From the IMG/VR virus record IMGVR_UViG_3300037424_000402, positions 1 through 57,910 of that record: a stretch of DNA of 57,910 bases; one strand, given 5' to 3'. The stretch is from a virus. Its lineage: Duplodnaviria > Caudoviricetes. Positions 1-57,910 of this stretch are shown here, one piece after another. Both the position numbers and the translations under genes were made by a program. Positions within the stretch are counted from its first letter, which is position 1. Every line of letters starts with the position of its first letter. The notes below the pieces were generated by a model. That model had not been told where the DNA came from. It was given only the letters and a program-made list of their open reading frames with translations, and did not search any database.

Positions 1-127
1 GAAGGCGTGGCTCATGTCGCGCCGTGCGGCGTTCACCCCGGCCGCCCGCGCGTACGGTCTCCCGGCGCCGAAGGGCGCGCTCCTCGTGGGCGTTCCCGGC
101 TGCGGCAAGAGCCTCACCGCGAAAGCG
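1..127. repeat. Terminal direct repeat (assembly overlap), identical to 57784-57910; the contig is circular
   Basis: gaaggcgtggctcatg...gaaagcg occurs at both ends; the AAA ATPase reads in frame across the junction. Confidence 0.97.
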
Positions 128-811
128 ATCGCCACGGCGCTGTCCATGCCGCTCCTGCGGCTCGACTTCGGCGCTCTCAAAGGCAAGTTCGTTGGCGAGA
201 GCGAGGGCAACATCCGCAAGGCTCTCAAGGTCGCCGAGTCGATGGCACCGTGCGTGGTCTGGATCGATGAGATCGAGAAGGCTCTCGGCGGCGCGACCGG
301 ACCGCAGGGCGACGGCGGCGTCTCCGCCGATGCGCTCGGAAACTTCCTCTCATGGATGCAGGATCGCCAGGGCTCGGTGTTCGTGATCGCAACCGCGAAC
401 GACGTGTCGGCGCTGCCCCCTGAGTTGCTGCGCAAGGGCCGGTTTGACGATCTCTTTTTCGTCGATCTGCCCACCGCAGTCGAGCGCAAGGGTGTCCTCT
501 CTGCCGCTCTGAAGGCTCACGGCCGGGATGTCTCCTCGATCGACCTCGCCGCTGTCTCCGCCGTGACGGCGGACTTCACCGGCGCCGAGATCGCCGCGCT
601 CGTTCCCGACTCGATGTTCGCCGCGTTCGCTGACGGCGCGCGTCCGATCACCACGGCCGACCTCGTGGGCGCCGCGAAGAACACGGCCCCTCTCGCGCGC
701 ACCGCCGCCGAGAAGATCACCAAGCTCCGCGAGTGGAGCAAGGGCCGGGCCCGCCCGGCGAGCATCGCCGATGTCGCGCCGACCACCACCAGCCGCACGC
801 TGGACCTGTAG
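1..811 (+). CDS. C-terminal part of Ycf46-like AAA+ ATPase (gene starts at 57035 and wraps the origin; about 519 aa)
   Basis: Walker A GVPGCGKS, Walker B WIDEIEK, sensor ATAN, Arg finger LLRKGRFD. Confidence 0.9.
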   Translation, partial: KAWLMSRRAAFTPAARAYGLPAPKGALLVGVPGCGKSLTAKAIATALSMPLLRLDFGALKGKFVGESEGNIRKALKVAESMAPCVVWIDEIEKALGGATGPQGDGGVSADALGNFLSWMQDRQGSVFVIATANDVSALPPELLRKGRFDDLFFVDLPTAVERKGVLSAALKAHGRDVSSIDLAAVSAVTADFTGAEIAALVPDSMFAAFADGARPITTADLVGAAKNTAPLARTAAEKITKLREWSKGRARPASIADVAPTTTSRTLDL

Positions 812-864
812 TCTTCCCGTAACTCACAGTGACCCGATCTCCGCTTCCGAAAGGAGCTACACAC

Positions 865-1662
865 ATGACCTCTACCCTGCGCCCCGGTCTCCTCGTCTCC
901 CTCAAGTCCACCGTCTCGGGTGGCGTCCGCTACGACCGCACCGACCTCGCCGCGCCGAACCCCGGCGCCGACTCCGCCGCCGAGATCACCCGCTGGGAGA
1001 CCACCAAGGTGGTGGTGGACGCGGCGGAGTTCGAGCGCGCCACGAAGATCCGCGGCAAGTGCCGCTCCCTGATCTCCTCGGTGTGCGCAGTCTCGGAGTT
1101 CGGGCTTCTCTGCCCGACCTCGCGCGAGTTCGACCTCGCCCGTGCCGTGGAGGAGGCCCGGCGCATCGCCGCCGAGCACAACGCCGCCGCGCGGGTCTCC
1201 CGCGTCGAGGTGTACGTGATGACCGGTCGCATCGCCCAGGATGATGCCGAGGCGGCTCGCGCGATCGCCGCCGAGGTGCGTGGTCTCCTCGCCGAGATGA
1301 AGGACGGGATCGCCTCCGCCAACCCCGAGGTGATCCGCGAAGCGGCCCGCAAGGCCAAGAACCTCGGATCGATGTTGACCGAGGATGCCGCTGGCAAGGT
1401 GGAGAGCGCGATCGAAGCCGCCCGCAAGGCTGCGCGGGACCTCGTCCGCCGCGTCGAGAAGGGTGGCGAACTCGCCGCGACCGTGGTGTCCGAGTGCAAC
1501 GTGCTGGCGATCGAGTCGGCCCGCTTCTCCTTCCTCGACCTCGACTCCGCCAAGCCGGTGGAGGCTCTCCCGGTCTCCGCGCCGGGCCTGGATCTGCCGG
1601 CCTCCGCCGAATCCCCCACCCTCGTGGCGCCGGCCGCGACCACCCCCGCGTTCGAGTTCTAG
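865..1662 (+). CDS. Hypothetical helical protein in the AAA ATPase operon
   Basis: AAGGAG RBS before ATG 865; strong GC3 codon bias. Confidence 0.8.
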   Translation: MTSTLRPGLLVSLKSTVSGGVRYDRTDLAAPNPGADSAAEITRWETTKVVVDAAEFERATKIRGKCRSLISSVCAVSEFGLLCPTSREFDLARAVEEARRIAAEHNAAARVSRVEVYVMTGRIAQDDAEAARAIAAEVRGLLAEMKDGIASANPEVIREAARKAKNLGSMLTEDAAGKVESAIEAARKAARDLVRRVEKGGELAATVVSECNVLAIESARFSFLDLDSAKPVEALPVSAPGLDLPASAESPTLVAPAATTPAFEF

Positions 1663-1671
1663 GAGGCACCC

Positions 1672-1998
1672 ATGACCTGCTACCTCGTGAACACGACCGC
1701 AGAGACGAAGGCCCGGCAGACCACGGCCATCTCCCGGCTCGACTCGATGCTGCAAATGGGCACCGCGTCGGTGGTGATCTCCGCCACCGGCGCGATCGCC
1801 TTCAAGGGTGCCAGGGACCTCGCCGAGTCGGGGCTGGCCGATGTCTGTGTCTACCGCAGACTCCTCGCCTCGAACTCCCCGGGGCTGCGCCGGGCGATCG
1901 CCAGGGCGGAGGTGTTCTCCGGCCGCAAGGTGAACGAGCAAGCGATCGCCAGCGGCTCTCACTCCCACGACGGCGGCAAGTCCTGGGGATCGCACTGA
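1672..1998 (+). CDS. Hypothetical protein
   Basis: AGGAGG RBS; operon position; coding bias. Confidence 0.8.
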   Translation: MTCYLVNTTAETKARQTTAISRLDSMLQMGTASVVISATGAIAFKGARDLAESGLADVCVYRRLLASNSPGLRRAIARAEVFSGRKVNEQAIASGSHSHDGGKSWGSH

Positions 1999-2079
1999 GA
2001 GGAGATGTCGGCGTGACGATAGAAAGCAGGGCTCCGCGCTCGAACGCGCCGCCGACCACTCGAAGTAGGAGACCTAACC

Positions 2080-2295
2080 ATGAAGCCACGATACGTTCAC
2101 GCGGCGATCCTCCATCGCTACCGGCGTGGTGTCTCAAACGCCGGGGGGCAACTCTACGGCTATTCGATCACCTGCACCTGTGGGTGGGGTCCGCAGAGAA
2201 TCAACGGCACGAAGCGCGAAGCGATCTCGGTGCATCGAGATCACGTCACCGATGAGAACGGAATTCCGACGATCGTGGAAGGAGCGAAGCCGTGA
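2080..2295 (+). CDS. Small protein with CxC/His, possibly Zn-binding
   Basis: AGGAG RBS; CTCGW motif; overlaps the next start. Confidence 0.65.
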   Translation: MKPRYVHAAILHRYRRGVSNAGGQLYGYSITCTCGWGPQRINGTKREAISVHRDHVTDENGIPTIVEGAKP

Positions 2296-2759
2296 CCAAG
2301 ATCCTGATCGCTGTGTTCGCTGCAAGCCTCGCCGCGTGCTCGCCGTGCGAGCCGACAGACTACTTCGTCGGCCCGGTCTGCGTGGATGATCGCGTGCTCA
2401 CCGAGGTCGAGCGGGCCGAGGTCAGGGCCGCGATCGCTCCGGCGCTCTTCACTGGCATCGGGTGGTGGGGCGCCCGGCCCGAGGAGATGAGCGGCGTTCG
2501 CATCGTCTTCTCCGACTCGCACATCACGTTCGTGGAGGGATCGACGATCACGCTCTTCCGGCGCAGCGACATGGCCGACACCGCGCCGTGCGGCGCGTAC
2601 CTCGTGCGCGGTCTGCCCCATGAGATCGGTCACATCGTTCTCTCATCTCGCGCGCCGTGGACCGGCGACGGGAACCACCACGATCACCGCTGGGACAAGG
2701 AGGATGCAATCCTCTCCGACCTCTACGCGCGAGATCCGTCCTGTGGGGAACTGCCATGA
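2292..2759 (+). CDS. Putative lipoprotein with zincin metallopeptidase motif
   Basis: Signal peptide with lipobox LAAC; HEIGH (HExxH). Confidence 0.65.
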   Translation: MTKILIAVFAASLAACSPCEPTDYFVGPVCVDDRVLTEVERAEVRAAIAPALFTGIGWWGARPEEMSGVRIVFSDSHITFVEGSTITLFRRSDMADTAPCGAYLVRGLPHEIGHIVLSSRAPWTGDGNHHDHRWDKEDAILSDLYARDPSCGELP

Positions 2760-2932
2760 CCTCAAAGAACCTACCCGAGAAGACTCCGACCCTGGATCTC
2801 ATCTCCGGCGCGGCCGGCGCGTGGCAACGCGGCTACGATGCGGGGCGGAAGTCGGGAAGCACGTACGCCGCGCTGGTGTGGGGCGTGATCGGCTTCATCT
2901 TGGGAACCATGACCATGGGGATCCTGCGATGA
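2756..2932 (+). CDS. Small membrane protein
   Basis: ATGA overlap; C-terminal hydrophobic helix; resembles the next ORF (W.RGYDAG vs WAEGYKAG, then a TM segment). Confidence 0.55.
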   Translation: MTSKNLPEKTPTLDLISGAAGAWQRGYDAGRKSGSTYAALVWGVIGFILGTMTMGILR

Positions 2933-3165
2933 GCCTCATCGATCCGAGAGATCGCGCTATCATGCTCGACTTGGCCGCAACGGAGAAGCGTCTCGAACGC
3001 CGCTATTCGGCGACCGATGTCTGGGCAGAGGGCTACAAGGCCGGCGTCCACGATGCCCGAGGCGAGCGCGCGTCGGCTGTGTCGTCGGCGTTCGCAGTCG
3101 GGATTGCCGTGGGTGGGATCGCAGCTACGTTGATCGGCTTCCTACTACTGAGAGGGGTGACGTGA
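2929..3165 (+). CDS. Small membrane protein
   Basis: ATGA overlap; C-terminal TM segment. Confidence 0.55.
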   Translation: MSLIDPRDRAIMLDLAATEKRLERRYSATDVWAEGYKAGVHDARGERASAVSSAFAVGIAVGGIAATLIGFLLLRGVT

Positions 3166-3341
3166 TGATGAGCCCGAAGAGATTGGAGGAGATGAAGTAT
3201 CTGCGCGACGCGACGCTCCGAGCGTCCTACTACCTGTCCGATGATGCTGTGCTCATCGCACACGCGCTGAAGGACGCGATCGCCGAGATCGAGGAGTTGA
3301 GATCCAAGCTCGCTGGACACACCGTGAAGCTCGACGTCTGA
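3165..3341 (+). CDS. Small hypothetical protein (58 aa, below the ORF-track cutoff)
   Basis: Manually translated MMSPKRLEEMKYLRDATL...KLDV; fills the gap in the operon. Confidence 0.55.
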   Translation: MMSPKRLEEMKYLRDATLRASYYLSDDAVLIAHALKDAIAEIEELRSKLAGHTVKLDV

Positions 3342-3369
3342 CCCGACGCATAAACGAGGAGACCCGACT

Positions 3370-4350
3370 ATGAGCAAGATCGCGTATCGAGAGAAGCGGT
3401 TCGGAGACTCTGCAATCGTGCTGATCGATGCGAGCAACGAGATCATCGAGGAGTACGGTCGTCAGAATCTCACTCTCACCCTCCGGCAGCTTTACTACCA
3501 GCACGTCACGCGGAACACGATCCCGAACACGGATCGGAGCTACAAGAGCCTCGGGGCCATCGTGTCTGACGCGCGCCTCGCCGGCCTCATCGATTGGGAC
3601 GCGATCGAGGATCGTGTGCGGCAGCCTCGCCGGGCGAACGAGTACGAGAGTCTCAAAGACCTGACCGACGCCGCGCTCCGCTCCTACCGTCTCCCGAGAT
3701 GGAAGGGGCAGGACACCTATGCCGAGCTTTGGGTCGAGAAGGATGCGCTCGCTGGCGTGCTCGAACCACTCGCCCGGAAGTTCCACGTCACGCTCATGGT
3801 GAACCGCGGTTACTCATCGCAGTCTGCGATGTTCGAGGCGTCACAGCGGTTCATCGCCGCGTGCGAGAGCGCGGGTGTCGGCGACGGACCCGAAGACGAG
3901 GATCAGCCGGCGGACATCGCGTATCGTGACGGCAACGCCGAGACCGGCGGACAGGAGATCGATCTCGTCAGGCGCCCGGTGCTCTTCTACCTCGGGGACC
4001 ACGACCCGTCGGGCGAAGACATGGTGCGCGATGTCCGCGATCGGCTCTCGATGTTCGGCATCGACGTGGACGTGCAGAAGATCGCGCTCACCATGGCACA
4101 GGTGAAGCGATACAACCCGCCGCCGAACCCGGCCAAGGTCACCGACTCGCGCGCCGCTGGCTACATCGCGAAGTTCGGCGACTCCTCGTGGGAGGTGGAC
4201 GCGCTGCCGCCGAACGTGCTGTCACAGATCGTCACGTCGAGCTTCCGGTCGATCATCGATCAGGAGAAGATGGACGAGATCATCGAGAAGGAAGAGAGCG
4301 ACAAGAAGAGGTTGACCGCAGCCGTCTCGAAGATCGTGAAGGAGGACTAG
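3370..4350 (+). CDS. Spo11/topoisomerase VI-A-like winged-helix + TOPRIM protein
   Basis: LTLRQLYY (helix with candidate catalytic Tyr), WVEKDA, RGYSS, LGDHDPSG (DxD), WEVDAL. Confidence 0.75.
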   Translation: MSKIAYREKRFGDSAIVLIDASNEIIEEYGRQNLTLTLRQLYYQHVTRNTIPNTDRSYKSLGAIVSDARLAGLIDWDAIEDRVRQPRRANEYESLKDLTDAALRSYRLPRWKGQDTYAELWVEKDALAGVLEPLARKFHVTLMVNRGYSSQSAMFEASQRFIAACESAGVGDGPEDEDQPADIAYRDGNAETGGQEIDLVRRPVLFYLGDHDPSGEDMVRDVRDRLSMFGIDVDVQKIALTMAQVKRYNPPPNPAKVTDSRAAGYIAKFGDSSWEVDALPPNVLSQIVTSSFRSIIDQEKMDEIIEKEESDKKRLTAAVSKIVKED

Positions 4351-4353
4351 TCC

Positions 4354-4554
4354 ATGACGGCGACTGAGCTTAAGCTCCTCCGCATGGCGGCGAGCGGATT
4401 GATTGTGACTGCGACCGTGGAGGAGAGTGCCGTGCGGCACTCTCTCATCGATCGCGGGTTCATCCGGTGGGAGCAGAAGACGATCGGGAACGCGACGGTG
4501 GGCCACGACGTGATCACACAGCGGGGGCGCGACGCGCTCTCATGGGAGGACTAG
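4354..4554 (+). CDS. Small winged-helix-like protein
   Basis: SLIDRGFI...ITQRGRDAL pattern; GGAGG RBS. Confidence 0.55.
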   Translation: MTATELKLLRMAASGLIVTATVEESAVRHSLIDRGFIRWEQKTIGNATVGHDVITQRGRDALSWED

Positions 4555-4557
4555 GCC

Positions 4558-4788
4558 ATGACGATCCTCGCAATCACGATCTTCTGCAACTGCGGGAAAT
4601 GCATCACGCACGAAGGCTGCACGCTCGGTGGCGAGATGATGTGCTTCGAGTGCGCCGCGAAGATCGCCCGGGATCTGATCTCCAAGCCGGGGATCAGCGA
4701 CGCCGAGAGGAAGACGGCGATCGAGATCCTCGCTGTCGCGGCTGGTAGCAGAGAGGCGACTCCGCCCGACCGTAGCAAGATGAACTAG
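4558..4788 (+). CDS. Small Cys-rich (Zn-finger-like) protein
   Basis: CNCGKC...CFEC; GGAGG RBS. Confidence 0.55.
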   Translation: MTILAITIFCNCGKCITHEGCTLGGEMMCFECAAKIARDLISKPGISDAERKTAIEILAVAAGSREATPPDRSKMN

Positions 4789-5010
4789 CCGAGTGGCATG
4801 GATAGATCCGCGCGTCTGAAGCGAGCCGAGCAGCCTGATAGACACGACGTCAGTGAGCGAGCCGCGTGCATGTAAGAGGAACCGAGACCCCTAAGCGAGC
4901 CGACAGCGCAAGAGAGATCCGTTCTGTCGGAGCGAGCCGTCAAAGAAGAGACAACCGACCCAACCAAGCGCGCCGTGCTACCAGAGACACCCAACCCGAA
5001 GGAGCGAGCC
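4783..5010 (+). ncRNA. Upstream dual-repeat guide-RNA array (TIGR-like), about 6 units
   Basis: AGCG(A/C)GCC at 4820, 4856, 4894, 4931, 4967, 5003 (degenerate copy at 4783), alternating with A(G/T)AGATCC-like repeats and unique 9-11 nt spacers. Confidence 0.85.
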
Positions 5011-5952
5011 ATGACCGAGAATACCGAGCCCAAGCGGACGAAGAAGCCGAAGCGCACGCAGGAAGAGATCGACGCACTGAAGGCGGCAGGCGTGGAGCGC
5101 ACGACCGATCAGGATCGGTTCGCGCTCCGGCGCAAGGTCCGCATCTTCTACGACTTGCAGCGGATGCGGATGCAGGTGGCGGGTCGCACGCAGAAGAAGG
5201 CGGACGGGGCCGAGATCCAGCTTCACCCCTACGACCTCGCCACGCTGGAGAAGCGCGCGCAGGATCTCCACGTCGCGGAGACTGCCGCGCTCGCCGATGT
5301 CGAGGAGCACCTCGGGAGCATGAGCTTCTACACCGAGGTGCTTCTGAAGAACCGGGAGAAGTGGCGGGGGCTCGGGCCGACCCTGGCCGGCGTCCTGCTC
5401 TCCGAGTTCGACGTGCGCATCGCGGACACCGTCTCGAAGTTCTGGGCGTTCGCCGGGCTGGCACCCGTGCCGGCGTGGCGGTGCCGCAAGTGCAACACCG
5501 TCGTCGAGGCGGAGCCGTCCCCGAGTGGAGTGACCGGGTTCTGGAATCACGGCAAGTCGGTGATCCCGTGCGAGTTCACCGAGAAGACGCTCGCCGATGG
5601 AAATCTCGTCTACACCAGCGGCAAGGCGATGAGGCCGACGAAGGGGGAGAAGCTGCCGTACAACTCGTTCCTCCGCACGAAGATCGTCGGCGTGCTCGCG
5701 CCGAACCTTCTCAAGCTGGGGAGCCCTTACCGGAAGAGCTACGACGACTTCAAGCACCGGTGGGAGTCGGCCGGGAAGGGGAAGAGCGATGCGCACCGTC
5801 ACCAGGCGGCGATGCGCTACATGGTGAAGACGCTCTTGGCAGACTTCTGGGAGGCGTGGCGGCGTCACGCGGGATTGCCGGTGCGCCCATCGTACGCAGA
5901 GGAGAAGCTGAACAAGCCACCTCACAGCGGAGCCGTCGCCGTCGGTTCATAG
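5011..5952 (+). CDS. TasA-like Nop/IS110-C-terminal-domain RNA-binding protein with no nuclease domain and a CxxC insertion
   Basis: Coiled coil, then RGLGPTLAGVLLSEFD, SKFWAFAGLAP, KGEKLPYNSFLRT, YRKSYDDFK, AHRHQAAMRYMVKTLLADFW; no DEDD RuvC or HNH motif; flanked by dual-repeat arrays; AAGGAG RBS before ATG 5011. Confidence 0.8.
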   Translation: MTENTEPKRTKKPKRTQEEIDALKAAGVERTTDQDRFALRRKVRIFYDLQRMRMQVAGRTQKKADGAEIQLHPYDLATLEKRAQDLHVAETAALADVEEHLGSMSFYTEVLLKNREKWRGLGPTLAGVLLSEFDVRIADTVSKFWAFAGLAPVPAWRCRKCNTVVEAEPSPSGVTGFWNHGKSVIPCEFTEKTLADGNLVYTSGKAMRPTKGEKLPYNSFLRTKIVGVLAPNLLKLGSPYRKSYDDFKHRWESAGKGKSDAHRHQAAMRYMVKTLLADFWEAWRRHAGLPVRPSYAEEKLNKPPHSGAVAVGS

Positions 5953-6526
5953 AGATCCGTGACTCACGAGCGAGCCGCGTCATATGAGACTCCCGTAGGA
6001 GTGAAGCGAGCCGATAGCCCCGAGAGATCCGGAACCATGGAGCGAGCCGAATGCGGTAAGAGATCCGTGGTTCGATAGCGAGCCGAAGGAGTAAAGAGAT
6101 CCGACCGTCACGAAGCGAGCCGCCTGTTGGGAGTGATCCGTAACAGAAAAGCGAGCCGAAATATGGAGGAGAGATCCGAAAGCCCGGAGCGAGCCGTATG
6201 AAACAAGAGCACCGTCCATCTGGAGCGAGCCGTCAAGGGAAAGAGATCCGTAACCGAATAGCGAGCCGCTGTGATCCAGGGGAATCCCCGAAGCCCACAA
6301 GCGTGCCGATGAGCCAAAGAGATCCGATCGGTTTGAGCGGGCCGTGTAGAGCAAGAGATCCGGAGCCCATGAAGCGAGCCGCCATAGGTAGACACCCGGA
6401 GGAGTAAAGCGTGCCGAAAGGTGAAAGAGAGATCCGATCTGCGGGAGCGAGCCGTATAGGGAGAGAGATCCGCTGTCATAGAAGCGAGCCGATGTGGACA
6501 AGAAATCCGTTCCTCTTGAGCGAGCC
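5951..6526 (+). ncRNA. Downstream dual-repeat guide-RNA array (TIGR-like), 16 units of about 36 nt
   Basis: AGCGAGCC (or single-base variants) at 5969, 6005, 6041, 6077, 6114, 6150, 6188, 6224, 6260, 6300, 6336, 6373, 6408, 6446, 6483, 6519, alternating with AGAGATCC-type repeats; each internal repeat is followed by G and a unique spacer of about 9 nt. Confidence 0.9.
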
Positions 6527-7555
6527 ATGAAGAAGACGAAGAAGACAGAAGCGATTGCGAAACGCCCGACTCAGCCGACCGCTATTGCCACGTCGGCTGA
6601 TGTCGAGCGGGTCAAGGCGGCCGTCGAGACGTACGTCAAGGCGGCGAAGGCAACGAACACGGTGAGCGCGTACGGAGACGCGCGGTTGCACTTCGAGGCG
6701 TGGTGTCTGCGCTTCAACCTCTCAGCGTGGCCGGCGACGCCCGAGACGATCGTGGCGTATCTCTCGGACTGCGCTGCCGATGGTTCGGCGTGGAACACGA
6801 TCGCGCTGCGCCGTGCCGCCATTGGGGTGCAGCATCGGCTCGCGCTCAACGTCAACCCGCCACCGACGTCCGACGTGCGAGTGCGCGAGGTGATGAAGGG
6901 CATCCGGAAGAAGTCAGCACCGCCTCGCCAGCGCGCACCACTCACCGTGGACATGCTTCCAATGGTGCTCGCTGGGATCTCGACGTGGCCGCTGATCGAG
7001 CGTGATCGCGCTCGGGCTATTCTTCTCCTAGGAGTTGCGACGGCTCTTCGCGGGGAGCAACTCGCAGCGTTGCGTACCCCCGACGTACACGAGTTCGACG
7101 AGGGCCTCTCGATCCGCATTCACCGCGAGAAAACCGATCAGCTTGGGAAGGGTCGATTCGTGCAGGTGCCGCGCATCGACGGGCCGCTCTGCCCCGTCGC
7201 CGCGTTCATGGAGTGGATGGCGGACATTCCATCGAATGCGCTCGGGCCGATCTTCCCGACGCTGCGGCGAGGGGGTCACGTCAGCACGCGAGCAATCACG
7301 CGGAAGGACGTCCACCGGATCGTGAAGGATGCTGTTGCGGCGGGTGGCTTCGATCCAGCCGACTTCGGTGCTCACTCGCTGCGCTCCGGGTTCGTCACCG
7401 CCGCGCGAGCCAGGGGGATGGATTGGGGAGAGATCATGCGGCAGACGGGACACAAGCGGATCGAGACAGCGATGAAGTACGAGCGCCCGGTGGAGGGTGA
7501 CGCGGCGACGTTCGAGCGACTCGCGACGATGTGGAAGCCCCCGGAGCCCAGATAG
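6527..7555 (+). CDS. Tyrosine recombinase/integrase (Cre/Xer-like)
   Basis: SAM-like N-domain; catalytic set ALRGEQ, EKTDQ, HSLRSG, TGH, AMKY. Confidence 0.92.
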   Translation: MKKTKKTEAIAKRPTQPTAIATSADVERVKAAVETYVKAAKATNTVSAYGDARLHFEAWCLRFNLSAWPATPETIVAYLSDCAADGSAWNTIALRRAAIGVQHRLALNVNPPPTSDVRVREVMKGIRKKSAPPRQRAPLTVDMLPMVLAGISTWPLIERDRARAILLLGVATALRGEQLAALRTPDVHEFDEGLSIRIHREKTDQLGKGRFVQVPRIDGPLCPVAAFMEWMADIPSNALGPIFPTLRRGGHVSTRAITRKDVHRIVKDAVAAGGFDPADFGAHSLRSGFVTAARARGMDWGEIMRQTGHKRIETAMKYERPVEGDAATFERLATMWKPPEPR

Positions 7556-7556
7556 C

Positions 7557-7582
7557 GGAAGGGCCCCGTTAGGGGCCCCTCC
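7557..7582 (-). terminator. GC-rich hairpin at the convergence of the + and - strand blocks
   Basis: On the - strand GGAGGGGCCCC-UAAC-GGGGCCCUUCC forms an 11-bp stem; no clear U-tract. Confidence 0.6.
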
Positions 7583-7626
7583 TGGGATGACGCAGCGAGC
7601 CCGAGGCGGGCGCACCCATCGAGGTG

Positions 7627-7655
7627 ATTCTAGGGGCGAGGGGCCGGTCCGTCAA
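7627..7655 (-). promoter_or_regulatory. Sigma70-type promoter firing toward the recombinase 3' end
   Basis: TTGACG-17 nt-TAGAAT on the - strand. Confidence 0.75.
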
Positions 7656-7864
7656 GGCTTCGTACGTCGGCCTTGGTCGGTTGGCACGAAAGATCAACGA
7701 GCCGGGCGAGGTGATCGACCTCGTCTGAGAGGCTCTCGATCTTGGCCCCTTGCTGCACGACCACGTAGGTCACGAGCCCCGTGTAGGCTGCGAAAAGCGC
7801 GACGGCCAGGGCCGTCGGCAGCCCGTAGCGCTTCAGGAGGTCTCGGTCGATGCCAGCCGGGCAT
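7630..7864 (-). pseudogene. TM + coiled-coil (holin-like) gene, out of frame by +1 right after the ATG
   Basis: GGAG RBS, ATG CCC G, then +1 frame AGIDRDLLKRYGLPTALAVALFAAYTGLVTYVVVQQGAKIESL...*; span 235 nt = 3n+1. Confidence 0.55.
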
Positions 7865-7891
7865 GGTCGCTCCGTTGCGAAGCCTGGGCGC

Positions 7892-8296
7892 CTAGCGCCG
7901 AGCCCTGGCGAGGGTGTAACCGCCCACCGCCGCGAGGATGAGCACGGCGAAGCCGGCGCCGACGACCCACCCCCACTGACTCGTTCCGGGATTCCCGTAC
8001 GGCGCGAACGCCAGATCCTTGCCCCACCCCTTCTTCATCACGAGCGTGACCTTCGGCCGCAGGAGCCGGCCGGCGTCGAACCCCTGGCCAGCGATCACCG
8101 CAGCATCGCCCCCCTTGCCGGCTGCGGCCGAGCCGCCGGCCTTCGAGCCCGAGGAGAAGGGGGAGGGGATGTAGATCGGTGGGCCCCACGTCGACTCGAC
8201 GCGCACCGCTGCGACTGCGTTATTGAGCATCGAGAGGCCGAGCGACTCGAAGTCGAGATCGGAGAAGGCGAGCGCGGCGCGGTTCGGTCTCTTCAT
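7892..8296 (-). CDS. Putative virion membrane protein with C-terminal TM
   Basis: WGWVVGAGFAVLILAAVGG followed by a basic tail. Confidence 0.7.
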   Translation of the reverse strand: MKRPNRAALAFSDLDFESLGLSMLNNAVAAVRVESTWGPPIYIPSPFSSGSKAGGSAAAGKGGDAAVIAGQGFDAGRLLRPKVTLVMKKGWGKDLAFAPYGNPGTSQWGWVVGAGFAVLILAAVGGYTLARARR

Positions 8297-8505
8297 GGCT
8301 TGAGATCCGCGATGCCGGGGTAAACGTTGCCGTCGGGCTCGATCGGGTTTCGAGGCGTACCCTTCCAGACTTGAAAGTCACCGAATGCGCGGCTACGCGC
8401 CGCCTGCCGAAGAGCCGACTCCTCCGCTTCCGACTTGCTTGCGAACGTACCGACGTACCTTCCGCTGCGCAGCACATGATTCCTAACTTGGACTGTCCAC
8501 GTCAT
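8293..8505 (-). CDS. Small hypothetical protein
   Basis: ATGA overlaps on both sides. Confidence 0.6.
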   Translation of the reverse strand: MTWTVQVRNHVLRSGRYVGTFASKSEAEESALRQAARSRAFGDFQVWKGTPRNPIEPDGNVYPGIADLKP

Positions 8506-9227
8506 GCGGTGGCCTTGTCGTACTTCGTGGCGACGGCTGTGGCGCGCCTGGAGACATCCGCGAAGTAGTCACCACCGGTGGTGGTGACATCCGGATTCTT
8601 CCCAGCGGCGATCGACATCAATACCGCTCCCTCCCCGGCGTTGTACGCGGCGATCGCCGCCTGCCAGAGAAGCGGCCCGGTGAGCGGCCGAGGGTCGGGG
8701 TACCACGCCGATTCGACGCTCCGGGCGGCGGCGCGCGTCGGATTCAGGTAGACGCGCCCGCCTTCGGCGAACCCCTTGATCGTCGATCGCGTGATGAAGA
8801 ATGCGAGCTTGGCCTTGAGCACCTGCGCGCCCTTTTTCACGTTCGTGTACGGGTCGGCCCAATTGTTCATGGCGAGCCACGAGCCGAACGAGCGATCGTC
8901 GATCTGCATGAGACCATGGCCGTGTCCAGCATCACCACGCCCGCCGGGGCCGGGCTTGTCGAGGTAGCTCGTGGTGCCCCACTTCGTCTCGCGATCTCCG
9001 AGCCCGAAAATCAGGAACGGATCGAGGCTCTCCTCCCTGGAGACTTGGAGGATGATGTCGCCGTACGGCTGCGCGTAGCTCGGGAGTTGGAGCTTGAAGA
9101 TGATCTCCTTGCCGGCGTCGATCGCCTTGCGTCCATAGAGCATGATCGTCCCTCTCTTCGTGTATGCGAGCACCGCAGCGCCGGTGGCACCGAGGATCAG
9201 CAAGGGGATGGTGACGTCGCGTCGCAT
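8502..9227 (-). CDS. Lytic transglycosylase/G-type lysozyme-like enzyme with N-terminal membrane anchor
   Basis: DRET (catalytic Glu), GLMQID, DPYTNVKKGA, AAYNAG; N-terminal hydrophobic helix. Confidence 0.85.
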   Translation of the reverse strand: MRRDVTIPLLILGATGAAVLAYTKRGTIMLYGRKAIDAGKEIIFKLQLPSYAQPYGDIILQVSREESLDPFLIFGLGDRETKWGTTSYLDKPGPGGRGDAGHGHGLMQIDDRSFGSWLAMNNWADPYTNVKKGAQVLKAKLAFFITRSTIKGFAEGGRVYLNPTRAAARSVESAWYPDPRPLTGPLLWQAAIAAYNAGEGAVLMSIAAGKNPDVTTTGGDYFADVSRRATAVATKYDKATA

Positions 9228-9400
9228 CACTTCTCCGATGGATCCGCCATCTTGAAGCCGCGACACCGCTTGCAGCCGCGCACGGTGCAGATACCATTCG
9301 GGCCGTGGACGTCGAGATGGTGACCGCACTCGCAGTAATGCAGTCCCACGTAGATCCGGAAGCTATCGTCCGGATTCTTCCTCCAACGCCCACGGCCCAT
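9227..9400 (-). CDS. Small Zn-finger protein (57 aa, not in the ORF track)
   Basis: Manually translated MGRGRWRKNPDDSFRIYVGLHYCECGHHLDVHGPNGICTVRGCKRCRGFKMADPSEK; TGATG overlap with the lysozyme start. Confidence 0.6.
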   Translation of the reverse strand: MGRGRWRKNPDDSFRIYVGLHYCECGHHLDVHGPNGICTVRGCKRCRGFKMADPSEK

Positions 9401-9415
9401 GACGATGGGTCGGAT

Positions 9416-9688
9416 CTACCGGCGCGACTTCCGACGGCGCGAGTAGGACTTCCGGCGGCTGCGCTTCCCACCCTTCACCATGCGCTTGAACTGCGCGCGA
9501 GCCGCCTTCGATGCGGCGGAGTTCTTCCCGGTGGAGGGACCGCACAGCGTCCGACCGCCCCGGCGCCCCATGAACGACTTCCCCTTGATCTTGATCTTGG
9601 TGACCTTGCAAAGCGACGACTTGGTGCCGCTCTTGTGGAACACCACCATCTTCCCACCCCTGAACTTCACGCGAACTGCGGTCTTCAT
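9416..9688 (-). CDS. Very basic, putative genome-condensing core protein
   Basis: Lys/Arg-rich, ends KRSRRKSYSRRRKSRR; AAGGAG RBS. Confidence 0.65.
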   Translation of the reverse strand: MKTAVRVKFRGGKMVVFHKSGTKSSLCKVTKIKIKGKSFMGRRGGRTLCGPSTGKNSAASKAARAQFKRMVKGGKRSRRKSYSRRRKSRR

Positions 9689-9719
9689 GCTGTCTCTCCT
9701 TCCGTTCGTGACTGCGGGT

Positions 9720-10127
9720 TTACACTGACGCCTTGCCCTTGGTGAAGATCCAGACTGCGACTGCGAGCCCGACGAGGATGAGGAGCCCGGTCATTGAGGA
9801 AGGACCTCCCGCGCTCGCCATGATCGGGCTGTTTCCCGGGATGTACGGAGCACCGGGATTCGAGATCGGCGCAACTGGCGAGGCGACGGCCGGAGCGGAC
9901 GTCTTCCAGCCCTCGCCGATCGCCTTCGCCATCTCGATCATCGTGCCGGGTCCGGCGATGCCGTCCACGGCGATCCGGCGTTGCTTCTGGAACGAGATCA
10001 CCGCCGCTCGGGTGTTCGCACCGAAGACACCATCCACGCCGATGCGAAACCCGACCGAGACGAGATACTTCTGGAGATCGGCGACGCCGGGGGACTTGTC
10101 GCCCATCTTGAAGTCGCCGAACCGCAT
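9720..10127 (-). CDS. Peptidoglycan-binding-domain protein with C-terminal TM
   Basis: GDKSPGVADLQ...VDGVFGANTRAAVISFQ...VDGIAGPGT matches the PG_binding_1 pattern. Confidence 0.85.
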   Translation of the reverse strand: MRFGDFKMGDKSPGVADLQKYLVSVGFRIGVDGVFGANTRAAVISFQKQRRIAVDGIAGPGTMIEMAKAIGEGWKTSAPAVASPVAPISNPGAPYIPGNSPIMASAGGPSSMTGLLILVGLAVAVWIFTKGKASV

Positions 10128-10130
10128 TGT

Positions 10131-10559
10131 CTACCTCCGCGCGAGTCGGCGGTACACGCCGAACCCTGCCACTGGAACTGCCGTTGCTGGTGACGCGCTC
10201 TTCCGGCCGATGAACGATCCCGCCACGAGCCCGGCCACGGCCCCGAGCGGCCCGGCGACGAAGAACCCACCGGCGGCGAGTGCGAGCGGCGCGAAGCCAC
10301 CACCCGGGGAGCCACCGGCCGGAGCGGACACCGTGGGGAGGGAGTTGGACCCCTTGAGCGGCAGAGCGTCCTGTTGCGCCTGGGTCAGCTTCTTGATCCC
10401 CATCGCCCGGATCGCCGCTGCCTCTGCGGTCTTCCCCTGCGCTTCGAGACCACGCGCCATGATCTCGATCCCCGAGGTGATCGCTGGGGAAGTGACGACG
10501 CGACCGTCGGGGAGCGTGATCGACTTGAATGTGCCAGCCGTTGCTAAGGTGGTGGCCAT
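10131..10559 (-). CDS. Glycine-zipper membrane protein
   Basis: AAGGFFVAGPLGAVAGLVAG segment, shared with the adjacent large protein. Confidence 0.7.
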   Translation of the reverse strand: MATTLATAGTFKSITLPDGRVVTSPAITSGIEIMARGLEAQGKTAEAAAIRAMGIKKLTQAQQDALPLKGSNSLPTVSAPAGGSPGGGFAPLALAAGGFFVAGPLGAVAGLVAGSFIGRKSASPATAVPVAGFGVYRRLARR

Positions 10560-10562
10560 GAC

Positions 10563-11933
10563 CTACCTCCAACTCTGGCGGTAGAGGGTGCCGCGCCGGG
10601 TGGGAAGGAACGAGGGCGGCCGGCGTGCGACGATCGGAGGGGTCGTGCGCGGCTTGGTGCGCACGATTCCGTAGGCGCCGAAGCCGTAGCCGTTCACGGC
10701 GACGGTCGTGGTCGGAGGCTGCGGGATCGAGCCGGAGCGCCCGAGGAACCACCCGGCCGCGCCACCCACGAGCGCACCGATCGGGCCACCTGCCAGGAAG
10801 CCGATCCCGAGCCCGGCGATCGGACCGAGCGCTGCGGCGCCCTTCGCCCCGGCGGGCTGCACTGCGATGGTCTGCTCCGCTGCCGGAGGACCTTTCAGGA
10901 GGCCGGACACGATCTTGCCCCCAGCCGTGGCGGCGCCGACCCCGGTGATGCCGAGCGAGGTGCCGAGCGATCCGACGACCGGCGCGGCGGCGATGCCACC
11001 CACTGCGGCGGCCCCCACGAGTGCCAGGACGCCCGATCCGTAGCGCGCGGACGTCACGAGGTCGGATCGGTACGCCGATCCGACGAAGTTGTCGGCCGAC
11101 TTCGCGCCGGGGATGTGAGCCGCTCGCGCCGCTGCGGTGGTGCCCTTCAGGAGGAACGCACTCGGCGCGATGATCGGCGCGGCGACGAAGCCGATCGCCT
11201 TCTTCACGTTCCGTGGATCGATGGCACTCCCCACCTTCCTCACCGTCTTCTTGAGGAACGAGCCGATCCCGCCGAATGCGACTGCATCGATCGCGGCCCA
11301 GCCTGCGGCAGGGAGAGGCTCCTCGGAAGCGGCTTGGGCCTTCCGTCCAGCGATCGAACCGGCGATCGCACCGACGACCGCACCGACAGGACCACCGACG
11401 AGGAAGCCCGCACCGGCTCCGAGGAGGAGAGGCCCCGCGCCGCCGGGAGCGCTCGGGCCGGGAACTTCCTGCGCGACGGTCGTGGTCTTCCCGCCGCCGG
11501 TGAGGAAGCTCTGCGACGGGGCTCCGACTGTGGGAAGCACAGCACCGCCCGAGGCGGCGGAGATGATCGCCTGCGCACCGGTCTGCGCGGATGGTGTCTG
11601 CTCCGCTGCGGGGTAGCCCGAGGGGATCCCGATCTGGTTGGGGAGCCTGTCACCACCGGTGAGGAAGTCGATCGAGGGTGCCTGAATCATCCCAGCGCCG
11701 ATCACGCTTCCTGGCGGAGACGAGGCGATGGGAAGCCCCATCCCGGCGGTGAGCATCTGCTCCACGGCGGGGGGCATGGTGGACTTCGGCGGGGCGAGCC
11801 GCCCCGTTGCGACAGGAGAGGCCGCCTTCCAGCCCCTGCCGGCGGGCGACGGGGCGACCCGAGCCACGACGCCACCCTTCGTCGGGGTCTTCATCCGGGA
11901 CATGACCGCTTGCAGTGGGGTGATCTTCGCCAT
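10563..11933 (-). CDS. Large Ala/Gly/Pro-rich glycine-zipper membrane protein (putative DNA-delivery/virion membrane)
   Basis: Repeated GxGFLxGGPxGAxVG motifs; several hydrophobic segments. Confidence 0.7.
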   Translation of the reverse strand: MAKITPLQAVMSRMKTPTKGGVVARVAPSPAGRGWKAASPVATGRLAPPKSTMPPAVEQMLTAGMGLPIASSPPGSVIGAGMIQAPSIDFLTGGDRLPNQIGIPSGYPAAEQTPSAQTGAQAIISAASGGAVLPTVGAPSQSFLTGGGKTTTVAQEVPGPSAPGGAGPLLLGAGAGFLVGGPVGAVVGAIAGSIAGRKAQAASEEPLPAAGWAAIDAVAFGGIGSFLKKTVRKVGSAIDPRNVKKAIGFVAAPIIAPSAFLLKGTTAAARAAHIPGAKSADNFVGSAYRSDLVTSARYGSGVLALVGAAAVGGIAAAPVVGSLGTSLGITGVGAATAGGKIVSGLLKGPPAAEQTIAVQPAGAKGAAALGPIAGLGIGFLAGGPIGALVGGAAGWFLGRSGSIPQPPTTTVAVNGYGFGAYGIVRTKPRTTPPIVARRPPSFLPTRRGTLYRQSWR

Positions 11934-11956
11934 TTGGGTACTCCTTGTTTCCTAGC

Positions 11957-12289
11957 CTACTCCGGCACAGGGACGTCCGCGAGCCCCACGGCCCGCTCGA
12001 TGCGTTCGATACGCTTCTCCATCCGGTGCTCGGTTTCCGTCTGCCGCTTCTCGAACCCGGCGATCTTGTCTTCCAGCCCCCCGATCAATCCGAGGATTTG
12101 TTCGAGCGTCCCACCATTCGATTTGAACGTGTCCGTGATCGGTTTCAGCATCTTCTCCACTGCCGCGATGATCCGATTGTCTCGGTGCTTCAATAGATCC
12201 GAAACCTGCGATGCGATCAGAGCGATCGACTCGGCATCGAGCGTCTCGATGTGAGGACTCTTCTTCGATCGGATCTTCTTCACTGTCAT
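11957..12289 (-). CDS. Coiled-coil protein
   Basis: Heptad-like C-terminus; ATGA overlap. Confidence 0.65.
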   Translation of the reverse strand: MTVKKIRSKKSPHIETLDAESIALIASQVSDLLKHRDNRIIAAVEKMLKPITDTFKSNGGTLEQILGLIGGLEDKIAGFEKRQTETEHRMEKRIERIERAVGLADVPVPE

Positions 12290-12657
12290 GATTTCCTGCT
12301 CTCGATGAACTTGTCGAGGCGTTCATGCGACGCCTCGGCGCGCTTGTCCACCTGGCCGATGCGCTCGTTGATCAATCGAAGCTCCGTCTTCTGTTCCGCT
12401 TGCTTGACCTCGAAGTCGCGACGCCACTGATTCTCGATGTCTTTGCTACTGGCGAATGAGGCATCGATGCGCGAGTCCACCTTACCTTCGAGCATCGTCT
12501 GGTACGACTCGGAATTGATCGCTTCGTTGAGCGTCTTCTTGATCCGACCGTCCTGCTGCTTGTTCGCCCACGAGACCACCGTGTAAACGACGCCGCCGAT
12601 CGTGGCGAGTGCGCCAGCGATCTTGCCGCCCGTCTCGATGATCTCGATGAGCGTCAT
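12286..12657 (-). CDS. N-terminal TM + coiled-coil protein (holin/lysis-accessory-like)
   Basis: IAGALATIGGVVYTVVSW followed by a charged coiled coil. Confidence 0.6.
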   Translation of the reverse strand: MTLIEIIETGGKIAGALATIGGVVYTVVSWANKQQDGRIKKTLNEAINSESYQTMLEGKVDSRIDASFASSKDIENQWRRDFEVKQAEQKTELRLINERIGQVDKRAEASHERLDKFIESRKS

Positions 12658-12661
12658 TCGG

Positions 12662-13963
12662 CTAGAACTCCTCGCGCCACGAAGCTCCGATCCGGCAGGT
12701 GACCGTTCCCGTCTCCGACGCGCAACTGAAGTTGAACGTCTCCCCTGGGTTGAGCCGAAGATTCAACGTTTCGAGGTTGAACACCTGATCGAACGAGGTG
12801 GCGAGTGGGAAAACGAGAGATCCGACTGTGACCGTCGTACCAGCAACGTCCACCGCAGCGACCGACTGTGTCGTCGAGATGTCGGTGAATACCGGGGCGC
12901 CACCTTCCGTTCCGTTGAGCACGATCTTCGCCGATGCCCCAGCGGTCACGGCCACCGAGACCGATGTGAGCCGAATGCGCGTGCGGTTCGTCGCACCGTT
13001 GAACGTGGCGCGGTTCTGCAACGTGAAGATGTTCGTATCGGCCGTCGTGACTCCGGTCTTCACGTTCGTGAACCCATTGCTGAGACCGACATCGTTGCGG
13101 GGCCCCTGCGTTGCCGCTCCCATCGATGCCGTCTGAAGGGTGATGTTCGTGGCGTTGCCGGTGTTGACCGTACGCGCCGAGAGGGGAAGCGACGGATTGA
13201 AGATCGACGGGAGTGTGTTCGAGTTCGAGTAGCGGATCGTGTGAACGAGGATCGGCTCGCCAGTGAGCGGGTTCTCCGCGAAGAATCGGATCGCTCCGAA
13301 CCCAAGCCACTGGAAATCGATCATGTAGACGTTGCCATTCGTGATGGCAAGCGTCTGACCACTCGGATTGACTGTGCCACCAGCCCCATTGAACCGATCG
13401 CCGTTCCACGCCGACTGTGCGACGAACGAATCGACTCCGCCGCGCCGACGATTGATTCCGAACGTGCCAGTCGTCGGATCGCAGGTGAAGAAGAATCCAT
13501 CGACGGTATTTCCGAGACCGATCTCCTGCACATTGTTCACCACGCAGGTGGAGAAGATCGCCGTGAAGCGTGTGATGATGCCTTGCCCTGGGGAATACTT
13601 GATCGCGAGGTTCGACTGGAACTGTGAAGCTCCTGCAATGTTCGCCGTTGTCTGAAGCGTCGCGAGATTGTTCGTTGCCGTGACGGTGCCGCCGTTCGCG
13701 ACCGTGGTGGTGACGAGACGGGGGTTGATCGCGTACGGGAATTGGAGGTGGATCTCCAATGTCTCCGACTCGACGAACACCGCACCGAACGCGCCGCGCT
13801 GGTAGCTTGGGAGGACCACCTGATTCGGAATGGCGGTCGGAGAGTTGGATCCCTGAGTCCGCCACGGGGTGACCGTGAGCGATCCCTGCCCCTGGTTCAC
13901 CGTCGTTTGCGCGAACGCCACCGTGGCGAAGAGAGCGATCAGAATTGCGAGTGTCTTCTTCAT
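12662..13963 (-). CDS. Secreted beta-rich (lectin/beta-sandwich-like) protein, candidate spike
   Basis: Signal peptide MKKTLAILIALFATVAFA; Thr/Asn/Val-rich; YMIDFQWLGFGAIRF motif. Confidence 0.65.
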   Translation of the reverse strand: MKKTLAILIALFATVAFAQTTVNQGQGSLTVTPWRTQGSNSPTAIPNQVVLPSYQRGAFGAVFVESETLEIHLQFPYAINPRLVTTTVANGGTVTATNNLATLQTTANIAGASQFQSNLAIKYSPGQGIITRFTAIFSTCVVNNVQEIGLGNTVDGFFFTCDPTTGTFGINRRRGGVDSFVAQSAWNGDRFNGAGGTVNPSGQTLAITNGNVYMIDFQWLGFGAIRFFAENPLTGEPILVHTIRYSNSNTLPSIFNPSLPLSARTVNTGNATNITLQTASMGAATQGPRNDVGLSNGFTNVKTGVTTADTNIFTLQNRATFNGATNRTRIRLTSVSVAVTAGASAKIVLNGTEGGAPVFTDISTTQSVAAVDVAGTTVTVGSLVFPLATSFDQVFNLETLNLRLNPGETFNFSCASETGTVTCRIGASWREEF

Positions 13964-13979
13964 TTGGTTTCTCCTCCTC

Positions 13980-14726
13980 CTACTTGACGAAGAGCGCGAA
14001 ATTGAATGACGAGACTTCTGGATTGAATAGCAGATCGCTAATTTGCACGGACTTGATCGCGTCTGTAGCGTGAGTTATCGCAATCAAGAAACCGGGGGCA
14101 TTGAGTATGTCGACTAACAGGATGCATTCGGAGGGAGCACGCGGAGTGTCGAGCGTGATCGCATAAAGACCCGTCCCAATCCCTTGCCATACGACAGTAC
14201 AGCCCTTCAGGAAGCCCGGGCCGGGAACCGTAGTACCTATTGTTCCATCCGGTCCCACGTTGCATCCCGCTTCAAAGGCTCCTCCACCACTCGACACGGC
14301 TGTCCATCCGGTGTTTCCAGTGCCAGACTCCTTCACATAGAGCGTCGTTCCACCGGCGCCGTCGAGCCGAAGGAAGATGCTTCCCACTGGCGCGGTGACC
14401 ACCCCCTCGGGGCTTCCGTTGCCGGCTACGAACGCGGCATTTCCAGGGCCAATGAGTGGCGAGCCAACGAGGGGGGAGAGCAGGGCGATCTGTCCGAGGT
14501 CGGTCGTCTGGAATTCGCCACCCGCCGTGGATGCCTGAGTCACGAGTTGATTGATCCGTGGACGCATGATGGAAGGATCACCACCATTTGGGAATTCCTG
14601 GCAGAGGATCGCGACGATCTCGCTGAAAGCTCCATCCGGAAGCTGCGATCCAATTCCTAGGATCAACGTCACCGACTCGGCGATCCGATCGGTGTAGTCG
14701 CTTGGATAAAAGAGTCCGCTGCTCAT
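13980..14726 (-). CDS. Putative spike/receptor-binding protein 2
   Basis: N-terminal about 60 aa paralogous to the upstream gene; GSPEGVVTAPVGSIFLRLDG...LYVKESGTGNTGW fibre-type module. Confidence 0.65.
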   Translation of the reverse strand: MSSGLFYPSDYTDRIAESVTLILGIGSQLPDGAFSEIVAILCQEFPNGGDPSIMRPRINQLVTQASTAGGEFQTTDLGQIALLSPLVGSPLIGPGNAAFVAGNGSPEGVVTAPVGSIFLRLDGAGGTTLYVKESGTGNTGWTAVSSGGGAFEAGCNVGPDGTIGTTVPGPGFLKGCTVVWQGIGTGLYAITLDTPRAPSECILLVDILNAPGFLIAITHATDAIKSVQISDLLFNPEVSSFNFALFVK

Positions 14727-16315
14727 GTGCGTGAGACCCTCGAAAGGAAGTTAGCATCGGTGACGAACGTCGCGGCGGTCAGGTTCGCATGCGTGGTCGT
14801 TGTGGCCCCAACGATGATGTCGCCAGCGGTTCCTGTGACTGTCGTGCCGACACCGAGAACCGCGAGACATCCAGCCTTGAGTCGGATCCCGAACCCGACA
14901 TTCCCCGTTCCGGTGAGAGTGAGAGGCGCCGCCGTCCCAGCCTCACCGAGACCGCTGACACCTAGCTTGCTGCCATCACTGACGATGATGGCATCGGCCG
15001 TGCAATTACTGAACTCGTATGTGCCTCCGCTCACCATCCGGAGCGTGCTGTTTCCCGACAAAACAAGAAGGGCCACAGTCGTCAGGTTCAATCCATCGAA
15101 TTTCCCGTTAGATCGAAGCGTGACAACGCTATCAGCGGTAAAGTGGATCTGTGTCGCGCGGAAGCTCGGACCGGACAACGTAACCTGAGCACCCAGACCA
15201 CCCAAGAAGCAGTTGTCCATGATGAGACTGAGGAAGAACCGATTTTGCGCTGCGGTCACTGAAGCCTGGTTGACTCCTCCACTAAGCTGAACCCCGGTCG
15301 TCGCGTTCGTGACGCCATTGAAGAGGTAGAAGAACGTGCTATCGATCACCGCGCCAGACGAGTTGGAAACGTCGGGGAACTCGACGCCGAGACCGCGCAT
15401 TCCAGCGATCGCGCCATTGGTGACGAATATAATCGACGTGTTCGTCGCGTTGAAGTTGGCCCAGCACGCATCCCAACCAACGTACGTCCCGCCCCCCTCG
15501 AAGAACATCGAACGATTCGTGAGTGAGAACTGGATTGCGTAGAACGCGATCGACGGCATTGGAACACGCCCGCCCATCGACGCCACACTGAACGTCGGCT
15601 CGGACGTTGGTGTGAGCGTGGTCCCCGGCTTCTCCACCACGAACGTATCGCCTGCCCCTGGCGCCCCTCCGGTGAGTGCGAATTGAAGAGTGAAAGCGGT
15701 TGCGGTGTTGCTGACGACGCCTCGTGTCTGCCCAGCCCGCGCTCCTGTGAGGTAGCGGATTCTCTGACCGCGAAAGGCATCCACCACCATCCCAGCGCCA
15801 CCCGTTACAACAATAGACGTCGATCCACCAGCATCGGTGAGCGTGCCGAGACCCGAGTCGATCATCGTGCCGATGATGAAGAGAGGCTCTGCGAGCGGAC
15901 CTATCGGTCCCGCGAAGGAGTAACCTCCTCGCCCCATCGTGTATGCTCCGACATCGAGCCGGATGCGGCACTTCCCACCCCAGAAGGTCGTCGGCAAGAG
16001 AGAGATCGCCTTGTCGAATGTCTTCAGAGGAAGCGCCGCCGTGCCGGGGTTCGCGTCGTTTCCGGTCGTGGCGTTCACGAAGAACTCGAAGTTCTCCGCA
16101 TCGACATCGAGCGAACCAGCGATGCCGAGACGAACGAGCGCGTCCATGCGGGCGCGAACGACTGATGGATCTCCACCGACGGGGAACTCCTGGCAAATGA
16201 TGGAAACGATCTCGTTGAAGACACCATCCGGAAGCTGGGTTCCGCCGAGGATCGACGACACCGACTCGGTGATACGATCGGAATACTCGCCAGGAGAGAA
16301 GAGTCCGCCGCTCAT
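14723..16315 (-). CDS. Putative spike/receptor-binding protein 1 with pectin-lyase-like beta-helix
   Basis: FFVNATTGNDANPGTAALPLKTFDKAI entry motif; long Gly/Thr beta-repeat region. Confidence 0.7.
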   Translation of the reverse strand: MSGGLFSPGEYSDRITESVSSILGGTQLPDGVFNEIVSIICQEFPVGGDPSVVRARMDALVRLGIAGSLDVDAENFEFFVNATTGNDANPGTAALPLKTFDKAISLLPTTFWGGKCRIRLDVGAYTMGRGGYSFAGPIGPLAEPLFIIGTMIDSGLGTLTDAGGSTSIVVTGGAGMVVDAFRGQRIRYLTGARAGQTRGVVSNTATAFTLQFALTGGAPGAGDTFVVEKPGTTLTPTSEPTFSVASMGGRVPMPSIAFYAIQFSLTNRSMFFEGGGTYVGWDACWANFNATNTSIIFVTNGAIAGMRGLGVEFPDVSNSSGAVIDSTFFYLFNGVTNATTGVQLSGGVNQASVTAAQNRFFLSLIMDNCFLGGLGAQVTLSGPSFRATQIHFTADSVVTLRSNGKFDGLNLTTVALLVLSGNSTLRMVSGGTYEFSNCTADAIIVSDGSKLGVSGLGEAGTAAPLTLTGTGNVGFGIRLKAGCLAVLGVGTTVTGTAGDIIVGATTTTHANLTAATFVTDANFLSRVSRT

Positions 16316-16317
16316 GA

Positions 16318-16674
16318 TCAGCCCCCAAGGAAATGCTGTAGGAAGAAGGCGGTGACGTTCACCGTCGCGGCGTGGATGTGGCAGACGTCGGCCTTGAACG
16401 GCCCGGCCCTCACGGCGGTCGTCGCGGGAACTCCACACACCATGCAACGTCCGCGCATCTCACTTCCTCTTCCCATCGCAGAGGCAAGAGTCGGCACCTG
16501 CGCGACGACCCGAGGCGATCCGTCGGACACCCTGCGGGCGCGGAGCCTGACCGGCGGCGCCACGAAGGGCGGCGGCAGTGAAGGCGTCTCCGGAGGGACC
16601 TCTCTCCACTCCACGTCCACCACCGGACCCTGTCCGTAGCCGGCGAGCGAGCGCTTCGAGGAACGAGTTGCCAT
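16318..16674 (-). CDS. Hypothetical protein with C-terminal CxxC...CxxH
   Basis: MATRSSKRSLAGYGQG...CMVCG...VCHIH; start placed manually at 16674. Confidence 0.55.
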   Translation of the reverse strand: MATRSSKRSLAGYGQGPVVDVEWREVPPETPSLPPPFVAPPVRLRARRVSDGSPRVVAQVPTLASAMGRGSEMRGRCMVCGVPATTAVRAGPFKADVCHIHAATVNVTAFFLQHFLGG

Positions 16675-16682
16675 CGGCCACA

Positions 16683-17015
16683 CTACCTCCACACTGCGTG
16701 GATCTTCCGCTTCGCTGCGAGCGACCTCGGCTCGATCACGCACGCGCGGATGAAGCGCTCGATCACAGCGCGTGGTCCCTTGCCGCCGTAGCTTCCGCTG
16801 ATCCTCGGACCGCTCGCCGACCGGTCGATGAGATACGATCCCTGCGCCTGCGCAAGTGAGATCGCGAGGTGAGCCGCCGTCGCGCAGTCGGGCGGTGCCT
16901 TCAGGTGACGCTTCAGCGCGCCGCGAAGCCGGTTGATCTCTCGCAGCGTGCCCTTGGCGCGATCCGCGTGGTAGTCGGTCGGATCTCCGTAGCGCTTGCG
17001 ACGTCTCCGAGCCAT
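16683..17015 (-). CDS. Basic core-like protein
   Basis: MARRRRKRYGD N-terminus; GGAGG RBS. Confidence 0.7.
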   Translation of the reverse strand: MARRRRKRYGDPTDYHADRAKGTLREINRLRGALKRHLKAPPDCATAAHLAISLAQAQGSYLIDRSASGPRISGSYGGKGPRAVIERFIRACVIEPRSLAAKRKIHAVWR

Positions 17016-17018
17016 GAC

Positions 17019-17477
17019 CTACCTCCCGATCTTCCTGACGCGGCACCCGGTCCACCACCCCTTCCGGGAGAGCCTCTGGACCGCCTTCGTTGCGGCCGAC
17101 TTCTTCTTGTGGATCGACTTCGTGACCATCGTCCTCGTGCTCGACGGGCAGACGACCTTGTAGCGGTAGCCCTTCGCCTTGGTGTTCTTCCGAAGAGCGG
17201 TCTGGAGCCATCGGAGCCCGGCGAGCGACGGCACCTTGAACGGCCGGCGCGGACGCGAGCGGTTGCGGTACGCGCGCGTGATCGTCCTGCCGCCCCGCTG
17301 GCGGGTCTGGATCTGGATCTCGCCACCCGTGGCGGCGGCGATGAAGTAGTCGGCGCGGAACCTGGGATTGTCGGCCGCGAACTTGCGTGCCCACTCGTCG
17401 ATCTCCGCGCGAGGTGATCCCTTCGCCTTCAGACCGACCGCGATCGTCTCGTAGTGCCGTCTCTGCCACTTGGCCAT
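17019..17477 (-). CDS. Basic hypothetical protein
   Basis: FAADNPRFRADYFIAA motif; Arg/Lys-rich C-terminal half. Confidence 0.7.
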   Translation of the reverse strand: MAKWQRRHYETIAVGLKAKGSPRAEIDEWARKFAADNPRFRADYFIAAATGGEIQIQTRQRGGRTITRAYRNRSRPRRPFKVPSLAGLRWLQTALRKNTKAKGYRYKVVCPSSTRTMVTKSIHKKKSAATKAVQRLSRKGWWTGCRVRKIGR

Positions 17478-17485
17478 GTGCTACC

Positions 17486-17716
17486 TCACATCCCACGCAT
17501 CGCGTGGTGGATCGTCGTCACCGTATACTTCACTCCATCTGGCGTCTCTCGAACTCCCGCCTCGTGAAGCAACGAGAGCATGCACTCCGCCGCCGACTTC
17601 TTCGTCTGCATCGAGCGGATGCACTCACGCGCGGTGTTGTAGAGCCCCTCATCGTTGCCGATCCAGAGGGAGACGTTCCAATGAGCCCACGATGGATGAC
17701 CATTGTAACGAGCCAT
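17486..17716 (-). CDS. Conserved small phage protein
   Basis: YNGHPSWAHWNVSLWIGNDEGLY resembles a widespread YNG...WNVxLWxxNDEGLY phage family. Confidence 0.65.
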   Translation of the reverse strand: MARYNGHPSWAHWNVSLWIGNDEGLYNTARECIRSMQTKKSAAECMLSLLHEAGVRETPDGVKYTVTTIHHAMRGM

Positions 17717-17717
17717 G

Positions 17718-18110
17718 TCAGTCGTCCTCCTCCTCATCGGGATCGGTGAGAAATTCGCGCAACGCGAGGCTGCGATCCACGGGGATGTCGCCGTAGTCCG
17801 TCGCTTCCATCTCGGCTGACGGATCCATCTCCACGACCTCTGGCTCGGTCGAGATCGGAAGCTGCGGGGTGGCCCGCACGACCGTCGCCCGCATCTTGAC
17901 AAGCTCGGCCATGACCCCGCGCAGCCGCGCCTCGGCCCCGAGCCGGGCCTGCCGCTCGGTGGAGAGGGCCGCGCGAAGCTGCCGGATCAGGTTCGCCGCC
18001 GAAGGGGACGGCTCCGCCTCTGCGTAGCCGCGCACCTCCGCGCCGACCTGCCCCGTGTCACCCATCATCGCCGCTCGGAGCGCGCCGAGCCTTTCCGATC
18101 GAGATGCCAT
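17718..18110 (-). CDS. Coiled-coil protein with acidic tail
   Basis: MASRSERLGALR...DPDEEEDD; tight packing with neighbours. Confidence 0.65.
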   Translation of the reverse strand: MASRSERLGALRAAMMGDTGQVGAEVRGYAEAEPSPSAANLIRQLRAALSTERQARLGAEARLRGVMAELVKMRATVVRATPQLPISTEPEVVEMDPSAEMEATDYGDIPVDRSLALREFLTDPDEEEDD

Positions 18111-18112
18111 GG

Positions 18113-18703
18113 TCACTTCCTCTTCATGAAGAACGGCAGGAGGTAGATCGCCAGCGCACCGGCGCCGACGTAGTAGATCCACGTCGGAATGAGCGATGTG
18201 GTGAGCTTCAGCCCTTGCGAGATGGCCGTGCGCACCACGAAGACGAACGAATTCTTGAAATCGACGAAGAGGCGCAGCACACCGTCGTCACCGATCTCGC
18301 GTGCGGTGTTCTCTGCGGTCTCGATGATGCGAAGGCCCATCTTCGTCCAGGCGTCGAGCTTCGAGGGATCTGCGCGCACGGCATCGGTGAGTGACTGCGA
18401 CCACCACGAATCGACGGATGACTGCCAGGAGTTGACAGCGTACTTCCAATCGAATTTTCCGATCTGAAGGAGACGAGCGGCTGGGATCACCACGCCGATC
18501 CAGAACTGTCCGGTGGCCCACCGATTGTGAGCTTCCCAGAGTGTCGTCTGGACCTTCTGCATCACCTGAATCTGCCCTCTGATCGCTTCCTCGACACGAG
18601 GATCTGCGGCATCGCCAAATGCGCCATAACCCGAGAGGCGACGACGGCGCGCGTTGATCGCGACCGACCTCTCGTCGAACCCCTCGAACATGGCGACGCG
18701 CAT
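18113..18703 (-). CDS. Putative virion membrane protein
   Basis: N-terminal MRVAMFEG shared with 24300-24518; RRRRLSGYGAFG; C-terminal TM. Confidence 0.7.
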   Translation of the reverse strand: MRVAMFEGFDERSVAINARRRRLSGYGAFGDAADPRVEEAIRGQIQVMQKVQTTLWEAHNRWATGQFWIGVVIPAARLLQIGKFDWKYAVNSWQSSVDSWWSQSLTDAVRADPSKLDAWTKMGLRIIETAENTAREIGDDGVLRLFVDFKNSFVFVVRTAISQGLKLTTSLIPTWIYYVGAGALAIYLLPFFMKRK

Positions 18704-18707
18704 TTTG

Positions 18708-18992
18708 CTACCTCGTCTTCTTCATAAGCTTCCGAACCGCCGACTTGAACGCAGTGGTCGGAGACCGACCTTCGGAGTAGGTGCAGCGGCGCTCCCGACC
18801 ACCGACGATGCAAGCCCGCGCCGCATATCCGGGGCCGAGTGAACGAACCCGACCCTTCCATGGAAGCCGATTGCGAAGAGACCGGCCGATCTCGACGCGG
18901 ATTGTGACGCGCTTGTTCATGCCCTTCGGCGCCCCACGCCAGAAGGCAGCCTTGATCCTCTTCGCGTGATGCTTCACCGCTCCGTAGGACAT
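18708..18992 (-). CDS. Basic core-like protein
   Basis: MSYGAV start; Arg/Lys-rich. Confidence 0.65.
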   Translation of the reverse strand: MSYGAVKHHAKRIKAAFWRGAPKGMNKRVTIRVEIGRSLRNRLPWKGRVRSLGPGYAARACIVGGRERRCTYSEGRSPTTAFKSAVRKLMKKTR

Positions 18993-18994
18993 GA

Positions 18995-19870
18995 TCAGAT
19001 CCTCCCGAACCGGACGACGTCGATCTCGGCTTCGGCGAGCACCGCCGCGTTGCCGAGATCGAACGCGGAGAGCCCACCTTCATCGAGACACAGCCGGAGG
19101 AAGTCCTCCGGGATCGAGATGGTGGGGAACGGCGCGAAGAGCGGATCAGTCGATGCCGGGAAGGTGACTTCGCAGAACGTCGAGTTGAGATCCGCCACCG
19201 CGACCACTCCGAGATCGCTCTCGTCGAACTCGCGCGACCCACGGAAGACGAGACCGACCGCGACCGGAGCGGCAATCTGGAGACGAAGCCGCAGGAGCGT
19301 CCGGGTGGGAACCACGCGGATCAGGGGGTTGCCCTTCTGATCGGCCGAGTTCGTGCCACGCACCGCCTGTGACCATGGGAACTGAAGGGGCCAGTTTCGC
19401 TTCAGTGCCGGGAGTGGTGATGCCGACGCCTGGATCAAGAGGCGTGTGCGATGGAAGATGAACTCCGGCAGGGCCGACCCGACGTCGAGCTTCGCTTCAG
19501 GCGTGTGGGCGATGAGGAGAAGCCCGCGCCCACCACCGAGCCAGCCGAACGGGAGCCCGTACTCCATCGACGTGAACGGGCCCGGCTGGATCACCTGCCC
19601 CGGCTTCAGGAGAAGGACGCCCGAGTCGTTATCTGATCCGTAGAACTTCACCGCGAGGGGAGTGTCGGACGAAGAGTGGAGACCGACCGCTCGTCCCGCG
19701 CCTTCGTACTTCAGCACCCGGTACTTGGTGCTCGCCACGACCGGGATCACATCGGGCGTGGGGATGATCGGCTGGTTCGTGTTCTGGACGAGGATCGCCG
19801 TCTCTTGAAGCGTCGTGTCGAGGTAGCTCTGGTAGAGGAAGTTGACCGGGATCTGCGAGATCGCGCGCAT
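18995..19870 (-). CDS. Beta-rich structural protein (possible penton/minor capsid)
   Basis: Directly follows the jelly-roll-like paralogs; LLLKPGQVI and terminal IDVVRFG strand patterns. Confidence 0.45.
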   Translation of the reverse strand: MRAISQIPVNFLYQSYLDTTLQETAILVQNTNQPIIPTPDVIPVVASTKYRVLKYEGAGRAVGLHSSSDTPLAVKFYGSDNDSGVLLLKPGQVIQPGPFTSMEYGLPFGWLGGGRGLLLIAHTPEAKLDVGSALPEFIFHRTRLLIQASASPLPALKRNWPLQFPWSQAVRGTNSADQKGNPLIRVVPTRTLLRLRLQIAAPVAVGLVFRGSREFDESDLGVVAVADLNSTFCEVTFPASTDPLFAPFPTISIPEDFLRLCLDEGGLSAFDLGNAAVLAEAEIDVVRFGRI

Positions 19871-19871
19871 G

Positions 19872-20813
19872 CTATCTCCTCACTGCCCGGTAGCCGAGCA
19901 TTCCGATGAACACTTGAACGGGGCGCGGCGTCTCTGGAACCGCTTGGTTCTGGAAGATGGACTGCACCGACGCGCGATAGAACCCCTTCGCTGGGAGCAT
20001 GGAGTTCACGACCCACGACTTACGGATCATGTCGAACAAGATCCCGATCGGCGTGGCGTCACGCGCCACCTGCGTTCCATCGTGAGCTTCCAGTCTCACA
20101 CGGATGTTGTCGAAGTAGAACGCGAACTGACCGGTGGTTCCATTGTTCCGATCAGGCTCTACGGGGGATGTGGCGCTGTCACTCCCGAAGAAGACGCGCG
20201 AGATGAAGCGCTCGACGAGGATCTCTTCTCCGAACGGGTTCACGAGATCGGCCGATGTCGAGATATCCTCGAAGTTGCCGGAACCATCGGTGTGCGCAGG
20301 CGGCTTGTAGAAGGAGAACCACGGGGTGAAGGCTTCCCCGATGATCGCATCCGCCTCACGGCAGATTGCCGTGATCACGTACGTGCTCGCCTCAGTGTCC
20401 CGGTGGCGAACCTGCACGTTGATCGCCTGTCCAATTGCGAGGTAGACAGGACGATGGAACTTCATCACGAACGCAGAGAATGATCTCTGGAATGGATCGG
20501 GGGTGCTCCCCGCGCGACGGATCTCGAACTCGAAATCGCCGACTGGCCACGTCACCGCAGGGATCGGGGAGAACTCGGCCGTGATCGGCTCGTTGCCGAT
20601 GCGCAGCCGGATCTCTCCTGTTGAGAAGGCCGGCATCCTCGTGGATCGAGGATTCGAGGATGAGGTCAACCACGACCGGATCCGAATCTCGTCGATGCGC
20701 AGGATCTTCGCGGTGCGATTCTCCAACCCCCGGACGTCCGTCGGAGATCCGATCAGGTTCGCCACGAGGCCTGGGATCGTCGCCTCCAGAAGAACCGGCC
20801 ACTTGGCGGTCAT
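19872..20813 (-). CDS. Putative double jelly-roll capsid-type protein, paralog 3
   Basis: LENRTAKILRIDEIRI / IGNEPIT / RPVYLAIGQAINV / DLVNPFGEEILVER / IGMLGYR; internal duplication. Confidence 0.55.
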   Translation of the reverse strand: MTAKWPVLLEATIPGLVANLIGSPTDVRGLENRTAKILRIDEIRIRSWLTSSSNPRSTRMPAFSTGEIRLRIGNEPITAEFSPIPAVTWPVGDFEFEIRRAGSTPDPFQRSFSAFVMKFHRPVYLAIGQAINVQVRHRDTEASTYVITAICREADAIIGEAFTPWFSFYKPPAHTDGSGNFEDISTSADLVNPFGEEILVERFISRVFFGSDSATSPVEPDRNNGTTGQFAFYFDNIRVRLEAHDGTQVARDATPIGILFDMIRKSWVVNSMLPAKGFYRASVQSIFQNQAVPETPRPVQVFIGMLGYRAVRR

Positions 20814-21748
20814 GACAGCGCCTCCTGCCGCGTTCCGAAGAGAGAGACGTGGTATCCAGTGTTCGCGGTCTCGGTTGTATCGAGCGCATTCAGGCTGATC
20901 TCCGCTCGAATGCGCGTGTTCCCTGGCATCTCGAAGATGCCATTCGGCCAGAGGCGGCACTGACCGAAGAGGCGCGGGAACTCGACGAAGTCCTCGGACA
21001 TCACTTCACTGTCCGGGAAATGCAACTGGATCGTCGTCCCACGAGACTCCCAGAGGGTCCGGATGAAGTCCGACCCACCACCGATCGTCTGCTGGTAGAA
21101 GACCGACCCCATCATCCGATGAACCTTGATCGGACCGGTGAGCGGGTTCTGAAGCTCGTTCTCCAGCGACACCCGATGTGTCTGGGAAAGCTGGACGTGC
21201 GAGATCATCGGAACATCGTTGAACTCTGGCAGCTTGTCGGCGGGGGAGAGGAACCGACCGATCATCGTGATGGTGACGATCGACGTGAATGTCGTGTCGA
21301 ACGTCGCCAGGAACTCGTTCGGTGGGATCGTGAGCACTGCATTGAAACCCATCCCAGGGAGAACGATCAATGGCTTCGGCAGGACGATCCGACGGCGCTC
21401 GGCGCGAGTCGCCGTTGTCGCGCTGACTTGATTGATCCCGAAGTTGTCTTCGCTCACCTTGAATGGAGCGACAACGTCGAGAGGAACCGGCCCGTCGGTG
21501 ATGGAGTGCTTCCCGAACTTCGCGTCGATGTAGATCGACTGCGCGGCAGTCAGAAGAGAATTGATCCCGTACTCCGTCCGGATGAGGACATGGATCTCTC
21601 GGATCTCGATTGGCATCCGGAACGTGTTCGTCAGCGGGGACGGATCGATCTGGGTTCGAGCACCACCGAACGTAGCCCCTGGAGCGGTGAACGCGATCGT
21701 CGCCTCGGTGGACGACGCAAATGGGTTTCTGAGATTGCGGCCCGGCAT
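20810..21748 (-). CDS. Putative double jelly-roll capsid-type protein, paralog 2
   Basis: LTNTFRMPIEIREIHV / FGKHSIT / KPLIVLPGMGFNA / ELQNPLTGPIKVHR / VSLFGTR. Confidence 0.55.
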   Translation of the reverse strand: MPGRNLRNPFASSTEATIAFTAPGATFGGARTQIDPSPLTNTFRMPIEIREIHVLIRTEYGINSLLTAAQSIYIDAKFGKHSITDGPVPLDVVAPFKVSEDNFGINQVSATTATRAERRRIVLPKPLIVLPGMGFNAVLTIPPNEFLATFDTTFTSIVTITMIGRFLSPADKLPEFNDVPMISHVQLSQTHRVSLENELQNPLTGPIKVHRMMGSVFYQQTIGGGSDFIRTLWESRGTTIQLHFPDSEVMSEDFVEFPRLFGQCRLWPNGIFEMPGNTRIRAEISLNALDTTETANTGYHVSLFGTRQEALS

Positions 21749-21750
21749 GG

Positions 21751-22788
21751 CTAGATCCCTTCCTCTCTCCATCCGAGAAATGCGACCGACGCTTGTCCTG
21801 TCCACGTCGTATACGGCTGAAGGATCGGTGTCGCGCCAGCCGTCTTCCTGATCCCGACGCGCAGGAAGTCATTCGGCTCCATGACATGTGGGATGTCCAT
21901 CGACCGGCTGTTCCCGAACACGGCGAGGAAGTTCTGGTAGTCCCGGAGGATCGGGAGATTGTTCGACGTGTTGATCCGACCCGTGATGATGGACGTATTG
22001 TACGAATCGTTGTCCACCACAGCACCGGAGAAGCCATCGGCGATTGCTCGCGTGATCAGGACGCGCCCTGTCAGGCGATCGATGTTGAGATCGTGACCGG
22101 TTTTGTTCACGAGGTCGCTCTCGGACGACTCATCGAACCCGACTTCCGCGTACTCGAACCCCCGCGAGACATACGCCGAAGCGTACGGGATCGCCGATGT
22201 CGTCTTCCGAGCCGCGACGTATCGACCGGCGAGACCGATCTGCGCGCGAGCCGTGAACCGAAGTGCGCCGGAGTGTTGGAACTGCGCTTCGATCTGTGCT
22301 CCCGGCGGAAGGAACATCGGCTGAGACAGGCGCCAGATGTAGAAGCTCGCCGCCTCGTTGCCTGGGAGAGTTCCGGCCGACACTTGGCTCGGATACTGCT
22401 CGATCTTCCCGAGGAGCCACATCGGGACGAACGAGTTCGTGATCGGCTTTCCCATCGCCGACATACGGACGCGGATGAAGGAGGCGACGTCAACCGCCTC
22501 CATCTGCTCCTGTGGAGGAATGCGCGCGGCGAGCCGGATCTCGTGGATCTCGATCGACTTGCCCGTGCGGTTCGAGAGCGCTTCCGAGTTGATCGTACCT
22601 TCGCCGCCGGCCACGACATCGGCCTCGGCGAAGAAGTGAACCGGAGGGTAGAAGGGCGTCCCCATCGTGGTGCGCGGATCGAAGACCTTCACGATCGGCG
22701 ACGGTCGCATCACCGGTGGTCTGGGAGCGGGACGGGCGGGGGGCTTCCTGGGGGTCCACGGTGAGGCGGCGAGACGGAACTTTGCCAT
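21751..22788 (-). CDS. Putative double jelly-roll capsid-type protein, paralog 1
   Basis: LSNRTGKSIEIHEIRL / MGKPIT / QPMFLPPGAQIEA / DLVNKTGHDLNIDR / VAFLGWR. Confidence 0.55.
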   Translation of the reverse strand: MAKFRLAASPWTPRKPPARPAPRPPVMRPSPIVKVFDPRTTMGTPFYPPVHFFAEADVVAGGEGTINSEALSNRTGKSIEIHEIRLAARIPPQEQMEAVDVASFIRVRMSAMGKPITNSFVPMWLLGKIEQYPSQVSAGTLPGNEAASFYIWRLSQPMFLPPGAQIEAQFQHSGALRFTARAQIGLAGRYVAARKTTSAIPYASAYVSRGFEYAEVGFDESSESDLVNKTGHDLNIDRLTGRVLITRAIADGFSGAVVDNDSYNTSIITGRINTSNNLPILRDYQNFLAVFGNSRSMDIPHVMEPNDFLRVGIRKTAGATPILQPYTTWTGQASVAFLGWREEGI

Positions 22789-22802
22789 GTGAAACCCTCC
22801 GA

Positions 22803-22816
22803 GCGCTGCAAGCTAC
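22803..22816 (-). promoter_or_regulatory. Repeated intergenic motif GTAGCTTGCAGCGC (candidate late promoter)
   Basis: Identical 14-mer at 24264-24277; one-mismatch 12-mer core at 23633-23644. Confidence 0.55.
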
Positions 22817-22832
22817 TCAGGGTGAATGCTAC

Positions 22833-22882
22833 CGGTGGAGGGTCAGAGCCACTCGGGGGAGCAGAACTCCGACCCTCCACCG
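22833..22882 (-). terminator. Long stem-loop just after the putative major capsid gene
   Basis: CGGTGGAGGGTC...GACCCTCCACCG inverted repeat. Confidence 0.65.
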
Positions 22883-22891
22883 TTCCAGGGA

Positions 22892-23575
22892 CTACCGGAC
22901 CTCGGCGCCGACTGCTGCGAGGAGGTTGACCCACGCCAGCACCGGCTGGCCGGGGGTCACCGTCACGGTGAACACCAGCGCCGACTGCGGCGTGAGCTTC
23001 GCCACGACGGTGTCCGTCGAGCCGATCATGATCGGCACGCGGAACCGGCGGCCGGTCTGCGACGCGCCGTTCGTCGCGAACCCGGGGTGCGCGGTGAACG
23101 TGGTGGCGGTCGCCCAGATCCCGCCCGTCGGGGGGAACATCCAGACGGGACCGATAATCCGGCGCTTCCGGGTGATCAGGAACTCCAGGGTGACGCGGCT
23201 CTGGAGATCGGCGACCTCGACCGGGGTCGCGCCGAACGCCTTCACCGTGCCGATCACGTTGGCGGTCGCGACGTCGAACGTCACGCCGATCGCCTTCACG
23301 CCGGCATCGCCGATGTTCGAGCCCAACTCGCCAGCCTTTTCGAGGTTGGTGGTCTGCTCGGTGTAGGAGGTGTAGTGCGACGGCTCGCCGGTTGCGGCGA
23401 CGCCGGCACCGGCCGTGTGCGGGATGCCCTGGCCGAGCGGCACCGTGAAGAGGGTGAGCGGGGTGGCTCCGCCGTGCTGGAAGACGCCGGCCGAGTAGAT
23501 GTGTTCGTCGCGAAGATCGAGCTTGTCCGGCACTGCGGTCGCGCTCGGCCGTGTTCTGGGGATCATCACCTTCAT
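22892..23575 (-). CDS. Putative major capsid protein (single jelly-roll-like)
   Basis: All-beta pattern (LTLFTVPLGQ, TNLEKAGELG, VKAIGVTF, FRVPIMI); very strong codon bias; own upstream motif, AGGAG RBS and downstream hairpin. Confidence 0.5.
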   Translation of the reverse strand: MKVMIPRTRPSATAVPDKLDLRDEHIYSAGVFQHGGATPLTLFTVPLGQGIPHTAGAGVAATGEPSHYTSYTEQTTNLEKAGELGSNIGDAGVKAIGVTFDVATANVIGTVKAFGATPVEVADLQSRVTLEFLITRKRRIIGPVWMFPPTGGIWATATTFTAHPGFATNGASQTGRRFRVPIMIGSTDTVVAKLTPQSALVFTVTVTPGQPVLAWVNLLAAVGAEVR

Positions 23576-23673
23576 GGTATTTCTCCTGTCGATGGACTTA
23601 CGTGAATGCCATCGTTGCTGCGTTGATCCCGTCGCGGCAAGCTAACAGGATGTTGCGATCGCTTCGTCGCCGG

Positions 23674-24213
23674 CTAGTAGGGGAAGCCGGAGTAGTCGTC
23701 CTGATCCTCACCCATCGAGTAGGCGGCAAGCTCGCTCATCCGCTGCGAGCCCTCGTCCACGAGGAGGCCCATCGGGTTGACGTCGGTGAGCAGACCGTAC
23801 CCACCGAGGTTCACGTCCACGTAGCCCTGGAAGATGCCGGGCAGCATCCCGGCAGCCATGCCGGTGACGATCGGAACCACGCCAGCCAGCGCCGCGCCGA
23901 CGTAGATCCCTTCTCCCTTGTGCTGGTTCTTCAGCAGCATCTTGGCGAGGACGCCCGCGAGGATCGCGGAGATCGGCCCCATGTAGCGCTGGACGAACTC
24001 CGGCGCGGTCGGCCAGAAGTTCGTGATCTGCCTGGCGAGGACGCTTCCGCCGAGGGTGCCCGCGACCATGCCGATCGCGACATCGGTGGAACCGACGCTC
24101 TTGCCGAGCGGGTTGAGCCCCTTGACGCCGGGGAGCTTGAACTTGCCGAACCCCAGCGGAACGGAGATGTAATCCCCGTAGCTGCGGCGGCGGCGACGAC
24201 GGTGACGTGCCAT
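23674..24213 (-). CDS. Membrane protein with Arg-rich N-terminus (putative DNA-membrane linker)
   Basis: MARHRRRRRRSYGD; about three hydrophobic helices; acidic C-terminus. Confidence 0.75.
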   Translation of the reverse strand: MARHRRRRRRSYGDYISVPLGFGKFKLPGVKGLNPLGKSVGSTDVAIGMVAGTLGGSVLARQITNFWPTAPEFVQRYMGPISAILAGVLAKMLLKNQHKGEGIYVGAALAGVVPIVTGMAAGMLPGIFQGYVDVNLGGYGLLTDVNPMGLLVDEGSQRMSELAAYSMGEDQDDYSGFPY

Positions 24214-24299
24214 TTGCTTCTCCTTCGAGGCTTCAGCGCCTCAGTGGTTTGGTGAATCAAGGGGCGCTGCAAGCTACCCCGAGGTCGGCTCGTACCGAG

Positions 24300-24518
24300 C
24301 TAGCGGCCCCGCTTCAGCTTCCGCTTCACGCACGCCCGGAACTTCGAGCCCGGGAGACCCTTGCACGCCTTCGCGGCGCGGCCGAGCGCGGACTGCGCGC
24401 TGGACCGGCGGCCCCGCCGACGGCTCCGGCGGTGTGCTCCGAACGCACCTCGGCGCCGACGGCGGCGGCGGTGCCGTGCCTTCGGTCCTGCGTACCCCTC
24501 GAACATCGCGACCCTCAT
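24300..24518 (-). CDS. Protamine-like core protein (72 aa)
   Basis: MRVAMFEGYAGPKARHRRRRRRRGAFGAHRRSRRRGRR...; AGGAGG RBS. Confidence 0.75.
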   Translation of the reverse strand: MRVAMFEGYAGPKARHRRRRRRRGAFGAHRRSRRRGRRSSAQSALGRAAKACKGLPGSKFRACVKRKLKRGR

Positions 24519-24579
24519 TTGTTGCCTCCTTGTCTTTCTTTCCACGGTGATCGGCGGCTCACCGTCGGCCGTGGAAAAG

Positions 24580-24933
24580 TCAGCCGGTGCGAACCGGGCA
24601 CGCTCTCTGGACGATGTCGAGCAGCCGATCGATCTTGTTCGAGTATTCGCCGCGTGGGCGGCCCTTCGCGCCCCGTTCGCGGGCGTACGCCGGAAGCGAG
24701 CGAGCATGTGCCTGCGCCATACCGGCGTGCCAGTTCGCCACTCCGAAATACTTCCAGGCGTTGTAACAAGCCTCCTGTTTCGCCCAGCGACGAACCAGCC
24801 GAGACGTGACGAGGAAGCTCTTCGCCGCGCTCTTGGTGGCGTTGTAGTGGATCTCCGGTGGCGAGCCGAACCGCTTCGCGCTCCGCTTCTTGCGGCGGAG
24901 CTTGCGATTCTTCTTCGAGTAGCCGCGTAGCAT
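24580..24933 (-). CDS. Basic core-like protein
   Basis: MLRGYSKKNRKLRR; GYSKKNR also occurs in 25231-25587. Confidence 0.7.
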   Translation of the reverse strand: MLRGYSKKNRKLRRKKRSAKRFGSPPEIHYNATKSAAKSFLVTSRLVRRWAKQEACYNAWKYFGVANWHAGMAQAHARSLPAYARERGAKGRPRGEYSNKIDRLLDIVQRACPVRTG

Positions 24934-24936
24934 GGT

Positions 24937-25227
24937 CTACCTCCGCCCCTTCTTCTTCTTGAGAAGGATCGCCGCGCCGACCCCGGCGATCGCGACGAGA
25001 GGGAGCCACGACGGGATTCCGCTCCCGAACATGCCACCACCCGGTGCGCCCGCGCCCATGAGGGCAAGCTGATCGGCCGTGGGGGGCTTGGACTGCGCGC
25101 CCTTCACGAGCCCGACCGTGCGAGCCGCCGCGCCCGTTGCGTCCCCGCGCAGCGCCGACCCGACGATCGTCGTGGATGGGATCACCGCGCGAAGGAAATC
25201 GAGTGCTCCACCGTAGCTCTCTGCCAT
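24937..25227 (-). CDS. Small membrane protein with basic tail
   Basis: MAESYGG; C-terminal TM then KKKKGRR. Confidence 0.7.
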   Translation of the reverse strand: MAESYGGALDFLRAVIPSTTIVGSALRGDATGAAARTVGLVKGAQSKPPTADQLALMGAGAPGGGMFGSGIPSWLPLVAIAGVGAAILLKKKKGRR

Positions 25228-25230
25228 GGT

Positions 25231-25587
25231 CTAGCCCTTCCTCTTGCCTGCGCGGCGTGTCCTGCGGACGCGGCGGTTCTTCTTCGAGTAGCCGTGAAGC
25301 TGGACGTTGCCCGACCACTTCCGCGTTTGCGCCCCTCCACCGGGGAAGATCACGACGCTCGTCTCGCGGATGCAGTGCGTCGGCCGCTCGTGGTGCGACA
25401 TCTGGCAGACGAGGAGACCACCCGACTTCTTCCCCTCGGCGCGGAAGCCGCCACGACGGCCACCACGCGAGATCGCGATCCCATTCTTGATCGGCTGGAT
25501 CTTGAATGTGATCTTTCGCCCGTACAGCTTGTCGGGCCAAGTGAACTTCGATCCGGTCGTGACTGTGATGGTCTTTCGCTTCGCCAT
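25231..25587 (-). CDS. Basic core-like protein
   Basis: Ends LHGYSKKNRRVRRTRRAGKRKG. Confidence 0.7.
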   Translation of the reverse strand: MAKRKTITVTTGSKFTWPDKLYGRKITFKIQPIKNGIAISRGGRRGGFRAEGKKSGGLLVCQMSHHERPTHCIRETSVVIFPGGGAQTRKWSGNVQLHGYSKKNRRVRRTRRAGKRKG

Positions 25588-25590
25588 GGG

Positions 25591-26205
25591 TCAGTCCTCC
25601 AACCAGATCGAGAGGGCCTTGCGCTTCGGTGGTTCCCAGCCGACGACCGACTTCTCGACCGTCGTGTCCATGCCGTGACCGGTGTAGCTCGCCGGCCACG
25701 GGCCGCGCTTGGGCAGCGCGACGATGCAGTAGACGTGGGTGAACTCGGTGCGGGATGGATCGGGACCCCACGCCCGCGCGCCGACCTTGAACCCGATCGA
25801 GGCGAGAAGTGACCCGACGAGAATGGTGTGATCGTCGCAATCGCCCGCGCAGGATCCTATCTGGCACTCCATGAGCGTGCGACGCGCGCCGGTGTAGAAG
25901 TCCACGGCGGTCGGATCGGCGATGTAGCGGAGACCGTCCTGCAAGCCCTTGATCTTGTCGGTGCCATGCTTCACGGCATTGAAGATCGCTTGTAGCTCGC
26001 ACATATCGTCGCGCGAGTTGCAGTCGGATGTGATCTGGATTGCGGTGCGGCGTACGACCGGATCCGTCGATCCCTTCTCGACGAGGGAGAGGATCTTCCT
26101 CAGTGCGGCTTGCTGAGATCCTACGTCGCGGATCGTGAATGTGCCGCGCTCACTGCGCGCCCAGCCCGATTCCTGCGCTCCGTATCTCGAAGGCACTTCG
26201 AGCAA
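25591..26205 (-). CDS. Transglutaminase-like (papain-fold) Cys enzyme, candidate maturation protease
   Basis: LRYIADP, GDCDDHTIL (Cys), FTHVY (His), GMDTT (Asp) triad; start codon uncertain. Confidence 0.8.
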   Translation of the reverse strand: MLEVPSRYGAQESGWARSERGTFTIRDVGSQQAALRKILSLVEKGSTDPVVRRTAIQITSDCNSRDDMCELQAIFNAVKHGTDKIKGLQDGLRYIADPTAVDFYTGARRTLMECQIGSCAGDCDDHTILVGSLLASIGFKVGARAWGPDPSRTEFTHVYCIVALPKRGPWPASYTGHGMDTTVEKSVVGWEPPKRKALSIWLED

Positions 26206-26292
26206 CCTCGAAGGCCACGCCTGGGTCGAGACTGGTACAGAAAGGGGCGCTCCGCGTCAAGCGAAGCGCCCCAAATGAACACCGCGCCCGAG

Positions 26293-27702
26293 CTAGGCGG
26301 CGGTCGGTGCGGGCGGCGCGATCGTGGCCGCGATGTCCACTCCGCGCGACTTCGCGAGACCCTCGACGGTCGCGAAGAGCCTCTGCACGTAGGCCACATT
26401 GGCGGGGTTCCCCGCCCACGCCTCGCCGAGCCGCTTCCGCAGCGCGTCGATGAGACCACCCTCGTGCTGTGTCTGGGTCACGAACTCCGGAGATCCGATC
26501 GCTTCCACGATGGACTCCGCGAGATCGTTCGGATCTTCGAGTTCCCGGATGCTCTGTGCGAGGACGTCGAGCATCTGCGATGCGGTCATCTCGACTTCTT
26601 CCTCCACTTCCTCGGTCGGCTGCGGTGCAGCCCTCGGCGCGGCGCGCGGTGGAGCGATCTGACGTTGCGGCATCTGAGGAGGCTGCGCAGCGCGAGAGGC
26701 GTTCTCTGCCCACGCCGCGATCCCCACCTTCAGCACGCCCATGAGCGACTCGTCCTGTGGCGGCTCTTGGCGAAGCTCGCCGACCATCGCCACGGTCTGC
26801 ACCATCGATCGCGCGACGGTCGAGAGCGATTCGGTGAAGACGCCGATCACCTTGGCCGACTCCGTGGACTGCGTTGCGATCTTCTCCATGAGCGCGGATT
26901 CGCGTTGCTGCCGCGCCTCGTCCGTCTTCGCCTCGCGGCCGAGCCGAGCCTCTTCGGCCCGCGCCTCTCTCTCCCGAGACGCCGACGACGCCTCGATCAT
27001 CTTCGCCACGATCGGGGCAATCACGACCCCGGCGGCGGCGATGAACTTCTCCAGATCGAACGACGGCGCCTGGTTCTGGATCGCCATCGCGGCGATCCGA
27101 GCATCGATCGCCTTCATCGAGGCTTCGCTCTCGCGGCGGACCGCATCGAGTTCCATCCGGTGACGTTGCTCGGAGAGAGCCTCACGCTCGCGCTGAAGTT
27201 GTAGCAGAAGGGCGGATCCCCCATCACTGCCTGTCGGCAGGGTCGGCGTGACCTCGTGGGAGGGGGATCCGCCCATCTTGCCGTTCGTCCCCGGTTGCGT
27301 CTTCGGCTTGTTCATTCCAGGGACGAACTGGATTTTCATGTTGGACGGCCACTCGGGAAGCTCTGCGACGCGCGGGTTCGGAGGGAGAATGTCACCCGCG
27401 ATCGCAGGGATCTGGTAGAGCGCGGAGAAGATCCCAGTTGCCTTGTCCTTCGCATGCTGGACTTGCAGGACGTAGTACGGTGACCCACCGGCGAGGAGAG
27501 AGATCCACGCCTCGGGATTCATCACCTGTTCGAGCGTGACGTAATCCACGACGGCGATCGTCTCGGGCGCACCGCCGGACGACGGTCTGCGCATGATGCG
27601 CACGCGGAACTCGTCGCCGTCCGCTTGCATCCGCTCGGTGAGAGAGATCGCCGCCTGCGCGCTTGTCGTCGCGATGTCGGGATTCGTGAAAGTCGGGTTC
27701 AT
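26293..27702 (-). CDS. Large coiled-coil/Pro-rich protein (assembly scaffold-like)
   Basis: AGGAG RBS; central coiled coils flanking a hydrophobic helix. Confidence 0.7.
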   Translation of the reverse strand: MNPTFTNPDIATTSAQAAISLTERMQADGDEFRVRIMRRPSSGGAPETIAVVDYVTLEQVMNPEAWISLLAGGSPYYVLQVQHAKDKATGIFSALYQIPAIAGDILPPNPRVAELPEWPSNMKIQFVPGMNKPKTQPGTNGKMGGSPSHEVTPTLPTGSDGGSALLLQLQREREALSEQRHRMELDAVRRESEASMKAIDARIAAMAIQNQAPSFDLEKFIAAAGVVIAPIVAKMIEASSASREREARAEEARLGREAKTDEARQQRESALMEKIATQSTESAKVIGVFTESLSTVARSMVQTVAMVGELRQEPPQDESLMGVLKVGIAAWAENASRAAQPPQMPQRQIAPPRAAPRAAPQPTEEVEEEVEMTASQMLDVLAQSIRELEDPNDLAESIVEAIGSPEFVTQTQHEGGLIDALRKRLGEAWAGNPANVAYVQRLFATVEGLAKSRGVDIAATIAPPAPTAA

Positions 27703-27713
27703 GATCGGATCTC

Positions 27714-28004
27714 CTACGGTGTGGCGGCTTGCTGTGTCGCCTCGGGATCTTCTTCTTCGTCGCCGCCGAACGACTCCTCGGCGACTGCGGCGATGCGAGC
27801 CAGGGCGATCGCCTGCACGAGATCACCGCACGCGCCGCCGAGAGGATGTTGCGGATCGCCGATGAAGAGCGCGCACTGAGGTCCCATACACGGGACGAGG
27901 TGCTGCAACATCTGTGTCGCTTGCGGCTTCATGTCGGAGCCGATCGCGAGCGTGGACTTCGGCGGCTCGATGATCGTCAGCCGATGGCAGAATGGTGTCT
28001 TCAT
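27714..28004 (-). CDS. Small Cys-containing protein
   Basis: FCHRL...PCMGPQCALF...GAC. Confidence 0.6.
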   Translation of the reverse strand: MKTPFCHRLTIIEPPKSTLAIGSDMKPQATQMLQHLVPCMGPQCALFIGDPQHPLGGACGDLVQAIALARIAAVAEESFGGDEEEDPEATQQAATP

Positions 28005-28014
28005 TGGGGACCCT

Positions 28015-28332
28015 TCAGATCAGCGCGGTTAGCTTCGCCAGGACGTAGTTCGTCCCCGCGATGTAGAGACCCCACGCAATTGCGAGGATCGGATGATGAA
28101 GCGGGGAGAGGAGCACGAGGATCGGGACGTAACCAAACCAACCGGCCACGAAGCCGATCCAGAATCCGAGACACGCCGGGCACTCGATGAGCGTGATCAA
28201 CCAGAAGCGTGGCCCAGCCATCTTCGGCGGATCTCCGGCGATCCACCGGCGGACCGGGAGCGAGACCACCGAGTGCCCAATGCAATAAACCAGACCGAAG
28301 CATGCCATTGTGAAGAAGATCAGATCGATCAT
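28015..28332 (-). CDS. Membrane protein with CxxC (DUF1360-like)
   Basis: LITLIECPACLGFWIG; about three TM segments. Confidence 0.7.
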   Translation of the reverse strand: MIDLIFFTMACFGLVYCIGHSVVSLPVRRWIAGDPPKMAGPRFWLITLIECPACLGFWIGFVAGWFGYVPILVLLSPLHHPILAIAWGLYIAGTNYVLAKLTALI

Positions 28333-28637
28333 TTCCGCTCTCCTGACCTGACACCTTCGATCCACGTCTCGATCTCATCGACGGTCAGACCGCCGACATG
28401 GACGAACGCCTCGCGACCGTAGCGCAGGACGTATGTCGGCGTCGCCTTCACTTTGATCCCCAGCCTCGCAGGATACGGCCCCTCGGCTTGGAGACGGAGC
28501 ACCATCATCGACGTCTTCTTCACGAACTTGTCGAGATCGGGCTCTGCCTCTGCGCAGGCTTCACATGAGGTCGAATAGATGAAGATCAGATCGGTGAAGG
28601 GTTCGATCTGAAGCGCCGACGCGGCTCCGCCGATCAC
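28329..28637 (-). CDS. Thioredoxin-fold protein
   Basis: IFIYSTSCEAC active-site motif and VKATPT cis-Pro loop. Confidence 0.75.
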   Translation of the reverse strand: MIGGAASALQIEPFTDLIFIYSTSCEACAEAEPDLDKFVKKTSMMVLRLQAEGPYPARLGIKVKATPTYVLRYGREAFVHVGGLTVDEIETWIEGVRSGERK

Positions 28638-28999
28638 TTGAACTTCTCGGCGGCGAAGAATCCGATCGCGATCCCAGCGGTCACTCCGCCAAGCCAAAGC
28701 CACCAGCCGGGCGATCGGACTGTCGCCTTCTGGACTTCGAGATCGACGATGCACGTCGTCAGCGCGTTCTTGCACTTGTCGGCGTCTTCCGCGATCTTCT
28801 GCATCGACGCATCGGAGACCCAGAATCCGGGCACCCCCTCGCCCTCGACCACTCCGGGGCCACGCCAGCGAACCCGCAAGTAGTTCGCCGGAGCATCCGC
28901 AGGGAGTGCGCACTCCGGTATGACCGGTTCATCGGCCCTTGCCTGGGGGACGAAGGGCAGCGCGACGATGAGCGCGAGGAGGAGAGCGAGGGGGCGCAC
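28634..28999 (-). CDS. Exported protein with C-terminal TM (spanin-like topology)
   Basis: Signal peptide, short coiled coil, WWLWLGGVTAGIAIG. Confidence 0.55.
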   Translation of the reverse strand: MRPLALLLALIVALPFVPQARADEPVIPECALPADAPANYLRVRWRGPGVVEGEGVPGFWVSDASMQKIAEDADKCKNALTTCIVDLEVQKATVRSPGWWLWLGGVTAGIAIGFFAAEKFK

Positions 29000-29005
29000 C
29001 GGAAC

Positions 29006-29383
29006 CTATCCGCCCTGACCGAGCACGGTCCGCGCGGCGTCTTCCGGCGTGCGGGTCGCCGCCTTGGCGGCTTCGATCTGGCCGTCCACGAGCTTGAGCT
29101 TCACGAGCGTCCGGCTGATCTCGTAGCTGATCTTGCCGACGAGCGCCGCGATGCCGCCGACGACGGCGGCCCACTGGAGGAACTTCGAGCCCTCCGGGAT
29201 CACCTTCGTCACCTGCAAGAGCGCGTCGCCCACGAAGGCGGTGGCGGAGACGACCGACGCGAGGATCATGAACACCTTGTGCCAGAGGTGTTCGGACGTG
29301 GTGTGCCCAGCGTCGCCTGGGTTCGTCTGATCGGTCGGGGGCTCGACGGGCGGATCGGCTGGGGTTGGGATCGGATCTGCCAT
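29006..29383 (-). CDS. Two-TM holin-like protein
   Basis: GHTTSEHLW followed by two hydrophobic helices. Confidence 0.55.
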   Translation of the reverse strand: MADPIPTPADPPVEPPTDQTNPGDAGHTTSEHLWHKVFMILASVVSATAFVGDALLQVTKVIPEGSKFLQWAAVVGGIAALVGKISYEISRTLVKLKLVDGQIEAAKAATRTPEDAARTVLGQGG

Positions 29384-29385
29384 GG

Positions 29386-29640
29386 CTATTTCACCTTTTC
29401 GACGTTGGAGATCGAGATCGTGATGTCGCCGATCCCGTTTGCGACATGACCACTGGTAGCTATGAGAACGACACGATCGTCGAGCATCACCATCTTCGAG
29501 AGACACCCGACGATCACATTCACGACGTCGTGTGGAACTCCGCCGTCCCCCGGAGACCTCTCGGTCGAATCTTGGATCGTGAGCATCGCCTTCTGGGGAT
29601 CGTCGGCGCAGAATTTCCGAGACCATGACATCGGGATCAC
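29386..29640 (-). CDS. Hypothetical protein
   Basis: Tight operon packing; AAGGAG RBS. Confidence 0.55.
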   Translation of the reverse strand: MIPMSWSRKFCADDPQKAMLTIQDSTERSPGDGGVPHDVVNVIVGCLSKMVMLDDRVVLIATSGHVANGIGDITISISNVEKVK

Positions 29641-30227
29641 TCCTTTCGACCCTGCGCCATTCTCATGATCGTATCGAAGGCTGCGGACCCGATGCGCTGA
29701 TCGGATCGTGACCGGGACTTGAAGCGCTGATCGTTCTCAGGGCAGCCTCCGTAAAAGGCAGCGGCGACGGGAACTCGCTCGCTCTCTGTGAATGCAGCGC
29801 AGATCCCGAAATCGTATTGGATCGATGCGTTCACCGATAGCAGATCATCGGGCGTCACGGATAGCGATCCGGACTTGCGGCCGAGTAGCTCACCGCGCAT
29901 CGCATCGAGTTGCTTCTGCCCGGCGACGGTGTCGGAGATCGCGGCGAGATGTTTCAGGTACGCATCGCGTCGCCAGTGTTCGCACAGTTCACAGCGTGTC
30001 GCGGCGGCTTGGGCGACTTCACCGGCGGTTGTGTCCACGCCGACCATGCCTCGCAGGCTTCCCGCTGCGGCGCCGGAGCCGGGCGCAACGGCTTCGGAGG
30101 AGATGTTCACCTCGACGGGCATCGAGAATGCCTCGGTGGCGGGGCGCTCTTCTGGTTCGAGCGGCGTGCCCGCGTCGTCGCGCGTGGCGGGGATGACTCG
30201 CAGTAACTCACCCCCGGAGGTTTTCAC
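29637..30227 (-). CDS. Hypothetical Cys-containing protein
   Basis: CELCEHW...GIC...GGCP. Confidence 0.6.
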   Translation of the reverse strand: MKTSGGELLRVIPATRDDAGTPLEPEERPATEAFSMPVEVNISSEAVAPGSGAAAGSLRGMVGVDTTAGEVAQAAATRCELCEHWRRDAYLKHLAAISDTVAGQKQLDAMRGELLGRKSGSLSVTPDDLLSVNASIQYDFGICAAFTESERVPVAAAFYGGCPENDQRFKSRSRSDQRIGSAAFDTIMRMAQGRKE

Positions 30228-30553
30228 GCGACCTCCGGCATCGGCATGTCGGGCACGTTGATCGTCGCCTCGCTACGGCGCGCTTCATCGAGCGCACACC
30301 AGACGTTGCGCATCGACTCCGAGAGCGCCCGCTGCGCAACCCCTCGCGCGTCGGAGTAGGCTTTCAAGGCGGCGCTCTGGTAGGCACCATCGAGCGCGTT
30401 CACCGCCAGCGAAGCCAGCAAAAGCTCCCGCGCGGCTTGGTTCACGTTGAGTCCCTGCGCAAGCGCGTACGCTCTCAGTGAATTGAAATGCGCGCCGCTC
30501 ACGTCGAGCGAAACCCGCGTCGATTCTCGTTCGGTGGCGCTGCGTCGTCCCAT
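30224..30553 (-). CDS. Ribbon-helix-helix-like regulator
   Basis: TRVSLDVSGAHFNSLRAYALAQGLNVNQAARELL; first gene of the - strand block. Confidence 0.6.
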   Translation of the reverse strand: MGRRSATERESTRVSLDVSGAHFNSLRAYALAQGLNVNQAARELLLASLAVNALDGAYQSAALKAYSDARGVAQRALSESMRNVWCALDEARRSEATINVPDMPMPEVA

Positions 30554-30761
30554 GAGCCCCCTGGCCTAGCATGGATACGTCCTGGGGCGATCGTCTCTCT
30601 TGGGTGTGGACTACGCTTCGCACGGGTGCGTGGGGCCACATATGCTATACAGAGGGCGACTATTTTAGGAATTACCAGATCCGTAGATCACATCACAGGG
30701 GGCTCTAATAGTCTCTCTCTGTATAGTATATGAGGGGTCATACAGGTGAGAGAAAGGAGTG

Positions 30762-30781
30762 TCGGATCTAATTAGATCCGA
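30762..30781. promoter_or_regulatory. Perfect 20-bp palindrome in the AT-rich divergent control region
   Basis: TCGGATCTAATTAGATCCGA. Confidence 0.7.
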
Positions 30782-30852
30782 TTCGATGTCACTCTCGGGA
30801 CGCCACCGGAAAGACCCAGAAGTGACAATAAGTATTCCCAGGAGACGCGATC

Positions 30853-31734
30853 ATGGATTCGGAGAATACGGGAAACCGGGAAGTGAACCTCGCACCGTTC
30901 ACGGAGTGGCTCGTGTCGAAGGAGAAGAAAGCACCAGCTACGGCGAACGTCTACACTGCCACGGTCCGAGCCGCGATCCGTGTGATCGGGACCTCCCCGA
31001 CGGTTGAGGAATTGGAGTATTACGCAAGTCGCTTCGCTGCCGGGACCCGAGCCACCTTCCGCACCTCGTGGAGACACCTCGTCCGATACGGGAAGGAGCA
31101 CGGTGCCACCATCGTGGACGTCGTCACCTCACGTCCAGACCTCACCTTGGAGGGGCGAAGGAAGCTGCAAGAGAGCATCCCCGTTGAGACACAGCGCCCC
31201 TCACCTGTTCCGCTCGTGGTGATCGGAGCGATCATCTATCTGTCCCGATGCCCAGGAACCGATCTTCTCAAGTCAACTTGGAGTGATGTAACTCTCCGTA
31301 ACAGTGAGACACGGATCGCTTGCCAGCGGTACGGAGGAGAGTACGTCGTAGCAGCCGAGCCCGTCGCAGCACTCCGCGCGTGGGCGAAACCGACGTCGGA
31401 CGCCTCTCCTCTTCTCCCTGACAAGCCGGGGTCAGGGACGCCGATGCCTTGGATGTTCGGCCTTCATCGGATCTTCAGGGCTTGGGATCCGCAGCCTGGA
31501 GAGAAGAACCCGAAGGCGAAGACGCTCCCCTTCGCCGACCTCTCCGAGCCCATCTTGGATCAGTCGATGTGCCCACCGCCCCCGCCGCCCGATCCGAACG
31601 AATTGAGCTTCGATGCGTGGGTCTCCAAGAGCGCCAGGGAGGTCAGGGAGGCAAAGGCCGCCGCCGCGCGGACGCGCCCCCCTCTCACCAGCGTTTCCGC
31701 CCCCGACTTGACGGGCAGGGGTAGCAAGGAGTAG
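30853..31734 (+). CDS. Degenerate tyrosine-recombinase-like DNA-binding protein
   Basis: FTEWL...APATANVY SAM-like domain; LLKSTWSDV and ALRAW...PLLP patches; no HxxR/Tyr catalytic C-terminus seen. Confidence 0.5.
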   Translation: MDSENTGNREVNLAPFTEWLVSKEKKAPATANVYTATVRAAIRVIGTSPTVEELEYYASRFAAGTRATFRTSWRHLVRYGKEHGATIVDVVTSRPDLTLEGRRKLQESIPVETQRPSPVPLVVIGAIIYLSRCPGTDLLKSTWSDVTLRNSETRIACQRYGGEYVVAAEPVAALRAWAKPTSDASPLLPDKPGSGTPMPWMFGLHRIFRAWDPQPGEKNPKAKTLPFADLSEPILDQSMCPPPPPPDPNELSFDAWVSKSAREVREAKAAAARTRPPLTSVSAPDLTGRGSKE

Positions 31735-31777
31735 ACCGGCAGGCTGGGATGACACGCAGGATCCGAGGCTCTTCTCT

Positions 31778-33061
31778 GTGCCACTCAGTGAAAGTGCGAT
31801 AACCCCGTTCGTCGAAAAGCTCCCGGTGGAATCGTGGCTTCGATCGTATCTGGGCTATTGTTATAACTCCACGGATGCGAATCTTGCCTACCACCTCGGA
31901 GCGGGGCTCTCCTTGCTATCACAGACCGTCCCCGCCAATATGATCGTGCCATTCTACGGCAACGGATTACATCTCAATCTCTTCGTGCTTCTGATCGGCG
32001 ACTCGACCGAGGCGCGAAAAACCACGACGATCGATATCGCTTACAAGATCATGTATGAGACACGAAGAGACTCGTGCCTCCTTCCTACTGGATCTTGGGA
32101 ACGCTTCCTCGACATCGTGATCGAGAGACCCCAGGCGATCCTCTTCGATGCTGACTTCGGCGCGTCGCTGTCCATGATGAGCCGAAACTACCTTCAAGGC
32201 ATGAAGGGGCTTTTTCTAAAGTTGTACGACTGCTCCGCGATCTCGGGGGACACGCGAGAGAAGAAGAGGAACAAGATAACATCGGTCGTCGAGAATCCTC
32301 ACATCTCCTCGCTAGTCGGCGTAACACCGTCGCAGCTTGAGGAGGACACCACCACGAACGATTGGGCTGGCGGCTATCTTGCTCGCTTCCTGACGATCTT
32401 CGCTGCACGCGAGCGTCCTAGCAAGAAGTACGTCCAGAACACAGCAAGTGAAGAGCAATTGTGGATCCGGCTTCGATCCATGCTGTCTGGTGATCCAAAC
32501 GATGTCCTACGCGTCAACCGTGTCGGGAAGTGCCTGGAGATAGATGAAGGAGCGTGGACGTTACTGAACGCCTTCGAGGCGGAGATGAGATCGGAAGCGG
32601 GTCGGTCGGCCCGGGGGATCAAGGCCGGGATCAACCGATCAGCGGCGATGGCAGCGAAGATCGCCGGGCTCCTGGCGTGGGACTTCGGGCCGGCGCGGAG
32701 CGGCGAAGACTGGACCCTCACCCCCGAATTCTTGGAACTCGGGATCGATGTTGTGCGAAATGTCCACGTCGCGAGTCTCAACGAGATCGCGAAGACGATC
32801 TCCGCAGATCCCCGGGAACGGCTGAAGTTGCGGGTCCTGCGGGCGATCCAGATCGATCCAACACCTTACTACGTGATCCTACGCGCGAATTCGGGGATGC
32901 AGGCGCGCGAGCTTTACAACTGGCTCGAAACGCTCACCAAGGAGCGGCTGATCGTCAGGTGTCCCCTGATCCCGGGGGAGAGCGATCATTCATATCGACG
33001 GTGGACAGCCGACGATGATATCATGTCACCGCTTGTCAGCGATGACATCTTCGCGATGTGA
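31778..33061 (+). CDS. DUF3987/YfjI-like P-loop replicative helicase domain protein
   Basis: LNLFVLLIGDSTEARKTT, FLKLYD, ISSLVGVTP, GGYLARFL; C-terminal wHTH. Confidence 0.75.
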   Translation: MPLSESAITPFVEKLPVESWLRSYLGYCYNSTDANLAYHLGAGLSLLSQTVPANMIVPFYGNGLHLNLFVLLIGDSTEARKTTTIDIAYKIMYETRRDSCLLPTGSWERFLDIVIERPQAILFDADFGASLSMMSRNYLQGMKGLFLKLYDCSAISGDTREKKRNKITSVVENPHISSLVGVTPSQLEEDTTTNDWAGGYLARFLTIFAARERPSKKYVQNTASEEQLWIRLRSMLSGDPNDVLRVNRVGKCLEIDEGAWTLLNAFEAEMRSEAGRSARGIKAGINRSAAMAAKIAGLLAWDFGPARSGEDWTLTPEFLELGIDVVRNVHVASLNEIAKTISADPRERLKLRVLRAIQIDPTPYYVILRANSGMQARELYNWLETLTKERLIVRCPLIPGESDHSYRRWTADDDIMSPLVSDDIFAM

Positions 33062-33067
33062 GGAGTG

Positions 33068-34435
33068 ATGTCGAACTTCCGGATCAAACACGGTGACGCC
33101 AGAGAGATCCTCGCCCAGATCAGAGCGAACTCGATCGACGCGATCGTCTGCGATCCGCCGGCCGGGATCTCCTTCATGGGGAAAGAGTGGGATCACGACT
33201 ACGGGCACCGCGACGAGTGGATCAAGGCGTTCGCGGGGGTGTTCGCGCTTGCGCTGAAGGCGCTGAAGCCCGGCGCGCACGGGCTCGTTTGGGCGTTGCC
33301 TCGCACATCCCACTGGACGGCGACCGCGCTCGAAGATGCCGGGTTCGAGATCCGCGACGTTGTCATGCATTTGTTCGGGACAGGTTTTCCCAAATCGCTC
33401 GACGTGAGCAAAGCTATCGACGCGAAGCTCGGGGCCGATCGCGAAGTGATCGGTGAGGATCCCGATTACGCGCGGCGGAATCCGAACGGGAAATACGGCC
33501 TCTCCGTGAGCGGTAACGACAACGAACAGATCCGCGCCGCGACGAAGCCGATCACCACACCGGGCTCCCCCGAGGCGGCCCGCTTCGTAGGGTGGGGTAC
33601 CGCGCTGAAGCCCGCCGCCGAGCATTGGATCTTGATCAGGAAGCCAATCATCGGGACGATTGCGGCGAATGTGCTCGCGCACGGCACCGGCGGGTTGAAC
33701 ATCGACGGGTGCCGGATCGCTACTGAAGGGGGGAGTCCGGCGGCAGATCGCCGGGCGTCGTCTCGCGCTTCTGGTAACGCGCCGATGAGTGGAAAGACTG
33801 CGGAGGAGTCGAGTGAAGAGGGGCGGATCGGCAGGCGAGGATCGGCCGAGGTCTACATGGCAGAACGTCCCTCGGAAGCCTTGGGGCGATGGCCCGCGCA
33901 CCTCGCGCTCGACGAGGAAGCCGCCGCGATGCTCGACGCGCAGTCGGGCGTATCCACGTCGGCTGGCGGCCGGATCGGAAAGAAAGCGCAGGGGCCAGTG
34001 ACAAACGTTCCCGCCGGGCAGTTCCGGGCGGGTGATCCAGGCTTCGGCGACACCGGCGGAGCATCGCGATTCTTCTACGTCGCGAAGGCGAGCCGCGCCG
34101 AGCGCGAGGCCGGGCTCGACGACCTTCCGGTGAAGACGGCGGGTGAGGCGACCGGCCGGGTGGACGGCACCGACGGGTTGAAGTCCCCCCGGGCCGGCGC
34201 CGGCCGCACCGGCGGCGCCAGGAATCACCATCCGACCGTGAAGAGCGTCGCGCTCATGCGGTGGCTAATCCGACTCGTCACTCCACCCGGTGGCATCGTG
34301 CTCGACCCGTTCATGGGGAGTGGCTCGACGGGCATCGCCGCTCTATCCGAGGGGATGCAGTTCATCGGCATCGAGCGGGAAGAGGAGTATGTTGAGATCG
34401 CGCGAAAGAGGCTCGAACACGCGGAGCGATCCTAG
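33068..34435 (+). CDS. N6A/N4C DNA methyltransferase (beta class)
   Basis: DPPAG (DPPY variant), HPTVKS, VLDPFMGSGSTG. Confidence 0.9.
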   Translation: MSNFRIKHGDAREILAQIRANSIDAIVCDPPAGISFMGKEWDHDYGHRDEWIKAFAGVFALALKALKPGAHGLVWALPRTSHWTATALEDAGFEIRDVVMHLFGTGFPKSLDVSKAIDAKLGADREVIGEDPDYARRNPNGKYGLSVSGNDNEQIRAATKPITTPGSPEAARFVGWGTALKPAAEHWILIRKPIIGTIAANVLAHGTGGLNIDGCRIATEGGSPAADRRASSRASGNAPMSGKTAEESSEEGRIGRRGSAEVYMAERPSEALGRWPAHLALDEEAAAMLDAQSGVSTSAGGRIGKKAQGPVTNVPAGQFRAGDPGFGDTGGASRFFYVAKASRAEREAGLDDLPVKTAGEATGRVDGTDGLKSPRAGAGRTGGARNHHPTVKSVALMRWLIRLVTPPGGIVLDPFMGSGSTGIAALSEGMQFIGIEREEEYVEIARKRLEHAERS

Positions 34436-36199
34436 ATGTGGCTTGGAATCAGATTCCCGGAGCCGCTCACCGACGTCCAGAAGGCGCGGCTAGCGCAGCT
34501 TCCAGGGCTCTCGTTCCGAGGCGGGTCGGCGTTCATCCCCGATCACTTGCTCGACCCGGTCAAGGAGATGGCCGGGATTCTTGGCATCGCGCACATCCCG
34601 TTCGCCCTGACGTCCAAGGAGATCCGACCGATCGCTATCGATCAGATCCCGTTGCTGCGGGAGTGGGTCCCCAAGTATATGACGCACTACCAGCGGAGCG
34701 GAGTCGAGCACGCGCTGGGGTCGTGGACATCGCAGTCGGGCATGTTCGTGTGGGCCGCCGGCTCGGGGAAGACTCTCGCGTCGATCGCGTGGGCACTCGC
34801 CGCAGGAGAGAAGTCGCGGACGATCGCGATCACGAAGTCGGCCGTACGGTTGCAGTGGCGCGATCAGGTGGAGAGATACAGTCTCGCCCCTTCGATGTCG
34901 TGCGAGTCGCAGAAGGCTTCTGCTCTGCCGGAGTCGGGCTTCGCCGTGATCGGATACGACGTCCTGCCGTTCTGGGCGGATGAGATCCGACGCTGGAAGC
35001 CGCACTCGGTGATCTTCGATGAGTCTCACATTATCAAATCAGGAAAACGCTGGGATGTGCTTACGACACTCGCGCCGAAGTCGGAAGACCTCTTCGCGGG
35101 AGATCAGATCGTCGCACCGACGGCGGAGGAAAAAGTCACCTTCGCTCTGAAAGACAATCGGGCTGCGGCGGCGTTCATCGTCTCGCGCGCGGCGAAGCGT
35201 CGGCTTGCAACCACGGCTACGCCAATCCGCGATCGCGTTCGAGACTTGTGGGCGCAGCTTGATCTCGTTCGGCCGCGCGAGTTCGGACCGTACCTCGGGC
35301 CGCGCGATCAGAAAGCAGGATTTTGCTGGCGCTACTGCGGCGCGACACCCGGCAACTTCGGCGGGATCGACGACTCGCAGAACACCGAGATGCCCGAGCT
35401 TCGCGCCCGGCTGCGGTACGTCTGCCACTACGTCCCCTTCTCCGTGGCGAATCAGGAACTCCCACCGAAGCGCCGCATCGTCACGCTCGTTCGCACGCAG
35501 GAGCAGAACCGCCCCTCTGCCATCGCCGATGACATCCGCCGGGCCGCCCGATCCGGACAGCGGGCCGCCCTCGTCGAGGCGCGGCTCTGGGAAGCCGCCG
35601 CCCGAAAGCGGAAGCGGGTCGGGGATCTCGTTGCCGATGCCCTCGAAGCAAAGCAGAAGGTGATCGTCTTCACTGGCAGGCGACGGGACTGCGATGATTT
35701 GGAAACGGAGATCGCCGGGCGGCTACGTGGTCTCGGACTCGACCGCGACACCTTCTCTCTCTGGGTCGGCCATGGCGGGCACTCGGACACCGCGCGCCGG
35801 GCGATGCAGAAGGACTACCTCGCCGCGCCCGGCCCCGCGGTGCTCATCGGGACGTCCGATGCCTGGAGCGAGGGTCTCGATCTACAGGATACCGATCTCT
35901 TGCTCGTGGCGATGCTCCCGGTCACCCCGGGGCAGGTGATCCAGTTGGAGGGTCGCGTCGTTCGGCTCGGCATGAGACGACCCGTGATGATCCAATATCT
36001 CATCGCGGAATCCACGATCGATGAGCGCGTGGCGCAGATCCTTCTCCGCAAGCTACCTGCGATCGAGAAGATCCTCGACTCGTCCGAGGAGATCGCCGGT
36101 ATCACCCGGGAGCTACAAGGAGCGGACGATGATTCGTTGCTGACCGATCTCGCGGAGTCGATTCTGGCGAGCGCGAAGATCGCTGGGGGAGACAAATGA
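34436..36199 (+). CDS. SNF2-like superfamily 2 helicase
   Basis: AGSGKT, IFDESH, TATP, EGLDLQ, QLEGRVVRLG. Confidence 0.9.
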   Translation: MWLGIRFPEPLTDVQKARLAQLPGLSFRGGSAFIPDHLLDPVKEMAGILGIAHIPFALTSKEIRPIAIDQIPLLREWVPKYMTHYQRSGVEHALGSWTSQSGMFVWAAGSGKTLASIAWALAAGEKSRTIAITKSAVRLQWRDQVERYSLAPSMSCESQKASALPESGFAVIGYDVLPFWADEIRRWKPHSVIFDESHIIKSGKRWDVLTTLAPKSEDLFAGDQIVAPTAEEKVTFALKDNRAAAAFIVSRAAKRRLATTATPIRDRVRDLWAQLDLVRPREFGPYLGPRDQKAGFCWRYCGATPGNFGGIDDSQNTEMPELRARLRYVCHYVPFSVANQELPPKRRIVTLVRTQEQNRPSAIADDIRRAARSGQRAALVEARLWEAAARKRKRVGDLVADALEAKQKVIVFTGRRRDCDDLETEIAGRLRGLGLDRDTFSLWVGHGGHSDTARRAMQKDYLAAPGPAVLIGTSDAWSEGLDLQDTDLLLVAMLPVTPGQVIQLEGRVVRLGMRRPVMIQYLIAESTIDERVAQILLRKLPAIEKILDSSEEIAGITRELQGADDDSLLTDLAESILASAKIAGGDK

Positions 36200-36555
36200 G
36201 CGATGCCACTATGACTACCTATTCCACGTTGCACCGTCTGTGGACGAGGGCCGTCGGAACGCCCGACTATGACAAGCGGGAGTGGCAGGCGTTCGAGCGG
36301 GCGTTACGTGCAGCGGGAGCAATTCCGGCCGTGAAAACCGGAGCCCTAGCAGAGGAGGGGCCGCGCCCTGGGCCCCCGCCGGAGCCGTGCGCGGGTGGTT
36401 GCGGGTCGCTCGCCCCCCTCGCCGCGGGGTGGATGTGCTCGCCGTGCTGCGAAGGAGCGCGCATCTTGAACAAGAATGCGCTTCGGCTTGCACGGAAAGA
36501 GGCCCCCGCCGCAGAGGTGAGCGCCGAGCCCCCCACGGAGAAGGAGCCCACGTGA
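36196..36555 (+). CDS. Hypothetical protein
   Basis: ATGA overlap; LHRLWTRAVGTPDYDKREW; Cys cluster. Confidence 0.6.
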   Translation: MSDATMTTYSTLHRLWTRAVGTPDYDKREWQAFERALRAAGAIPAVKTGALAEEGPRPGPPPEPCAGGCGSLAPLAAGWMCSPCCEGARILNKNALRLARKEAPAAEVSAEPPTEKEPT

Positions 36556-36755
36556 AGCGCGAGACGGTGCAGAGGTACCGCCGCGAGGCCAAGAGACTGC
36601 GACGGCTGGCCACCCGAAAGGCTGCCATCGGCCCAGCCTACCTAGGGTCCGCCATGGATCTGGTCTGGGAAGCGATGCGCTTGGAGGAGAGGGTTGCCCT
36701 GCGCGGCACCGGGCGCGCGTCTTCCCCTGGAGCGGCCGAGGGAGGAGAGAAATGA
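36552..36755 (+). CDS. Hypothetical protein
   Basis: AAGGAG RBS, GTG start; ends in a junction repeat. Confidence 0.5.
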   Translation: MKRETVQRYRREAKRLRRLATRKAAIGPAYLGSAMDLVWEAMRLEERVALRGTGRASSPGAAEGGEK

Positions 36756-37283
36756 CCGGAGCAGAGCGAATCGCAGCGGAGCGGTACCGGCAGATCAAGA
36801 TCGAGGGGTGGGGAGCGGCGCACGACGCGGAGCACGTGGACGGCGAGTTGGCCCTCGCCGCCGTGTGCTACGCCGCCCCGGTGCCGCTCTACGTGAAGGA
36901 TGAGACGCCGAACGGAGCGATCGAGTTCTCCGACCCATGGCCCCGCGGCTGGGACGGTGAGTGGGACAAGCGTCCCGTGGACGACATGGGGTCGCCGCGC
37001 CCCCCGCCGGTGACGGAGCGCATCCGGATGCTGGAAAAAGCCGGAGCCCTCATCGCGGCCGAGATCGATCGACTGTTGCGTGCCGCCCCTGGAGCGGCCG
37101 AGCCCAAGGAGGGGTGACCATGGACAAGTGTCCGAAGTGCGGCAGCGAAGTGGAGCAGGGCTACGGCCTCGCGTTCGGCGGGATCGGCGCCTACTCCTAC
37201 TGCACCAATGAGGAATGCGACTGGTTCGACAAGGTGCAGGACCCCGAGATGGAGCGGACCAGCCCGCCCCCTGGAGCGGCCGA
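36724..37283 (+). repeat. Three exact copies of CCCCTGGAGCGGCCGA at the 3' ends of consecutive genes
   Basis: Copies at 36724-36739, 37086-37101, 37268-37283. Confidence 0.85.
36752..37117 (+). CDS. Conserved phage hypothetical protein
   Basis: IAAERYRQIKIEGW...HD...GELALAAVCYA...LEKAGALIAAEIDRL family pattern. Confidence 0.75.
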   Translation: MTGAERIAAERYRQIKIEGWGAAHDAEHVDGELALAAVCYAAPVPLYVKDETPNGAIEFSDPWPRGWDGEWDKRPVDDMGSPRPPPVTERIRMLEKAGALIAAEIDRLLRAAPGAAEPKEG

Positions 37284-37296
37284 AAGGAAGCCATGA
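37120..37296 (+). CDS. Small Zn-ribbon protein
   Basis: CPKCG...CTNEEC; AGGAGG RBS. Confidence 0.65.
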   Translation: MDKCPKCGSEVEQGYGLAFGGIGAYSYCTNEECDWFDKVQDPEMERTSPPPGAAERKP

Positions 37297-37811
37297 GCGA
37301 GCGCATGTTTCCGATTCAAAGTGAGCGCGGGGCCAAGCCGCACCCGATCCGGATCCCGTGGTCCGTCGCGGAGAAGGCGTTCAGCGTCTACTCGGCCCGG
37401 TACGGACGAGATCAGAGCCTCGAACGGATGGCAGAGCGCGGCGGGTTCGGGCCTGGCGAGATGGACCTGTTCCTCCCCGGCTGGCGCGACGAGGTTGCGG
37501 AGATCACCTCTCTCCGCGCCGCCCTCGCCGCCGTGACGAAGGAGCGAGACGAGGCAGCGACGTGGGCCAAGGAACTGGACGAGCGCCTGGCCGCATCGAA
37601 CGAGGAAACGCAGCACGTGTTCAACGCCATGCGCGCCGCTGAGGCTGCCCCCGCCGCCGCAGAGGGGAGCGAGGAGCCGGAGCCCGGAGGGTGCTCTCGC
37701 TGCGGCTTGCACCGCGACCGAGCGATCCACTGGAATCGCGAGAGCCCGCTATTCCACGAGTTCTCGCCCACCGGCCGCTCCCCGGGCCCCGCGCCGAGAG
37801 GAACGCCATGA
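37293..37811 (+). CDS. Hypothetical protein
   Basis: QSLERMAERGGFG motif; coiled coil; CSRCG. Confidence 0.65.
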   Translation: MSERMFPIQSERGAKPHPIRIPWSVAEKAFSVYSARYGRDQSLERMAERGGFGPGEMDLFLPGWRDEVAEITSLRAALAAVTKERDEAATWAKELDERLAASNEETQHVFNAMRAAEAAPAAAEGSEEPEPGGCSRCGLHRDRAIHWNRESPLFHEFSPTGRSPGPAPRGTP

Positions 37812-38197
37812 GCGCCTGTCCAGACTGCGAGATGCGCCGCATGACCGCTGGCTCAGCCGCGGCCCGATGGAAGGAACGCGAGGCCGCCCTCGCCGCCGCA
37901 GTAGAGCGCGCAGAGCGAGCGGAGAAGGAGCGAGACGAGCGCCGTTGGATGGAGGACGGCGGCACCTGGGAGGACCGTGCGAAGGCCGCCGAGTCGCACG
38001 CGGAGGTGCTGGCAGGCGCGCTGCGGGCCGTCGAGTGGGGAGGCCGGATCCCGCCGATCGATCCCGACACCCCCGCGCAGTGCACGTGCCTCGCCTGTAG
38101 AGGCAAGGAGTCGTCGGGCCACCGTGAGGGCTGCATCATCGCCCGCGCCCTGGCTCCTCCCGCCGCAGCCGGATCGGACACGAAGGGGAAGCCATGA
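37808..38197 (+). CDS. Hypothetical coiled-coil/Cys protein
   Basis: CPDC; CLAC...GHREGC. Confidence 0.6.
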   Translation: MSACPDCEMRRMTAGSAAARWKEREAALAAAVERAERAEKERDERRWMEDGGTWEDRAKAAESHAEVLAGALRAVEWGGRIPPIDPDTPAQCTCLACRGKESSGHREGCIIARALAPPAAAGSDTKGKP

Positions 38198-38472
38198 CGA
38201 AGACGAATCGGATCGTTGGGATGGTGCTTCTCCTCCTTGTAGGATTCGTTGGTGGGATGGTAACGGTCGCGGGGCGTGTGCGGCCGGCGCAGGCAGCGGA
38301 GCCGTGCCGTGTCGAGGATCCGATCCCAGCCGATCCGCAGTTGTGGCTCTACCGAGGGATCGAATTCTGCGAGACGAAGTGCGGGAAGGGTGTGCCGTTC
38401 GACGTCGAGGTGGAGCCGAAGCGCGTCCGCTGCAACTGCGGTCGGCCGCCGAACCTGGGGGTCAAGCGATGA
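38194..38472 (+). CDS. Small exported/membrane protein
   Basis: N-terminal hydrophobic helix; Cys pairs. Confidence 0.55.
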   Translation: MTKTNRIVGMVLLLLVGFVGGMVTVAGRVRPAQAAEPCRVEDPIPADPQLWLYRGIEFCETKCGKGVPFDVEVEPKRVRCNCGRPPNLGVKR

Positions 38473-38714
38473 TGACATCGACGTGGCAATGTCCGTGCGG
38501 CGAGCGGTGCGAGATGCTCCACGAGCCGTGTCCTGCCAGTGAAGCACCGAAGCCGTCGGGCTGGTTCGTGCTCACCTATCACTCGTCACGGCTGGATCGC
38601 GCCACACTGACGGTGTGCTGTCACACCGTGACGTGCGCCGTTGCATACATCGCCGATCTCAATGCGGGCGGCTCGACCGTGGCGACGACGATCTCGATCG
38701 CCCGGGTGCCGTGA
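38469..38714 (+). CDS. Small Cys-rich protein
   Basis: ATGA overlap; CPCGERC. Confidence 0.5.
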   Translation: MMTSTWQCPCGERCEMLHEPCPASEAPKPSGWFVLTYHSSRLDRATLTVCCHTVTCAVAYIADLNAGGSTVATTISIARVP

Positions 38715-38938
38715 TGCGAACGAAGTGGCGGAAGTCGCGTGGGCTGAAGGTGTGGCGCCGCACCTTCCTCGGGCTCTCACTGAACGTGATCTACTACATG
38801 GTGGGATCGGGGTCGGAGTGGCGCCGCTGGCGCTTCGAGATTGGCGACGGCGGGGTCGTCGATCTCGGCTACGGCTCTCTCGAAGGCGCACAGAACGCCG
38901 CCGAGATCCGCGCGCGGCTCATCCGGGCTCGGCCATGA
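38714..38938 (+). CDS. Hypothetical protein
   Basis: TGATG overlap. Confidence 0.5.
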   Translation: MRTKWRKSRGLKVWRRTFLGLSLNVIYYMVGSGSEWRRWRFEIGDGGVVDLGYGSLEGAQNAAEIRARLIRARP

Positions 38939-39171
38939 TCCTCTCAGTCTGCCACTGCGACCAAGGGGCCGCTGACCACGTCCATGCCCCCGATCCCGAG
39001 GGTCGGCCGCGCGGGAATCGCCATTCCCAGAACATCCGGATCGGCGAGTTGACTCACAAGGTGGACGGTCTCACCGCCGCGAACGAGGGCTACAAGCGAG
39101 ACCTCACCGTCATGGGGTTGTGGATCGTCCGGCTGTGCGTGACGTGGCAGAAGGGCGTGAAGACCACTTGA
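38935..39171 (+). CDS. Hypothetical protein
   Basis: ATGA overlap. Confidence 0.5.
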   Translation: MILSVCHCDQGAADHVHAPDPEGRPRGNRHSQNIRIGELTHKVDGLTAANEGYKRDLTVMGLWIVRLCVTWQKGVKTT

Positions 39172-39197
39172 CGTGTCGCATGTAGAGTGCTTAGAGT
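39168..39197 (+). promoter_or_regulatory. Candidate sigma70 promoter for the recombination/replication operon
   Basis: TTGACG-18 nt-TAGAGT at the gene boundary. Confidence 0.45.
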
Positions 39198-39238
39198 CGC
39201 TGCAAGGGATGATGCGCTTGACAGTCCGAGGGTTCTAA

Positions 39239-39469
39239 ATGGCTCGCGCCGCACGTTGGATCCGGCTCCTTCTCCGCGATCTGTGGATTCACTTCTTCGC
39301 GGGGACGCTCTGCCTCCTCGTTCGCCACCATCGGGACAACGTTCCGATCGGTGAGCTTGTCGGACGGAAGGGCTTCCGAGGAGTCCCCGCCTTCCAGTGT
39401 CGCAAGTGCTTCACCATCACCCTGCGTGACTCGGATGTGAAGAAGCTGGGTGGAAAGGTGCCGACATGA
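39239..39469 (+). CDS. Small hypothetical protein
   Basis: LC...HH...QCRKC. Confidence 0.55.
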   Translation: MARAARWIRLLLRDLWIHFFAGTLCLLVRHHRDNVPIGELVGRKGFRGVPAFQCRKCFTITLRDSDVKKLGGKVPT

Positions 39470-39711
39470 CGAAGCCGAAGCCGAAGCCCATCGATCTGGC
39501 ACCAAAGACGGTGAAGCCCTACCAAGTTCCAGAGTTCGAGTTCAAGGAACTCTGCGCGATCCATTGGGCCGTAACATCCGTGGGCTGGACGCCCGATCGC
39601 TTCTACACCGAGTTCGTGGAGATCCGGAAGAAGCTCGATGAGATGTTCGGCGAGGATCGCGAGCATCTTCGTCAGCCGAAGCACGACTCGTCGGGCGGGG
39701 GCGTGCCATGA
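39466..39711 (+). CDS. Hypothetical protein
   Basis: ATGA overlaps on both sides. Confidence 0.55.
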   Translation: MTKPKPKPIDLAPKTVKPYQVPEFEFKELCAIHWAVTSVGWTPDRFYTEFVEIRKKLDEMFGEDREHLRQPKHDSSGGGVP

Positions 39712-40544
39712 GCGCGGCGCTTCCGATCATCGACTCGGGCCCTTCGGAGAGGGGCTGGAGCTATTATTCCACGGTCCTGCGCTGTCCCCAGCTTTTCTAT
39801 TGGAAGTACGTCTACCCCAAGATCGCCACGCGGCCGACCACCTTCTCCGACTACACCGAGCCGCTCGCGCGGGGGACCATCTTCCATGTCGCTGCCGCGC
39901 ATCACTACGCGCGGATGTGGGCCAGGGCGCACGGGAAGAATGAGGATCTGGTGTGTCCGCCGGAAGTCGCGATGAAGATCGCCGCCGCGAAGATCGGCGA
40001 GCTTGGCGAGGAGCGACTTCCCATCGTCCAGGCGATGTGGAGCGCGTACTTGCAGCGCTACCCCGTCGAGACGTTCGAGGTCGTGGCCGTCGAGCAACCT
40101 GCGGAGGTTCTGATCGAGGGTGTTCGCTTGACAGCGCGGATCGACCTGATCGTCAAGGAGCCGACGGGGCGGATCTTCATCTACGATCACAAGTCGTCGG
40201 CGCGGATGGAATCGAAGGTGATGCGCCGCTACACGCTGCACGGACAGCGCTTCGGGTTGGAGTTGCTCGGGCGGAAGCTCTACGGAGATCAGTTTGGCGG
40301 GGTCGTGATCAATCACATCACCGAGGATTGCGAGTTCGTCCGCAAATCGTCCGAGCCGGCGCCGTGGATGGCACGCAAGTTCCCGTTGACGATCACGCTC
40401 GCCGCCGCTTTGATCGAGAGCCTCACCGCGAAGTGTGGCACCGATCCGAGCGCGTGGCCGGCGTTCCCGAGCGATCAATCCTGTTACGGACCGTACGGCG
40501 CGTGTCCTGCGATCCCGATCTGCCAGTGGGGGCCTACGACATGA
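39708..40544 (+). CDS. PD-(D/E)XK RecB/Cas4-like exonuclease
   Basis: LRCP, RGTIFH, VEQ, ARIDLI, IYDHKS, C-terminal Cys cluster. Confidence 0.85.
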   Translation: MSAALPIIDSGPSERGWSYYSTVLRCPQLFYWKYVYPKIATRPTTFSDYTEPLARGTIFHVAAAHHYARMWARAHGKNEDLVCPPEVAMKIAAAKIGELGEERLPIVQAMWSAYLQRYPVETFEVVAVEQPAEVLIEGVRLTARIDLIVKEPTGRIFIYDHKSSARMESKVMRRYTLHGQRFGLELLGRKLYGDQFGGVVINHITEDCEFVRKSSEPAPWMARKFPLTITLAAALIESLTAKCGTDPSAWPAFPSDQSCYGPYGACPAIPICQWGPTT

Positions 40545-40903
40545 AGAGATACGATCTGGAAGAGGCGAAGGCTAGCATCGAAGAAGCGGCGCGTCGTACG
40601 ATCTCCAATGCTACGGTGAACATCGAACGCGCCGCGGAGAGTGCGATCGACAGACTCAACGCCGAGTCAGCAACGATCGACACGCTTGGGTCGCCGGTGG
40701 AGCTTTATGAGAAGGCCGCGATCGCATCCGTCAGAACGATTGATCTGACAGGTCGTGGATCAGGTGGCAAGATCAACGTCTACGACATCACCATTCAGAC
40801 GCCGAGCGGTCAGTTCAGCCTCGTCGGTGGAGGAGGTGAATCACCCGACATCCCGGCGAAGAAGTACCGCGCACTCTTCTTCCTGATCCCGGTGGAGACA
40901 TGA
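40541..40903 (+). CDS. Hypothetical protein
   Basis: ATGA overlaps; coding bias. Confidence 0.6.
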   Translation: MKRYDLEEAKASIEEAARRTISNATVNIERAAESAIDRLNAESATIDTLGSPVELYEKAAIASVRTIDLTGRGSGGKINVYDITIQTPSGQFSLVGGGGESPDIPAKKYRALFFLIPVET

Positions 40904-41823
40904 GCGCACCGGCGTCACGCGATCCCGTGCTCGGGATCATCTACGGTGTCCCGAAGACCGGGAAGACCACCGATCTCGGCTACTCCTTCCCCCGCGCGGT
41001 GTGGGCCGCCGCGCCAGGGGCGACCGCATCGCTGGAATCGGTGTGCGGCTACAAACCGTTTCCACGGCCGGTGGACATCCCGGATCTTGGTGTGGGGATC
41101 ACCCTCATCGAGAAGGTCTCCGCCGAGAAGCCGGGCGAGTTCGATGCGATCATCATCGACGACCTGTCACTCTACGTGGATCGCACTGTGCGATCGCTCG
41201 CCAAGCAAGGGGTCGGCGTGAAAGATCCGCGCCAGCTATGGGGCGCCGTTCGGATGAAGCTCCTCGACCTGCGTGACACGGCGCGGAGGGCCAGGTTGCA
41301 CGTCTTCCTGAACGCCCACGAGTCGGGGCCCAAGATGCAGAACATGACCCGCATCCGGGGCGGGCCGGCGCTCCCTGGGGCCGGGGCGGAGCTTGTCCCG
41401 GCCGCCTGCGACGTGGTCCTGCGCGCCGCCGCCAGGGCGGAGGATCCGACGGCGATCATCACCGGGTGGCCGGTCACCTACCGCTGTCAGGTGCAGGATC
41501 TCGACTACGTCTCGGGGGATCGCTACAACCGGACGCCCGACTACTCACCGATGAACATCGGCGAGCTTCTGAGATCCTCGGGATTCGTGATCCGACGTCT
41601 GCCAGGGCTCGAATGGCAGGAGCCGATCGTGGAGAAGATCGCGGGGGCGCTGGTTCAGAACATCGGCGATCGCGACTTCGTCAAGAAGGCTCTCGATCTT
41701 GCATTCGATCAGTCGATGCGCTATGCCAAGGATGAGAAACACGCGATCTGGGTTCAGAGGGACGCATACGATCGAGCGGTGCTGAAGATCGCGCAGGCGA
41801 AACACCAGCGGAGGCTCTTCTAG
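40900..41823 (+). CDS. AAA_24/Sak4-like recombination ATPase
   Basis: YGVPKTGKTT, IIIDDLS, NAHE; lies next to the exonuclease and an SSB-like gene. Confidence 0.8.
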   Translation: MSAPASRDPVLGIIYGVPKTGKTTDLGYSFPRAVWAAAPGATASLESVCGYKPFPRPVDIPDLGVGITLIEKVSAEKPGEFDAIIIDDLSLYVDRTVRSLAKQGVGVKDPRQLWGAVRMKLLDLRDTARRARLHVFLNAHESGPKMQNMTRIRGGPALPGAGAELVPAACDVVLRAAARAEDPTAIITGWPVTYRCQVQDLDYVSGDRYNRTPDYSPMNIGELLRSSGFVIRRLPGLEWQEPIVEKIAGALVQNIGDRDFVKKALDLAFDQSMRYAKDEKHAIWVQRDAYDRAVLKIAQAKHQRRLF

Positions 41824-41824
41824 C

Positions 41825-42127
41825 ATGTACGCCGACCTTCCGAAGTCAGTGATCAAGATCGAGCGGTTCGTGCTCCGCCTGCGTCGGCGGTACGGCGAAG
41901 TTCCGGCGCCGTCGGTGCTCGACAAGATCGAGCGGGCGCGGGTGAAGTCGGAGAAGTGGCACGCACGGATCGCTGCGAAGGCCGGTGGCAACGTCACGCG
42001 GGTCAAGCTCTCCCCACCGGAGGTGATCGCGCTGGTGATGGCAGTCGCCAAGCCGATGATGGCAGAGATGGATCCGAAGACGGTTCGGCCATTCGATCCT
42101 GACGAGTTCTTTTCCGATCTTTTCTGA
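41825..42127 (+). CDS. Hypothetical protein
   Basis: Operon packing. Confidence 0.55.
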   Translation: MYADLPKSVIKIERFVLRLRRRYGEVPAPSVLDKIERARVKSEKWHARIAAKAGGNVTRVKLSPPEVIALVMAVAKPMMAEMDPKTVRPFDPDEFFSDLF

Positions 42128-42178
42128 TCGGCGCGTCGCCGATCGCAACCGCCCGCAAGGGCAGAAGGAGCAGCACAA

Positions 42179-42418
42179 ATGGCAAAGAAGAAGAAGGCGG
42201 AGAGCAACGGAGCCCCGGTCGCGCGCACCTCTCCCGAGGAGTTCGTGGAGGCGTGGCAGGGCTGCGAGAACCTCAACGAGGCGAAGGAGAAGCTCGGCGA
42301 CGGCGCGTCGTCGCGCGCCGCGCGCTACCGCAAGGCGGGCGTCCCCCTGAAGGAGATGCAGGCCCGCCCGCGCCTCGACATCGAGGCCCTCACCAAGCTC
42401 GCCAAGGAGCACGCCTAG
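42179..42418 (+). CDS. Small basic HTH-like protein
   Basis: EEFVEAWQ...RAARYRKAGVPLK; strong RBS and codon bias. Confidence 0.7.
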   Translation: MAKKKKAESNGAPVARTSPEEFVEAWQGCENLNEAKEKLGDGASSRAARYRKAGVPLKEMQARPRLDIEALTKLAKEHA

Positions 42419-42476
42419 CCGCGATCGCGGTTGGGACGACGTAGCGAACACAACCCAGAAAGAAGGAGATCAAACC

Positions 42477-43067
42477 ATGGAGTTCGATTTCACCGGAGCG
42501 AACCCGCGCAATCCGCTGGTGAGCTTCAACCCCGATCCGGGGCCGTACATCTGCAAGATCGTCAGCGTCGATCCGAACTACAACAACGGCAAGTCCACCA
42601 AGTTCGAGATGGACGCGATCACCGGCCCGAGCGCCGGCCTCACGATCTCGAAGTACCTCGGCAACGATGAGGGCGCGAAGGGTGGGAACAAGGCGAACTG
42701 GCTCCAGGCTCTCGCCTGCATCGCGCCCGACGCCGACGCCTTCCTCGCCAAGGCCAAGATGGGCATGAAGTTCGATCCCACCAAGCAAGCGGTGGGGACG
42801 TTCGGTGGGAAGCCGATCCACGTCCTCGTGATCGAGGTGCCGGGGGTGGACGCCGAGGGGCGGCCGAACCTGCCCAACATCGAGTTCATCACCAAGGCGC
42901 AGTACGCCCAGCTTCTCGCCGCGCAGAAGGCGGGTGGCAAGCCGGCCGCCGTCGCCACGAAGCCGGCTACGCCCGCCGCGAACGGCGCTCCAGCCCCGGC
43001 CGCCGCTGCCACGCCAGGGACGCCGAGCGTGCTCGACGACCTGTTCGCCCAGACTCCTCCGGCGTAG
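42477..43067 (+). CDS. Putative single-stranded DNA-binding protein (DUF669-like)
   Basis: PDPGPYICKIVSVD OB-like start; Ala/Pro linker; LDDLF tail; next to the Sak4-like gene. Confidence 0.6.
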   Translation: MEFDFTGANPRNPLVSFNPDPGPYICKIVSVDPNYNNGKSTKFEMDAITGPSAGLTISKYLGNDEGAKGGNKANWLQALACIAPDADAFLAKAKMGMKFDPTKQAVGTFGGKPIHVLVIEVPGVDAEGRPNLPNIEFITKAQYAQLLAAQKAGGKPAAVATKPATPAANGAPAPAAAATPGTPSVLDDLFAQTPPA

Positions 43068-43088
43068 GGGTCGGTGTCGCTGGGGGGT

Positions 43089-43125
43089 ACGGGGGTGAAA
43101 GGTCGAGCGACCGAGTAGCCCCCGT
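43089..43125 (+). other. Intergenic hairpin with GAAA/GAGUA internal loop, followed by a U-rich tract
   Basis: ACGGGGGT-GAAA-GGTC-GAGC-GACC-GAGTA-GCCCCCGT. Confidence 0.55.
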
Positions 43126-43140
43126 TTCACTTTCAAGGGG

Positions 43141-43848
43141 ATGACGATGAGCGAATTCGACTTCGGTGAGAAGGCAGAGCGCGAGCGCAAGAAGACGGTG
43201 CGCCGTGATCACGACGCATACATGACGCCGCCAGCGCTTGCATCGGCGATCGTCAACCGGCTGCGTGATTCCATCATCCCCACCGCACCAATGAAGATCA
43301 TCGAGCCGGCGTGTGGAGAGGGAGACTTCATCGCGCCGTGCAAAGCCGTCTGGCCGGAGGCGTCGATCGTAGCGGTGGACATCCGCGCGGAGGTCGCCGA
43401 GAAGATCCAGGCATTCGGCGCGAAGTTCGTCCACTCGGATTACCTCGCGATCCCGACCAAGGCCCTCGCGTCGGCGGATCTGATCATCTCCAATCCGCCG
43501 TTCAACCGCTTCGCCGAGTTCGTGCTGCACTCGCTGTCAGGGATGCGCGACGGTGCGTATCTCGTGATGCTCATGCGGCTCGGGATGCTCGCCTGGACGG
43601 AAGACAAGCAAGATGGATTCTGGAAAGACGTCTATCCGGATCTGATCGGCTGCGCGCCGATCTGCCCACGCCCCAGCTTCACGGACGATGGGAAGACGGA
43701 TTCCCAGGAGTACGGGATCGCAGTCTGGCAAAAGGGCGCCGGTAGCAACGTGGACATCACTCACAGCGTCCCAATCAAGTGGGCGTGGCTGTGGCCGACG
43801 ATCCGCTGGGATAAGGGCCGCCGTGCACGTCGCAAGAACGGGGGATGA
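43141..43848 (+). CDS. N6-adenine DNA methyltransferase (gamma-type motif order)
   Basis: DAYMTP, IEPACGEG, ISNPPF, RPSFT..GKTD. Confidence 0.85.
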   Translation: MTMSEFDFGEKAERERKKTVRRDHDAYMTPPALASAIVNRLRDSIIPTAPMKIIEPACGEGDFIAPCKAVWPEASIVAVDIRAEVAEKIQAFGAKFVHSDYLAIPTKALASADLIISNPPFNRFAEFVLHSLSGMRDGAYLVMLMRLGMLAWTEDKQDGFWKDVYPDLIGCAPICPRPSFTDDGKTDSQEYGIAVWQKGAGSNVDITHSVPIKWAWLWPTIRWDKGRRARRKNGG

Positions 43849-44738
43849 TCATGGACTGCACTTATTGCAACGATTCCGGCATGACGCACCCGTCAATCCT
43901 GAGTGGCATACCGTGGCCGTGGATGATCTGCGGTTGCGCGGCCGGCGTGAAGATCGCCTCGCGGCTCGCGTTGAGGCCTCGCCCCGGGATCGGAATCCCT
44001 GACGGTGGTGTCTTCACGTCGTTCAAGGCCGGCGGCTTGTTCGGCTCGGCGGCAGATCCAGCGGCGCCACTTGCCGCGAAGGTCGTGGCGCGCTGGATCA
44101 AGCTCAGAGAGATCGTCGAGGCGCAGAAGATGAAGGAGTGGGCACTCGGCGATCGCCCAGGCACCATCCACAGCATTCGCGGCTGGGCGTTCGGGAACGT
44201 GCTCGCGTGGATGCGCGCGATCGAAGCCGGCGAGGATCCGACGCCGAAGGATCCGAAGAAAATTGTCGCGGAGATCCAAGCCGAGGCGAAGCGATCCGGC
44301 ACTGACAAGCTCACCGACGCCGAGATCAACGCGGAGATCGCATCGAGCCGAGAGGAGCGGAAGAAGACGCCCGCCGATCGACTAGCCGATGCCGCTCTGG
44401 ATCTGATCTCCTCATTGACATCGAAAGGGTATCACCCTGGCGTCGGTAGAATTGGAGCACTCGATGAGGCGATCACGGAGTACCGTTCGACGCGCAACGC
44501 GCACCCGACGTTCAACGCGATCGTCGGCAACCCTCCCGATCCGATCATGCTCGCGAGGCTCACCGTCGATTCGCTCACCGGCGGCGCGCTCTCGTCGCTG
44601 ATCTGCTACGTGATCGACGATCTTCTTCCAGCGATGATCACCGTACGTGAGAGCAGGGCAAACGACGGGCGTGCTGCGGCGCAAGCCACCATCGAAAATG
44701 TCAGGGTGAACCTGCGCGCGCTCGGGGAGAAGCCATGA
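43845..44738 (+). CDS. Hypothetical protein with N-terminal Zn finger
   Basis: CTYCNDSG...CGC. Confidence 0.65.
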   Translation: MIMDCTYCNDSGMTHPSILSGIPWPWMICGCAAGVKIASRLALRPRPGIGIPDGGVFTSFKAGGLFGSAADPAAPLAAKVVARWIKLREIVEAQKMKEWALGDRPGTIHSIRGWAFGNVLAWMRAIEAGEDPTPKDPKKIVAEIQAEAKRSGTDKLTDAEINAEIASSREERKKTPADRLADAALDLISSLTSKGYHPGVGRIGALDEAITEYRSTRNAHPTFNAIVGNPPDPIMLARLTVDSLTGGALSSLICYVIDDLLPAMITVRESRANDGRAAAQATIENVRVNLRALGEKP

Positions 44739-44920
44739 CGCGCCCGACGAAGCGTTGGATCTGGTGGATTTTCTCCATCACATCCATTCCACTCGTTCCC
44801 CTCGCCATGATCATCTACTGGATCATCGGTGACTCGACGTGGATCGGATCGGCGCGTGAGATCGCGCGAGCGTGGTGGAAAGAGATCGAACAATTTCCTT
44901 GGAAGGAGCGCCCGCTGTGA
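44735..44920 (+). CDS. Small membrane protein
   Basis: Hydrophobic helix; overlaps on both sides. Confidence 0.55.
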   Translation: MTRPTKRWIWWIFSITSIPLVPLAMIIYWIIGDSTWIGSAREIARAWWKEIEQFPWKERPL

Positions 44921-45348
44921 AGCGAATTTTCGTGGTGTCCCCGCTGCGCGGAACGCCGATGCAGTTCAAGATGATCGACGATCGCGTGCGGATGCTCGAA
45001 AACACTGGGGCCGCTGACGAGATCACCAGGAAAGCAGTCGCGGCGTGGCGCGCTGAACTCTTCGAGGCGAATCAGCGTCTCGCCGAGCGGCTGTGCCGCG
45101 AGGTGATTCTCGCTGGCAACCGTCCCGTCGCCGGTCACCTCTTCTATCCGCGCTTCCTCGACGACAAGGTGCAGTCCGAGCGCGAACTCGGCATGAAGGC
45201 CGGACGTGAGGATTTGATCGAGTGCCAGGTGGCGTGGATCTACACCGTCTACGGGATCTCGGTCGGGATGTCGGCCGACATCCAAGCCGCGCGTGATCAC
45301 AACATCCTCCTCTACACCCCAGAGCATTGGGCCGCTTCGGAGCGATGA
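44917..45348 (+). CDS. Nucleoside-deoxyribosyltransferase-fold (DUF4406-like) protein
   Basis: IFVVSPLRG, PVAGHLFYP.FLDD, ERELGM, GISVGM..DI. Confidence 0.65.
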   Translation: MKRIFVVSPLRGTPMQFKMIDDRVRMLENTGAADEITRKAVAAWRAELFEANQRLAERLCREVILAGNRPVAGHLFYPRFLDDKVQSERELGMKAGREDLIECQVAWIYTVYGISVGMSADIQAARDHNILLYTPEHWAASER

Positions 45349-45372
45349 TTCTCAGTCAACCATGGAGGATGT

Positions 45373-45753
45373 ATGTTTGAGATCGTTTTGGCGGTATTCA
45401 GTAACGTCCGAGCGGTGGCAATTCCAGTTGCCATCTTTCTCACGATTGGTCTCACTCTGACGTTCGTGGCGCAAGCGTGGGCGCACGACTTTTTCAACGA
45501 CAAGGACGAAGAGTCGTTGAATGCTCGGATGCCGAAGATCAGATCGAAGCTGATCGCCTGGATCATCGTATCGGCGGTTGTAACCTGCGTTCCAACCATC
45601 GACGATCTATGGAAAGTCAGGATCGGTCTGATCAAGTATCAGCTTGCCTCGTCGGAGAATGTCCAGACGGGCGTCGATACCATCGAGCGCATCGGGAAGA
45701 AGCTGGAGTGCAAGTATCTCGGCGGATGCGACGAGAAGAAGCCGGAGCGATGA
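45373..45753 (+). CDS. Two-TM membrane protein
   Basis: GGAGG RBS; two hydrophobic helices; lower GC. Confidence 0.65.
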   Translation: MFEIVLAVFSNVRAVAIPVAIFLTIGLTLTFVAQAWAHDFFNDKDEESLNARMPKIRSKLIAWIIVSAVVTCVPTIDDLWKVRIGLIKYQLASSENVQTGVDTIERIGKKLECKYLGGCDEKKPER

Positions 45754-48443
45754 GCTACGATCCCAGAGAATTCGGTGCATTGTGTAGTAGGTGCCCGCTC
45801 GCCGGGATGGAGATCGTTCCTCCGGAGGAGGCGCGCAGCGGATATCCGTTTGCGATCCTCGTGGGGGAGATCCCAGGCGCGGAGGAGGCGAAGCAGGGCC
45901 GCCCCTTCGTCGGCCCCTCGGGCTGGGAGATGAATCGCGCGCTACAGGCAGTTGGGATCCGCCGGAACCGCTGCCACGTCACCAATGCCGTGCTCTGCCA
46001 TCCACCCGGCGCCGCCTCGGGCGCGCTCGACCGGATCGACAAGCAAGTCGCGACGCGCCGGAAGAACGGCGACACGGAAGTCCTGACGCCCGTGGAGGCG
46101 TGTCGTCCGAGGCTCCTGCGGGAGATCGAGGGGCTGGGCTGCAAGGATGTCGTGCCCCTCGGTGGCGTGGCGATGCGCGCGATCACCGGGATGCGCTCGA
46201 AGATCCTCGAAGTGCGCGGCGGTCCGCAGAACGTGGATGTGCCAGTCGAGGATGAGCGGAGAGTGGTGCTACGGATGCTGCCCACTGTCCATCCGGCGTT
46301 CGTGATGCGCTCGCGCCGCTGGACCGGCGCCTTCGTGGCCGACCTCGGCCGGGCGATGCGCTGGTTCACCTCGGGGCTGCGCTGGCAGGATCCGGTGACG
46401 CTCTTCCGACCGAGCCCGGTGCAGCTTCGCGCCTGGATCGCTAGGGCTTCACGGGCCGTGATCTACGACGTCGAGACTGCGCCCGCCTTCCCCTCGCCGA
46501 AGGCTTCGGAATGCCGCTACGATCCGATGCGCGATCCGCTGCGCGTCGTCGGACTTTGCAACGAAGATGCCCGCTCGGCCACGGTGATACCGTTTCGATC
46601 GAAGGAAGATGTAGGCCGATCATTCTACACGCTCAATGAGTATCGCGAGTTGATCGACATCCTGCGCGCCTTCTTCGTTTCGAGCAAGATCAAAGTCGGG
46701 TGGAACTCCGGGTATTACGATCGGATGGTGATCGAGTCGCATTTCAAGGTGACTCCAGCACCGCACATCGATCTGATCGGTCTCCATAAGTTCGTCGAGC
46801 CGGAGCTTCCTCACTCGCTCGGCTACGCAGGATCGATCTACACCGACGTCAACGCCTGGAAGCAGGGTCGCCCGGCAGAATCGTCGGAGACCGATCAGGA
46901 TCTTTGGACGTACAACGCGAAGGATACTGCCGTCACTGCGATGTCGATGGGGCCGATCGTTCAGGCAGTCAAGGATCGGAAGCAGGAGAAGCCCGCCGCG
47001 TTCTGGCCGTTCGTTCAGGATCTATGCGTGCAGCTTCATCGTAACGGCATGCACGTCGATCAGGTGAAGCGACAGGAGTGGGACGCGAAGATGCTCCGGC
47101 TCGCGCAGGAGCACCTGCGAGTGATCCGCGACGCCTCGGGCAAGCCTCGGATGAACCCGGGATCGTTCCCCCAGGTGGGTGGGCTCCTCTTCGATGATTG
47201 GGAGTTGCTCCCCGTGAATTACACGGAGGGTGGTGAGCCCTCGACGGACGATGAGTCGCTGCGCGAGATCATGGCGAAGCAAACGCTCACCCCAGCCCAG
47301 CGCACCACCATCGAGAATGTGCGGCTCTACCGGCGCCGCTGCAAGTACCGGGGGACGTACACGCAGAAGCTCCGCCCGATGAACGAGCCGCCTGTCGCCG
47401 AGGCGTTCAGCTTCGATGAGGAGGCAGAGGAAGAGGACAAGGTGCTCGATCGGCTGAAGAGGGGCCGCCCGAAGTCCGGTGTGATCCTCGCCGACGGGCG
47501 CGTCCACGGCGACTGGAACGCGCACGGCACGCTCGGCTGGCGCATCTCGTCTTCCGCGCCGAACCTTCAGAACTACCCCAACCTCCTGCGCGACATGATC
47601 GATGCCGCGCCCGGGTGGTGCCTCGTCGGCTGCGATCAGGCGCAGCTTGAACTCCGAATGGTCGCGGCGATGGCTGGGGCTCGCGCGTATCTCGCCGCGT
47701 TCGCGTCCGGCGGAGATCCGCACGGCGAGCTTTGCGTTGCCACCTTCGGCTCGGTGTATGAGAACGCTGCGAAGGATCCGAAGAAGCTCTTCCGCCGGTT
47801 CGTGAAGGAAGGGACGTACGCCAGCGTCTATCAGGCGGAGATCGAGACCGTTCACGGTGTGCTCGCCTCCGCCGAAGATCAGGAGACCGAGCGGCTCGTG
47901 TTCCCCGACATCTCGATCTCGAAGGTTGCCGCCTTCCACCGGGTGTTCACCGAGCGCAACCCGGAGATCCCGATCTGGTGGGAGACCCTGGACAAGGAGT
48001 TCAGCGAGAAGGGTTATCTCACCGAGGATGTGCTCGGATTACGCTGTGACTTCCTCGACGGTGCGAAGGATCCGCAGTTGGGGAACAAGATGTCGAACTT
48101 CAAAGCGCAGTCCGGTGGATCCGCGATCGTCCACATCGCGACGAAGCGCTTCGTGGAGAACATGCCAAAGGATTGGCACGGGCGCGTGCTGATCGTGAAC
48201 CAGGGTCACGACTCGCTCACCTGCGAGGTGAAGGCAGATCATCCTGGCCCGCAGGTTTTGATCCGCAACGAGAAGGGTGAGATCAAAGAGCGTCGCTGGT
48301 GTGCAGATCCCAACTGTGGATGTCTGCCGAGCAAGGTGGGACGCTTCCTCGAAGAGTGTTTTACCATTGACGGCAACGCCTACGGTCTGCCGGTTCCATT
48401 CTTGGGGGAGATGCAGATCGGCAACACTTGGAAGGAGACGTAA
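45750..48443 (+). CDS. polA: Family A DNA polymerase with N-terminal family-4 uracil-DNA-glycosylase domain (SPO1-type architecture)
   Basis: UDG: CSRCPL, VGEIPG.EE..GRPFVGPSG, TNAVLC, HPAF; exonuclease: YDVET, YNAKD; polymerase: PNLQN, DQAQLELR, KEGTYASVY, HDS. Confidence 0.93.
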   Translation: MSYDPREFGALCSRCPLAGMEIVPPEEARSGYPFAILVGEIPGAEEAKQGRPFVGPSGWEMNRALQAVGIRRNRCHVTNAVLCHPPGAASGALDRIDKQVATRRKNGDTEVLTPVEACRPRLLREIEGLGCKDVVPLGGVAMRAITGMRSKILEVRGGPQNVDVPVEDERRVVLRMLPTVHPAFVMRSRRWTGAFVADLGRAMRWFTSGLRWQDPVTLFRPSPVQLRAWIARASRAVIYDVETAPAFPSPKASECRYDPMRDPLRVVGLCNEDARSATVIPFRSKEDVGRSFYTLNEYRELIDILRAFFVSSKIKVGWNSGYYDRMVIESHFKVTPAPHIDLIGLHKFVEPELPHSLGYAGSIYTDVNAWKQGRPAESSETDQDLWTYNAKDTAVTAMSMGPIVQAVKDRKQEKPAAFWPFVQDLCVQLHRNGMHVDQVKRQEWDAKMLRLAQEHLRVIRDASGKPRMNPGSFPQVGGLLFDDWELLPVNYTEGGEPSTDDESLREIMAKQTLTPAQRTTIENVRLYRRRCKYRGTYTQKLRPMNEPPVAEAFSFDEEAEEEDKVLDRLKRGRPKSGVILADGRVHGDWNAHGTLGWRISSSAPNLQNYPNLLRDMIDAAPGWCLVGCDQAQLELRMVAAMAGARAYLAAFASGGDPHGELCVATFGSVYENAAKDPKKLFRRFVKEGTYASVYQAEIETVHGVLASAEDQETERLVFPDISISKVAAFHRVFTERNPEIPIWWETLDKEFSEKGYLTEDVLGLRCDFLDGAKDPQLGNKMSNFKAQSGGSAIVHIATKRFVENMPKDWHGRVLIVNQGHDSLTCEVKADHPGPQVLIRNEKGEIKERRWCADPNCGCLPSKVGRFLEECFTIDGNAYGLPVPFLGEMQIGNTWKET

Positions 48444-48444
48444 G

Positions 48445-48915
48445 GTGTCTATCCGCGAACTCGACATCGGGCCACTTCACCCGCCTCGGAAGGTCTTCCG
48501 GGTGTTCATCGCGCACCCGAAGGACGTCTCCGATCAAATGGTGGAGGATCATCGGAACCGCATCTCCGCGATCATGTCTCGCGCGTCCGAGGCCACTCGC
48601 AACCCGGTCACGATCGTGGCGATCCTCGGGCGCGAGGATTGGGATGCGAACTTCAAGCGCTGCGGATCCTGGCAGTCGTGGGAGCGCGACGTCGTGCTGC
48701 GCATGGATTACGCCACGCGGGAACGCTTCTACTCGGCGATCGTCGTCACTGACCGAATCATCGGATCCGCGACGAAGGGGATCGTCCTGACTGCGATCGC
48801 TGCCAAGCTCCCGGCGCTCTTCTTTCATAGAAACTCGGGGCTGATGTTCAAGATCCGGAGCGTGGTCACGATCAATTCGATGGATTTCCGCGAAGGGTGG
48901 GAGATCGTCACATGA
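48445..48915 (+). CDS. Hypothetical Rossmann-like protein
   Basis: RVFIAHP...IGSATKGIV..A pattern. Confidence 0.6.
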   Translation: MSIRELDIGPLHPPRKVFRVFIAHPKDVSDQMVEDHRNRISAIMSRASEATRNPVTIVAILGREDWDANFKRCGSWQSWERDVVLRMDYATRERFYSAIVVTDRIIGSATKGIVLTAIAAKLPALFFHRNSGLMFKIRSVVTINSMDFREGWEIVT

Positions 48916-49148
48916 TCGCAACGCGCAAGATCCGGAAGATGTTCAAGCCGATCCTCGACGCTGGGGAACCGACGCTCCTCGACGTGAGTGGAGTCTCCCC
49001 TGGTGAGGCGATGAGGATCATCCGCGAGTTATCCAAGATCGACGCGATCCGGATCTGCGACGGACCGGATGCGATCCTGTCACCGTACGTGATCACGTCT
49101 CGGGGGATGGAGTTCTTCCGTCGTCGCTGGTGGCACCACTTCATCTAG
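48912..49148 (+). CDS. Small winged-helix-like protein
   Basis: YVITSRGMEF. Confidence 0.55.
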   Translation: MIATRKIRKMFKPILDAGEPTLLDVSGVSPGEAMRIIRELSKIDAIRICDGPDAILSPYVITSRGMEFFRRRWWHHFI

Positions 49149-49159
49149 GAGGATCGTCC

Positions 49160-49720
49160 ATGTCGATCATGCAGCCGATCAGCGTTTTGCAGACGTGGGT
49201 CCAGCAACTCACCTTCATGCAGCAATCGGTTCTGATCACGGCGATCCGCGGACCGGACGGAATCGATAAGAACCATGTTTCCAAACTCCTGATCCGCTGG
49301 CTCCGCCGCTGCGTGCTCTACTCGGCGTTCGAGTCGAGGATGCGCGGTCAACCAATGACGATGAACACCCCGTACTCTGGCGGCGGTGGCAGCTTCACGG
49401 GTCCATCAATTCAAGATAGACCGATCACTATTGACTGGCGTAACGACATGATGGACGTCGTAAAGTTCTATCTCGCCAGCCTCGATGCGGTCCCACACCA
49501 CTTCCAGTTGCATTTCATGCACGCGATTGAGATCGTCGGCTACGAGCATCCTGACAAGCTGATCCGTCAGTGGTGGGAGACGGTTTATCATCGGATCTCG
49601 AACGATATGCACCTGAATCCTGAGACGATCGAGCAAATGAGGAAACGTCTCGGCGATCAAGAATCGACGTGGAGATCCGCAGAAGAGGTCACAGCGAAGT
49701 CCCCAGGAGAATGGCCATGA
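49160..49720 (+). CDS. Conserved phage hypothetical protein
   Basis: SVLQTWV..L..MQQSVL..AIRGPDG; HFQLHFMHA; AGGAGG RBS. Confidence 0.7.
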   Translation: MSIMQPISVLQTWVQQLTFMQQSVLITAIRGPDGIDKNHVSKLLIRWLRRCVLYSAFESRMRGQPMTMNTPYSGGGGSFTGPSIQDRPITIDWRNDMMDVVKFYLASLDAVPHHFQLHFMHAIEIVGYEHPDKLIRQWWETVYHRISNDMHLNPETIEQMRKRLGDQESTWRSAEEVTAKSPGEWP

Positions 49721-50076
49721 CGAACGAGCAATTCGGCGTGATCGTGAACAAGTTTTTCACGTTCCAGAAGAAGATGGAGGAGACGAAGGGGAAGGAGTAC
49801 GCGAACGGTGAGGACCGGCTCGGCAACTTCAAGCGCGAGGCGATCAAGATGGGCGTGACACCAGAACTCGTCTGCCACATCTACCTCGCAAAGCACCTCG
49901 ACTCGATCGATTACTACGTGAAGGTCGTGCAGGCGACCGGGCACGAGCCGACGAATCAGTCGGAGCCGATCGACGGGCGCATCGGCGACGCGATCGTCTA
50001 TCTCATGATCCTCTACGCAATCATCGCAGAGCGTGAGGCTGGTACGCTCGACGAAGCAATTCGCCCGGCTCTTTAG
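49717..50076 (+). CDS. All-alpha nucleotide-pyrophosphatase-like (DUF1599-like) protein
   Basis: KGKEYANGEDRLGNFK...KHLD...RIGDAIVY. Confidence 0.6.
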   Translation: MTNEQFGVIVNKFFTFQKKMEETKGKEYANGEDRLGNFKREAIKMGVTPELVCHIYLAKHLDSIDYYVKVVQATGHEPTNQSEPIDGRIGDAIVYLMILYAIIAEREAGTLDEAIRPAL

Positions 50077-50085
50077 AGGATCCCG

Positions 50086-51873
50086 ATGACTCGACCATTC
50101 GTGAAGTCGATCCGATCCAACCTCCAAGGCGGATCGGCGACGTACCTCGGGGCGAAGACGCTCCTCGTCGGTCCCAACGCGATCGGCAAGTCAGCGATCA
50201 TCCGCAGCATCGAGCTTGCCACCACCGGCCGCGCGTCGGACATCGCCGGGCGTGACACGCTAGCGCTCGACGCCGAGCTTGCCAGCCTCATCACCTCCGG
50301 GCTGGACACCGGCGAGTGCATCGCCGACTTCAGCGAGGGCGGCGAAGCGGTGTGGACGCTGATCAAGGGGAAGCGCTCGAAGCGGATCGGGCCGACCGCC
50401 GCATTCCCGCTGCGCGACATTCAGAAGGCGATCCTCGGGAGTGCCGAGACCGCGCGGAAGTTCTTCCTTTCCCAGGTGTCGGGGCTCACTTGGAAGAACT
50501 TCCTCGCCGAGATCCCAGATCAATTCCACAAGCGACTCCAGCCGTTCGCGGATGATGCTCGCACGGCGAACGCGATCACGCTGGCACTCGAAGCGGCGAG
50601 AAAGGACGTCCGGGAGAAGCGGGCGGAGGCGAAGGCACAGCGCGAAGTGGCAGGGAAGACCACGCAAGGGCTCGCGCCGCCCGCCAGTGACGAGGAGATC
50701 GCGCGAGCGAAGGAAGCCGTTGCGAACGCCGGGATCTTCGAGCGGACCTCGCAGGCGAGGCAGAAGATCGGCCAGATCGACGCGCAGATCCTGACCCTCG
50801 AAGAAGTGATCGCGACCTTCGGTGAGCGGGTCTCGACCATGAATGCCGCGCTCGCCGTGATGGAGAAGGGCGTGGAGATCGCGCCGATCGTCGAGCACCT
50901 CCTCGCCGTGCTCGAACACGTCGTGGAGAAGGGCGTGGGAATCTGCCCGACGTGCGGCGAGCTACGCGATCCAGCTGTCTTCGCCACGCGGCTCGCCACG
51001 GCAAAGGGGAAGGTCTCCGGAGCGATCGAGGCTGGCAAGAAGTACCGGGAGGCGCAGTCGGCTCTCCGCGAGGCGAACGTCACGCTGGACCTCACTCGCC
51101 ACGACCTCGATAACCTGCGCATCGACCGGGAGACGCTACGGCAGATCGCTGGGGTCACCGAGATCGATGCTCCACCAGCCGGTGACTACGCCACGCTGAT
51201 CGCGAACGCCGCAGCGTGGAAGACGGCGCGCGCGGCCGAGGCGAGCGCGGCGGCTGCTACCGCCGCAGAGGCGACGTCGTCGCAGCTAGCCGGTCTCATC
51301 GAGCAAGCGCTCGCGCGGCTCCTCGCCCGAGCGCTTCAGGAGTTCGTGGATCGCGTTCAGTCCTATCTCCCACCAGGGATGCACTTCGGCGCTGAGCTTC
51401 GCGACGGCGATCGCGAGGTCTTCCGCATCGGTCTGCGGACCGAGAAGTCGCTGCGCACGGCTCTCTCCGGGGCGGAGTGGAGTACCGTCATGGCAGCGGT
51501 GGCCCTGGCCTGCTCACCGAAGAGCGGCGCGGTGATCGTCGTCCCCGAGGATCGCGACTTCGATCCCGACACGCTCGAAGCGGTGATGAGGGGCTTCGGC
51601 TCGTTCGACGGACAGGTGATCCTGGCCGGAACGAAGGAGCCACGTCACCCGGTCGAGGGCTGGAACGTGGTCAAGGTGGAGAAGATCGTGCTCCCCGAGC
51701 CGTCAACGTCCTACTGCGCGGAGTGCCGAGCCGAGATCATGATCGGGATGTGCCCGCACAACGTGGAAGCGGCTCCGCCTCCGCCGAAGAAGGACGTGCT
51801 CAGGGCGCTCTTCCCGCCGGTGGAGGAGAAGAAGGAGCCTCCGACCGACATCTTCGCATCGGAGAAGCCATGA
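50086..51873 (+). CDS. Rad50/SbcC-like ABC ATPase
   Basis: GPNAIGKS; coiled coils around a CPTC hook; LSGAE signature; degenerate Walker B. Confidence 0.75.
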   Translation: MTRPFVKSIRSNLQGGSATYLGAKTLLVGPNAIGKSAIIRSIELATTGRASDIAGRDTLALDAELASLITSGLDTGECIADFSEGGEAVWTLIKGKRSKRIGPTAAFPLRDIQKAILGSAETARKFFLSQVSGLTWKNFLAEIPDQFHKRLQPFADDARTANAITLALEAARKDVREKRAEAKAQREVAGKTTQGLAPPASDEEIARAKEAVANAGIFERTSQARQKIGQIDAQILTLEEVIATFGERVSTMNAALAVMEKGVEIAPIVEHLLAVLEHVVEKGVGICPTCGELRDPAVFATRLATAKGKVSGAIEAGKKYREAQSALREANVTLDLTRHDLDNLRIDRETLRQIAGVTEIDAPPAGDYATLIANAAAWKTARAAEASAAAATAAEATSSQLAGLIEQALARLLARALQEFVDRVQSYLPPGMHFGAELRDGDREVFRIGLRTEKSLRTALSGAEWSTVMAAVALACSPKSGAVIVVPEDRDFDPDTLEAVMRGFGSFDGQVILAGTKEPRHPVEGWNVVKVEKIVLPEPSTSYCAECRAEIMIGMCPHNVEAAPPPPKKDVLRALFPPVEEKKEPPTDIFASEKP

Positions 51874-52691
51874 AGCTCGCGATCGTCACTGTCCAGCCGC
51901 ATGGCTATCCCCACTGGCGAGCGTTCGATGAGCTTGCCGACAGTCTCGTCGATGCGGCAGGAGCGCTCGGACACGACGTCGAGCGATCCTCGATGCCGTT
52001 GTGGGGAGCGCGAAACATCATCCTGGGATCGAATCTCCTCGATCATGTGATCTGGGAACCGCCACCCGAATCGATCCTCTACAACTTGGAGCAGATCGAT
52101 CCCAATTCGCCATGGCTCCACGCGAACATGCTCGCGCGAATGCGGAAATACATCGTCTGGGATTACTCGGAGATGAACGCCGATAGCTACCATCTCGTCG
52201 GGCTTCCCAAGCCACGCGCGATCCTACCGATCGGCTACTCGCCGTCGCTGGAGAGAATCAAGAAGAGATCCTCGACGTACGACGTGCTCATGTACGGATC
52301 GCTCAACGAGCGCAGAATAGCAGCAATCCGGTCGATCGATCCGAGGTTCACCTCGCATCGTCTCTTCAACGTGTACGGAGAAGATCGCGACGACATGATC
52401 GCGCAGGCTCGGCTGGTGCTGAACGTCCACTACTACCAAGCCAACATCTTCGAGATCGTGCGGTGCAGCTATCTCATGGCGAACCGGATCCCGATCGTCT
52501 CAGAGGAGTCGTTCGATCAGGAGCCGTGGGAATCCGGCGTGTCGTTCGTACCGTGCAACGGGATCGCTCACCGCGTGGCGAACCTCCTCGACACTCCCGG
52601 TGCTCTCGATCGGCTCGGCGAAGCTGGGTACGAGTTGATAAAGAGCCGCCCGCAGAAAGACTACCTGCGGGCGGCCCTGGAGACCCTCTAG
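51870..52691 (+). CDS. Glycosyltransferase (GT-B-like)
   Basis: ILYNLEQ, VWDYS, DVLMYGSLNERR, LVLNVHYY, FEIVR, IVSE. Confidence 0.75.
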   Translation: MKLAIVTVQPHGYPHWRAFDELADSLVDAAGALGHDVERSSMPLWGARNIILGSNLLDHVIWEPPPESILYNLEQIDPNSPWLHANMLARMRKYIVWDYSEMNADSYHLVGLPKPRAILPIGYSPSLERIKKRSSTYDVLMYGSLNERRIAAIRSIDPRFTSHRLFNVYGEDRDDMIAQARLVLNVHYYQANIFEIVRCSYLMANRIPIVSEESFDQEPWESGVSFVPCNGIAHRVANLLDTPGALDRLGEAGYELIKSRPQKDYLRAALETL

Positions 52692-52703
52692 CCGGCGACG
52701 TTC

Positions 52704-52940
52704 CTACTTCATGATCGCGAGCGCGTTGCGAGCGAACACGGAGCCGGTGCCGGTGATGGTGTTGCAGGTGATGTTGACGTTCGTCGCGTCCACCGGGACG
52801 GTGGAGAAGAACACCGTGGTGGCCGCCGCCGCGCTCTCCGGAGTGAACCAGTACTCGTCGGGCGTGGCGAGGAGGCCGTGCGCGATCGCCGTGCCTGCGA
52901 TCGGGATGGGGATTCCGCGTGTGATGAACCGGTAGACCAT
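52704..52940 (-). CDS. Small beta-rich protein on the opposite strand
   Basis: IAHGLLATP motif; strong codon bias; AAGGA RBS. Confidence 0.6.
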   Translation of the reverse strand: MVYRFITRGIPIPIAGTAIAHGLLATPDEYWFTPESAAAATTVFFSTVPVDATNVNITCNTITGTGSVFARNALAIMK

Positions 52941-53040
52941 GAGTGCCGTCCTTTCAGGGTGTGGCGTGCTGCGAGGTGCAGGGATGATCCCCCATCGATG
53001 AGCCCTTGACAAACTAGGTTCGGCAAGGTTTCCTGGCAAC

Positions 53041-53241
53041 ATGACGAAGAGAGCAAAACAGAAGACCCGGACGCTCGGTGTCACCTCGGACGGCGACGCG
53101 CAGGTGGTGTGGCTCCGCGTCGATCGCCCGGACTACGTCGAGCTACGCAACCGGCAGATCGCGACCGGGGCGACCGTCGCCGCGCAGATCCGGATCTTCA
53201 TCCGCGAAGGACTTCACCGAAAGAAGAGGATCCTCAAATGA
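53041..53241 (+). CDS. RHH-like DNA-binding protein
   Basis: VWLRVDRPDYVEL...TVAAQIRIFIREGL. Confidence 0.55.
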   Translation: MTKRAKQKTRTLGVTSDGDAQVVWLRVDRPDYVELRNRQIATGATVAAQIRIFIREGLHRKKRILK

Positions 53242-53468
53242 TCGTCAAGCTCAGAGTGCCATTCGGAGACAATCGCCCGATCCCTGGGATGCCCGGCCTC
53301 GATGTCGAGGGAGTGATCGCGATCGTGACAGGGGTCGCGGACGTCGCAGAGGCGAAGGCGGTGCTCGACTCCTACTGCAACGATGTGAACCAGCCCAAGT
53401 GGTCGGTCGTGGCCGATGTCGAGATCCTCACCAGCGAGTCACCCCAGGTGTTCGCCTATGTCGGCTGA
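53238..53468 (+). CDS. Hypothetical protein
   Basis: ATGA overlap; GAGG RBS. Confidence 0.5.
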   Translation: MIVKLRVPFGDNRPIPGMPGLDVEGVIAIVTGVADVAEAKAVLDSYCNDVNQPKWSVVADVEILTSESPQVFAYVG

Positions 53469-53655
53469 TGGGATCTCGATCGCAATTCCTCCCGACGTAC
53501 CGGCGAGGAAGATTTCGATCGTCGTCAATGGACACGAGGTCGCATACATTGGTCGCGACGATGGGATCCACATTCACGGATACGTCGATCGCTGGTACAA
53601 GTGGTCGCTCTGCGCTCAACTGTGGTGGTATCTGACGATCGGGAGAATCAAGTGA
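53458..53655 (+). CDS. Hypothetical protein
   Basis: Operon packing. Confidence 0.45.
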   Translation: MSADGISIAIPPDVPARKISIVVNGHEVAYIGRDDGIHIHGYVDRWYKWSLCAQLWWYLTIGRIK

Positions 53656-54944
53656 CAAAACCACTCATCGCGCTGTGTCTCCCCACGTCGGATCTCTTCC
53701 ACCCGAACACGGTGATCTCGATCCTGAACGGCAACATCCCGCGCCCGGGGATCGCGATCAACGCGCGTGGAAAGAACGTGTTCCAGGCGCGCAACGAACT
53801 CGTACGCGATGCACTCGCGTTCGAGGATCCCGAACTCGGCAAGGTGACGCACCTCCTCTGGATCGATGATGACATGGTCTTCCGGGGCGATGCCGTGCCG
53901 AGGCTCATCGCGCACGATCTCCCGATCGTGGGTGGTCTCTGCTACAACCGTCACCACCCGTACAACCCGGTCATGCTCTACGAGCCCCCCAAGGGCTGTG
54001 AGAGCGTCGGCTATCTCTTCCGCTACGAGTGGCCCCAGCCTCCGGGACTCCTCGAAGTGGACGCGACGGGCGCGGCGTTCCTCCTGACGAAGCGCGAGGT
54101 CTTCGAGAAGATCGCGGAGAGCCTGAAGCCGGGGGAAGGCCCGTTCGATCAGATCGAGTGGGGCGAGGATGTCTCGTTCTGCAAGCGGGCTCGCGCGGCC
54201 GGCTACAAGGTCATGGTGGACACTTCCATCGAGGTCGGGCACGTCGGCGAGGTCGTGGTCGCCGAGGCGTTCGCCACCCGGAACCGACAGGGCAAGCTCA
54301 ACCCCTGGACCGAGACGATCGGCGTGACGAAGTGCGGGCTCCGGATCCTCGGCGACGAAGACACCGCCGACGGCGCGATGCACCGCGCGCGCTACCGCTG
54401 GGCCTCCGATCAGTTGCATGAGGAGATCAAGCGAGATCAGGATCGGTCGCCGTTCGGCGCCGACTTCCGCGTTCTCGACTACGGGTGTGGCACCGGCCAC
54501 GGGACCGATCTCCTGCGGACCACCGGGTTCGATGCCATCGGCTACGATCCCGACAAGGAAGCCATCGTGTACGGTCGCGAGAAGTTCTTCAACGGGAGCA
54601 CGCGCCAGATCGATTGGGATCCGGTCTTCCTCCAACCACCGTACCGGTGGGACGCGATCGTCGCCTTCGAGGTGATCGAGCACCTCGACGCACCGCCGGC
54701 TGAGACGCTGGCATGGCTCCTGAAGAGGGCGCCGATCGTGATCGGGTCGGTGCCATTCATGGAGCCCGCCGGATTCAACCCACATCACAAACACTCGATG
54801 CTCGATGCAGTGTCGATCGGGTTCCCGATGATGCACGTCGCCATGGAGGACATCTTCGGGCAGAAGTGGAACGGCGAGATCGGGCCGCTCGTCGATCGCG
54901 CGACGACGCCGATCATGCTCTTCATCGCGAGGCGACGGCCATGA
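53652..54944 (+). CDS. GT-A glycosyltransferase fused to a SAM-dependent methyltransferase
   Basis: ARNELV, LLWIDDD, ATGAAFLL, GEDVSFC, VGH; then HRARY, VLDYGCGTGHG, FEVIEH. Confidence 0.85.
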   Translation: MTKPLIALCLPTSDLFHPNTVISILNGNIPRPGIAINARGKNVFQARNELVRDALAFEDPELGKVTHLLWIDDDMVFRGDAVPRLIAHDLPIVGGLCYNRHHPYNPVMLYEPPKGCESVGYLFRYEWPQPPGLLEVDATGAAFLLTKREVFEKIAESLKPGEGPFDQIEWGEDVSFCKRARAAGYKVMVDTSIEVGHVGEVVVAEAFATRNRQGKLNPWTETIGVTKCGLRILGDEDTADGAMHRARYRWASDQLHEEIKRDQDRSPFGADFRVLDYGCGTGHGTDLLRTTGFDAIGYDPDKEAIVYGREKFFNGSTRQIDWDPVFLQPPYRWDAIVAFEVIEHLDAPPAETLAWLLKRAPIVIGSVPFMEPAGFNPHHKHSMLDAVSIGFPMMHVAMEDIFGQKWNGEIGPLVDRATTPIMLFIARRRP

Positions 54945-55159
54945 GAACGATCATCCTAGCGGTAGTGGTGATGATTCTTTCAGGATGCCCAGGGCGCAGA
55001 GAAGAGTCTCCATCACTGAAACCAGCGGCACAGTGGCCCGAGGGAAGTCTCCGGATCGTGGAAGACAAGGAGCGGGGCGTGGTCTGCTACATCATGCCAG
55101 CGATCACAGCCTATTCCTCCGACACGATCTCCTGTGTTCGCCTGGAGTCAAAGCGATGA
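54941..55159 (+). CDS. Small lipoprotein
   Basis: MRTIILAVVVMILSGC lipobox; EDKERGVVCY. Confidence 0.65.
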   Translation: MRTIILAVVVMILSGCPGRREESPSLKPAAQWPEGSLRIVEDKERGVVCYIMPAITAYSSDTISCVRLESKR

Positions 55160-55845
55160 GTTGCACAGTCTGTGGTGGTGATCGGATGATCGATACGAAG
55201 ATCATCTCCGGCAAGCTGGCGAACGAGTGGGGCTTGAACTCCACCGAGGTCGCGTACCTCGATCGCCAGCAAGGGACCTACTGCGCGCGGTGCGGATCGA
55301 ACCTGCGCACGCAGGCCCTCGCGCTCGCGATCTGCCGCTGGAAGGTCTTCGATCGGACATTCGATGATCTTTCCAAGGTCTACAACCCACGGACACTGGA
55401 AGTGAACGAGATCCGATCGCTCGGCCAGTTCCTCGATCGCTGGGAAAGACGGAAGCACATCGAGTGGCCCGAGTACGATCTTCAGAACCTCCACCAGATC
55501 GAGGCGCGCTCGTTCGACCTCGTGATCCACTCCGACACGCTCGAACACATCCCCGGCCCGATCGCCGCGCTGCAAGAGTGCCGCCGCGTGCTGCATCCTG
55601 AAGGCGCGTGCATCTTCACCGTTCCGATCGTGGTGGGCCGGATGACTCGGAGCCGCTCCGGGATGCCACCGAGCTACCACGGCGATCCGGAGATGCCGCC
55701 GGAGGAAGCCGAGCGGCTAGGACTGCGCGTCTACACCGAGTTCGGCTCCGACGTCTGGCAGTGGGCGATCTCGGCAGGCTTCGAGTCGGTCGAGATCGTC
55801 TCCTTGGAGTGGCCCGCTGCGCTCGCGCTGATCTGCCGGGGGTGA
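55156..55845 (+). CDS. SAM-dependent methyltransferase (Methyltransf_11-like) with Zn ribbon
   Basis: CTVCG, CARCGS, FDLVIHSDTLEH, ALQECRRVL.PEG..IFTVP. Confidence 0.8.
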   Translation: MSCTVCGGDRMIDTKIISGKLANEWGLNSTEVAYLDRQQGTYCARCGSNLRTQALALAICRWKVFDRTFDDLSKVYNPRTLEVNEIRSLGQFLDRWERRKHIEWPEYDLQNLHQIEARSFDLVIHSDTLEHIPGPIAALQECRRVLHPEGACIFTVPIVVGRMTRSRSGMPPSYHGDPEMPPEEAERLGLRVYTEFGSDVWQWAISAGFESVEIVSLEWPAALALICRG

Positions 55846-55849
55846 AGCC

Positions 55850-56161
55850 ATGAAGCCGATCAGGTGGTGGTGGGATCCAGAAAGTCACAGCCTCGGGCGC
55901 CTCTCGCATGCACGTCGCGCCTTCAAGCGGGGCAAGGCCCTCTGCGGCGTGGCGCTCTCGCCCCGGGCGAAGATCGTGGGGGACTTCCCGCGCTGCGCCG
56001 CCTGCGTGGACGTCGCGCTCGCGGGGCCACGATGCCACCCGCGTGCTCGAACGCCTTGGGCTCGTGGAGCGCGGCACGCGCCTCGACGACGCCGAGGCCG
56101 AGGGTTGTCGTTCCGCGAGCGTCTTCGCCGCCGTCGCATGAAGCGTGTGGGGTACTGGTGA
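55850..56161 (+). CDS. Small Zn-finger/basic protein
   Basis: SHA...ALCG...RCAAC. Confidence 0.5.
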   Translation: MKPIRWWWDPESHSLGRLSHARRAFKRGKALCGVALSPRAKIVGDFPRCAACVDVALAGPRCHPRARTPWARGARHAPRRRRGRGLSFRERLRRRRMKRVGYW

Positions 56162-56478
56162 TCTACGGGCTCTTGAAGGCGCAGGCGGCGACGTTGCGCT
56201 GGATCGCGGAGGCCGGAGACCCCTTCTCGCGCACGGTTAGGCGGTACCTGCCCAACTGCGGGAGCGAGGCGACGCGCCGGGTGCTCCTGCGGCTCGGGCT
56301 CATCGCGTTCCTGGGGGCGACGCCAGGGCTCACCGACCTTGGCCGGGCCGTGGCCTGGCCTGGGGGCACGTCGCCCCGCGATCCCCCTCTTCCCCCCTCG
56401 CCCCCTAGGGGCCAGAGGCTGGATCCAGGCTCCGCGCGGCCGATCCAGGCGCCCCGGAGCCCCAGGAAGCACCGGTAG
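56158..56478 (+). CDS. Small winged-helix-like protein
   Basis: LLRLGLI...LTDLGRAV; GTG start overlapping the previous stop. Confidence 0.45.
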   Translation: MIYGLLKAQAATLRWIAEAGDPFSRTVRRYLPNCGSEATRRVLLRLGLIAFLGATPGLTDLGRAVAWPGGTSPRDPPLPPSPPRGQRLDPGSARPIQAPRSPRKHR

Positions 56479-56559
56479 AAGGGTGCGGCCGGGCCATGGA
56501 CGGCTGATCTGAAGATTCCCCAGTAATATCAACGACTTATCAGAATAGCCGGACATAAC

Positions 56560-56588
56560 TTGCTTCTTGTGTCCTGCTAGTCTATGCT
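56560..56588 (+). promoter_or_regulatory. Sigma70-type early promoter
   Basis: TTGCTT-17 nt-TATGCT preceded by an AT-rich tract. Confidence 0.7.
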
Positions 56589-56860
56589 CTCCTCAGTTGC
56601 GGCGGTGGCCCGGATGGCTCGGTGGCTCCGCTCCGACCGGAGGGAAGGCAGAGCGCGGGATCGCGCGCTCGCCTAGCAGCCTCGGGGAAGCACCTAGAAC
56701 GGTGCGAAGCCTCGCGAGGACCTAGACCCTCAGAACTCACCCCCACCACGCGATCAAGCGGGCTTCGTGCCTGCTATCCAACTTCCCGGTCACCACCGGG
56801 CGATGCTCTTTGACGCTTCGAGCGCATCACCAGAGACCCTATCCGAAAGGAGAATCACCC

Positions 56861-57031
56861 ATGATCAAGAATACGAAGAAGACCGCGGCGCGAGATGAGA
56901 AGAAGATGCGCACGTTCACTTGCGGATGTGGAGAGAACATCCACTTCCCGATCGGTTCGGCGCGCGTGATCTGCGGCCAGTGTGGCCGCGCGTGGGTCAC
57001 CACCAATACCACCCCGCCGTCGGAGGACTGA
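56861..57031 (+). CDS. Small Zn-ribbon protein
   Basis: CGCG...CGQCG; AAGGAG RBS. Confidence 0.65.
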   Translation: MIKNTKKTAARDEKKMRTFTCGCGENIHFPIGSARVICGQCGRAWVTTNTTPPSED

Positions 57032-57034
57032 GAA

Positions 57035-57910
57035 ATGACCGACACGACGATCACCGCAGGCTCGAAGGCTTCGGCCGATGTGACCTCTCTTCTCCGCGCC
57101 CGTAACTCCCTCCTCTGGATCGTGACCCGTGAGGAAGCGCGCGCCGAGCGTGGGATCTGCGAAGCCGCAGCCTCCGCCGCGTACGAGCCCCGCCTCTGGG
57201 ACTGCGCGACCGGGATCAGCGACATGAGCGGAACCCCGGTGGACGCGAGCATGACCGACCCCGGCAACGTCCTGACGAAGATCCGCGACTCGAAGTTGCG
57301 TCAGGTGTGGATCCTCCGGGATCTGCCCTACTGGCTCAAGGATCCGATCGCGCTCCGGATGCTGCGCTCCCTCGCCCGGCAGTTGCAGTCTGCCCCCCGC
57401 GCCGAGGCTCGCGCGATCGTGGTCCTCTCCCCCGTCTCGGAGATCCCTCCGGAGCTTCAGGGGCACGCGACCGTGATCGAGTGGCCCCTGCCCGACCGCG
57501 CCGAGATCGCCAAGATCCTCGATAACGTGATCGCCGCGCTCCCCGAGGAGATGCAGGCGAACGCCGCGCCGAACGGCTCGCGCGACGCCGCGATCGACGC
57601 CGCCGTTGGCCTGACCTCGGAAGAGGCGCAAGCCTGCTACGCCAAGTCCCTCGTGGCGACGAAGAAGATCGAGGCGGCGACCGTGGCGCAGGAGAAGAAG
57701 CGCGTGATCGCCAAAGAGAAGGTGCTGGAGTGGGTTGACCCGCTCCCCGGTGGTCTCGACTCCGTGGGTGGGCTGGAACTCCTGAAGGCGTGGCTCATGT
57801 CGCGCCGTGCGGCGTTCACCCCGGCCGCCCGCGCGTACGGTCTCCCGGCGCCGAAGGGCGCGCTCCTCGTGGGCGTTCCCGGCTGCGGCAAGAGCCTCAC
57901 CGCGAAAGCG
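57035..57910 (+). CDS. N-terminal part of Ycf46-like AAA+ ATPase (continues at the window start)
   Basis: GGAGG RBS; LLRARNSLLWIVTREEAR, ILRDL, IPPEL, WPLPDR, GLTSEEA, VGGLELLKAWL; in frame with the ORF at 14-811. Confidence 0.9.
   Translation, partial: MTDTTITAGSKASADVTSLLRARNSLLWIVTREEARAERGICEAAASAAYEPRLWDCATGISDMSGTPVDASMTDPGNVLTKIRDSKLRQVWILRDLPYWLKDPIALRMLRSLARQLQSAPRAEARAIVVLSPVSEIPPELQGHATVIEWPLPDRAEIAKILDNVIAALPEEMQANAAPNGSRDAAIDAAVGLTSEEAQACYAKSLVATKKIEAATVAQEKKRVIAKEKVLEWVDPLPGGLDSVGGLELLKAWLMSRRAAFTPAARAYGLPAPKGALLVGVPGCGKSLTAKA
57784..57910. repeat. Terminal direct repeat, identical to 1-127
   Basis: Exact 127-nt match. Confidence 0.97.

Follow-up and report, generated by a model that had tools for sequence, protein, structure and literature searches.

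The window, that is, the whole 57,910-base stretch of DNA analysed here, is a complete-looking phage genome with a 127-bp terminal repeat. The locus opens with a small open reading frame on the + strand (4558..4788; 76 amino acids, with a CxxC...CxxC motif), which was taken from the ORF list, has a GC3 of 0.86 and encodes a protein 95% identical to its counterpart in a related locus, L024. It has no match in Pfam, PHROG or NCBIfam, and its stop-codon region overlaps the first, truncated repeat of an array. This upstream TIGR array (4786..5011, + strand), delimited by repeat scan, unit parsing and unit-model matches, comprises six units and is followed by tasA (5011..5952, + strand), which encodes a nuclease-less Tas protein of 313 amino acids. 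The same three approaches delimit a downstream TIGR array (5951..6527, + strand) with a leading partial unit, 15 full units and 16 edge repeats. Gene and arrays are thus co-oriented. A tyrosine recombinase (phage integrase) gene comes next (6527..7555, + strand; Pfam PF00589, 6.7e-10; PHROG_1 integrase, 5.7e-24), and its translation shows the R, HxxR, H and Y motifs. Directly after the integrase stop codon lies a GC-rich stem-loop (7557..7582, + strand; RNA fold of 7556-7600, -24.2 kcal/mol), which is likely to be the end of the transcription unit. It does not appear in the list from the terminator scan because it has no T-run. As to the host, the window holds no tRNA gene, and the species-genome collection gave only one distant genome locus.

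The arrays are built from two alternating 9-nt repeats, an edge repeat (AGCGAGCCG) and a loop repeat (AGAGATCCG), which are separated by spacers of mostly 9 nt. Units run in the order edge, spacer A, loop, spacer B, which, at about 36 nt, is the layout in the definition given by Faure et al. (PMC12045711). Exact copies of AGCGAGCCG number 16 in the window, all on the + strand and within 4783-6526, with none on the - strand. When one mismatch is allowed, the locus holds 22 copies, six upstream of the gene (starting at 4820, 4856, 4894, 4931, 4967 and 5003) and 16 downstream (starts from 5969 to 6519). Across the window there are then 85 matches against a shuffle mean of 48.6, and 0 of 100 shuffles reached 85. 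Successive edge repeats are spaced by 36, 38, 37, 36 and 36 nt upstream and by 36, 36, 36, 37, 36, 38, 36, 36, 40, 36, 37, 35, 38, 37 and 36 nt downstream, a period of 35-40 nt that is exactly 36 in 11 of the 20 intervals. The loop repeat AGAGATCCG occurs exactly 12 times on the + strand, and the 11 copies inside the locus are each flanked by edge repeats.

Parsing yielded 21 full units, six upstream and 15 downstream, in which spacer A is 9 nt long in 17 and spacer B in 18. The upstream array opens on an edge repeat truncated at its 5' end, TAGCCG (4786-4791), and the leading partial unit downstream consists of a loop repeat (5951-5959) and one spacer, overlapping the tasA stop codon. Both arrays end in AGCGAGCC, followed by ATG. 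Since it is the AGCGAGCC class that stands first and last in the arrays, this class is assigned as the edge repeat and the variable class as the loop repeat, in agreement with the initial annotation. The same annotation had described two alternating repeats with spacers of about 9 nt and a period of about 36 nt, which both the repeat scan and the parsing confirm. It had also noted a repeat expanded to a mini-hairpin, and this is indeed present as the expanded loop repeat AGGGGAATCCCCG (6278..6290, + strand), with a 4-bp G:C stem and a 3-nt loop. Its unit counts need some correction. The six units before the gene stand, the 16 after it are 15 full units and one partial, and the total of about 22 dual-spacer units was right as to their form but becomes 21 full units.

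A sequence model built from 20 units gave its array hits on the + strand and found no unit elsewhere in the genome, where the best outside match had E = 0.11. A candidate solitary unit after the integrase (AGCGAGCCC at 7594) received no support from this model. Tandem Repeats Finder did not report the arrays, and the RNA of the downstream array folds no better than shuffles (z = +0.46). A rho-independent terminator after the array is typical according to Faure et al. (PMC12045711). In contrast to TIGR-TasA as described, the terminator scan found none after either array here, and each array runs straight into a start codon, the tasA and integrase genes starting at the last base of the array before them.

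An open reading frame of 182 amino acids on the - strand (5980-6528) covers the entire downstream array, which raises the question of whether the region is protein-coding. However, its GC content by codon position (0.56/0.56/0.60) lacks the third-position excess of real genes (GC3 0.78-0.89), and unit lengths of 35, 37, 38 and 40 nt move the repeat through all three frames. The frame is open because the + strand is poor in T (only 13%); shuffles have a mean of 114 stop-free codons, and 4% of them reach 181. A coding origin of the repeats, which the initial annotation had itself named as a way its reading could fail, therefore has a negligible probability, and the array reading stands.

Edge and loop repeats in the window both begin with AG and end with CCG. 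Variation is confined to position 5 in the edge repeats and to positions 3-6 in the loop repeats, a pattern of conservation that fits the TasR RNP model described in PMC12045711. The box C sequence is CCG here, as against CCA in the published TasR consensus. An AG...CCG repeat variant had been proposed at the outset, and both repeat classes do carry it; it is, however, common to relatives rather than peculiar to this phage. In 11 of the 12 related loci viewed, edge and loop repeats have concordant termini, the exception being L016, and the first repeat base changes jointly in both classes from one locus to another (AG/AG, CG/CG, TG/TG). Short direct repeats beside a gene for a nucleic-acid-binding protein could in principle serve as iteron-like or centromere-like DNA sites for a phage protein, rather than as guide RNAs. 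This is highly improbable, since the concordance of box D and box C matches the RNA-protein contacts described for TasR, and TasA has homologues among the RNA-binding Tas proteins whose RNP structures are solved. In addition, the repeat-model matches in relatives (45 of 45) all share the strand of tas, as would be expected of a transcript; DNA sites need not do so.

The product of tasA matches the NCBIfam equivalog model NF052498, ‘TIGR-Tas system RNA-guided endonuclease’, at 110.4 bits (cut-off 100), over the full profile and residues 40-284 of the protein. PHROG 4285 also matches it (4.9e-29). Searched against the PDB, the family profile matched only TasR and TasH chains (9MTY, TaTasR, 3.3e-18; TasH, 1.5e-12), and in the 9MTY chain it matched residues 119-314 alone. 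Because the match is limited to these residues, the RuvC part of TaTasR has no counterpart in TasA. The protein is homologous to TaTasR and to SpTasH of Salicola phage CGphi29 over coiled-coil and Nop parts, and the alignment to both covers their Nop parts only. Just 39 residues precede the matched Tas domain. Unlike SpTasH and TaTasR, TasA contains no HNH or RuvC domain, and Pfam searches returned no nuclease family in it; the protein is therefore assigned to the TasA type.

The intact tasA gene has a coding GC3 of 0.89. Its product starts with a short basic tail at the N terminus and further on carries a CxxC...H...C insertion (about residues 157-190) as well as Tyr295 and His305. The insertion amounts to about 47 residues where TasR has 2 and TasH has 5. 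A BED zinc finger label for it was rejected, as only one of 29 relatives matches that model, below the cut-off. In an alignment of 29 relatives, the tyrosine equivalent to Y289 of the SpTasH Y289/H296 dyad is invariant (29/29; Tyr295 in TasA), and several neighbouring Arg, Glu and Lys positions align as well. The putative processing histidine lies at +10 from the tyrosine (H305), as against +7 in SpTasH. Among 194 relatives, the offset is +7 in 91 and +10 in 16.

The core of TasA is probably of Nop type, as judged by homology to solved Tas structures. Across all six frames of the window, the Pfam Nop model (PF01798) gives no match at E <= 10, although it does match in five control genomes, above its cut-off in four. 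The Nop domain of the initial annotation is thus supported by homology to Tas structures and not by the Pfam model, and membership of the box C/D snoRNP proteins Nop5 and Nop56/58 was rejected for want of that match. The Atlas model of TasA has a pTM of 0.70; the clusters closest to it in structure are mostly viral and either unnamed or auto-named IS110 transposase. IS110-family bridge-RNA recombinases have the C-terminal RNA-binding domain in common with TasA, and Pfam Transposase_20 occurs in 23 of 29 Tas relatives. They differ in that TasA is without the DEDD catalytic domain and is accompanied by arrays of many units instead of a single bridge RNA. An identity as an IS110 transposase was rejected, as the IS110 model NF033542 reaches only 23.2 bits against a cut-off of 140, over residues 31-154, rather than a full-length match that includes DEDD.

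The locus resembles CRISPR in its interspaced repeats, variable spacers and adjacent effector gene, and also in that close relatives differ in their units while shared units are collinear. It differs in having two alternating 9-nt repeats with paired 9-nt spacers and no cas genes. There is no cas-like match among 70 open reading frames, no PADLOC match in four proteins of the locus and no Rfam match. CRISPR-Cas membership was accordingly rejected, as there is no single repeat of 25-36 nt with spacers of similar size and no cas genes. The closer likeness is to dual-repeat TIGR-TasA systems, such as FpTasA of Flavonifractor plautii and MbTasA of Minisyncoccota, a tested repressor. These likewise have a nuclease-less Tas beside alternating edge and loop arrays, each 36-nt unit having two spacers of about 9 nt, and co-oriented arrays on both sides of the gene; the comparison is with their published descriptions. 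Differences from TIGR-TasA as described include the CxxC...H...C insertion and the displacement of the histidine by three residues. Taken together, the unit layout, the shared repeat termini, the NF052498 score and the TasR/TasH matches uphold the original TIGR-Tas reading. By its sequence, the locus is a genuine TIGR-Tas member, in which tasA is flanked by two arrays with a predicted yield of about 21 short dual-spacer guides. It is very probably a dual-repeat TIGR-TasA system that sits in the rightward operon of a temperate, roughly 58-kb phage.

Arrays also accompany tas genes in relatives. Among 19 viral loci, 11 have arrays by exact k-mer chains, 13 when lag autocorrelation is added and 16 when weaker model matches are added. 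Genes in the relatives begin 0-57 nt past the array. A closer comparison is possible with L024, an 88%-identical relative, in which the tasA and integrase start codons likewise abut terminal edge repeats. Only 5 of 20 units are common to both loci, and the shared units are collinear. The counterpart in L024 of the unit with the expanded loop (6278..6290) keeps both spacers and has a different aberrant loop. As the architecture is the same while the unit content has turned over, the array appears to be evolving rather than frozen.

This comparison bears on whether the locus might be a decaying or inactive TIGR relic, in which repeats are inherited and guides are no longer processed or used. Several features could be read in that way. 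The upstream array has degenerate loop repeats (ATAGACACG, AGACAACCG, AGACACCCA), unit lengths range over 35-40 nt, the histidine of the putative processing dyad is shifted by three residues, and targets were found neither in the phage's own genome nor in related loci. However, conservation of the edge repeats is almost perfect (16 copies are exact), tasA is intact with its GC3 of 0.89, and the architecture has been kept in L024 despite the turnover of units. An identical locus is also present in the run of a second study. A relic is thus improbable.

The system probably serves to bind DNA under RNA guidance, without cutting it. As homologous, characterised members suggest, transcription of the + strand would take in the upstream gene, both arrays with tasA between them, and the integrase. 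Each unit would be gripped by a TasA dimer through the box D (AG) and box C (CCG) elements common to edge and loop repeats, and the precursor would be cut near the middle of each edge repeat to give about 21 tigRNAs of some 36 nt each. The two spacers of a tigRNA, A and B, might then pair with opposite strands of the DNA, over a contiguous target of about 18 bp. As TasA has no nuclease domain, it would be expected not to cleave the target but to bind it and so block transcription or replication. All of this, from transcription and processing to dimerisation, DNA binding and the biological targets, is put forward here by inference. None of the nine runs found to carry the locus is listed as an RNA run, which has no bearing on whether it is expressed. 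TasA proteins are described as binding target DNA and repressing transcription in E. coli (bioRxiv 10.64898/2026.09.09.750476).

A search with paired spacers, which the initial annotation had advised for co-occurring phage, plasmid and host sequences, gave no target here in the phage's own genome or in related loci. Self-targets were sought in both strand arrangements of the two spacers, with gaps of 0-2 bp and up to three mismatches. This gave one match, at three mismatches, compared with about 1.0-1.6 per geometry for mismatched spacer pairs. The 21 guides had no match in 352,662 bases of related loci (73 loci), barring two loci retrieved by that same pattern. One guide searched against the viral collection gave one match per geometry, which equals background, and 18-nt patterns are expected to match by chance in collections of this size.

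The position of the integrase gene suggests another role, in which the system serves the integrase. A TasA-guide complex might bend or mark DNA for integration, or the array might control integrase expression. In both the window and L024, the integrase ATG and the terminal edge repeat are fused, even though L024 has a swapped integrase that is only 33% identical, and RNA-guided help to an integrase was raised as speculation by Faure et al. (PMC12045711). On the other hand, of 46 related loci examined, only 3 (L024, L063 and L064) have a tyrosine recombinase near tas. Among 19 viral loci, none has a homolog of the window's integrase next to tas, and Pfam integrases number 0 among 93 flanking open reading frames of 18 viral loci (L004 being left out as a duplicate of L001) and 1 among 62 of 27 metagenome loci. 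Furthermore, no guide matches the phage's own genome, and none, therefore, matches attP. Service to the integrase is for these reasons unlikely, and RNA-guided DNA binding is preferred.

The last base of the terminal upstream edge repeat (5003-5011) is the A of the tasA ATG, and the last base of the terminal downstream edge repeat (start 6519) is the A of the integrase ATG. The tasA Shine-Dalgarno sequence, (A)GGAG, lies partly in the final spacer and partly in the box D of the final edge repeat. It is conceivable, though doubtful, that the terminal edge repeats act as the translation-initiation regions of tasA and the integrase and that, separately, the arrays of this phage lineage evolve by exchange of unit blocks. 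If so, binding or cutting by TasA in a terminal edge repeat would separate or mask the ribosome-binding site. This would place TasA under negative feedback and tie integrase output, and with it the lysogeny decision, to guide-RNA maturation. Blocks of units and the adjoining integrase would be swapped between related phages, with no dedicated machine for acquiring spacers.

As a mere instance, the phage locus adds little, because the TIGR-Tas family is already known and large: its description dates from 2025, NCBI has a curated model for it, and 3,892 clusters at 50% identity were counted here. The contig numbers searched for do not occur in the three supplementary files of Faure et al. other than Table S1. 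What makes the locus useful is that it is a clean natural case, set in a phage genome that looks complete, and that a close relative is at hand. The gain and loss of array spacers and the role of nuclease-less TasA in phages are given as open in the field's papers. The pair formed by the window and L024 displays turnover at the level of units, with collinear shared units and a swapped integrase module, and its arrays form part of an operon in which edge repeats are joined to start codons. In public phage records, such loci are still labelled ‘transposase’ or left unannotated.

Two 9-nt repeats alternate along the + strand between positions 4786 and 6527, on both sides of the gene at 5011-5952 (tasA). 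The first repeat, AGCGAGCCG, has 16 exact copies in the window, all within this locus. When one mismatch is allowed, there are 22 locus copies, 6 upstream of the gene and 16 downstream, which confirms the alternating arrays described in the initial annotation. Copies of this class are spaced 35-40 nt apart, and 11 of the 20 intervals measure exactly 36 nt. Halfway between successive copies sits AGAGATCCG or a variant; of the 12 exact + strand copies of AGAGATCCG, 11 fall in the locus. The earlier estimate was about 22 units; the count is 21 full units plus one partial unit, which overlaps the stop codon of tasA. Most spacers are 9 nt long (spacer A in 17/21 units, spacer B in 18/21), and the final spacer base is a purine in 18/20 and 19/21 cases, respectively. 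The final codons of tasA contain an edge-like AGCGGAGCCG with one extra base (5926-5935), located 15 nt ahead of the first loop repeat, so the array may extend into coding sequence.

A unit model built from 20 units finds nothing comparable in the rest of the genome (best outside match, E = 0.11). Tandem Repeats Finder does not report the arrays when run on the window, and Rfam has no match to the array locus. Spacers resemble one another slightly more than shuffled sequences do, with five pairs within two mismatches against 1.5 expected. Three of them, at 6086, 6382 and 5996 (AAGGAGTAA, GAGGAGTAA and TAGGAGTGA), have in common a motif, xAGGAGTRA, reminiscent of a ribosome-binding site with a stop codon after it.

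The more variable repeat was earlier proposed to be the loop repeat, and three features support this assignment. The AGCGAGCC class closes both arrays, and the upstream one opens with a shortened copy of the same class (TAGCCG, 4786-4791), which is how edge repeats behave according to Faure et al. (PMC12045711). Edge copies vary at position 5 only, while copies of the other class vary at positions 3-6, as expected of a small loop with a closing G:C pair. Finally, one copy of this variable class is expanded to AGGGGAATCCCCG, a 4-bp hairpin.

Both repeat classes of the window start with AG and end with CCG. In the TasR structure, box D (start) and box C (end) of both repeats contact two protomers identically, and the boxes of the two classes covary between loci (PMC12045711). 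Starts and ends likewise agree between classes in 11 of 12 loci with stacked arrays, the exception being L016. Both classes begin with AG in eight loci, with CG in L001 and L015, and with TG in L018; the ends are CCA or a mixture of CCA and CCG. The AG...CCG variant noted earlier is thus present in both classes, but the CCG ending also occurs among relatives and is a lineage variant, not one unique to this phage.

Protein-coding behaviour of the region was one of the outcomes that the initial annotation named as refuting its reading. The downstream array is spanned by a 182-aa open reading frame on the - strand, which is rejected as a gene: it has no excess of third-position GC (0.60, compared with 0.78-0.89 in real genes), and its openness reflects a + strand with only 13% T. 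The array RNA folds no more strongly than shuffled sequences (z = +0.46), which fits the dual-repeat type of array and not the stem-loop type.

The 313-aa product scores 110.4 bits over the whole of the NCBIfam profile NF052498, 'TIGR-Tas system RNA-guided endonuclease' (cut-off 100). When a profile of 29 relatives was searched against all PDB chain sequences, only two were matched: TaTasR (E = 3.3e-18; entry 9MTY, whose identity was confirmed) and SpTasH (E = 1.5e-12). On the TasR chain, the matched stretch is residues 119-314, which leaves the RuvC domain outside; the window protein has only 39 residues, basic in character, N-terminal to the matched domain, and Pfam detects no nuclease family in it. 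Together, these observations identify the protein as a TasA, the nuclease-less type. The Pfam Nop model has no match in the window even at E <= 10; the Nop domain claimed earlier therefore rests on homology to the solved TasR and TasH structures. With these matches and the array layout, the proposed TIGR-Tas interpretation is supported.

SpTasH is reported to cut its own precursor through Y289 and H296 (PMC13421893). Y295 of the window TasA aligns with this tyrosine and is invariant in 29/29 relatives, and the histidine lies at +10 from it, compared with +7 in SpTasH. Among 194 relatives, 91 have the first histidine after the tyrosine at +7, and 16 have it at +10. The protein also carries a CxxC...H...C insertion (5479-5580, residues ~157-190) where TasR has two residues and TasH five. 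Of the 166 relatives whose two flanking anchors can be located, 80 also have this motif. It was rejected as a BED finger, as a BED match occurs in only 1/29 relatives, and in the literature searched, TasA, tigRNA and zinc occur together in a single paper, by its listing a general genome-engineering review.

The window locus is a new member of a known, large family, with TasA architecture. A word-index search gives 166 relatives among the 8,000 candidates listed, and an exhaustive profile search gives 3,892 clusters at E <= 0.001, of which 593 reach E <= 1e-30. The Atlas cluster of the window TasA, auto-named 'IS110 transposase', has 941 members, 90% of them viral. Among 19 viral loci (L001 and L004 being one and the same phage), arrays are found in 11 by exact k-mer chains, in 13 when autocorrelation is added, and in 16 with weaker model matches. 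Unit-model matches in 13 loci all lie on the tas strand (45/45). A species-genome collection yields one locus only, and just three cultured phages have a relative. One is Ralstonia phage phiRSL1 (L075), in which an unannotated 1.4-kb gap after ORF034, a 'transposase' with 32% identity to the window TasA, holds a degenerate 36-nt dual-repeat array (3608-4510). RNA-repair genes lie just 5' of tas in two loci: Hen1 and an RlaP-type nucleotidyltransferase in L003 (245-3364), and an RNA ligase in L030 (320-1672).

A close relative, L024, is a 4.1-kb metagenome contig with the same order of parts: a small upstream gene (94% DNA identity), an upstream array of 12-13 units (6 in the window), tasA (88% DNA identity), a downstream array of ~14 units and, last, a tyrosine recombinase gene. 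Comparison of window 4820-6518 with L024 307-2221 finds counterparts for only 5/20 window units, at edit distances of 0-3; unrelated units, even the closest, differ by 7 or more. These five are collinear, with unrelated units between them; one further unit keeps both spacers in L024 and differs in its aberrant loop. One contig of a third relative, which is more distant, exchanges 99 nt of array for 138 other letters and keeps both flanks. Array turnover in this lineage thus proceeds by whole units or blocks. Tandem duplicates, of 180 nt and five units in L008 (4908-5159) and of two adjacent near-identical units in L011 (1816-1887), suggest that arrays may grow by duplication. A locus identical to that of the window is present in a run from another study.

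Window 6346-7532 and L024 2082-3226 are unrelated DNA that covers the distal array units and the recombinase body; over their catalytic halves, the two recombinases share 33% identity. The two sequences match again from window 7533, 23 nt before the recombinase stop codon (96.8% identity over 759 nt), and outside the replaced stretch the two phages are 88-97% identical. Judged from this alignment, distal units appear to travel with the integrase in the window lineage. Sequencing runs X3 and X4 each contain one contig whose match likewise begins at 7533.

In both the window (5003-5013 and 6519-6529) and L024 (741-751 and 2222-2232), tasA and the recombinase gene each start at the last base of a terminal edge repeat (AGCGAGCC-ATG). 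The tasA Shine-Dalgarno sequence, (A)GGAG, lies across the junction between the last spacer and the opening bases of that repeat. The tas ATG is abutted by an edge-type repeat (<=1 mismatch, gap 0-1) in 4/23 loci (window, L024, L001 and L026), compared with 4% of random positions under a looser threshold of two mismatches. L030 has such a repeat with a 1-nt deletion, and a fifth automatic match, in L002, was discounted as a GC hairpin. These fusions invite the idea that TasA binding or cutting could feed back on its own translation and that of the integrase. In the tigRNA literature searched, autoregulation is a word found only in a cited Cas9 reference, and a 2026 preprint raises coupling of maturation to translation only for intragenic stem-loop units. 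A general functional link between tas and integrases is not supported, as only 3 of the 46 loci examined, some of which are duplicated across collections, have a recombinase close to tas.

By homology to characterised members, TasA dimers would bind every unit of a long + strand transcript, which would be cut inside the edge repeats to give guides of ~36 nt. The two spacers of each guide would pair with opposite strands of an 18-bp site, and the nuclease-less complex should block transcription or replication, for which another TasA, tested in E. coli, provides a precedent (bioRxiv 10.64898/2026.09.09.750476). The paired-spacer search proposed earlier gives no match above control level in the phage's own genome, none in 352,662 bases of related loci, and only background, in both geometries, for one guide in a viral collection. 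Papers on the family describe target finding as similarly difficult.

The 57,910-base record ends in direct terminal repeats (exact repeat, 127 bp); its + strand carries replication genes and its - strand structural genes. A gene at 3370-4350 has 68-73% DNA identity to siphophages of Xanthomonas, Xylella, Stenotrophomonas, Pseudomonas and Microbacterium, where its counterparts are annotated as DNA topoisomerase or DNA-binding protein (PHROG 6247).

Follow-up and report, generated by a model that had tools for sequence, protein, structure and literature searches.

A phage TIGR-TasA guide array that runs into the start codon of an exchangeable Cre-like recombinase gene: most likely a shared-transcript arrangement rather than a new RNA-guided recombination machine

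Does a guide array that abuts the start codon of a tyrosine recombinase gene denote RNA-guided recombination, or a transcript that the two share? The question is raised by a locus in the window analysed here (the whole 57,910-nt stretch of DNA from a virus of the Caudoviricetes), in which a nuclease-less Tas gene and its guide array run into a recombinase gene, and for which a sequence-only reading had proposed an RNA-guided recombination module. The Discussion of Faure et al. 2025 (PMC12045711) lists as open what nuclease-less TasA does in nature, what TIGR guides target and how the arrays grow, and the locus touches on these matters. The reading that we favour, at a probability of roughly 55%, is a TasA guide system that shares its transcript with a self-sufficient recombinase and is probably coupled to it post-transcriptionally; a shared-transcript arrangement is thus considered most likely, rather than a new RNA-guided recombination machine.

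The locus (4802-7601 of the window) is a dual-repeat TIGR locus: its edge repeat is AGCGAGCCG, its loop repeat is AGAGATCCG, its spacers are 9 nt long and its period is ~36 nt. It thereby displays the two alternating repeats of 8-12 nt, the ~9-nt spacers and the ~36-nt units of the dual-repeat type. Repeat parsing yielded 20 full units, 5 upstream and 15 downstream of tasA, whose length is exactly 36 nt in 11 cases and ranges from 35 to 40 nt overall. The upstream array (4802..5010, + strand) begins with the loop-like repeat TAGATCCG and has edge repeats starting at 4820, 4856, 4894, 4931, 4967 and 5003. The downstream array (5951..6526, + strand) comprises one loop repeat and then 16 edge repeats (5969 to 6519) that make up the 15 full units, and its first loop repeat (5951-5959) overlaps the TAG stop codon of tasA (5950-5952). 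Exact copies of AGCGAGCC occur 19 times on the + strand of the window, with 18 of them within 4780-6530, and not once on the - strand. Both repeats conform to AG.....CCG, such that box-D-like starts and box-C-like ends are common to edge and loop repeats; the published TIGR repeat motif is UG...CCA, which is said to covary between the two. Complementarity between spacer A and spacer B within a unit did not exceed shuffled pairing, and no Rfam family was detected in 4000-8000. Since the stretch from the array to the recombinase (5311-7399) recurs with 0 differences in one contig from the run of a second sample (X2), the arrangement is no artefact of a single assembly. The anatomy of the array, including the overlap of the tasA stop codon with the loop repeat and the two repeat-ATG ends, had been read correctly from the sequence beforehand.

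The gene between the arrays, tasA (5011..5952, + strand), encodes a 313-aa Nop-domain TIGR-associated protein that lacks a nuclease domain. Residues 40-284 match the TIGR_Tas model of NCBIfam (NF052498) with 110.4 bits (cut-off 100), and sequence matches in the PDB include TasH (1e-9) and TasR (9mty, 1.7e-9). The AlphaFold2 model (pLDDT 89.1) is built of helices apart from one small beta insertion, the N-terminal 104 residues being modelled as helices, and the ten best Foldseek matches of this model are all TasH or TasR chains (E 2e-8 to 2e-6), followed by IS621 chains, while matches to the IS110 family are weak. Consistent with the earlier claim that the Tas-like protein has no RuvC or HNH, Pfam revealed neither these nor any other nuclease family in TasA, as befits the TasA subtype, and returned only two sub-threshold matches, to zf-BED and Transposase_20. 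A conserved Cys/His insertion (C158, C161 and H180) falls into conserved columns of the alignment. The protein is therefore a TasA member of TIGR-Tas, of the dual-repeat type. A single-protein search of viral contigs with TasA gave no matches, only 1 distant Tas match was found among 185,579 species genomes, and cultured phages contributed only distant relatives, in phiRSL1, Microcystis phages and Salicola CGphi29.

Downstream of the second array lies the gene for a Cre-like tyrosine recombinase of 342 aa (6527..7555, + strand; PF00589, 39.4 bits versus a cut-off of 27.1). The sequence-only reading had stated that it keeps R-K-HxxR-H-Y, and this set is indeed complete: R175, K202, H283, R286, H309 and Y318 are invariant across an alignment of 26 recombinase relatives. 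Moreover, a profile of the recombinase family matches Cre almost from end to end (E 1.3e-33; profile 28-313 to Cre 34-332), and judging from these sequence features the recombinase is intact and Cre-like. It accounts for the single PF00589 match in the phage genome, making it the sole tyrosine recombinase, and PF00239 has no match there. A scan for inverted arms of 12-15 nt separated by 5-9 nt uncovered no lox-like inverted repeat near the recombinase gene; its three window candidates lie at 26244, 51305 and 52642. Likewise, we detected no attP-like recombination site in the vicinity of the gene, no tRNA or tRNA fragment in the scan, no xis-like family among the neighbouring genes and no integration joint in the contigs examined. 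The closest relatives of the recombinase (P0121-P0124) are 47-63% identical, and a single-protein search of viral contigs gave no matches.

How closely the array and the two ORFs are joined becomes apparent at the start codons, as a 3'-truncated edge repeat immediately precedes each ORF: AGCGAGCC at 5003-5010 is followed by the ATG of tasA at 5011, and AGCGAGCC at 6519-6526 abuts the ATG of the recombinase at 6527, in agreement with the prior observation that no spacing separates array and recombinase. The last spacer and the edge repeat together form an AAGGAG 6 nt ahead of the tasA ATG, and the unit that supplies this AGGAG is one of only 5 of the 20 units that are also present in the nearest relative (L043, see below). 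No good Shine-Dalgarno sequence of its own precedes the recombinase, compared to 37 of 79 window ORFs (chosen by a GC3 heuristic) that have one, and our scan predicted neither a promoter nor a terminator between array and recombinase. Past the recombinase stop codon by 1 nt lies a G+C-rich hairpin (7557..7582, listed without strand; 11-nt arms, 4-nt loop) that is located between convergent gene blocks, is kept in L043 and is likely a terminator or an RNA 3' stabiliser. Behind the hairpin, 39 nt past the stop codon, follows an orphan exact edge repeat (7594..7601, + strand), the 19th copy in the window, which is identical in L043, so that edge repeats bracket the recombinase ORF.

Comparison with L043 reveals what has been conserved and what has been exchanged. 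Its TasA is 88% identical to that of the window and its flanks are 90-97% identical, and it has AGCGAGCC directly followed by ATG at both ORFs, exactly as in the window. Everything from about 6345 to 7532, including the last ~5 array units together with the recombinase, is replaced in L043 by a segment encoding an XerC/D-like recombinase that is only 33% identical to that of the window (63 of 192 aligned residues, with an N-terminal half that cannot be aligned) and whose own relatives come from 3 distant loci. Since the junction has been kept with so dissimilar a recombinase, the latter is an exchangeable cassette without co-evolution with TasA. Recombinase cassettes have also been exchanged beside a constant tas in a second lineage (L083/L084).

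Such swapping could mean that TIGR-TasA cassette and recombinase are plain neighbours in an accessory-gene region, where descent and crossing over inside the array would alone maintain a junction devoid of regulatory meaning. The surroundings of Tas relatives fit this picture, as their neighbour genes are highly variable (portal, Hen1, amidase, gp32 and terminase among them), and in a further record (L328) a region of ~100 nt and an xis-like gene of its own separate the int module from the array. The edge repeat followed by ATG occurs at tas in 5 of 25 loci examined (window, L043, L053, L083 and L084), which counts in favour of coupling. Against it, a set of 135 distinct same-repeat arrays from viral contigs contains only 2 that run straight into the ATG of an ORF of at least 60 aa, showing that the junction is not a general TIGR habit. 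The junction could thus be a lineage quirk, and it could have persisted simply because the recombinase was swapped by crossing over inside the array. However, mere neighbourhood does not readily explain why an identical zero-spacing junction serves two unrelated recombinase N-termini, why the recombinase lacks a good Shine-Dalgarno sequence of its own or why a further edge repeat brackets its ORF. We therefore regard this explanation as possible, yet distinctly less probable than coupling through a shared transcript.

Could TasA and its guides instead assist recombination? The only printed link to recombination that we found is a single sentence of speculation in the Discussion of Faure et al. 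2025 (PMC12045711), which also mentions a bend of ~180 degrees in the target DNA. In favour of such assistance, the array and the recombinase have remained contiguous in L043, and two other lineages (L083/L084 and L328) likewise have the order tas-array-(xis)-int with all genes pointing the same way. In addition, in the 18 viral records that carry any tyrosine recombinase (out of 90 with Tas relatives or same-repeat arrays) the recombinase lies no more than 3.5 kb from the TIGR locus in 8 cases, versus 3.9 expected (P = 0.016, or P = 0.055 when two related records are counted once), an enrichment that leaves room for a functional link. On the other hand, a tyrosine recombinase is absent from the remaining 72 of the 90 records, which argues against a general dependence of TIGR on recombinases, and neither Tas nor an array was present in any of 80 loci with relatives of the window's recombinase. 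The survey of metagenome loci included a Pfam scan of 72 ORFs of at least 170 aa from 24 loci, and a search with the edge-plus-loop pattern yielded no more than 5 single matches. The different types of recombinase (Cre-like versus XerC/D-like) that adjoin near-identical TasA proteins make a co-evolved protein interface unlikely, and both types have core-binding domains of their own. Conserved co-occurrence and co-evolution, by which obligate partners would be recognised, were thus not seen for TasA and the recombinase, and on these grounds the proposed RNA-guided recombination module did not hold up in the test that the sequence-only reading had itself set for it.

The guides do not point towards recombination targets in the phage either. 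Against the phage's own genome they gave 0 matches with up to 1 mismatch, 1 with 2 mismatches and 4 with 3 mismatches, not beyond shuffled controls (means of 0, 0.3 and 4.75, respectively). In 1.4 Mb of retrieved loci there was 1 match with 1 mismatch and there were 17 with 2 mismatches, where an arithmetic estimate made without shuffles predicts ~0.6 and 16; being near the estimate, these matches are treated as chance. RNA-guided recombination is therefore unsupported as a reading of the locus, and RNA-guided help for a recombinase is unlikely. Slightly more improbable still is its most elaborate version, in which TasA-tigRNA guides would mark and sharply bend chosen DNA sites so that the adjacent Cre- or Xer-type enzyme integrates or rearranges there, a natural two-protein system of RNA-guided recombination whose exchangeable cassette is plugged into the array and whose message is excised by guide processing.

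Conversely, the recombinase might act on the array, inserting, deleting or shuffling TIGR units as the missing adaptation enzyme. Faure et al. 2025 (PMC12045711) state that TIGR arrays lack an associated adaptation protein, and arrays do turn over fast, as the window's 20 units and the 27 of L043 have only 5 in common despite 88% TasA identity, with the last ~5 units having been swapped together with the recombinase. However, most of the TIGR-bearing records are devoid of a tyrosine recombinase, and the slot is filled by different recombinase types. Moreover, the arrays contain 0 inverted copies of the edge repeat (- strand), so the usual core site with inverted arms is absent from them. We consider this role very improbable, the most so of the readings weighed here.

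A gene controlled by array processing, the third option of the sequence-only reading, would, from the sequence evidence, fit the conserved repeat-ATG junction best. In this shared-transcript arrangement the block 4802-7601 would be read from upstream as one transcript, and TasA dimers would load 36-nt tigRNAs cut within the edge repeats; both ends of tigRNAs are placed mid-edge repeat by Faure et al. 2025 (PMC12045711). By analogy with published TasA proteins, TasA being described as an RNA-guided repressor in a preprint (10.64898/2026.09.09.750476), the TasA-tigRNA complex may serve as an RNA-guided DNA binder or repressor on foreign or host DNA. The recombinase, in turn, would be a self-sufficient site-specific enzyme that locates its own site via its own two domains and acts in integration or, in the manner of P1 Cre, in genome cyclisation or dimer resolution. 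If the terminal edge repeats were cut or bound by TasA, both tasA and the recombinase would have their 5' leaders removed or covered, and the recombinase message, together with its 3' hairpin, would also be freed from between two edge repeats, such that the output of both genes would be set by TasA and array processing. The recombinase would then be an exchangeable cassette beside the TIGR locus, like the integrases in other TIGR-bearing temperate phages. With two ORFs in one array and a repeat-ATG junction kept across a recombinase swap, the locus offers a compact test object of 2.8 kb for two ideas that it renders testable, namely a second role of tigRNA processing in mRNA maturation or autoregulation, and assistance to integrases from TasA. 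The survey gives a first figure on TIGR placement: among the 18 integrase-bearing records, 8 have the TIGR locus beside the integrase.

Several known systems resemble parts of this locus. It shares with the dual-repeat TIGR-TasA loci described in PMC12045711 a solo-Nop Tas, alternating edge and loop repeats, ~9-nt spacers, a 36-nt period, arrays on both sides of tas, residence in a phage and repeats with common ends (here AG...CCG) as needed for a symmetric dimer, but differs in that both of its arrays run up to a start codon, the second to that of a recombinase gene. Faure et al. 2025 (PMC12045711) report no clear protein associations of TasA except with ParB-like genes, and our literature searches found no described natural partnership of Tas and a tyrosine recombinase, in line with the sequence-only reading, which knew of none. 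In the tasParB-tasA operons of the same paper, whose structure is reported to be conserved, arrays lie upstream, downstream and between the genes; array and protein genes are likewise interleaved here and a DNA-handling gene adjoins tasA, yet the partner is a tyrosine recombinase rather than ParB and is swapped between close relatives. With Cre/loxP of phage P1 the recombinase has in common a full-length profile match, a complete set of catalytic residues and an architecture of two domains that lacks an arm-binding domain, although no lox-like site accompanies its gene. The IS110/IS621 bridge-RNA recombinases, the known case of RNA-guided recombination in the protein lineage of Tas, have a Nop-like RNA-binding domain related to Tas that is fused to a DEDD/serine recombinase, with one bridge RNA specifying target and donor, whereas the enzyme here is a separate, exchangeable tyrosine recombinase beside a multi-guide array. 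Finally, accessory and defence genes of temperate phages cluster beside the integration cassette. The proximity of TIGR loci to integrases and the swapping of integrases beside a cassette that stays conform to this pattern, from which the locus departs in that its guide array is fused with zero spacing to the start codon of the recombinase.

Reading window 4000-8500 revealed two interspaced arrays on the + strand, composed of edge repeats (AGCGAGCCG) and loop repeats (AGAGATCCG) separated by spacers of ~9 nt, with 5 full units upstream of tasA (5011-5952) and 15 downstream. Unit length varies from 35 to 40 nt, with 11 of the 20 at exactly 36 nt. Of the 19 copies of AGCGAGCC in the window, all on the + strand, 18 fall within 4780-6530. 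As the sequence-only reading had it, AGCGAGCC directly abuts an ATG at the end of both arrays, at 5011 (tasA) and 6527 (the recombinase gene, 6527-7555), and the tasA stop codon (5950-5952) overlaps the first downstream loop repeat (5951-5959). One more exact edge repeat lies at 7594-7601, beyond a hairpin 3' of the recombinase stop codon, and is identical in the nearest relative of the locus (L043); an edge repeat therefore flanks the recombinase ORF on either side. Since a contig from the sequencing run of a second sample matches 5311-7399 with no differences, the contiguity of array and recombinase is not an artefact of a single assembly.

The first ORF matches the NCBIfam TIGR_Tas model over residues 40-284 (110.4 bits versus a cut-off of 100) and, at the sequence level, TasH and TasR chains of known structure (E ~1e-9). 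A structure model folded with 44 relatives (pLDDT 89.1) retrieved TasH/TasR chains as its best ten Foldseek matches, followed by IS621 bridge-RNA recombinases. No nuclease family was found in the protein with Pfam and its 313 residues are too few to accommodate one, in keeping with the claim that this Tas has neither RuvC nor HNH. Residues 153-190 (window 5470-5580) form a small beta insertion, probably a zinc ribbon, with nearly invariant R157, C158, C161 and H180 and a sub-threshold Pfam zf-BED match; the parts of the TIGR/TasA literature examined mention no such feature for TasA.

The second ORF matches PF00589 (39.4 bits versus a cut-off of 27.1). R175, K202, H283, R286, H309 and Y318 are invariant across 26 relatives, so that the R-K-HxxR-H-Y signature is indeed kept, and the family profile matches P1 Cre over its full length (E 1.3e-33) and XerD far more weakly (1.1e-18). 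Judged by sequence, the protein is an intact tyrosine recombinase. It is the only one in the genome, which has no serine recombinase, and it may act as integrase, cyclase or dimer resolvase. No tRNA turned up, the surroundings of the gene lack a lox-like inverted repeat, and the matched contigs show no integration joints.

The 57,910-bp genome (64% G+C), an entire IMG/VR virus record with direct terminal repeats, encodes a family-A DNA polymerase, a primase-like protein, an SNF2 helicase, several methyltransferases and lysis and structural proteins. The locus closes a + strand gene block, and a - strand lysis/structural block converges on it at ~7.6 kb. Directly 5' of it (3370-4350) lies a gene for a 326-residue protein that matches PHROG 6247 (labelled DNA topoisomerase, E 4e-90) and no Pfam family. 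The polymerase (45477-48443) carries a uracil-DNA-glycosylase-like domain (residues 127-281) fused to the family-A polymerase.

The nearest relative, L043, is a 4.1-kb metagenome contig whose flanks are 90-97% identical to the window at the nucleotide level and whose form recurs in contigs of two further sediment runs. It has the same order of upstream array, tasA, downstream array and recombinase, and AGCGAGCC followed by ATG again terminates both arrays. TasA is 88% identical between the two, whereas the recombinases are identical at only 63 of 192 aligned positions, their N-terminal halves cannot be aligned, and that of L043 is XerC/D-like rather than Cre-like, which speaks against co-evolution of the two proteins. 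Nucleotide identity is lost at ~6345, inside the array, and regained at 7533, ~20 nt before the stop codon, such that both recombinase ORFs end in KPPEPR; 5 of the 20 window units recur among the 27 of L043 (≤3 differences allowed). From these breakpoints and the unlike recombinases we infer that the recombinase and the last ~5 guide units are an exchangeable cassette that has not co-evolved with TasA, its zero-spacing junction being retained nonetheless. Both cassette types may coexist in one sediment sample: run X4 contains an L043-type 3' end and a low-depth 151-nt contig matching the window-type recombinase start (6525-6669) with a 6-nt insertion.

The sequence-only reading also suggested testing whether Tas and recombinase co-occur. 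PF00589 matches are present in 8 of 41 viral records with Tas relatives, in none of the 41 head-to-tail after the array and in 3 of them on the opposite strand at ≤3.2 kb. Pfam scans of 59 ORFs from 11 viral loci and 72 ORFs from 24 metagenome loci found portal, Hen1, amidase, gp32, terminase and others beside Tas, and a recombinase only in L005, L043 and L084. At 36-nt spacing, the AGCGAGCC edge repeat is widespread in IMG/VR viral contigs, which contain at least 147 such stretches (L178-L324), and 10 of 49 records with such spacing carry a tyrosine recombinase. Overall, 18 of 90 records with Tas relatives or same-repeat arrays do so, indicating that TIGR systems do not need one; conversely, none of 80 viral loci with relatives (32-41% identical) of the window recombinase has a Tas or 36-nt array within 4 kb. 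Among 185,579 species (one genome each), Tas yielded only one distant match.

When a recombinase is present, it tends to be near the TIGR locus: in 8 of the 18 records the distance is at most 3.5 kb, whereas uniform placement would predict 3.9 records (P = 0.016; 0.055 with two related records counted once). In two further lineages, tas, array and integration module are codirectional. The Tas of L083/L084 is ~30% identical to window TasA; there the upstream array ends in AGTGAACC followed by the ATG of tas, after which come a small ORF and an integrase, and identity between the two integrases is only 27%. The 96-kb phage L328, which is complete, carries ~23 edge repeats after tas, then an HTH_17 excisionase-like gene and an integrase. 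Such an arrangement would be expected if TIGR cassettes settled in the accessory region beside the integration module, as accessory genes of temperate phages tend to do; it is also compatible with a functional link.

Some of the surveyed loci offered further observations. The AGCGAGCC edge repeat also lies beside Tas proteins barely alignable to window TasA (for L328, BLASTP aligns only 37 residues at 32% identity) and looks far more conserved than Tas itself. Between array end and xis-like gene (L328:2940-3030) are three TATACGAC-like words (CCATATACGAC, CCGTATACGAC and GGCGTATATTG), possibly operator or arm-type sites of the integration module. In L329:2250-2920 (G072), an integrase is followed by a stretch that may be the 3' part of a tRNA and then by a mini-array of two units (edge repeats at 2545 and 2581), which stops 6 nt short of a small ORF's ATG; here too, a TIGR mini-array forms the leader of a gene. 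L331:4122-6288 (G078) belongs to a 40-kb phage that has terminal repeats; there, a 17-repeat array (4862-5445) sits between a terminase-nuclease-like ORF and the Tas gene, with a XerD-like recombinase 3.2 kb upstream.

Taken together, the evidence argues against a dedicated Tas-recombinase partnership and favours co-transcription of TIGR-TasA and recombinase, with probable post-transcriptional coupling. According to PMC12045711, tigRNA ends fall mid-edge-repeat at both sides, and processing requires Tas, yet Tas does not cut, a host RNase being suspected. We propose that 4802-7601 is a single transcript in which tasA and recombinase are embedded in the array. Cleavage inside the terminal edge repeats would shorten both leaders to only a few nucleotides. 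In the case of tasA, the same cut would strip the AAGGAG supplied by the last spacer and repeat, and the recombinase message would be freed between two edge repeats with its 3' hairpin attached. TasA on the terminal edge repeats could also hide the start sites. By either route TasA would autoregulate and control the recombinase as well. L7Ae is an RNA-binding protein autoregulated via its site in its own leader.

Guide-dependent transcriptional repression by TasA is described in a preprint (10.64898/2026.09.09.750476). We searched with all 20 guides in both possible tandem geometries (gaps of 0-2 nt); the phage's own genome gave no matches beyond shuffled controls, so these guides are unlikely to regulate the phage's own genes, and matches in 1.4 Mb of collected loci were at the estimated chance level. 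Rival elements or the host are the likely targets. For guide-assisted recombination we see a small chance. In line with the sequence-only reading, the literature searched describes no Tas-tyrosine recombinase partnership: the sole printed link there is a speculative Discussion sentence that TasA might be an RNA-guided aid to phage integrases (PMC12045711). Full-text searches pairing tigRNA with integrase, and TIGR-Tas with tyrosine recombinase, gave nothing beyond that paper and reviews; four supplementary text files of the paper contain no integrase, recombinase or ParB, and the two 2026 TasA preprints mention neither integrase nor tyrosine recombinase, though the TIGRFinder neighbour tables may bear on the rarity of the arrangement.

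In its anatomy, the locus fits the definition of dual-repeat TIGR arrays published by Faure et al. 2025 (PMC12045711), in which edge and loop repeats have common ends, here AG...CCG. It is a genuine, well-formed TIGR-TasA system of a kind already known. The same source gives TasA no clear protein partners except ParB-like genes, with arrays between those genes. The novelty of the locus lies in the direct joining of an array to a recombinase gene that can be exchanged while the junction persists.

What the first reader, a model, noticed from the sequence alone, without database searches (positions are those of the whole stretch)
18995..23575. Large tailless phage with one single and three paralogous double jelly-roll-like proteins
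Seen: three tandem 312-345 aa paralogs, each internally duplicated (LxNxxxxxIxIxxI, IT, PxxLxxG, terminal xxG/CR), follow a strongly codon-biased 227 aa all-beta protein. I recognise no terminase, portal, HK97 capsid or tail genes in the closed genome. Known: characterised bacterial vertical jelly-roll phages (PRD1, PM2, autolykiviruses) have genomes of roughly 10-20 kb and usually one MCP. Inference: an undescribed lineage of about 58 kb with a complex multi-capsomer shell and a tailed-phage-style replication module.
Basis: inference. Interest (0 to 1): 0.78.

Follow-up and report, generated by a model that had tools for sequence, protein, structure and literature searches.

The report
Large phage with three jelly-roll capsid genes
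This closed 58-kb bacterial virus genome has none of the usual tailed-phage head, portal or packaging genes and instead carries one single and three related double jelly-roll proteins like those that build the shells of PRD1, adenovirus and giant viruses, in a genome several times larger than known bacterial viruses of that kind.

Summary
Window 18995-23575 (minus strand) holds a 227-aa gene, three tandem paralogs (345, 312 and 313 aa from SD-backed starts) and a 291-aa gene. A family profile built on the 345-aa protein matches the other two end to end (E 1e-27, 2e-16). Its AlphaFold2 model (pLDDT 89.7) is a double jelly roll: STIV coat Z 13.2, PRD1 P3 Z 11.3 and Foldseek E 2e-9. The two halves still match each other in sequence (E 2e-7). 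The 227-aa model (pLDDT 77) is a single jelly roll, nearest SPV1 and HHIV-2 capsid proteins, but at Z 6.6-7.3, which is weak.

None of 76 window ORFs, and none of 86 ORFs of a complete 75-kb relative, hits a terminase, portal, HK97 capsid or tail-tube family. No FtsK/HerA-type packaging ATPase was found either.

The order "single, then three doubles" recurs in three of four related contigs with enough sequence. The remaining genes (PolA, primase, SNF2 helicase, Sak4, AAA ATPase) are of tailed-phage type.

Most likely this is an undescribed 52-80 kb lineage of membrane-containing, non-HK97 bacterial viruses. "Tailless", the capsomer make-up and the packaging route remain inferences.

The parts
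22892..23575 (-). 227-aa single jelly-roll protein. Candidate vertex (penton) or second shell protein. It is the most conserved and most codon-biased gene of the module.
   Evidence: GC3 0.93. 35 relatives. AF2 pLDDT 77.3. VIA: SPV1 capsid Z 6.8-7.3, HHIV-2 Z 6.6, P23-77 VP17 Z 5.3-5.5, all under 8. No Pfam or PHROG family.
22833..22882 (-). Long G+C-rich hairpin just after the stop codon of the 227-aa gene, inside the 103-nt gap before paralog A. Possible attenuator or 3' stabiliser (inferred).
   Evidence: RNA fold of 22780-22900: -57.5 kcal/mol, z -3.26, 0 of 200 shuffles fold as well. It has no T tract and was not called by the terminator scan.
21751..22788 (-). Double jelly-roll paralog A (345 aa). 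Residues 1-46 are low-confidence, proline- and arginine-rich.
   Evidence: AF2 pLDDT 89.7, pTM 0.84. Foldseek: PR772/PRD1 P3 E 2e-9, PBCV-1, SGIV, STIV. VIA: STIV Z 13.2, PRD1 Z 11.3, FLiP 9.8, PM2 8.9. 401 representative relatives.
20810..21748 (-). Double jelly-roll paralog B (312 aa). Starts 2 nt after the stop codon of A.
   Evidence: hhalign to the A profile: E 2.3e-16, 271 columns. Each half matches the like half of A: E 4e-23 and 8e-22. Start and SD.
19872..20813 (-). Double jelly-roll paralog C (313 aa). Its start overlaps the stop codon of B (ATGA).
   Evidence: hhalign to the A profile: E 1e-27, 296 columns. Halves: E 3e-28 and 3e-36. 12 relatives.
18995..19870 (-). Conserved 291-aa protein of unknown fold, 1 nt downstream of C. 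Candidate further shell or vertex component.
   Evidence: 43 relatives. Syntenic in L001, L006 and L009. No profile match to the single or double jelly-roll families. No structure was predicted.
23674..24213 (-). Conserved 179-aa glycine-rich membrane protein upstream of the 227-aa gene.
   Evidence: Hydrophobic segment. Homologs upstream of the 227-aa gene in 8 loci. Weak glycine-zipper hit, E 0.42.
25591..26205 (-). Conserved 204-aa protein with invariant Cys123, His157 and Asp180. Probably a transglutaminase-like cysteine protease fold.
   Evidence: Alignment A8. 3 of 7 members hit Pfam Transglut_core weakly, best E 0.0063; the window's own copy does not.
26293..27702 (-). 469-aa acidic protein with a long charged, helical-looking middle part. 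Candidate scaffold or size-determining protein (inferred).
   Evidence: Sequence. pI 5.0. Syntenic homologs in 5 loci. No family. The Atlas's own model is poor, pLDDT 0.54.
28015..28365 (-). Conserved 116-aa protein with three hydrophobic segments.
29637..30227 (-). Conserved 196-aa protein at the start of the module.
   Evidence: Homologs in 4 loci, in the same order.
24580..25587 (-). Two very basic small proteins (117 and 118 aa, 25% K+R, pI 11.3 and 11.9) flanking a 96-aa membrane protein. Candidate DNA-condensing core proteins (inferred).
   Evidence: 24580-24933 has a homolog in L001.
16683..17477 (-). Two more very basic proteins (110 and 152 aa, pI 11.4 and 11.8).
   Evidence: 16683-17015 has a homolog in L008, E 1e-21.
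13980..16447 (-). Two spike- or fibre-like proteins (574 and 248 aa) that share a 62-residue N-terminal domain. Candidate alternative receptor-binding proteins.
   Evidence: 66% identity over 62 residues, E 1e-24. No Pfam family. No PDB sequence match.
12662..13963 (-). 433-aa virion structural protein of a family known from cyanomyoviruses.
   Evidence: phrog_1645 E 6.8e-33. tblastn to 134 phage records, mostly Synechococcus phages. Also present in G001.
8502..10127 (-). SLT lytic transglycosylase with a hydrophobic segment (8502-9329) and a peptidoglycan-binding protein (9720-10127). They point to a bacterial host with a murein wall.
   Evidence: PF01464 E 1.9e-5 and PF01471 E 9.7e-16. Hydrophobic segments.
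1..127 (.). 127-bp repeat identical to 57784-57910. It closes the genome at about 57.8 kb.

Best explanation
The window is the complete genome (about 57.8 kb) of a bacterial virus. Its virion module (minus strand, about 7.9-30.6 kb) is of the vertical jelly-roll (PRD1-adenovirus, Bamfordvirae-like) kind, not the HK97 kind.

Shown by computation:
- Three tandem, tightly packed paralogs are homologous double jelly-roll proteins.
- The gene before them encodes a single jelly-roll protein.
- This gene order is conserved in relatives.
- Tailed-phage hallmark genes are not detectable in two complete genomes.

Inferred:
- The three paralogs form the pseudo-hexameric capsomers of an icosahedral shell. 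They do so either as A-B-C heterotrimers or as three kinds of homotrimer at different lattice positions.
- The 227-aa protein fills the five-fold vertices, and perhaps further positions.
- The many small membrane proteins line an internal lipid vesicle.
- The two proteins with a shared N-terminal domain, and the phrog_1645 protein, are vertex spikes.
- The membrane-anchored SLT enzyme opens the wall at entry, as P7 does in PRD1 (recalled).
- The transglutaminase-like protein matures or cross-links the particle.
- The very basic small proteins condense the DNA.

No FtsK/HerA-type packaging ATPase is found, so the packaging route is open. The replication and recombination genes are of the kind common in tailed phages, so the genome is a chimera of two virus worlds.
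For: Fold of paralog A. pLDDT is 89.7, and all five models score 89.1-89.7. All 21 rows shown by Foldseek are at probability 1.00, and all but one are capsid proteins: PR772/PRD1 P3 E 2e-9, then PBCV-1, SGIV and STIV. VIA gives STIV Z 13.2 (257 aligned), PRD1 Z 11.3 (261), EhV-201 10.0, FLiP 9.8, PBCV-1 9.6, PM2 8.9 and phiCjT23 8.7.

Paralogy and internal repeat.

Fold of the 227-aa protein. The top VIA rows are SPV1, HHIV-2, HCIV-1, SH1 and P23-77 capsid proteins.

Absence of tailed-phage hallmarks. None of 76 window ORFs and none of 86 ORFs of G001 hit them. G001 is a 75,450-bp relative with a 123-bp terminal repeat. It shares the module in the same order, and its PolA is 41% identical.

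Synteny. The window plus 3 of 4 loci with at least 3.5 kb downstream have exactly three double jelly-roll ORFs after the single one. In 9 of 13 loci with at least 300 bp downstream, the next ORF belongs to this family. Labels by position cluster on a tree: 3 changes against a shuffled mean of 6.4, as low in 1 of 200 shuffles.

Tight coupling. The A-B gap is 2 nt, B-C overlap as ATGA, and the C-291 gap is 1 nt.

Membrane and basic proteins. Crude hydrophobic segments occur in about half of the 35 module ORFs. Six ORFs have 23-36% K+R and pI 11.3-12.

Bacterial host. SLT and PG_binding_1 are present, and SD motifs lie before the genes.

Independent DNA. Contigs of a second sediment run match parts of the module with 0 differences. 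One contig of the likely source run bridges the boundary between the virion and replication modules.
Against: No particle has been seen, so every structural role is inferred.

The fold alone does not prove a capsid role. Cellular double jelly-roll enzymes score nearly as high: GH172/DUF2961 at Z 10.8-11.4 and PNGase F at 8.6.

The single jelly-roll matches are all under Z 8, and Foldseek found nothing at E <= 0.001 in the PDB. Jelly-roll cement proteins of tailed phages (KHP40, Pam1) are also in that list.

The FtsK/HerA-type ATPase, a usual hallmark of this virus kind, is missing.

The absence of HK97, portal and terminase rests on sequence profiles only. Folds of the 291-, 469-, 456- and 574-aa proteins were not predicted.

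The high codon bias of the 227-aa gene, and the hairpin after it, fit a protein more abundant than a 60-copy penton.

Some more distant homologs of the 227-aa gene have no double jelly-roll gene nearby: L016 over 10 kb, and L018 and L020.

G001 carries ORFs that hit 'tail fiber' PHROGs.
Confidence: 0.75

Rival explanations
1. It is a tailed phage whose HK97 capsid, portal and terminase have diverged beyond Pfam and PHROG recognition. On this reading the jelly-roll proteins are accessory virion parts: decoration or cement proteins, baseplate or receptor-binding proteins, or carbohydrate-active enzymes.
For: The replication genes are typical of tailed phages. The AAA ATPase is 52.6% identical to that of Mycobacterium phages, and PolA, SNF2 helicase, primase and Sak4 hit PHROG families. 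'Tail fiber' and cyanomyovirus structural PHROGs hit ORFs in the window and in G001. Cellular enzymes with the same fold score Z 10.8-11.4. Jelly-roll cement proteins of tailed phages appear among the matches of the 227-aa model.
Against: The large terminase subunit is normally easy to detect, yet none of 162 ORFs in two complete genomes hits it. No ORF of the virion module has a Walker A motif outside three chance-looking sites in small or membrane proteins. No long tape-measure-like ORF is present. The only unassigned module ORFs of capsid or portal size are the 291- and 469-aa proteins. None of 108 family members hits DUF2961 or any glycosidase family in Pfam. A conserved, tightly packed triplet next to the most conserved gene of the module is not what accessory proteins usually look like.
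Confidence: 0.12
2. The shell is built mainly from the 227-aa single jelly-roll protein, as in SPV1 or the sphaerolipoviruses. The three double jelly-roll paralogs would then be minor, vertex or outer-layer components.
For: The 227-aa gene has the highest GC3 of the larger genes, 0.93. It is far more conserved than the paralogs: 44% against about 25% identity to L001. A strong hairpin follows it. Its best structural matches are shell proteins of SPV1 and HHIV-2. Its homologs occur without double jelly-roll neighbours in L016, L018 and L020.
Against: All structural matches of the 227-aa model are under Z 8. The double jelly-roll family is large and full-length conserved, with 401 representative clusters. 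In known viruses that encode a double jelly-roll protein, it forms the shell and the single jelly roll forms the penton (established knowledge, recalled). The rest of the L016 record could not be searched.
Confidence: 0.1
3. The contig is an assembly chimera that joins a small jelly-roll virus to a fragment of a tailed phage.
For: The mix of a Varidnaviria-like virion module with tailed-phage-like replication genes is unusual.
Against: The same combination occurs in G001, an independent 75-kb record with its own terminal repeat. Relatives of the 227-aa protein sit on contigs of 52-80 kb. A 9,238-base contig of run X1 bridges 24874-34111 with 0 differences, although X1 may be the source sample. 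There is no composition break at the module boundary.
Confidence: 0.02

Closest known systems
Tectiviridae (PRD1, PR772) and other bacterial double jelly-roll viruses (PM2, autolykiviruses, FLiP, phiCjT23)
   Same: The coat protein fold is a predicted double jelly roll: PRD1 P3 at Foldseek E 2e-9 and VIA Z 11.3, FLiP 9.8, PM2 8.9. A single jelly-roll gene lies beside it. There are many small membrane proteins, a membrane-anchored lytic transglycosylase, and vertex-spike-like proteins.
   Different: The genome is 57.8 kb (relatives 52-80 kb), against 7-18 kb stated for prokaryotic double jelly-roll viruses in Yutin et al. 2018 (PMC5894146, passages read). There are three paralogous coat genes instead of one. 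No FtsK/HerA ATPase and no protein-primed PolB are present. Replication genes are of tailed-phage type. There is no sequence similarity: tblastn found nothing in 50,697 phage records, and Pfam and PHROGs found nothing.
STIV (Turriviridae) major capsid protein B345
   Same: It is the best structural match of paralog A: Z 13.2, rmsd 4.5, 257 of 323 residues aligned, and of similar length.
   Different: STIV is an archaeal virus of about 17 kb (recalled) with a single coat gene. Identity in the structural alignment is 10%.
[quoted passage not shown]
   Same: It is the largest tailless, membrane-containing bacteriophage I know of: a 43,788-bp circular genome. A review says it has PRD1-type architecture and two capsid protein types (PMC6356626, passages read). 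It has adjacent structural genes of 320 and 290 aa, and an SLT-like ORF.
   Different: The jelly-roll profiles A1 and A2 do not match any SSIP-1 frame (best E 0.19-0.43). Only the transglycosylase matches, at E 1.5e-8. Its capsid folds are not solved as far as I saw.
Sphaerolipoviruses, P23-77 and SPV1 (vertical single jelly-roll shells)
   Same: They give the best structural matches of the 227-aa protein: SPV1 Z 6.8-7.3, HHIV-2 6.6, SH1 5.5, P23-77 VP17 5.3-5.5. Their shells are made of more than one jelly-roll protein.
   Different: Those viruses have no double jelly-roll protein, and their genomes are 17-31 kb (recalled). The scores here are under the level the tool calls meaningful.
PBCV-1 and other giant viruses with several coat paralogs
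   Same: They encode several paralogous double jelly-roll coat proteins. PBCV-1 capsomer variants are described in a preprint that I saw only as a search listing and abstract (10.1101/2025.01.23.634589). PBCV-1 Vp54 is a structural match at Z 9.3-9.6.
   Different: Their hosts are eukaryotes and their genomes exceed 100 kb. In PBCV-1 one paralog dominates and the variants are rare. They have an A32-type ATPase.
Cellular double jelly-roll enzymes (DUF2961/GH172, PNGase F)
   Same: The fold is the same at Z 10.8-11.4 and 8.6. They are proposed as cellular kin of viral coat proteins (PMC8812541, search listing and abstract only).
   Different: None of 108 family members hits those Pfam families. 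The genes sit in a virion module of a virus genome.

Membership tests
Bamfordvirae-type (PRD1-adenovirus lineage) viruses | Major capsid protein with a double jelly-roll fold | tested here: met
   AF2 model pLDDT 89.7. STIV Z 13.2, PRD1 Z 11.3 and Foldseek E 2e-9. B and C are homologous over their full length. That it forms the shell is inferred.
Bamfordvirae-type (PRD1-adenovirus lineage) viruses | Single jelly-roll minor capsid (penton) protein encoded near the coat gene | tested here: inconclusive
   The 227-aa model is a jelly-roll sandwich, but its best Z is 7.3 and Foldseek found no PDB hit at E <= 0.001. A penton role was not testable.
Bamfordvirae-type (PRD1-adenovirus lineage) viruses | FtsK/HerA-superfamily (A32/P9-like) genome packaging ATPase | tested here: not met
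   None of 76 window ORFs and none of 86 G001 ORFs hits such a family. The module has no convincing Walker A motif. Some known groups (Odin, FLiP) also lack it (PMC5894146, passage).
Bamfordvirae-type (PRD1-adenovirus lineage) viruses | Icosahedral tailless particle, often with an internal membrane | not testable with these tools
   The only evidence is indirect: many ORFs with hydrophobic segments.
Preplasmiviricota / Tectiliviricetes as now described | Short genome (under 50 kbp; prokaryotic members 7-18 kb) | tested here: not met
   The closed genome is 57.8 kb. A complete relative is 75.4 kb. The limits come from PMC11071308 (abstract) and PMC5894146 (passage).
Caudoviricetes (tailed phages) | HK97-fold major capsid protein | tested here: inconclusive
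   No Pfam or PHROG capsid family hit any of 76 + 86 ORFs. The folds of the 291-aa and other unknown proteins were not predicted.
Caudoviricetes (tailed phages) | Large terminase subunit and portal protein | tested here: not met
   No hit in 76 + 86 ORFs. A six-frame search of the record with PF03237 gave no candidate. The module has no P-loop protein. The test is by sequence profiles only.
Helvetiavirae (sphaerolipovirus-like) | Two vertical single jelly-roll major capsid proteins and no double jelly roll | tested here: not met
   One single jelly-roll gene and three double jelly-roll genes are present.
DUF2961/GH172 glycoside hydrolases | Match to the family profile | tested here: not met
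   None of 108 members hits it at E <= 0.01. Only the fold is shared.

The most novel reading that the evidence does not exclude
A deep, undescribed lineage of bacterial double jelly-roll viruses with 52-80 kb genomes. Its shell would be tiled by heterotrimers of three ancient coat paralogs, giving six different jelly rolls per capsomer. The coat protein still shows the single-to-double jelly-roll duplication in its sequence. DNA would be packed without an FtsK/HerA motor, with the help of basic core proteins. The whole morphogenetic module would be grafted onto a tailed-phage-type replication apparatus.
Probability: 0.3. Interest if true: 0.92.

Novelty: new variant of a known kind. Interest (0 to 1): 0.82.

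Why it matters
Size range. Bacterial viruses with double jelly-roll coats are described as small. Surveys give 7-18 kb, and the phylum is described as under 50 kbp. A lineage of 52-80 kb would break that rule. It would also show that large non-tailed phages are being filed as tailed phages because of their replication genes.

Capsomer make-up. The conserved triplet of coat paralogs makes a concrete question testable: can a pseudo-hexameric capsomer be built from three different double jelly-roll chains?

Origin of the fold. The sequence-visible repeat inside the coat protein bears on how the double jelly roll arose from a single one.

Packaging. The lack of the usual packaging ATPase raises the question of how 58 kb of DNA gets into such a shell.

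Annotation. The family has 401 representative clusters and no entry in Pfam or PHROGs, so naming it would annotate many metagenomic contigs.

Tried and rejected
Complex prediction. The job held A (residues 40-345), B and C, with C as the partner. It scored 0.80, 0.79 and 0.81. Controls with the partner replaced scored 0.00 and 0.00. With B replaced by an unrelated protein, C still scored 0.67, so the tool's verdict is 'no answer'. It counts neither for nor against a heterotrimer.

RNA evidence. No RNA holder was listed among 9 runs.

Single-protein scans of IMG/VR found no close relative of the 345-aa or the 227-aa protein.

Alignment scans. A3 in viral contigs found nothing. A1 and A5 in the GTDB genome contigs found nothing, so no prophage and no host were identified.

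PDB sequence searches with profiles A1, A2, A4 and A8, and with the 574-aa protein, gave nothing meaningful. A4 hit only designed Ig-like proteins, at E 5e-6.

The two Atlas look-ups gave only unnamed viral clusters. The 469-aa protein scored 0.91. The 291-aa protein scored 0.85, with a chance-level PRD1_P5_spike_N lead at 0.77.

Kinship between the single and double jelly rolls is not significant. A1 against A2 gives Prob 6%, E 0.006, and against the N half Prob 18.6%, E 0.0013.

The tree of the 13 paralog copies has no starred branch. Only group B is one clan, at 87/90 support.

The records behind L016, L010 and L006 are not held, so they could not be searched for double jelly-roll genes.

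The ORF downstream of the 227-aa gene in L004 looks HNH-like by eye but has no Pfam hit.

Literature. Seven full-text searches found no description of a bacterial double jelly-roll virus above 50 kb or with three coat paralogs. Subscription journals and supplements were not searched.

I considered and rejected a eukaryotic host, because of the SD motifs, the SLT and PG-binding genes and the tyrosine integrase.

Full report
**What is there**

The window is a closed virus genome. Its first 127 bases recur at its end. The record is classed as having direct terminal repeats. G+C is 58-70% along its length, with no break.

Coding-like ORFs fall into two blocks. A minus-strand block at about 7.9-30.6 kb has almost no database matches. 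A plus-strand block covers the rest, running over the ends of the circle.

The plus-strand block holds:
- a PolA with an N-terminal UDG-like domain
- a DUF3987 primase
- an SNF2 helicase
- a PD-(D/E)XK nuclease and a Sak4-like protein
- an SbcC-like protein
- several methyltransferases
- a tyrosine integrase
- an AAA+ ATPase whose roughly 520-codon open frame crosses the junction

That ATPase is 52.6% identical to the AAA-ATPase of Mycobacterium phages.

**The finding itself**

Five minus-strand ORFs lie at 18995-23575. None has a Pfam or PHROG family.

With Shine-Dalgarno-backed starts, the three middle genes encode 345 aa (A), 312 aa (B) and 313 aa (C). They are tightly packed:
- 2 nt between A and B
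- an ATGA overlap between B and C
- 1 nt between C and the 291-aa gene
- 103 nt between the 227-aa gene and A

Pairwise BLASTP barely sees the paralogy: E 7e-11, 0.012 and 0.034.

An exhaustive search with A found 401 representative clusters at E <= 0.001. Of these, 186 are at E <= 1e-10. A profile of 108 of them matches C at E 1e-27 and B at E 2.3e-16, over nearly the whole length. The 291-aa protein matches neither this profile nor that of the 227-aa protein.

**Folds**

Paralog A was modelled with the 108-row alignment. It gave pLDDT 89.7 and pTM 0.84 and is all-beta with two halves.

Foldseek against the PDB puts the coat proteins of PR772 and PRD1 first, at E 2e-9. PBCV-1, SGIV and STIV follow, all at probability 1.00.

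The Foldseek-independent aligner gives:

| Match | Z | Residues aligned |
|---|---|---|
| STIV coat | 13.2 | 257 |
| PRD1 P3 | 11.3 | 261 |
| EhV-201 | 10.0 | 291 |
| FLiP | 9.8 | 235 |
| PBCV-1 | 9.6 | 293 |
| SGIV | 9.1 | 277 |
| PM2 | 8.9 | 220 |
| phiCjT23 | 8.7 | 208 |

Cellular enzymes of the same fold score alike. GH172/DUF2961 reach 10.8-11.4 and PNGase F 8.6. The fold therefore does not prove a capsid role. No family member hits those Pfam families, however (0 of 108).

The 227-aa protein was modelled with 29 relatives and gave pLDDT 77.3. It is a jelly-roll sandwich. Its best matches are shell proteins of SPV1 (Z 6.8-7.3) and HHIV-2 (6.6), then HCIV-1, SH1 and P23-77 VP17. Copper monooxygenase domains and cement proteins of tailed phages are also in the list. 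All are under Z 8, and Foldseek found nothing at E <= 0.001 in the PDB. 'Single jelly roll' is supported. Any closer assignment is not.

**Internal duplication**

The N-half profile of A matches its C-half profile at Prob 93.7, E 2e-7. Reversed controls give E 0.29 and 0.47.

Among the paralogs, N halves match N halves (E 3e-28, 4e-23) and C halves match C halves (3e-36, 8e-22). The triplication therefore followed the domain duplication.

To my knowledge (recalled) it is unusual for the repeat to remain visible in a double jelly-roll coat protein.

**No tailed-phage hallmark**

Pfam at E <= 0.01 and PHROGs at E <= 0.001 were run on 69 further ORFs. With the 7, that makes 76. No terminase, portal, HK97-type capsid, tail tube, sheath or tape-measure family appears.

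The only structural label is phrog_1645, 'virion structural protein', for the 433-aa ORF at 12662-13963. Its relatives are cyanomyovirus proteins.

A six-frame search with Terminase_6N found no candidate. No module ORF has a credible Walker A motif. No FtsK/HerA, A32 or Zot-type ATPase was found either, so the usual packaging enzyme of PRD1-like viruses is missing too.

**Relatives**

Relatives of the 227-aa protein lie on contigs whose longest are 52.1, 54.7, 55.0, 55.7, 57.3, 66.3 and 79.7 kb. Two NCBI copies are named only as MAG proteins, of Thermoanaerobaculia and Pseudomonadales.

Pattern scans fetched 2 IMG/VR loci and 18 metagenome loci.

L001 belongs to G001, a 75,450-base record with a 123-base terminal repeat. 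Its PolA is 41% identical. The module genes stand in the same order as in the window. None of its 86 ORFs hits a terminase, portal or capsid PHROG at E <= 1e-4. Two ORFs hit 'tail fiber' families and one hits phrog_1645.

Gene order across loci:
- The window and 3 of 4 loci with at least 3.5 kb downstream of the single jelly-roll gene (L001, L006, L009) have exactly three double jelly-roll ORFs in tandem.
- The fourth, L016, has none in 10 kb.
- In 9 of 13 loci with at least 300 bp downstream, the next ORF is of this family. The exceptions are L004, L016, L018 and L020.

Copies group by position, but weakly. Best BLAST scores follow position for A and B. On a tree the labels need 3 changes against a shuffled mean of 6.4, yet no branch is well supported.

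**Independent DNA**

Contigs of a second sediment run match parts of the module with no differences. A contig of the probable source run bridges the boundary between the two gene blocks.

**The rest of the module**

- About half of the 35 module ORFs have a hydrophobic segment by a crude scale.
- Six are very basic, with 23-36% K+R and pI 11.3-12.
- A conserved 204-aa protein has an invariant Cys-His-Asp set. 3 of its 7 homologs hit Transglut_core weakly.
- A 469-aa acidic protein looks like a scaffold (by eye).
- The 574- and 248-aa proteins share a 62-residue N-terminus at 66% identity. Alternative receptor-binding proteins that dock on one site typically do this.
- An SLT transglycosylase with a hydrophobic segment and a PG-binding protein point to a bacterial host.
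- No tRNA gene is present.

**Reading**

The most economical reading is a non-HK97, probably tailless and membrane-containing virus. Its shell would be made of double jelly-roll capsomers, with the single jelly-roll protein at the vertices.

Two sub-questions stay open.

1. Do A, B and C form heterotrimers or three kinds of homotrimer? The tight gene packing and the age of the triplet favour fixed stoichiometry. The one complex job gave no verdict.

2. Is the 227-aa protein only a penton? It has the highest codon bias and conservation. The hairpin after it folds at -57.5 kcal/mol, z -3.3. Its homologs occur without double jelly-roll neighbours. These points hint at a more abundant role.

**Comparison and novelty**

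The literature I read sets prokaryotic double jelly-roll viruses at 7-18 kb (PMC5894146, passages). It sets the phylum at under 50 kbp (PMC11071308, abstract).

SSIP-1, at 43.8 kb, is the nearest large tailless phage. It shares no detectable sequence with the window beyond the transglycosylase.

Neither jelly-roll family matches any of 50,697 GenBank phage records.

Seven full-text searches found no description of such a lineage. Supplements and subscription journals were out of reach.

I rate it a new variant of a known kind: the known coat fold in an unprecedented genomic setting.

Noticed in passing
L004:946-1537 (compare window 22789-22891): A contig 95% identical to the window over the 227-aa gene loses all similarity exactly at its stop codon. 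Instead of paralog A, it carries an open-ended 168-aa ORF that looks HNH-like by eye. Pfam is negative. It may be a mobile insertion in the intergenic gap.
   Followed up: partly
L016:3842-14531; also L018 and L020: More distant homologs of the 227-aa protein (30-36% identity) have no double jelly-roll gene downstream, although L016 keeps the 179-aa membrane protein upstream. In L016 a 125-aa and a 505-aa ORF of unknown family follow.
   Followed up: partly
window 22833-22882 (-): A stem of about 22 bp lies right after the 227-aa gene (-57.5 kcal/mol, z -3.3). It has no T tract.
   Followed up: partly
window 45477-48443 (+); G001:C1:31519-34110: PolA is fused to an N-terminal uracil-DNA-glycosylase-like domain (PF03167, E 1e-19). 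The G001 homolog match contains one in-frame TAG.
   Followed up: no
window 57032-57910 joined to 1-811 (+): An AAA+ (PF00004) ATPase frame of about 520 codons runs across the ends of the circle. It is 52.6% identical to the AAA-ATPase of cluster-mates of Mycobacterium phage Dylan. Downstream are ORFs of phrog_11021 and phrog_11784, and a 'DNA topoisomerase' PHROG (3370-4350).
   Followed up: partly
window 4975-7555 (+): A transposase-like ORF (phrog_4285, weak BED zinc finger) lies next to a tyrosine integrase. This suggests a temperate life style. No attachment site was sought.
   Followed up: no
window 36752-37117 (+): A 121-aa ORF matches the C-terminal ends of nine different PHROG families of unknown function (E down to 3e-19). 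It appears to be a widespread mobile domain.
   Followed up: no
window 10563-11933 (-): A 456-aa Gly/Ala-rich protein has four hydrophobic segments and pI 11.2. It has no family and is a possible membrane-remodelling or fusion component.
   Followed up: no
window 53601-55845 (+): Two ORFs with SAM-methyltransferase domains. The first also hits glycosyltransferase-type PHROGs. They may modify DNA or the cell surface.
   Followed up: no
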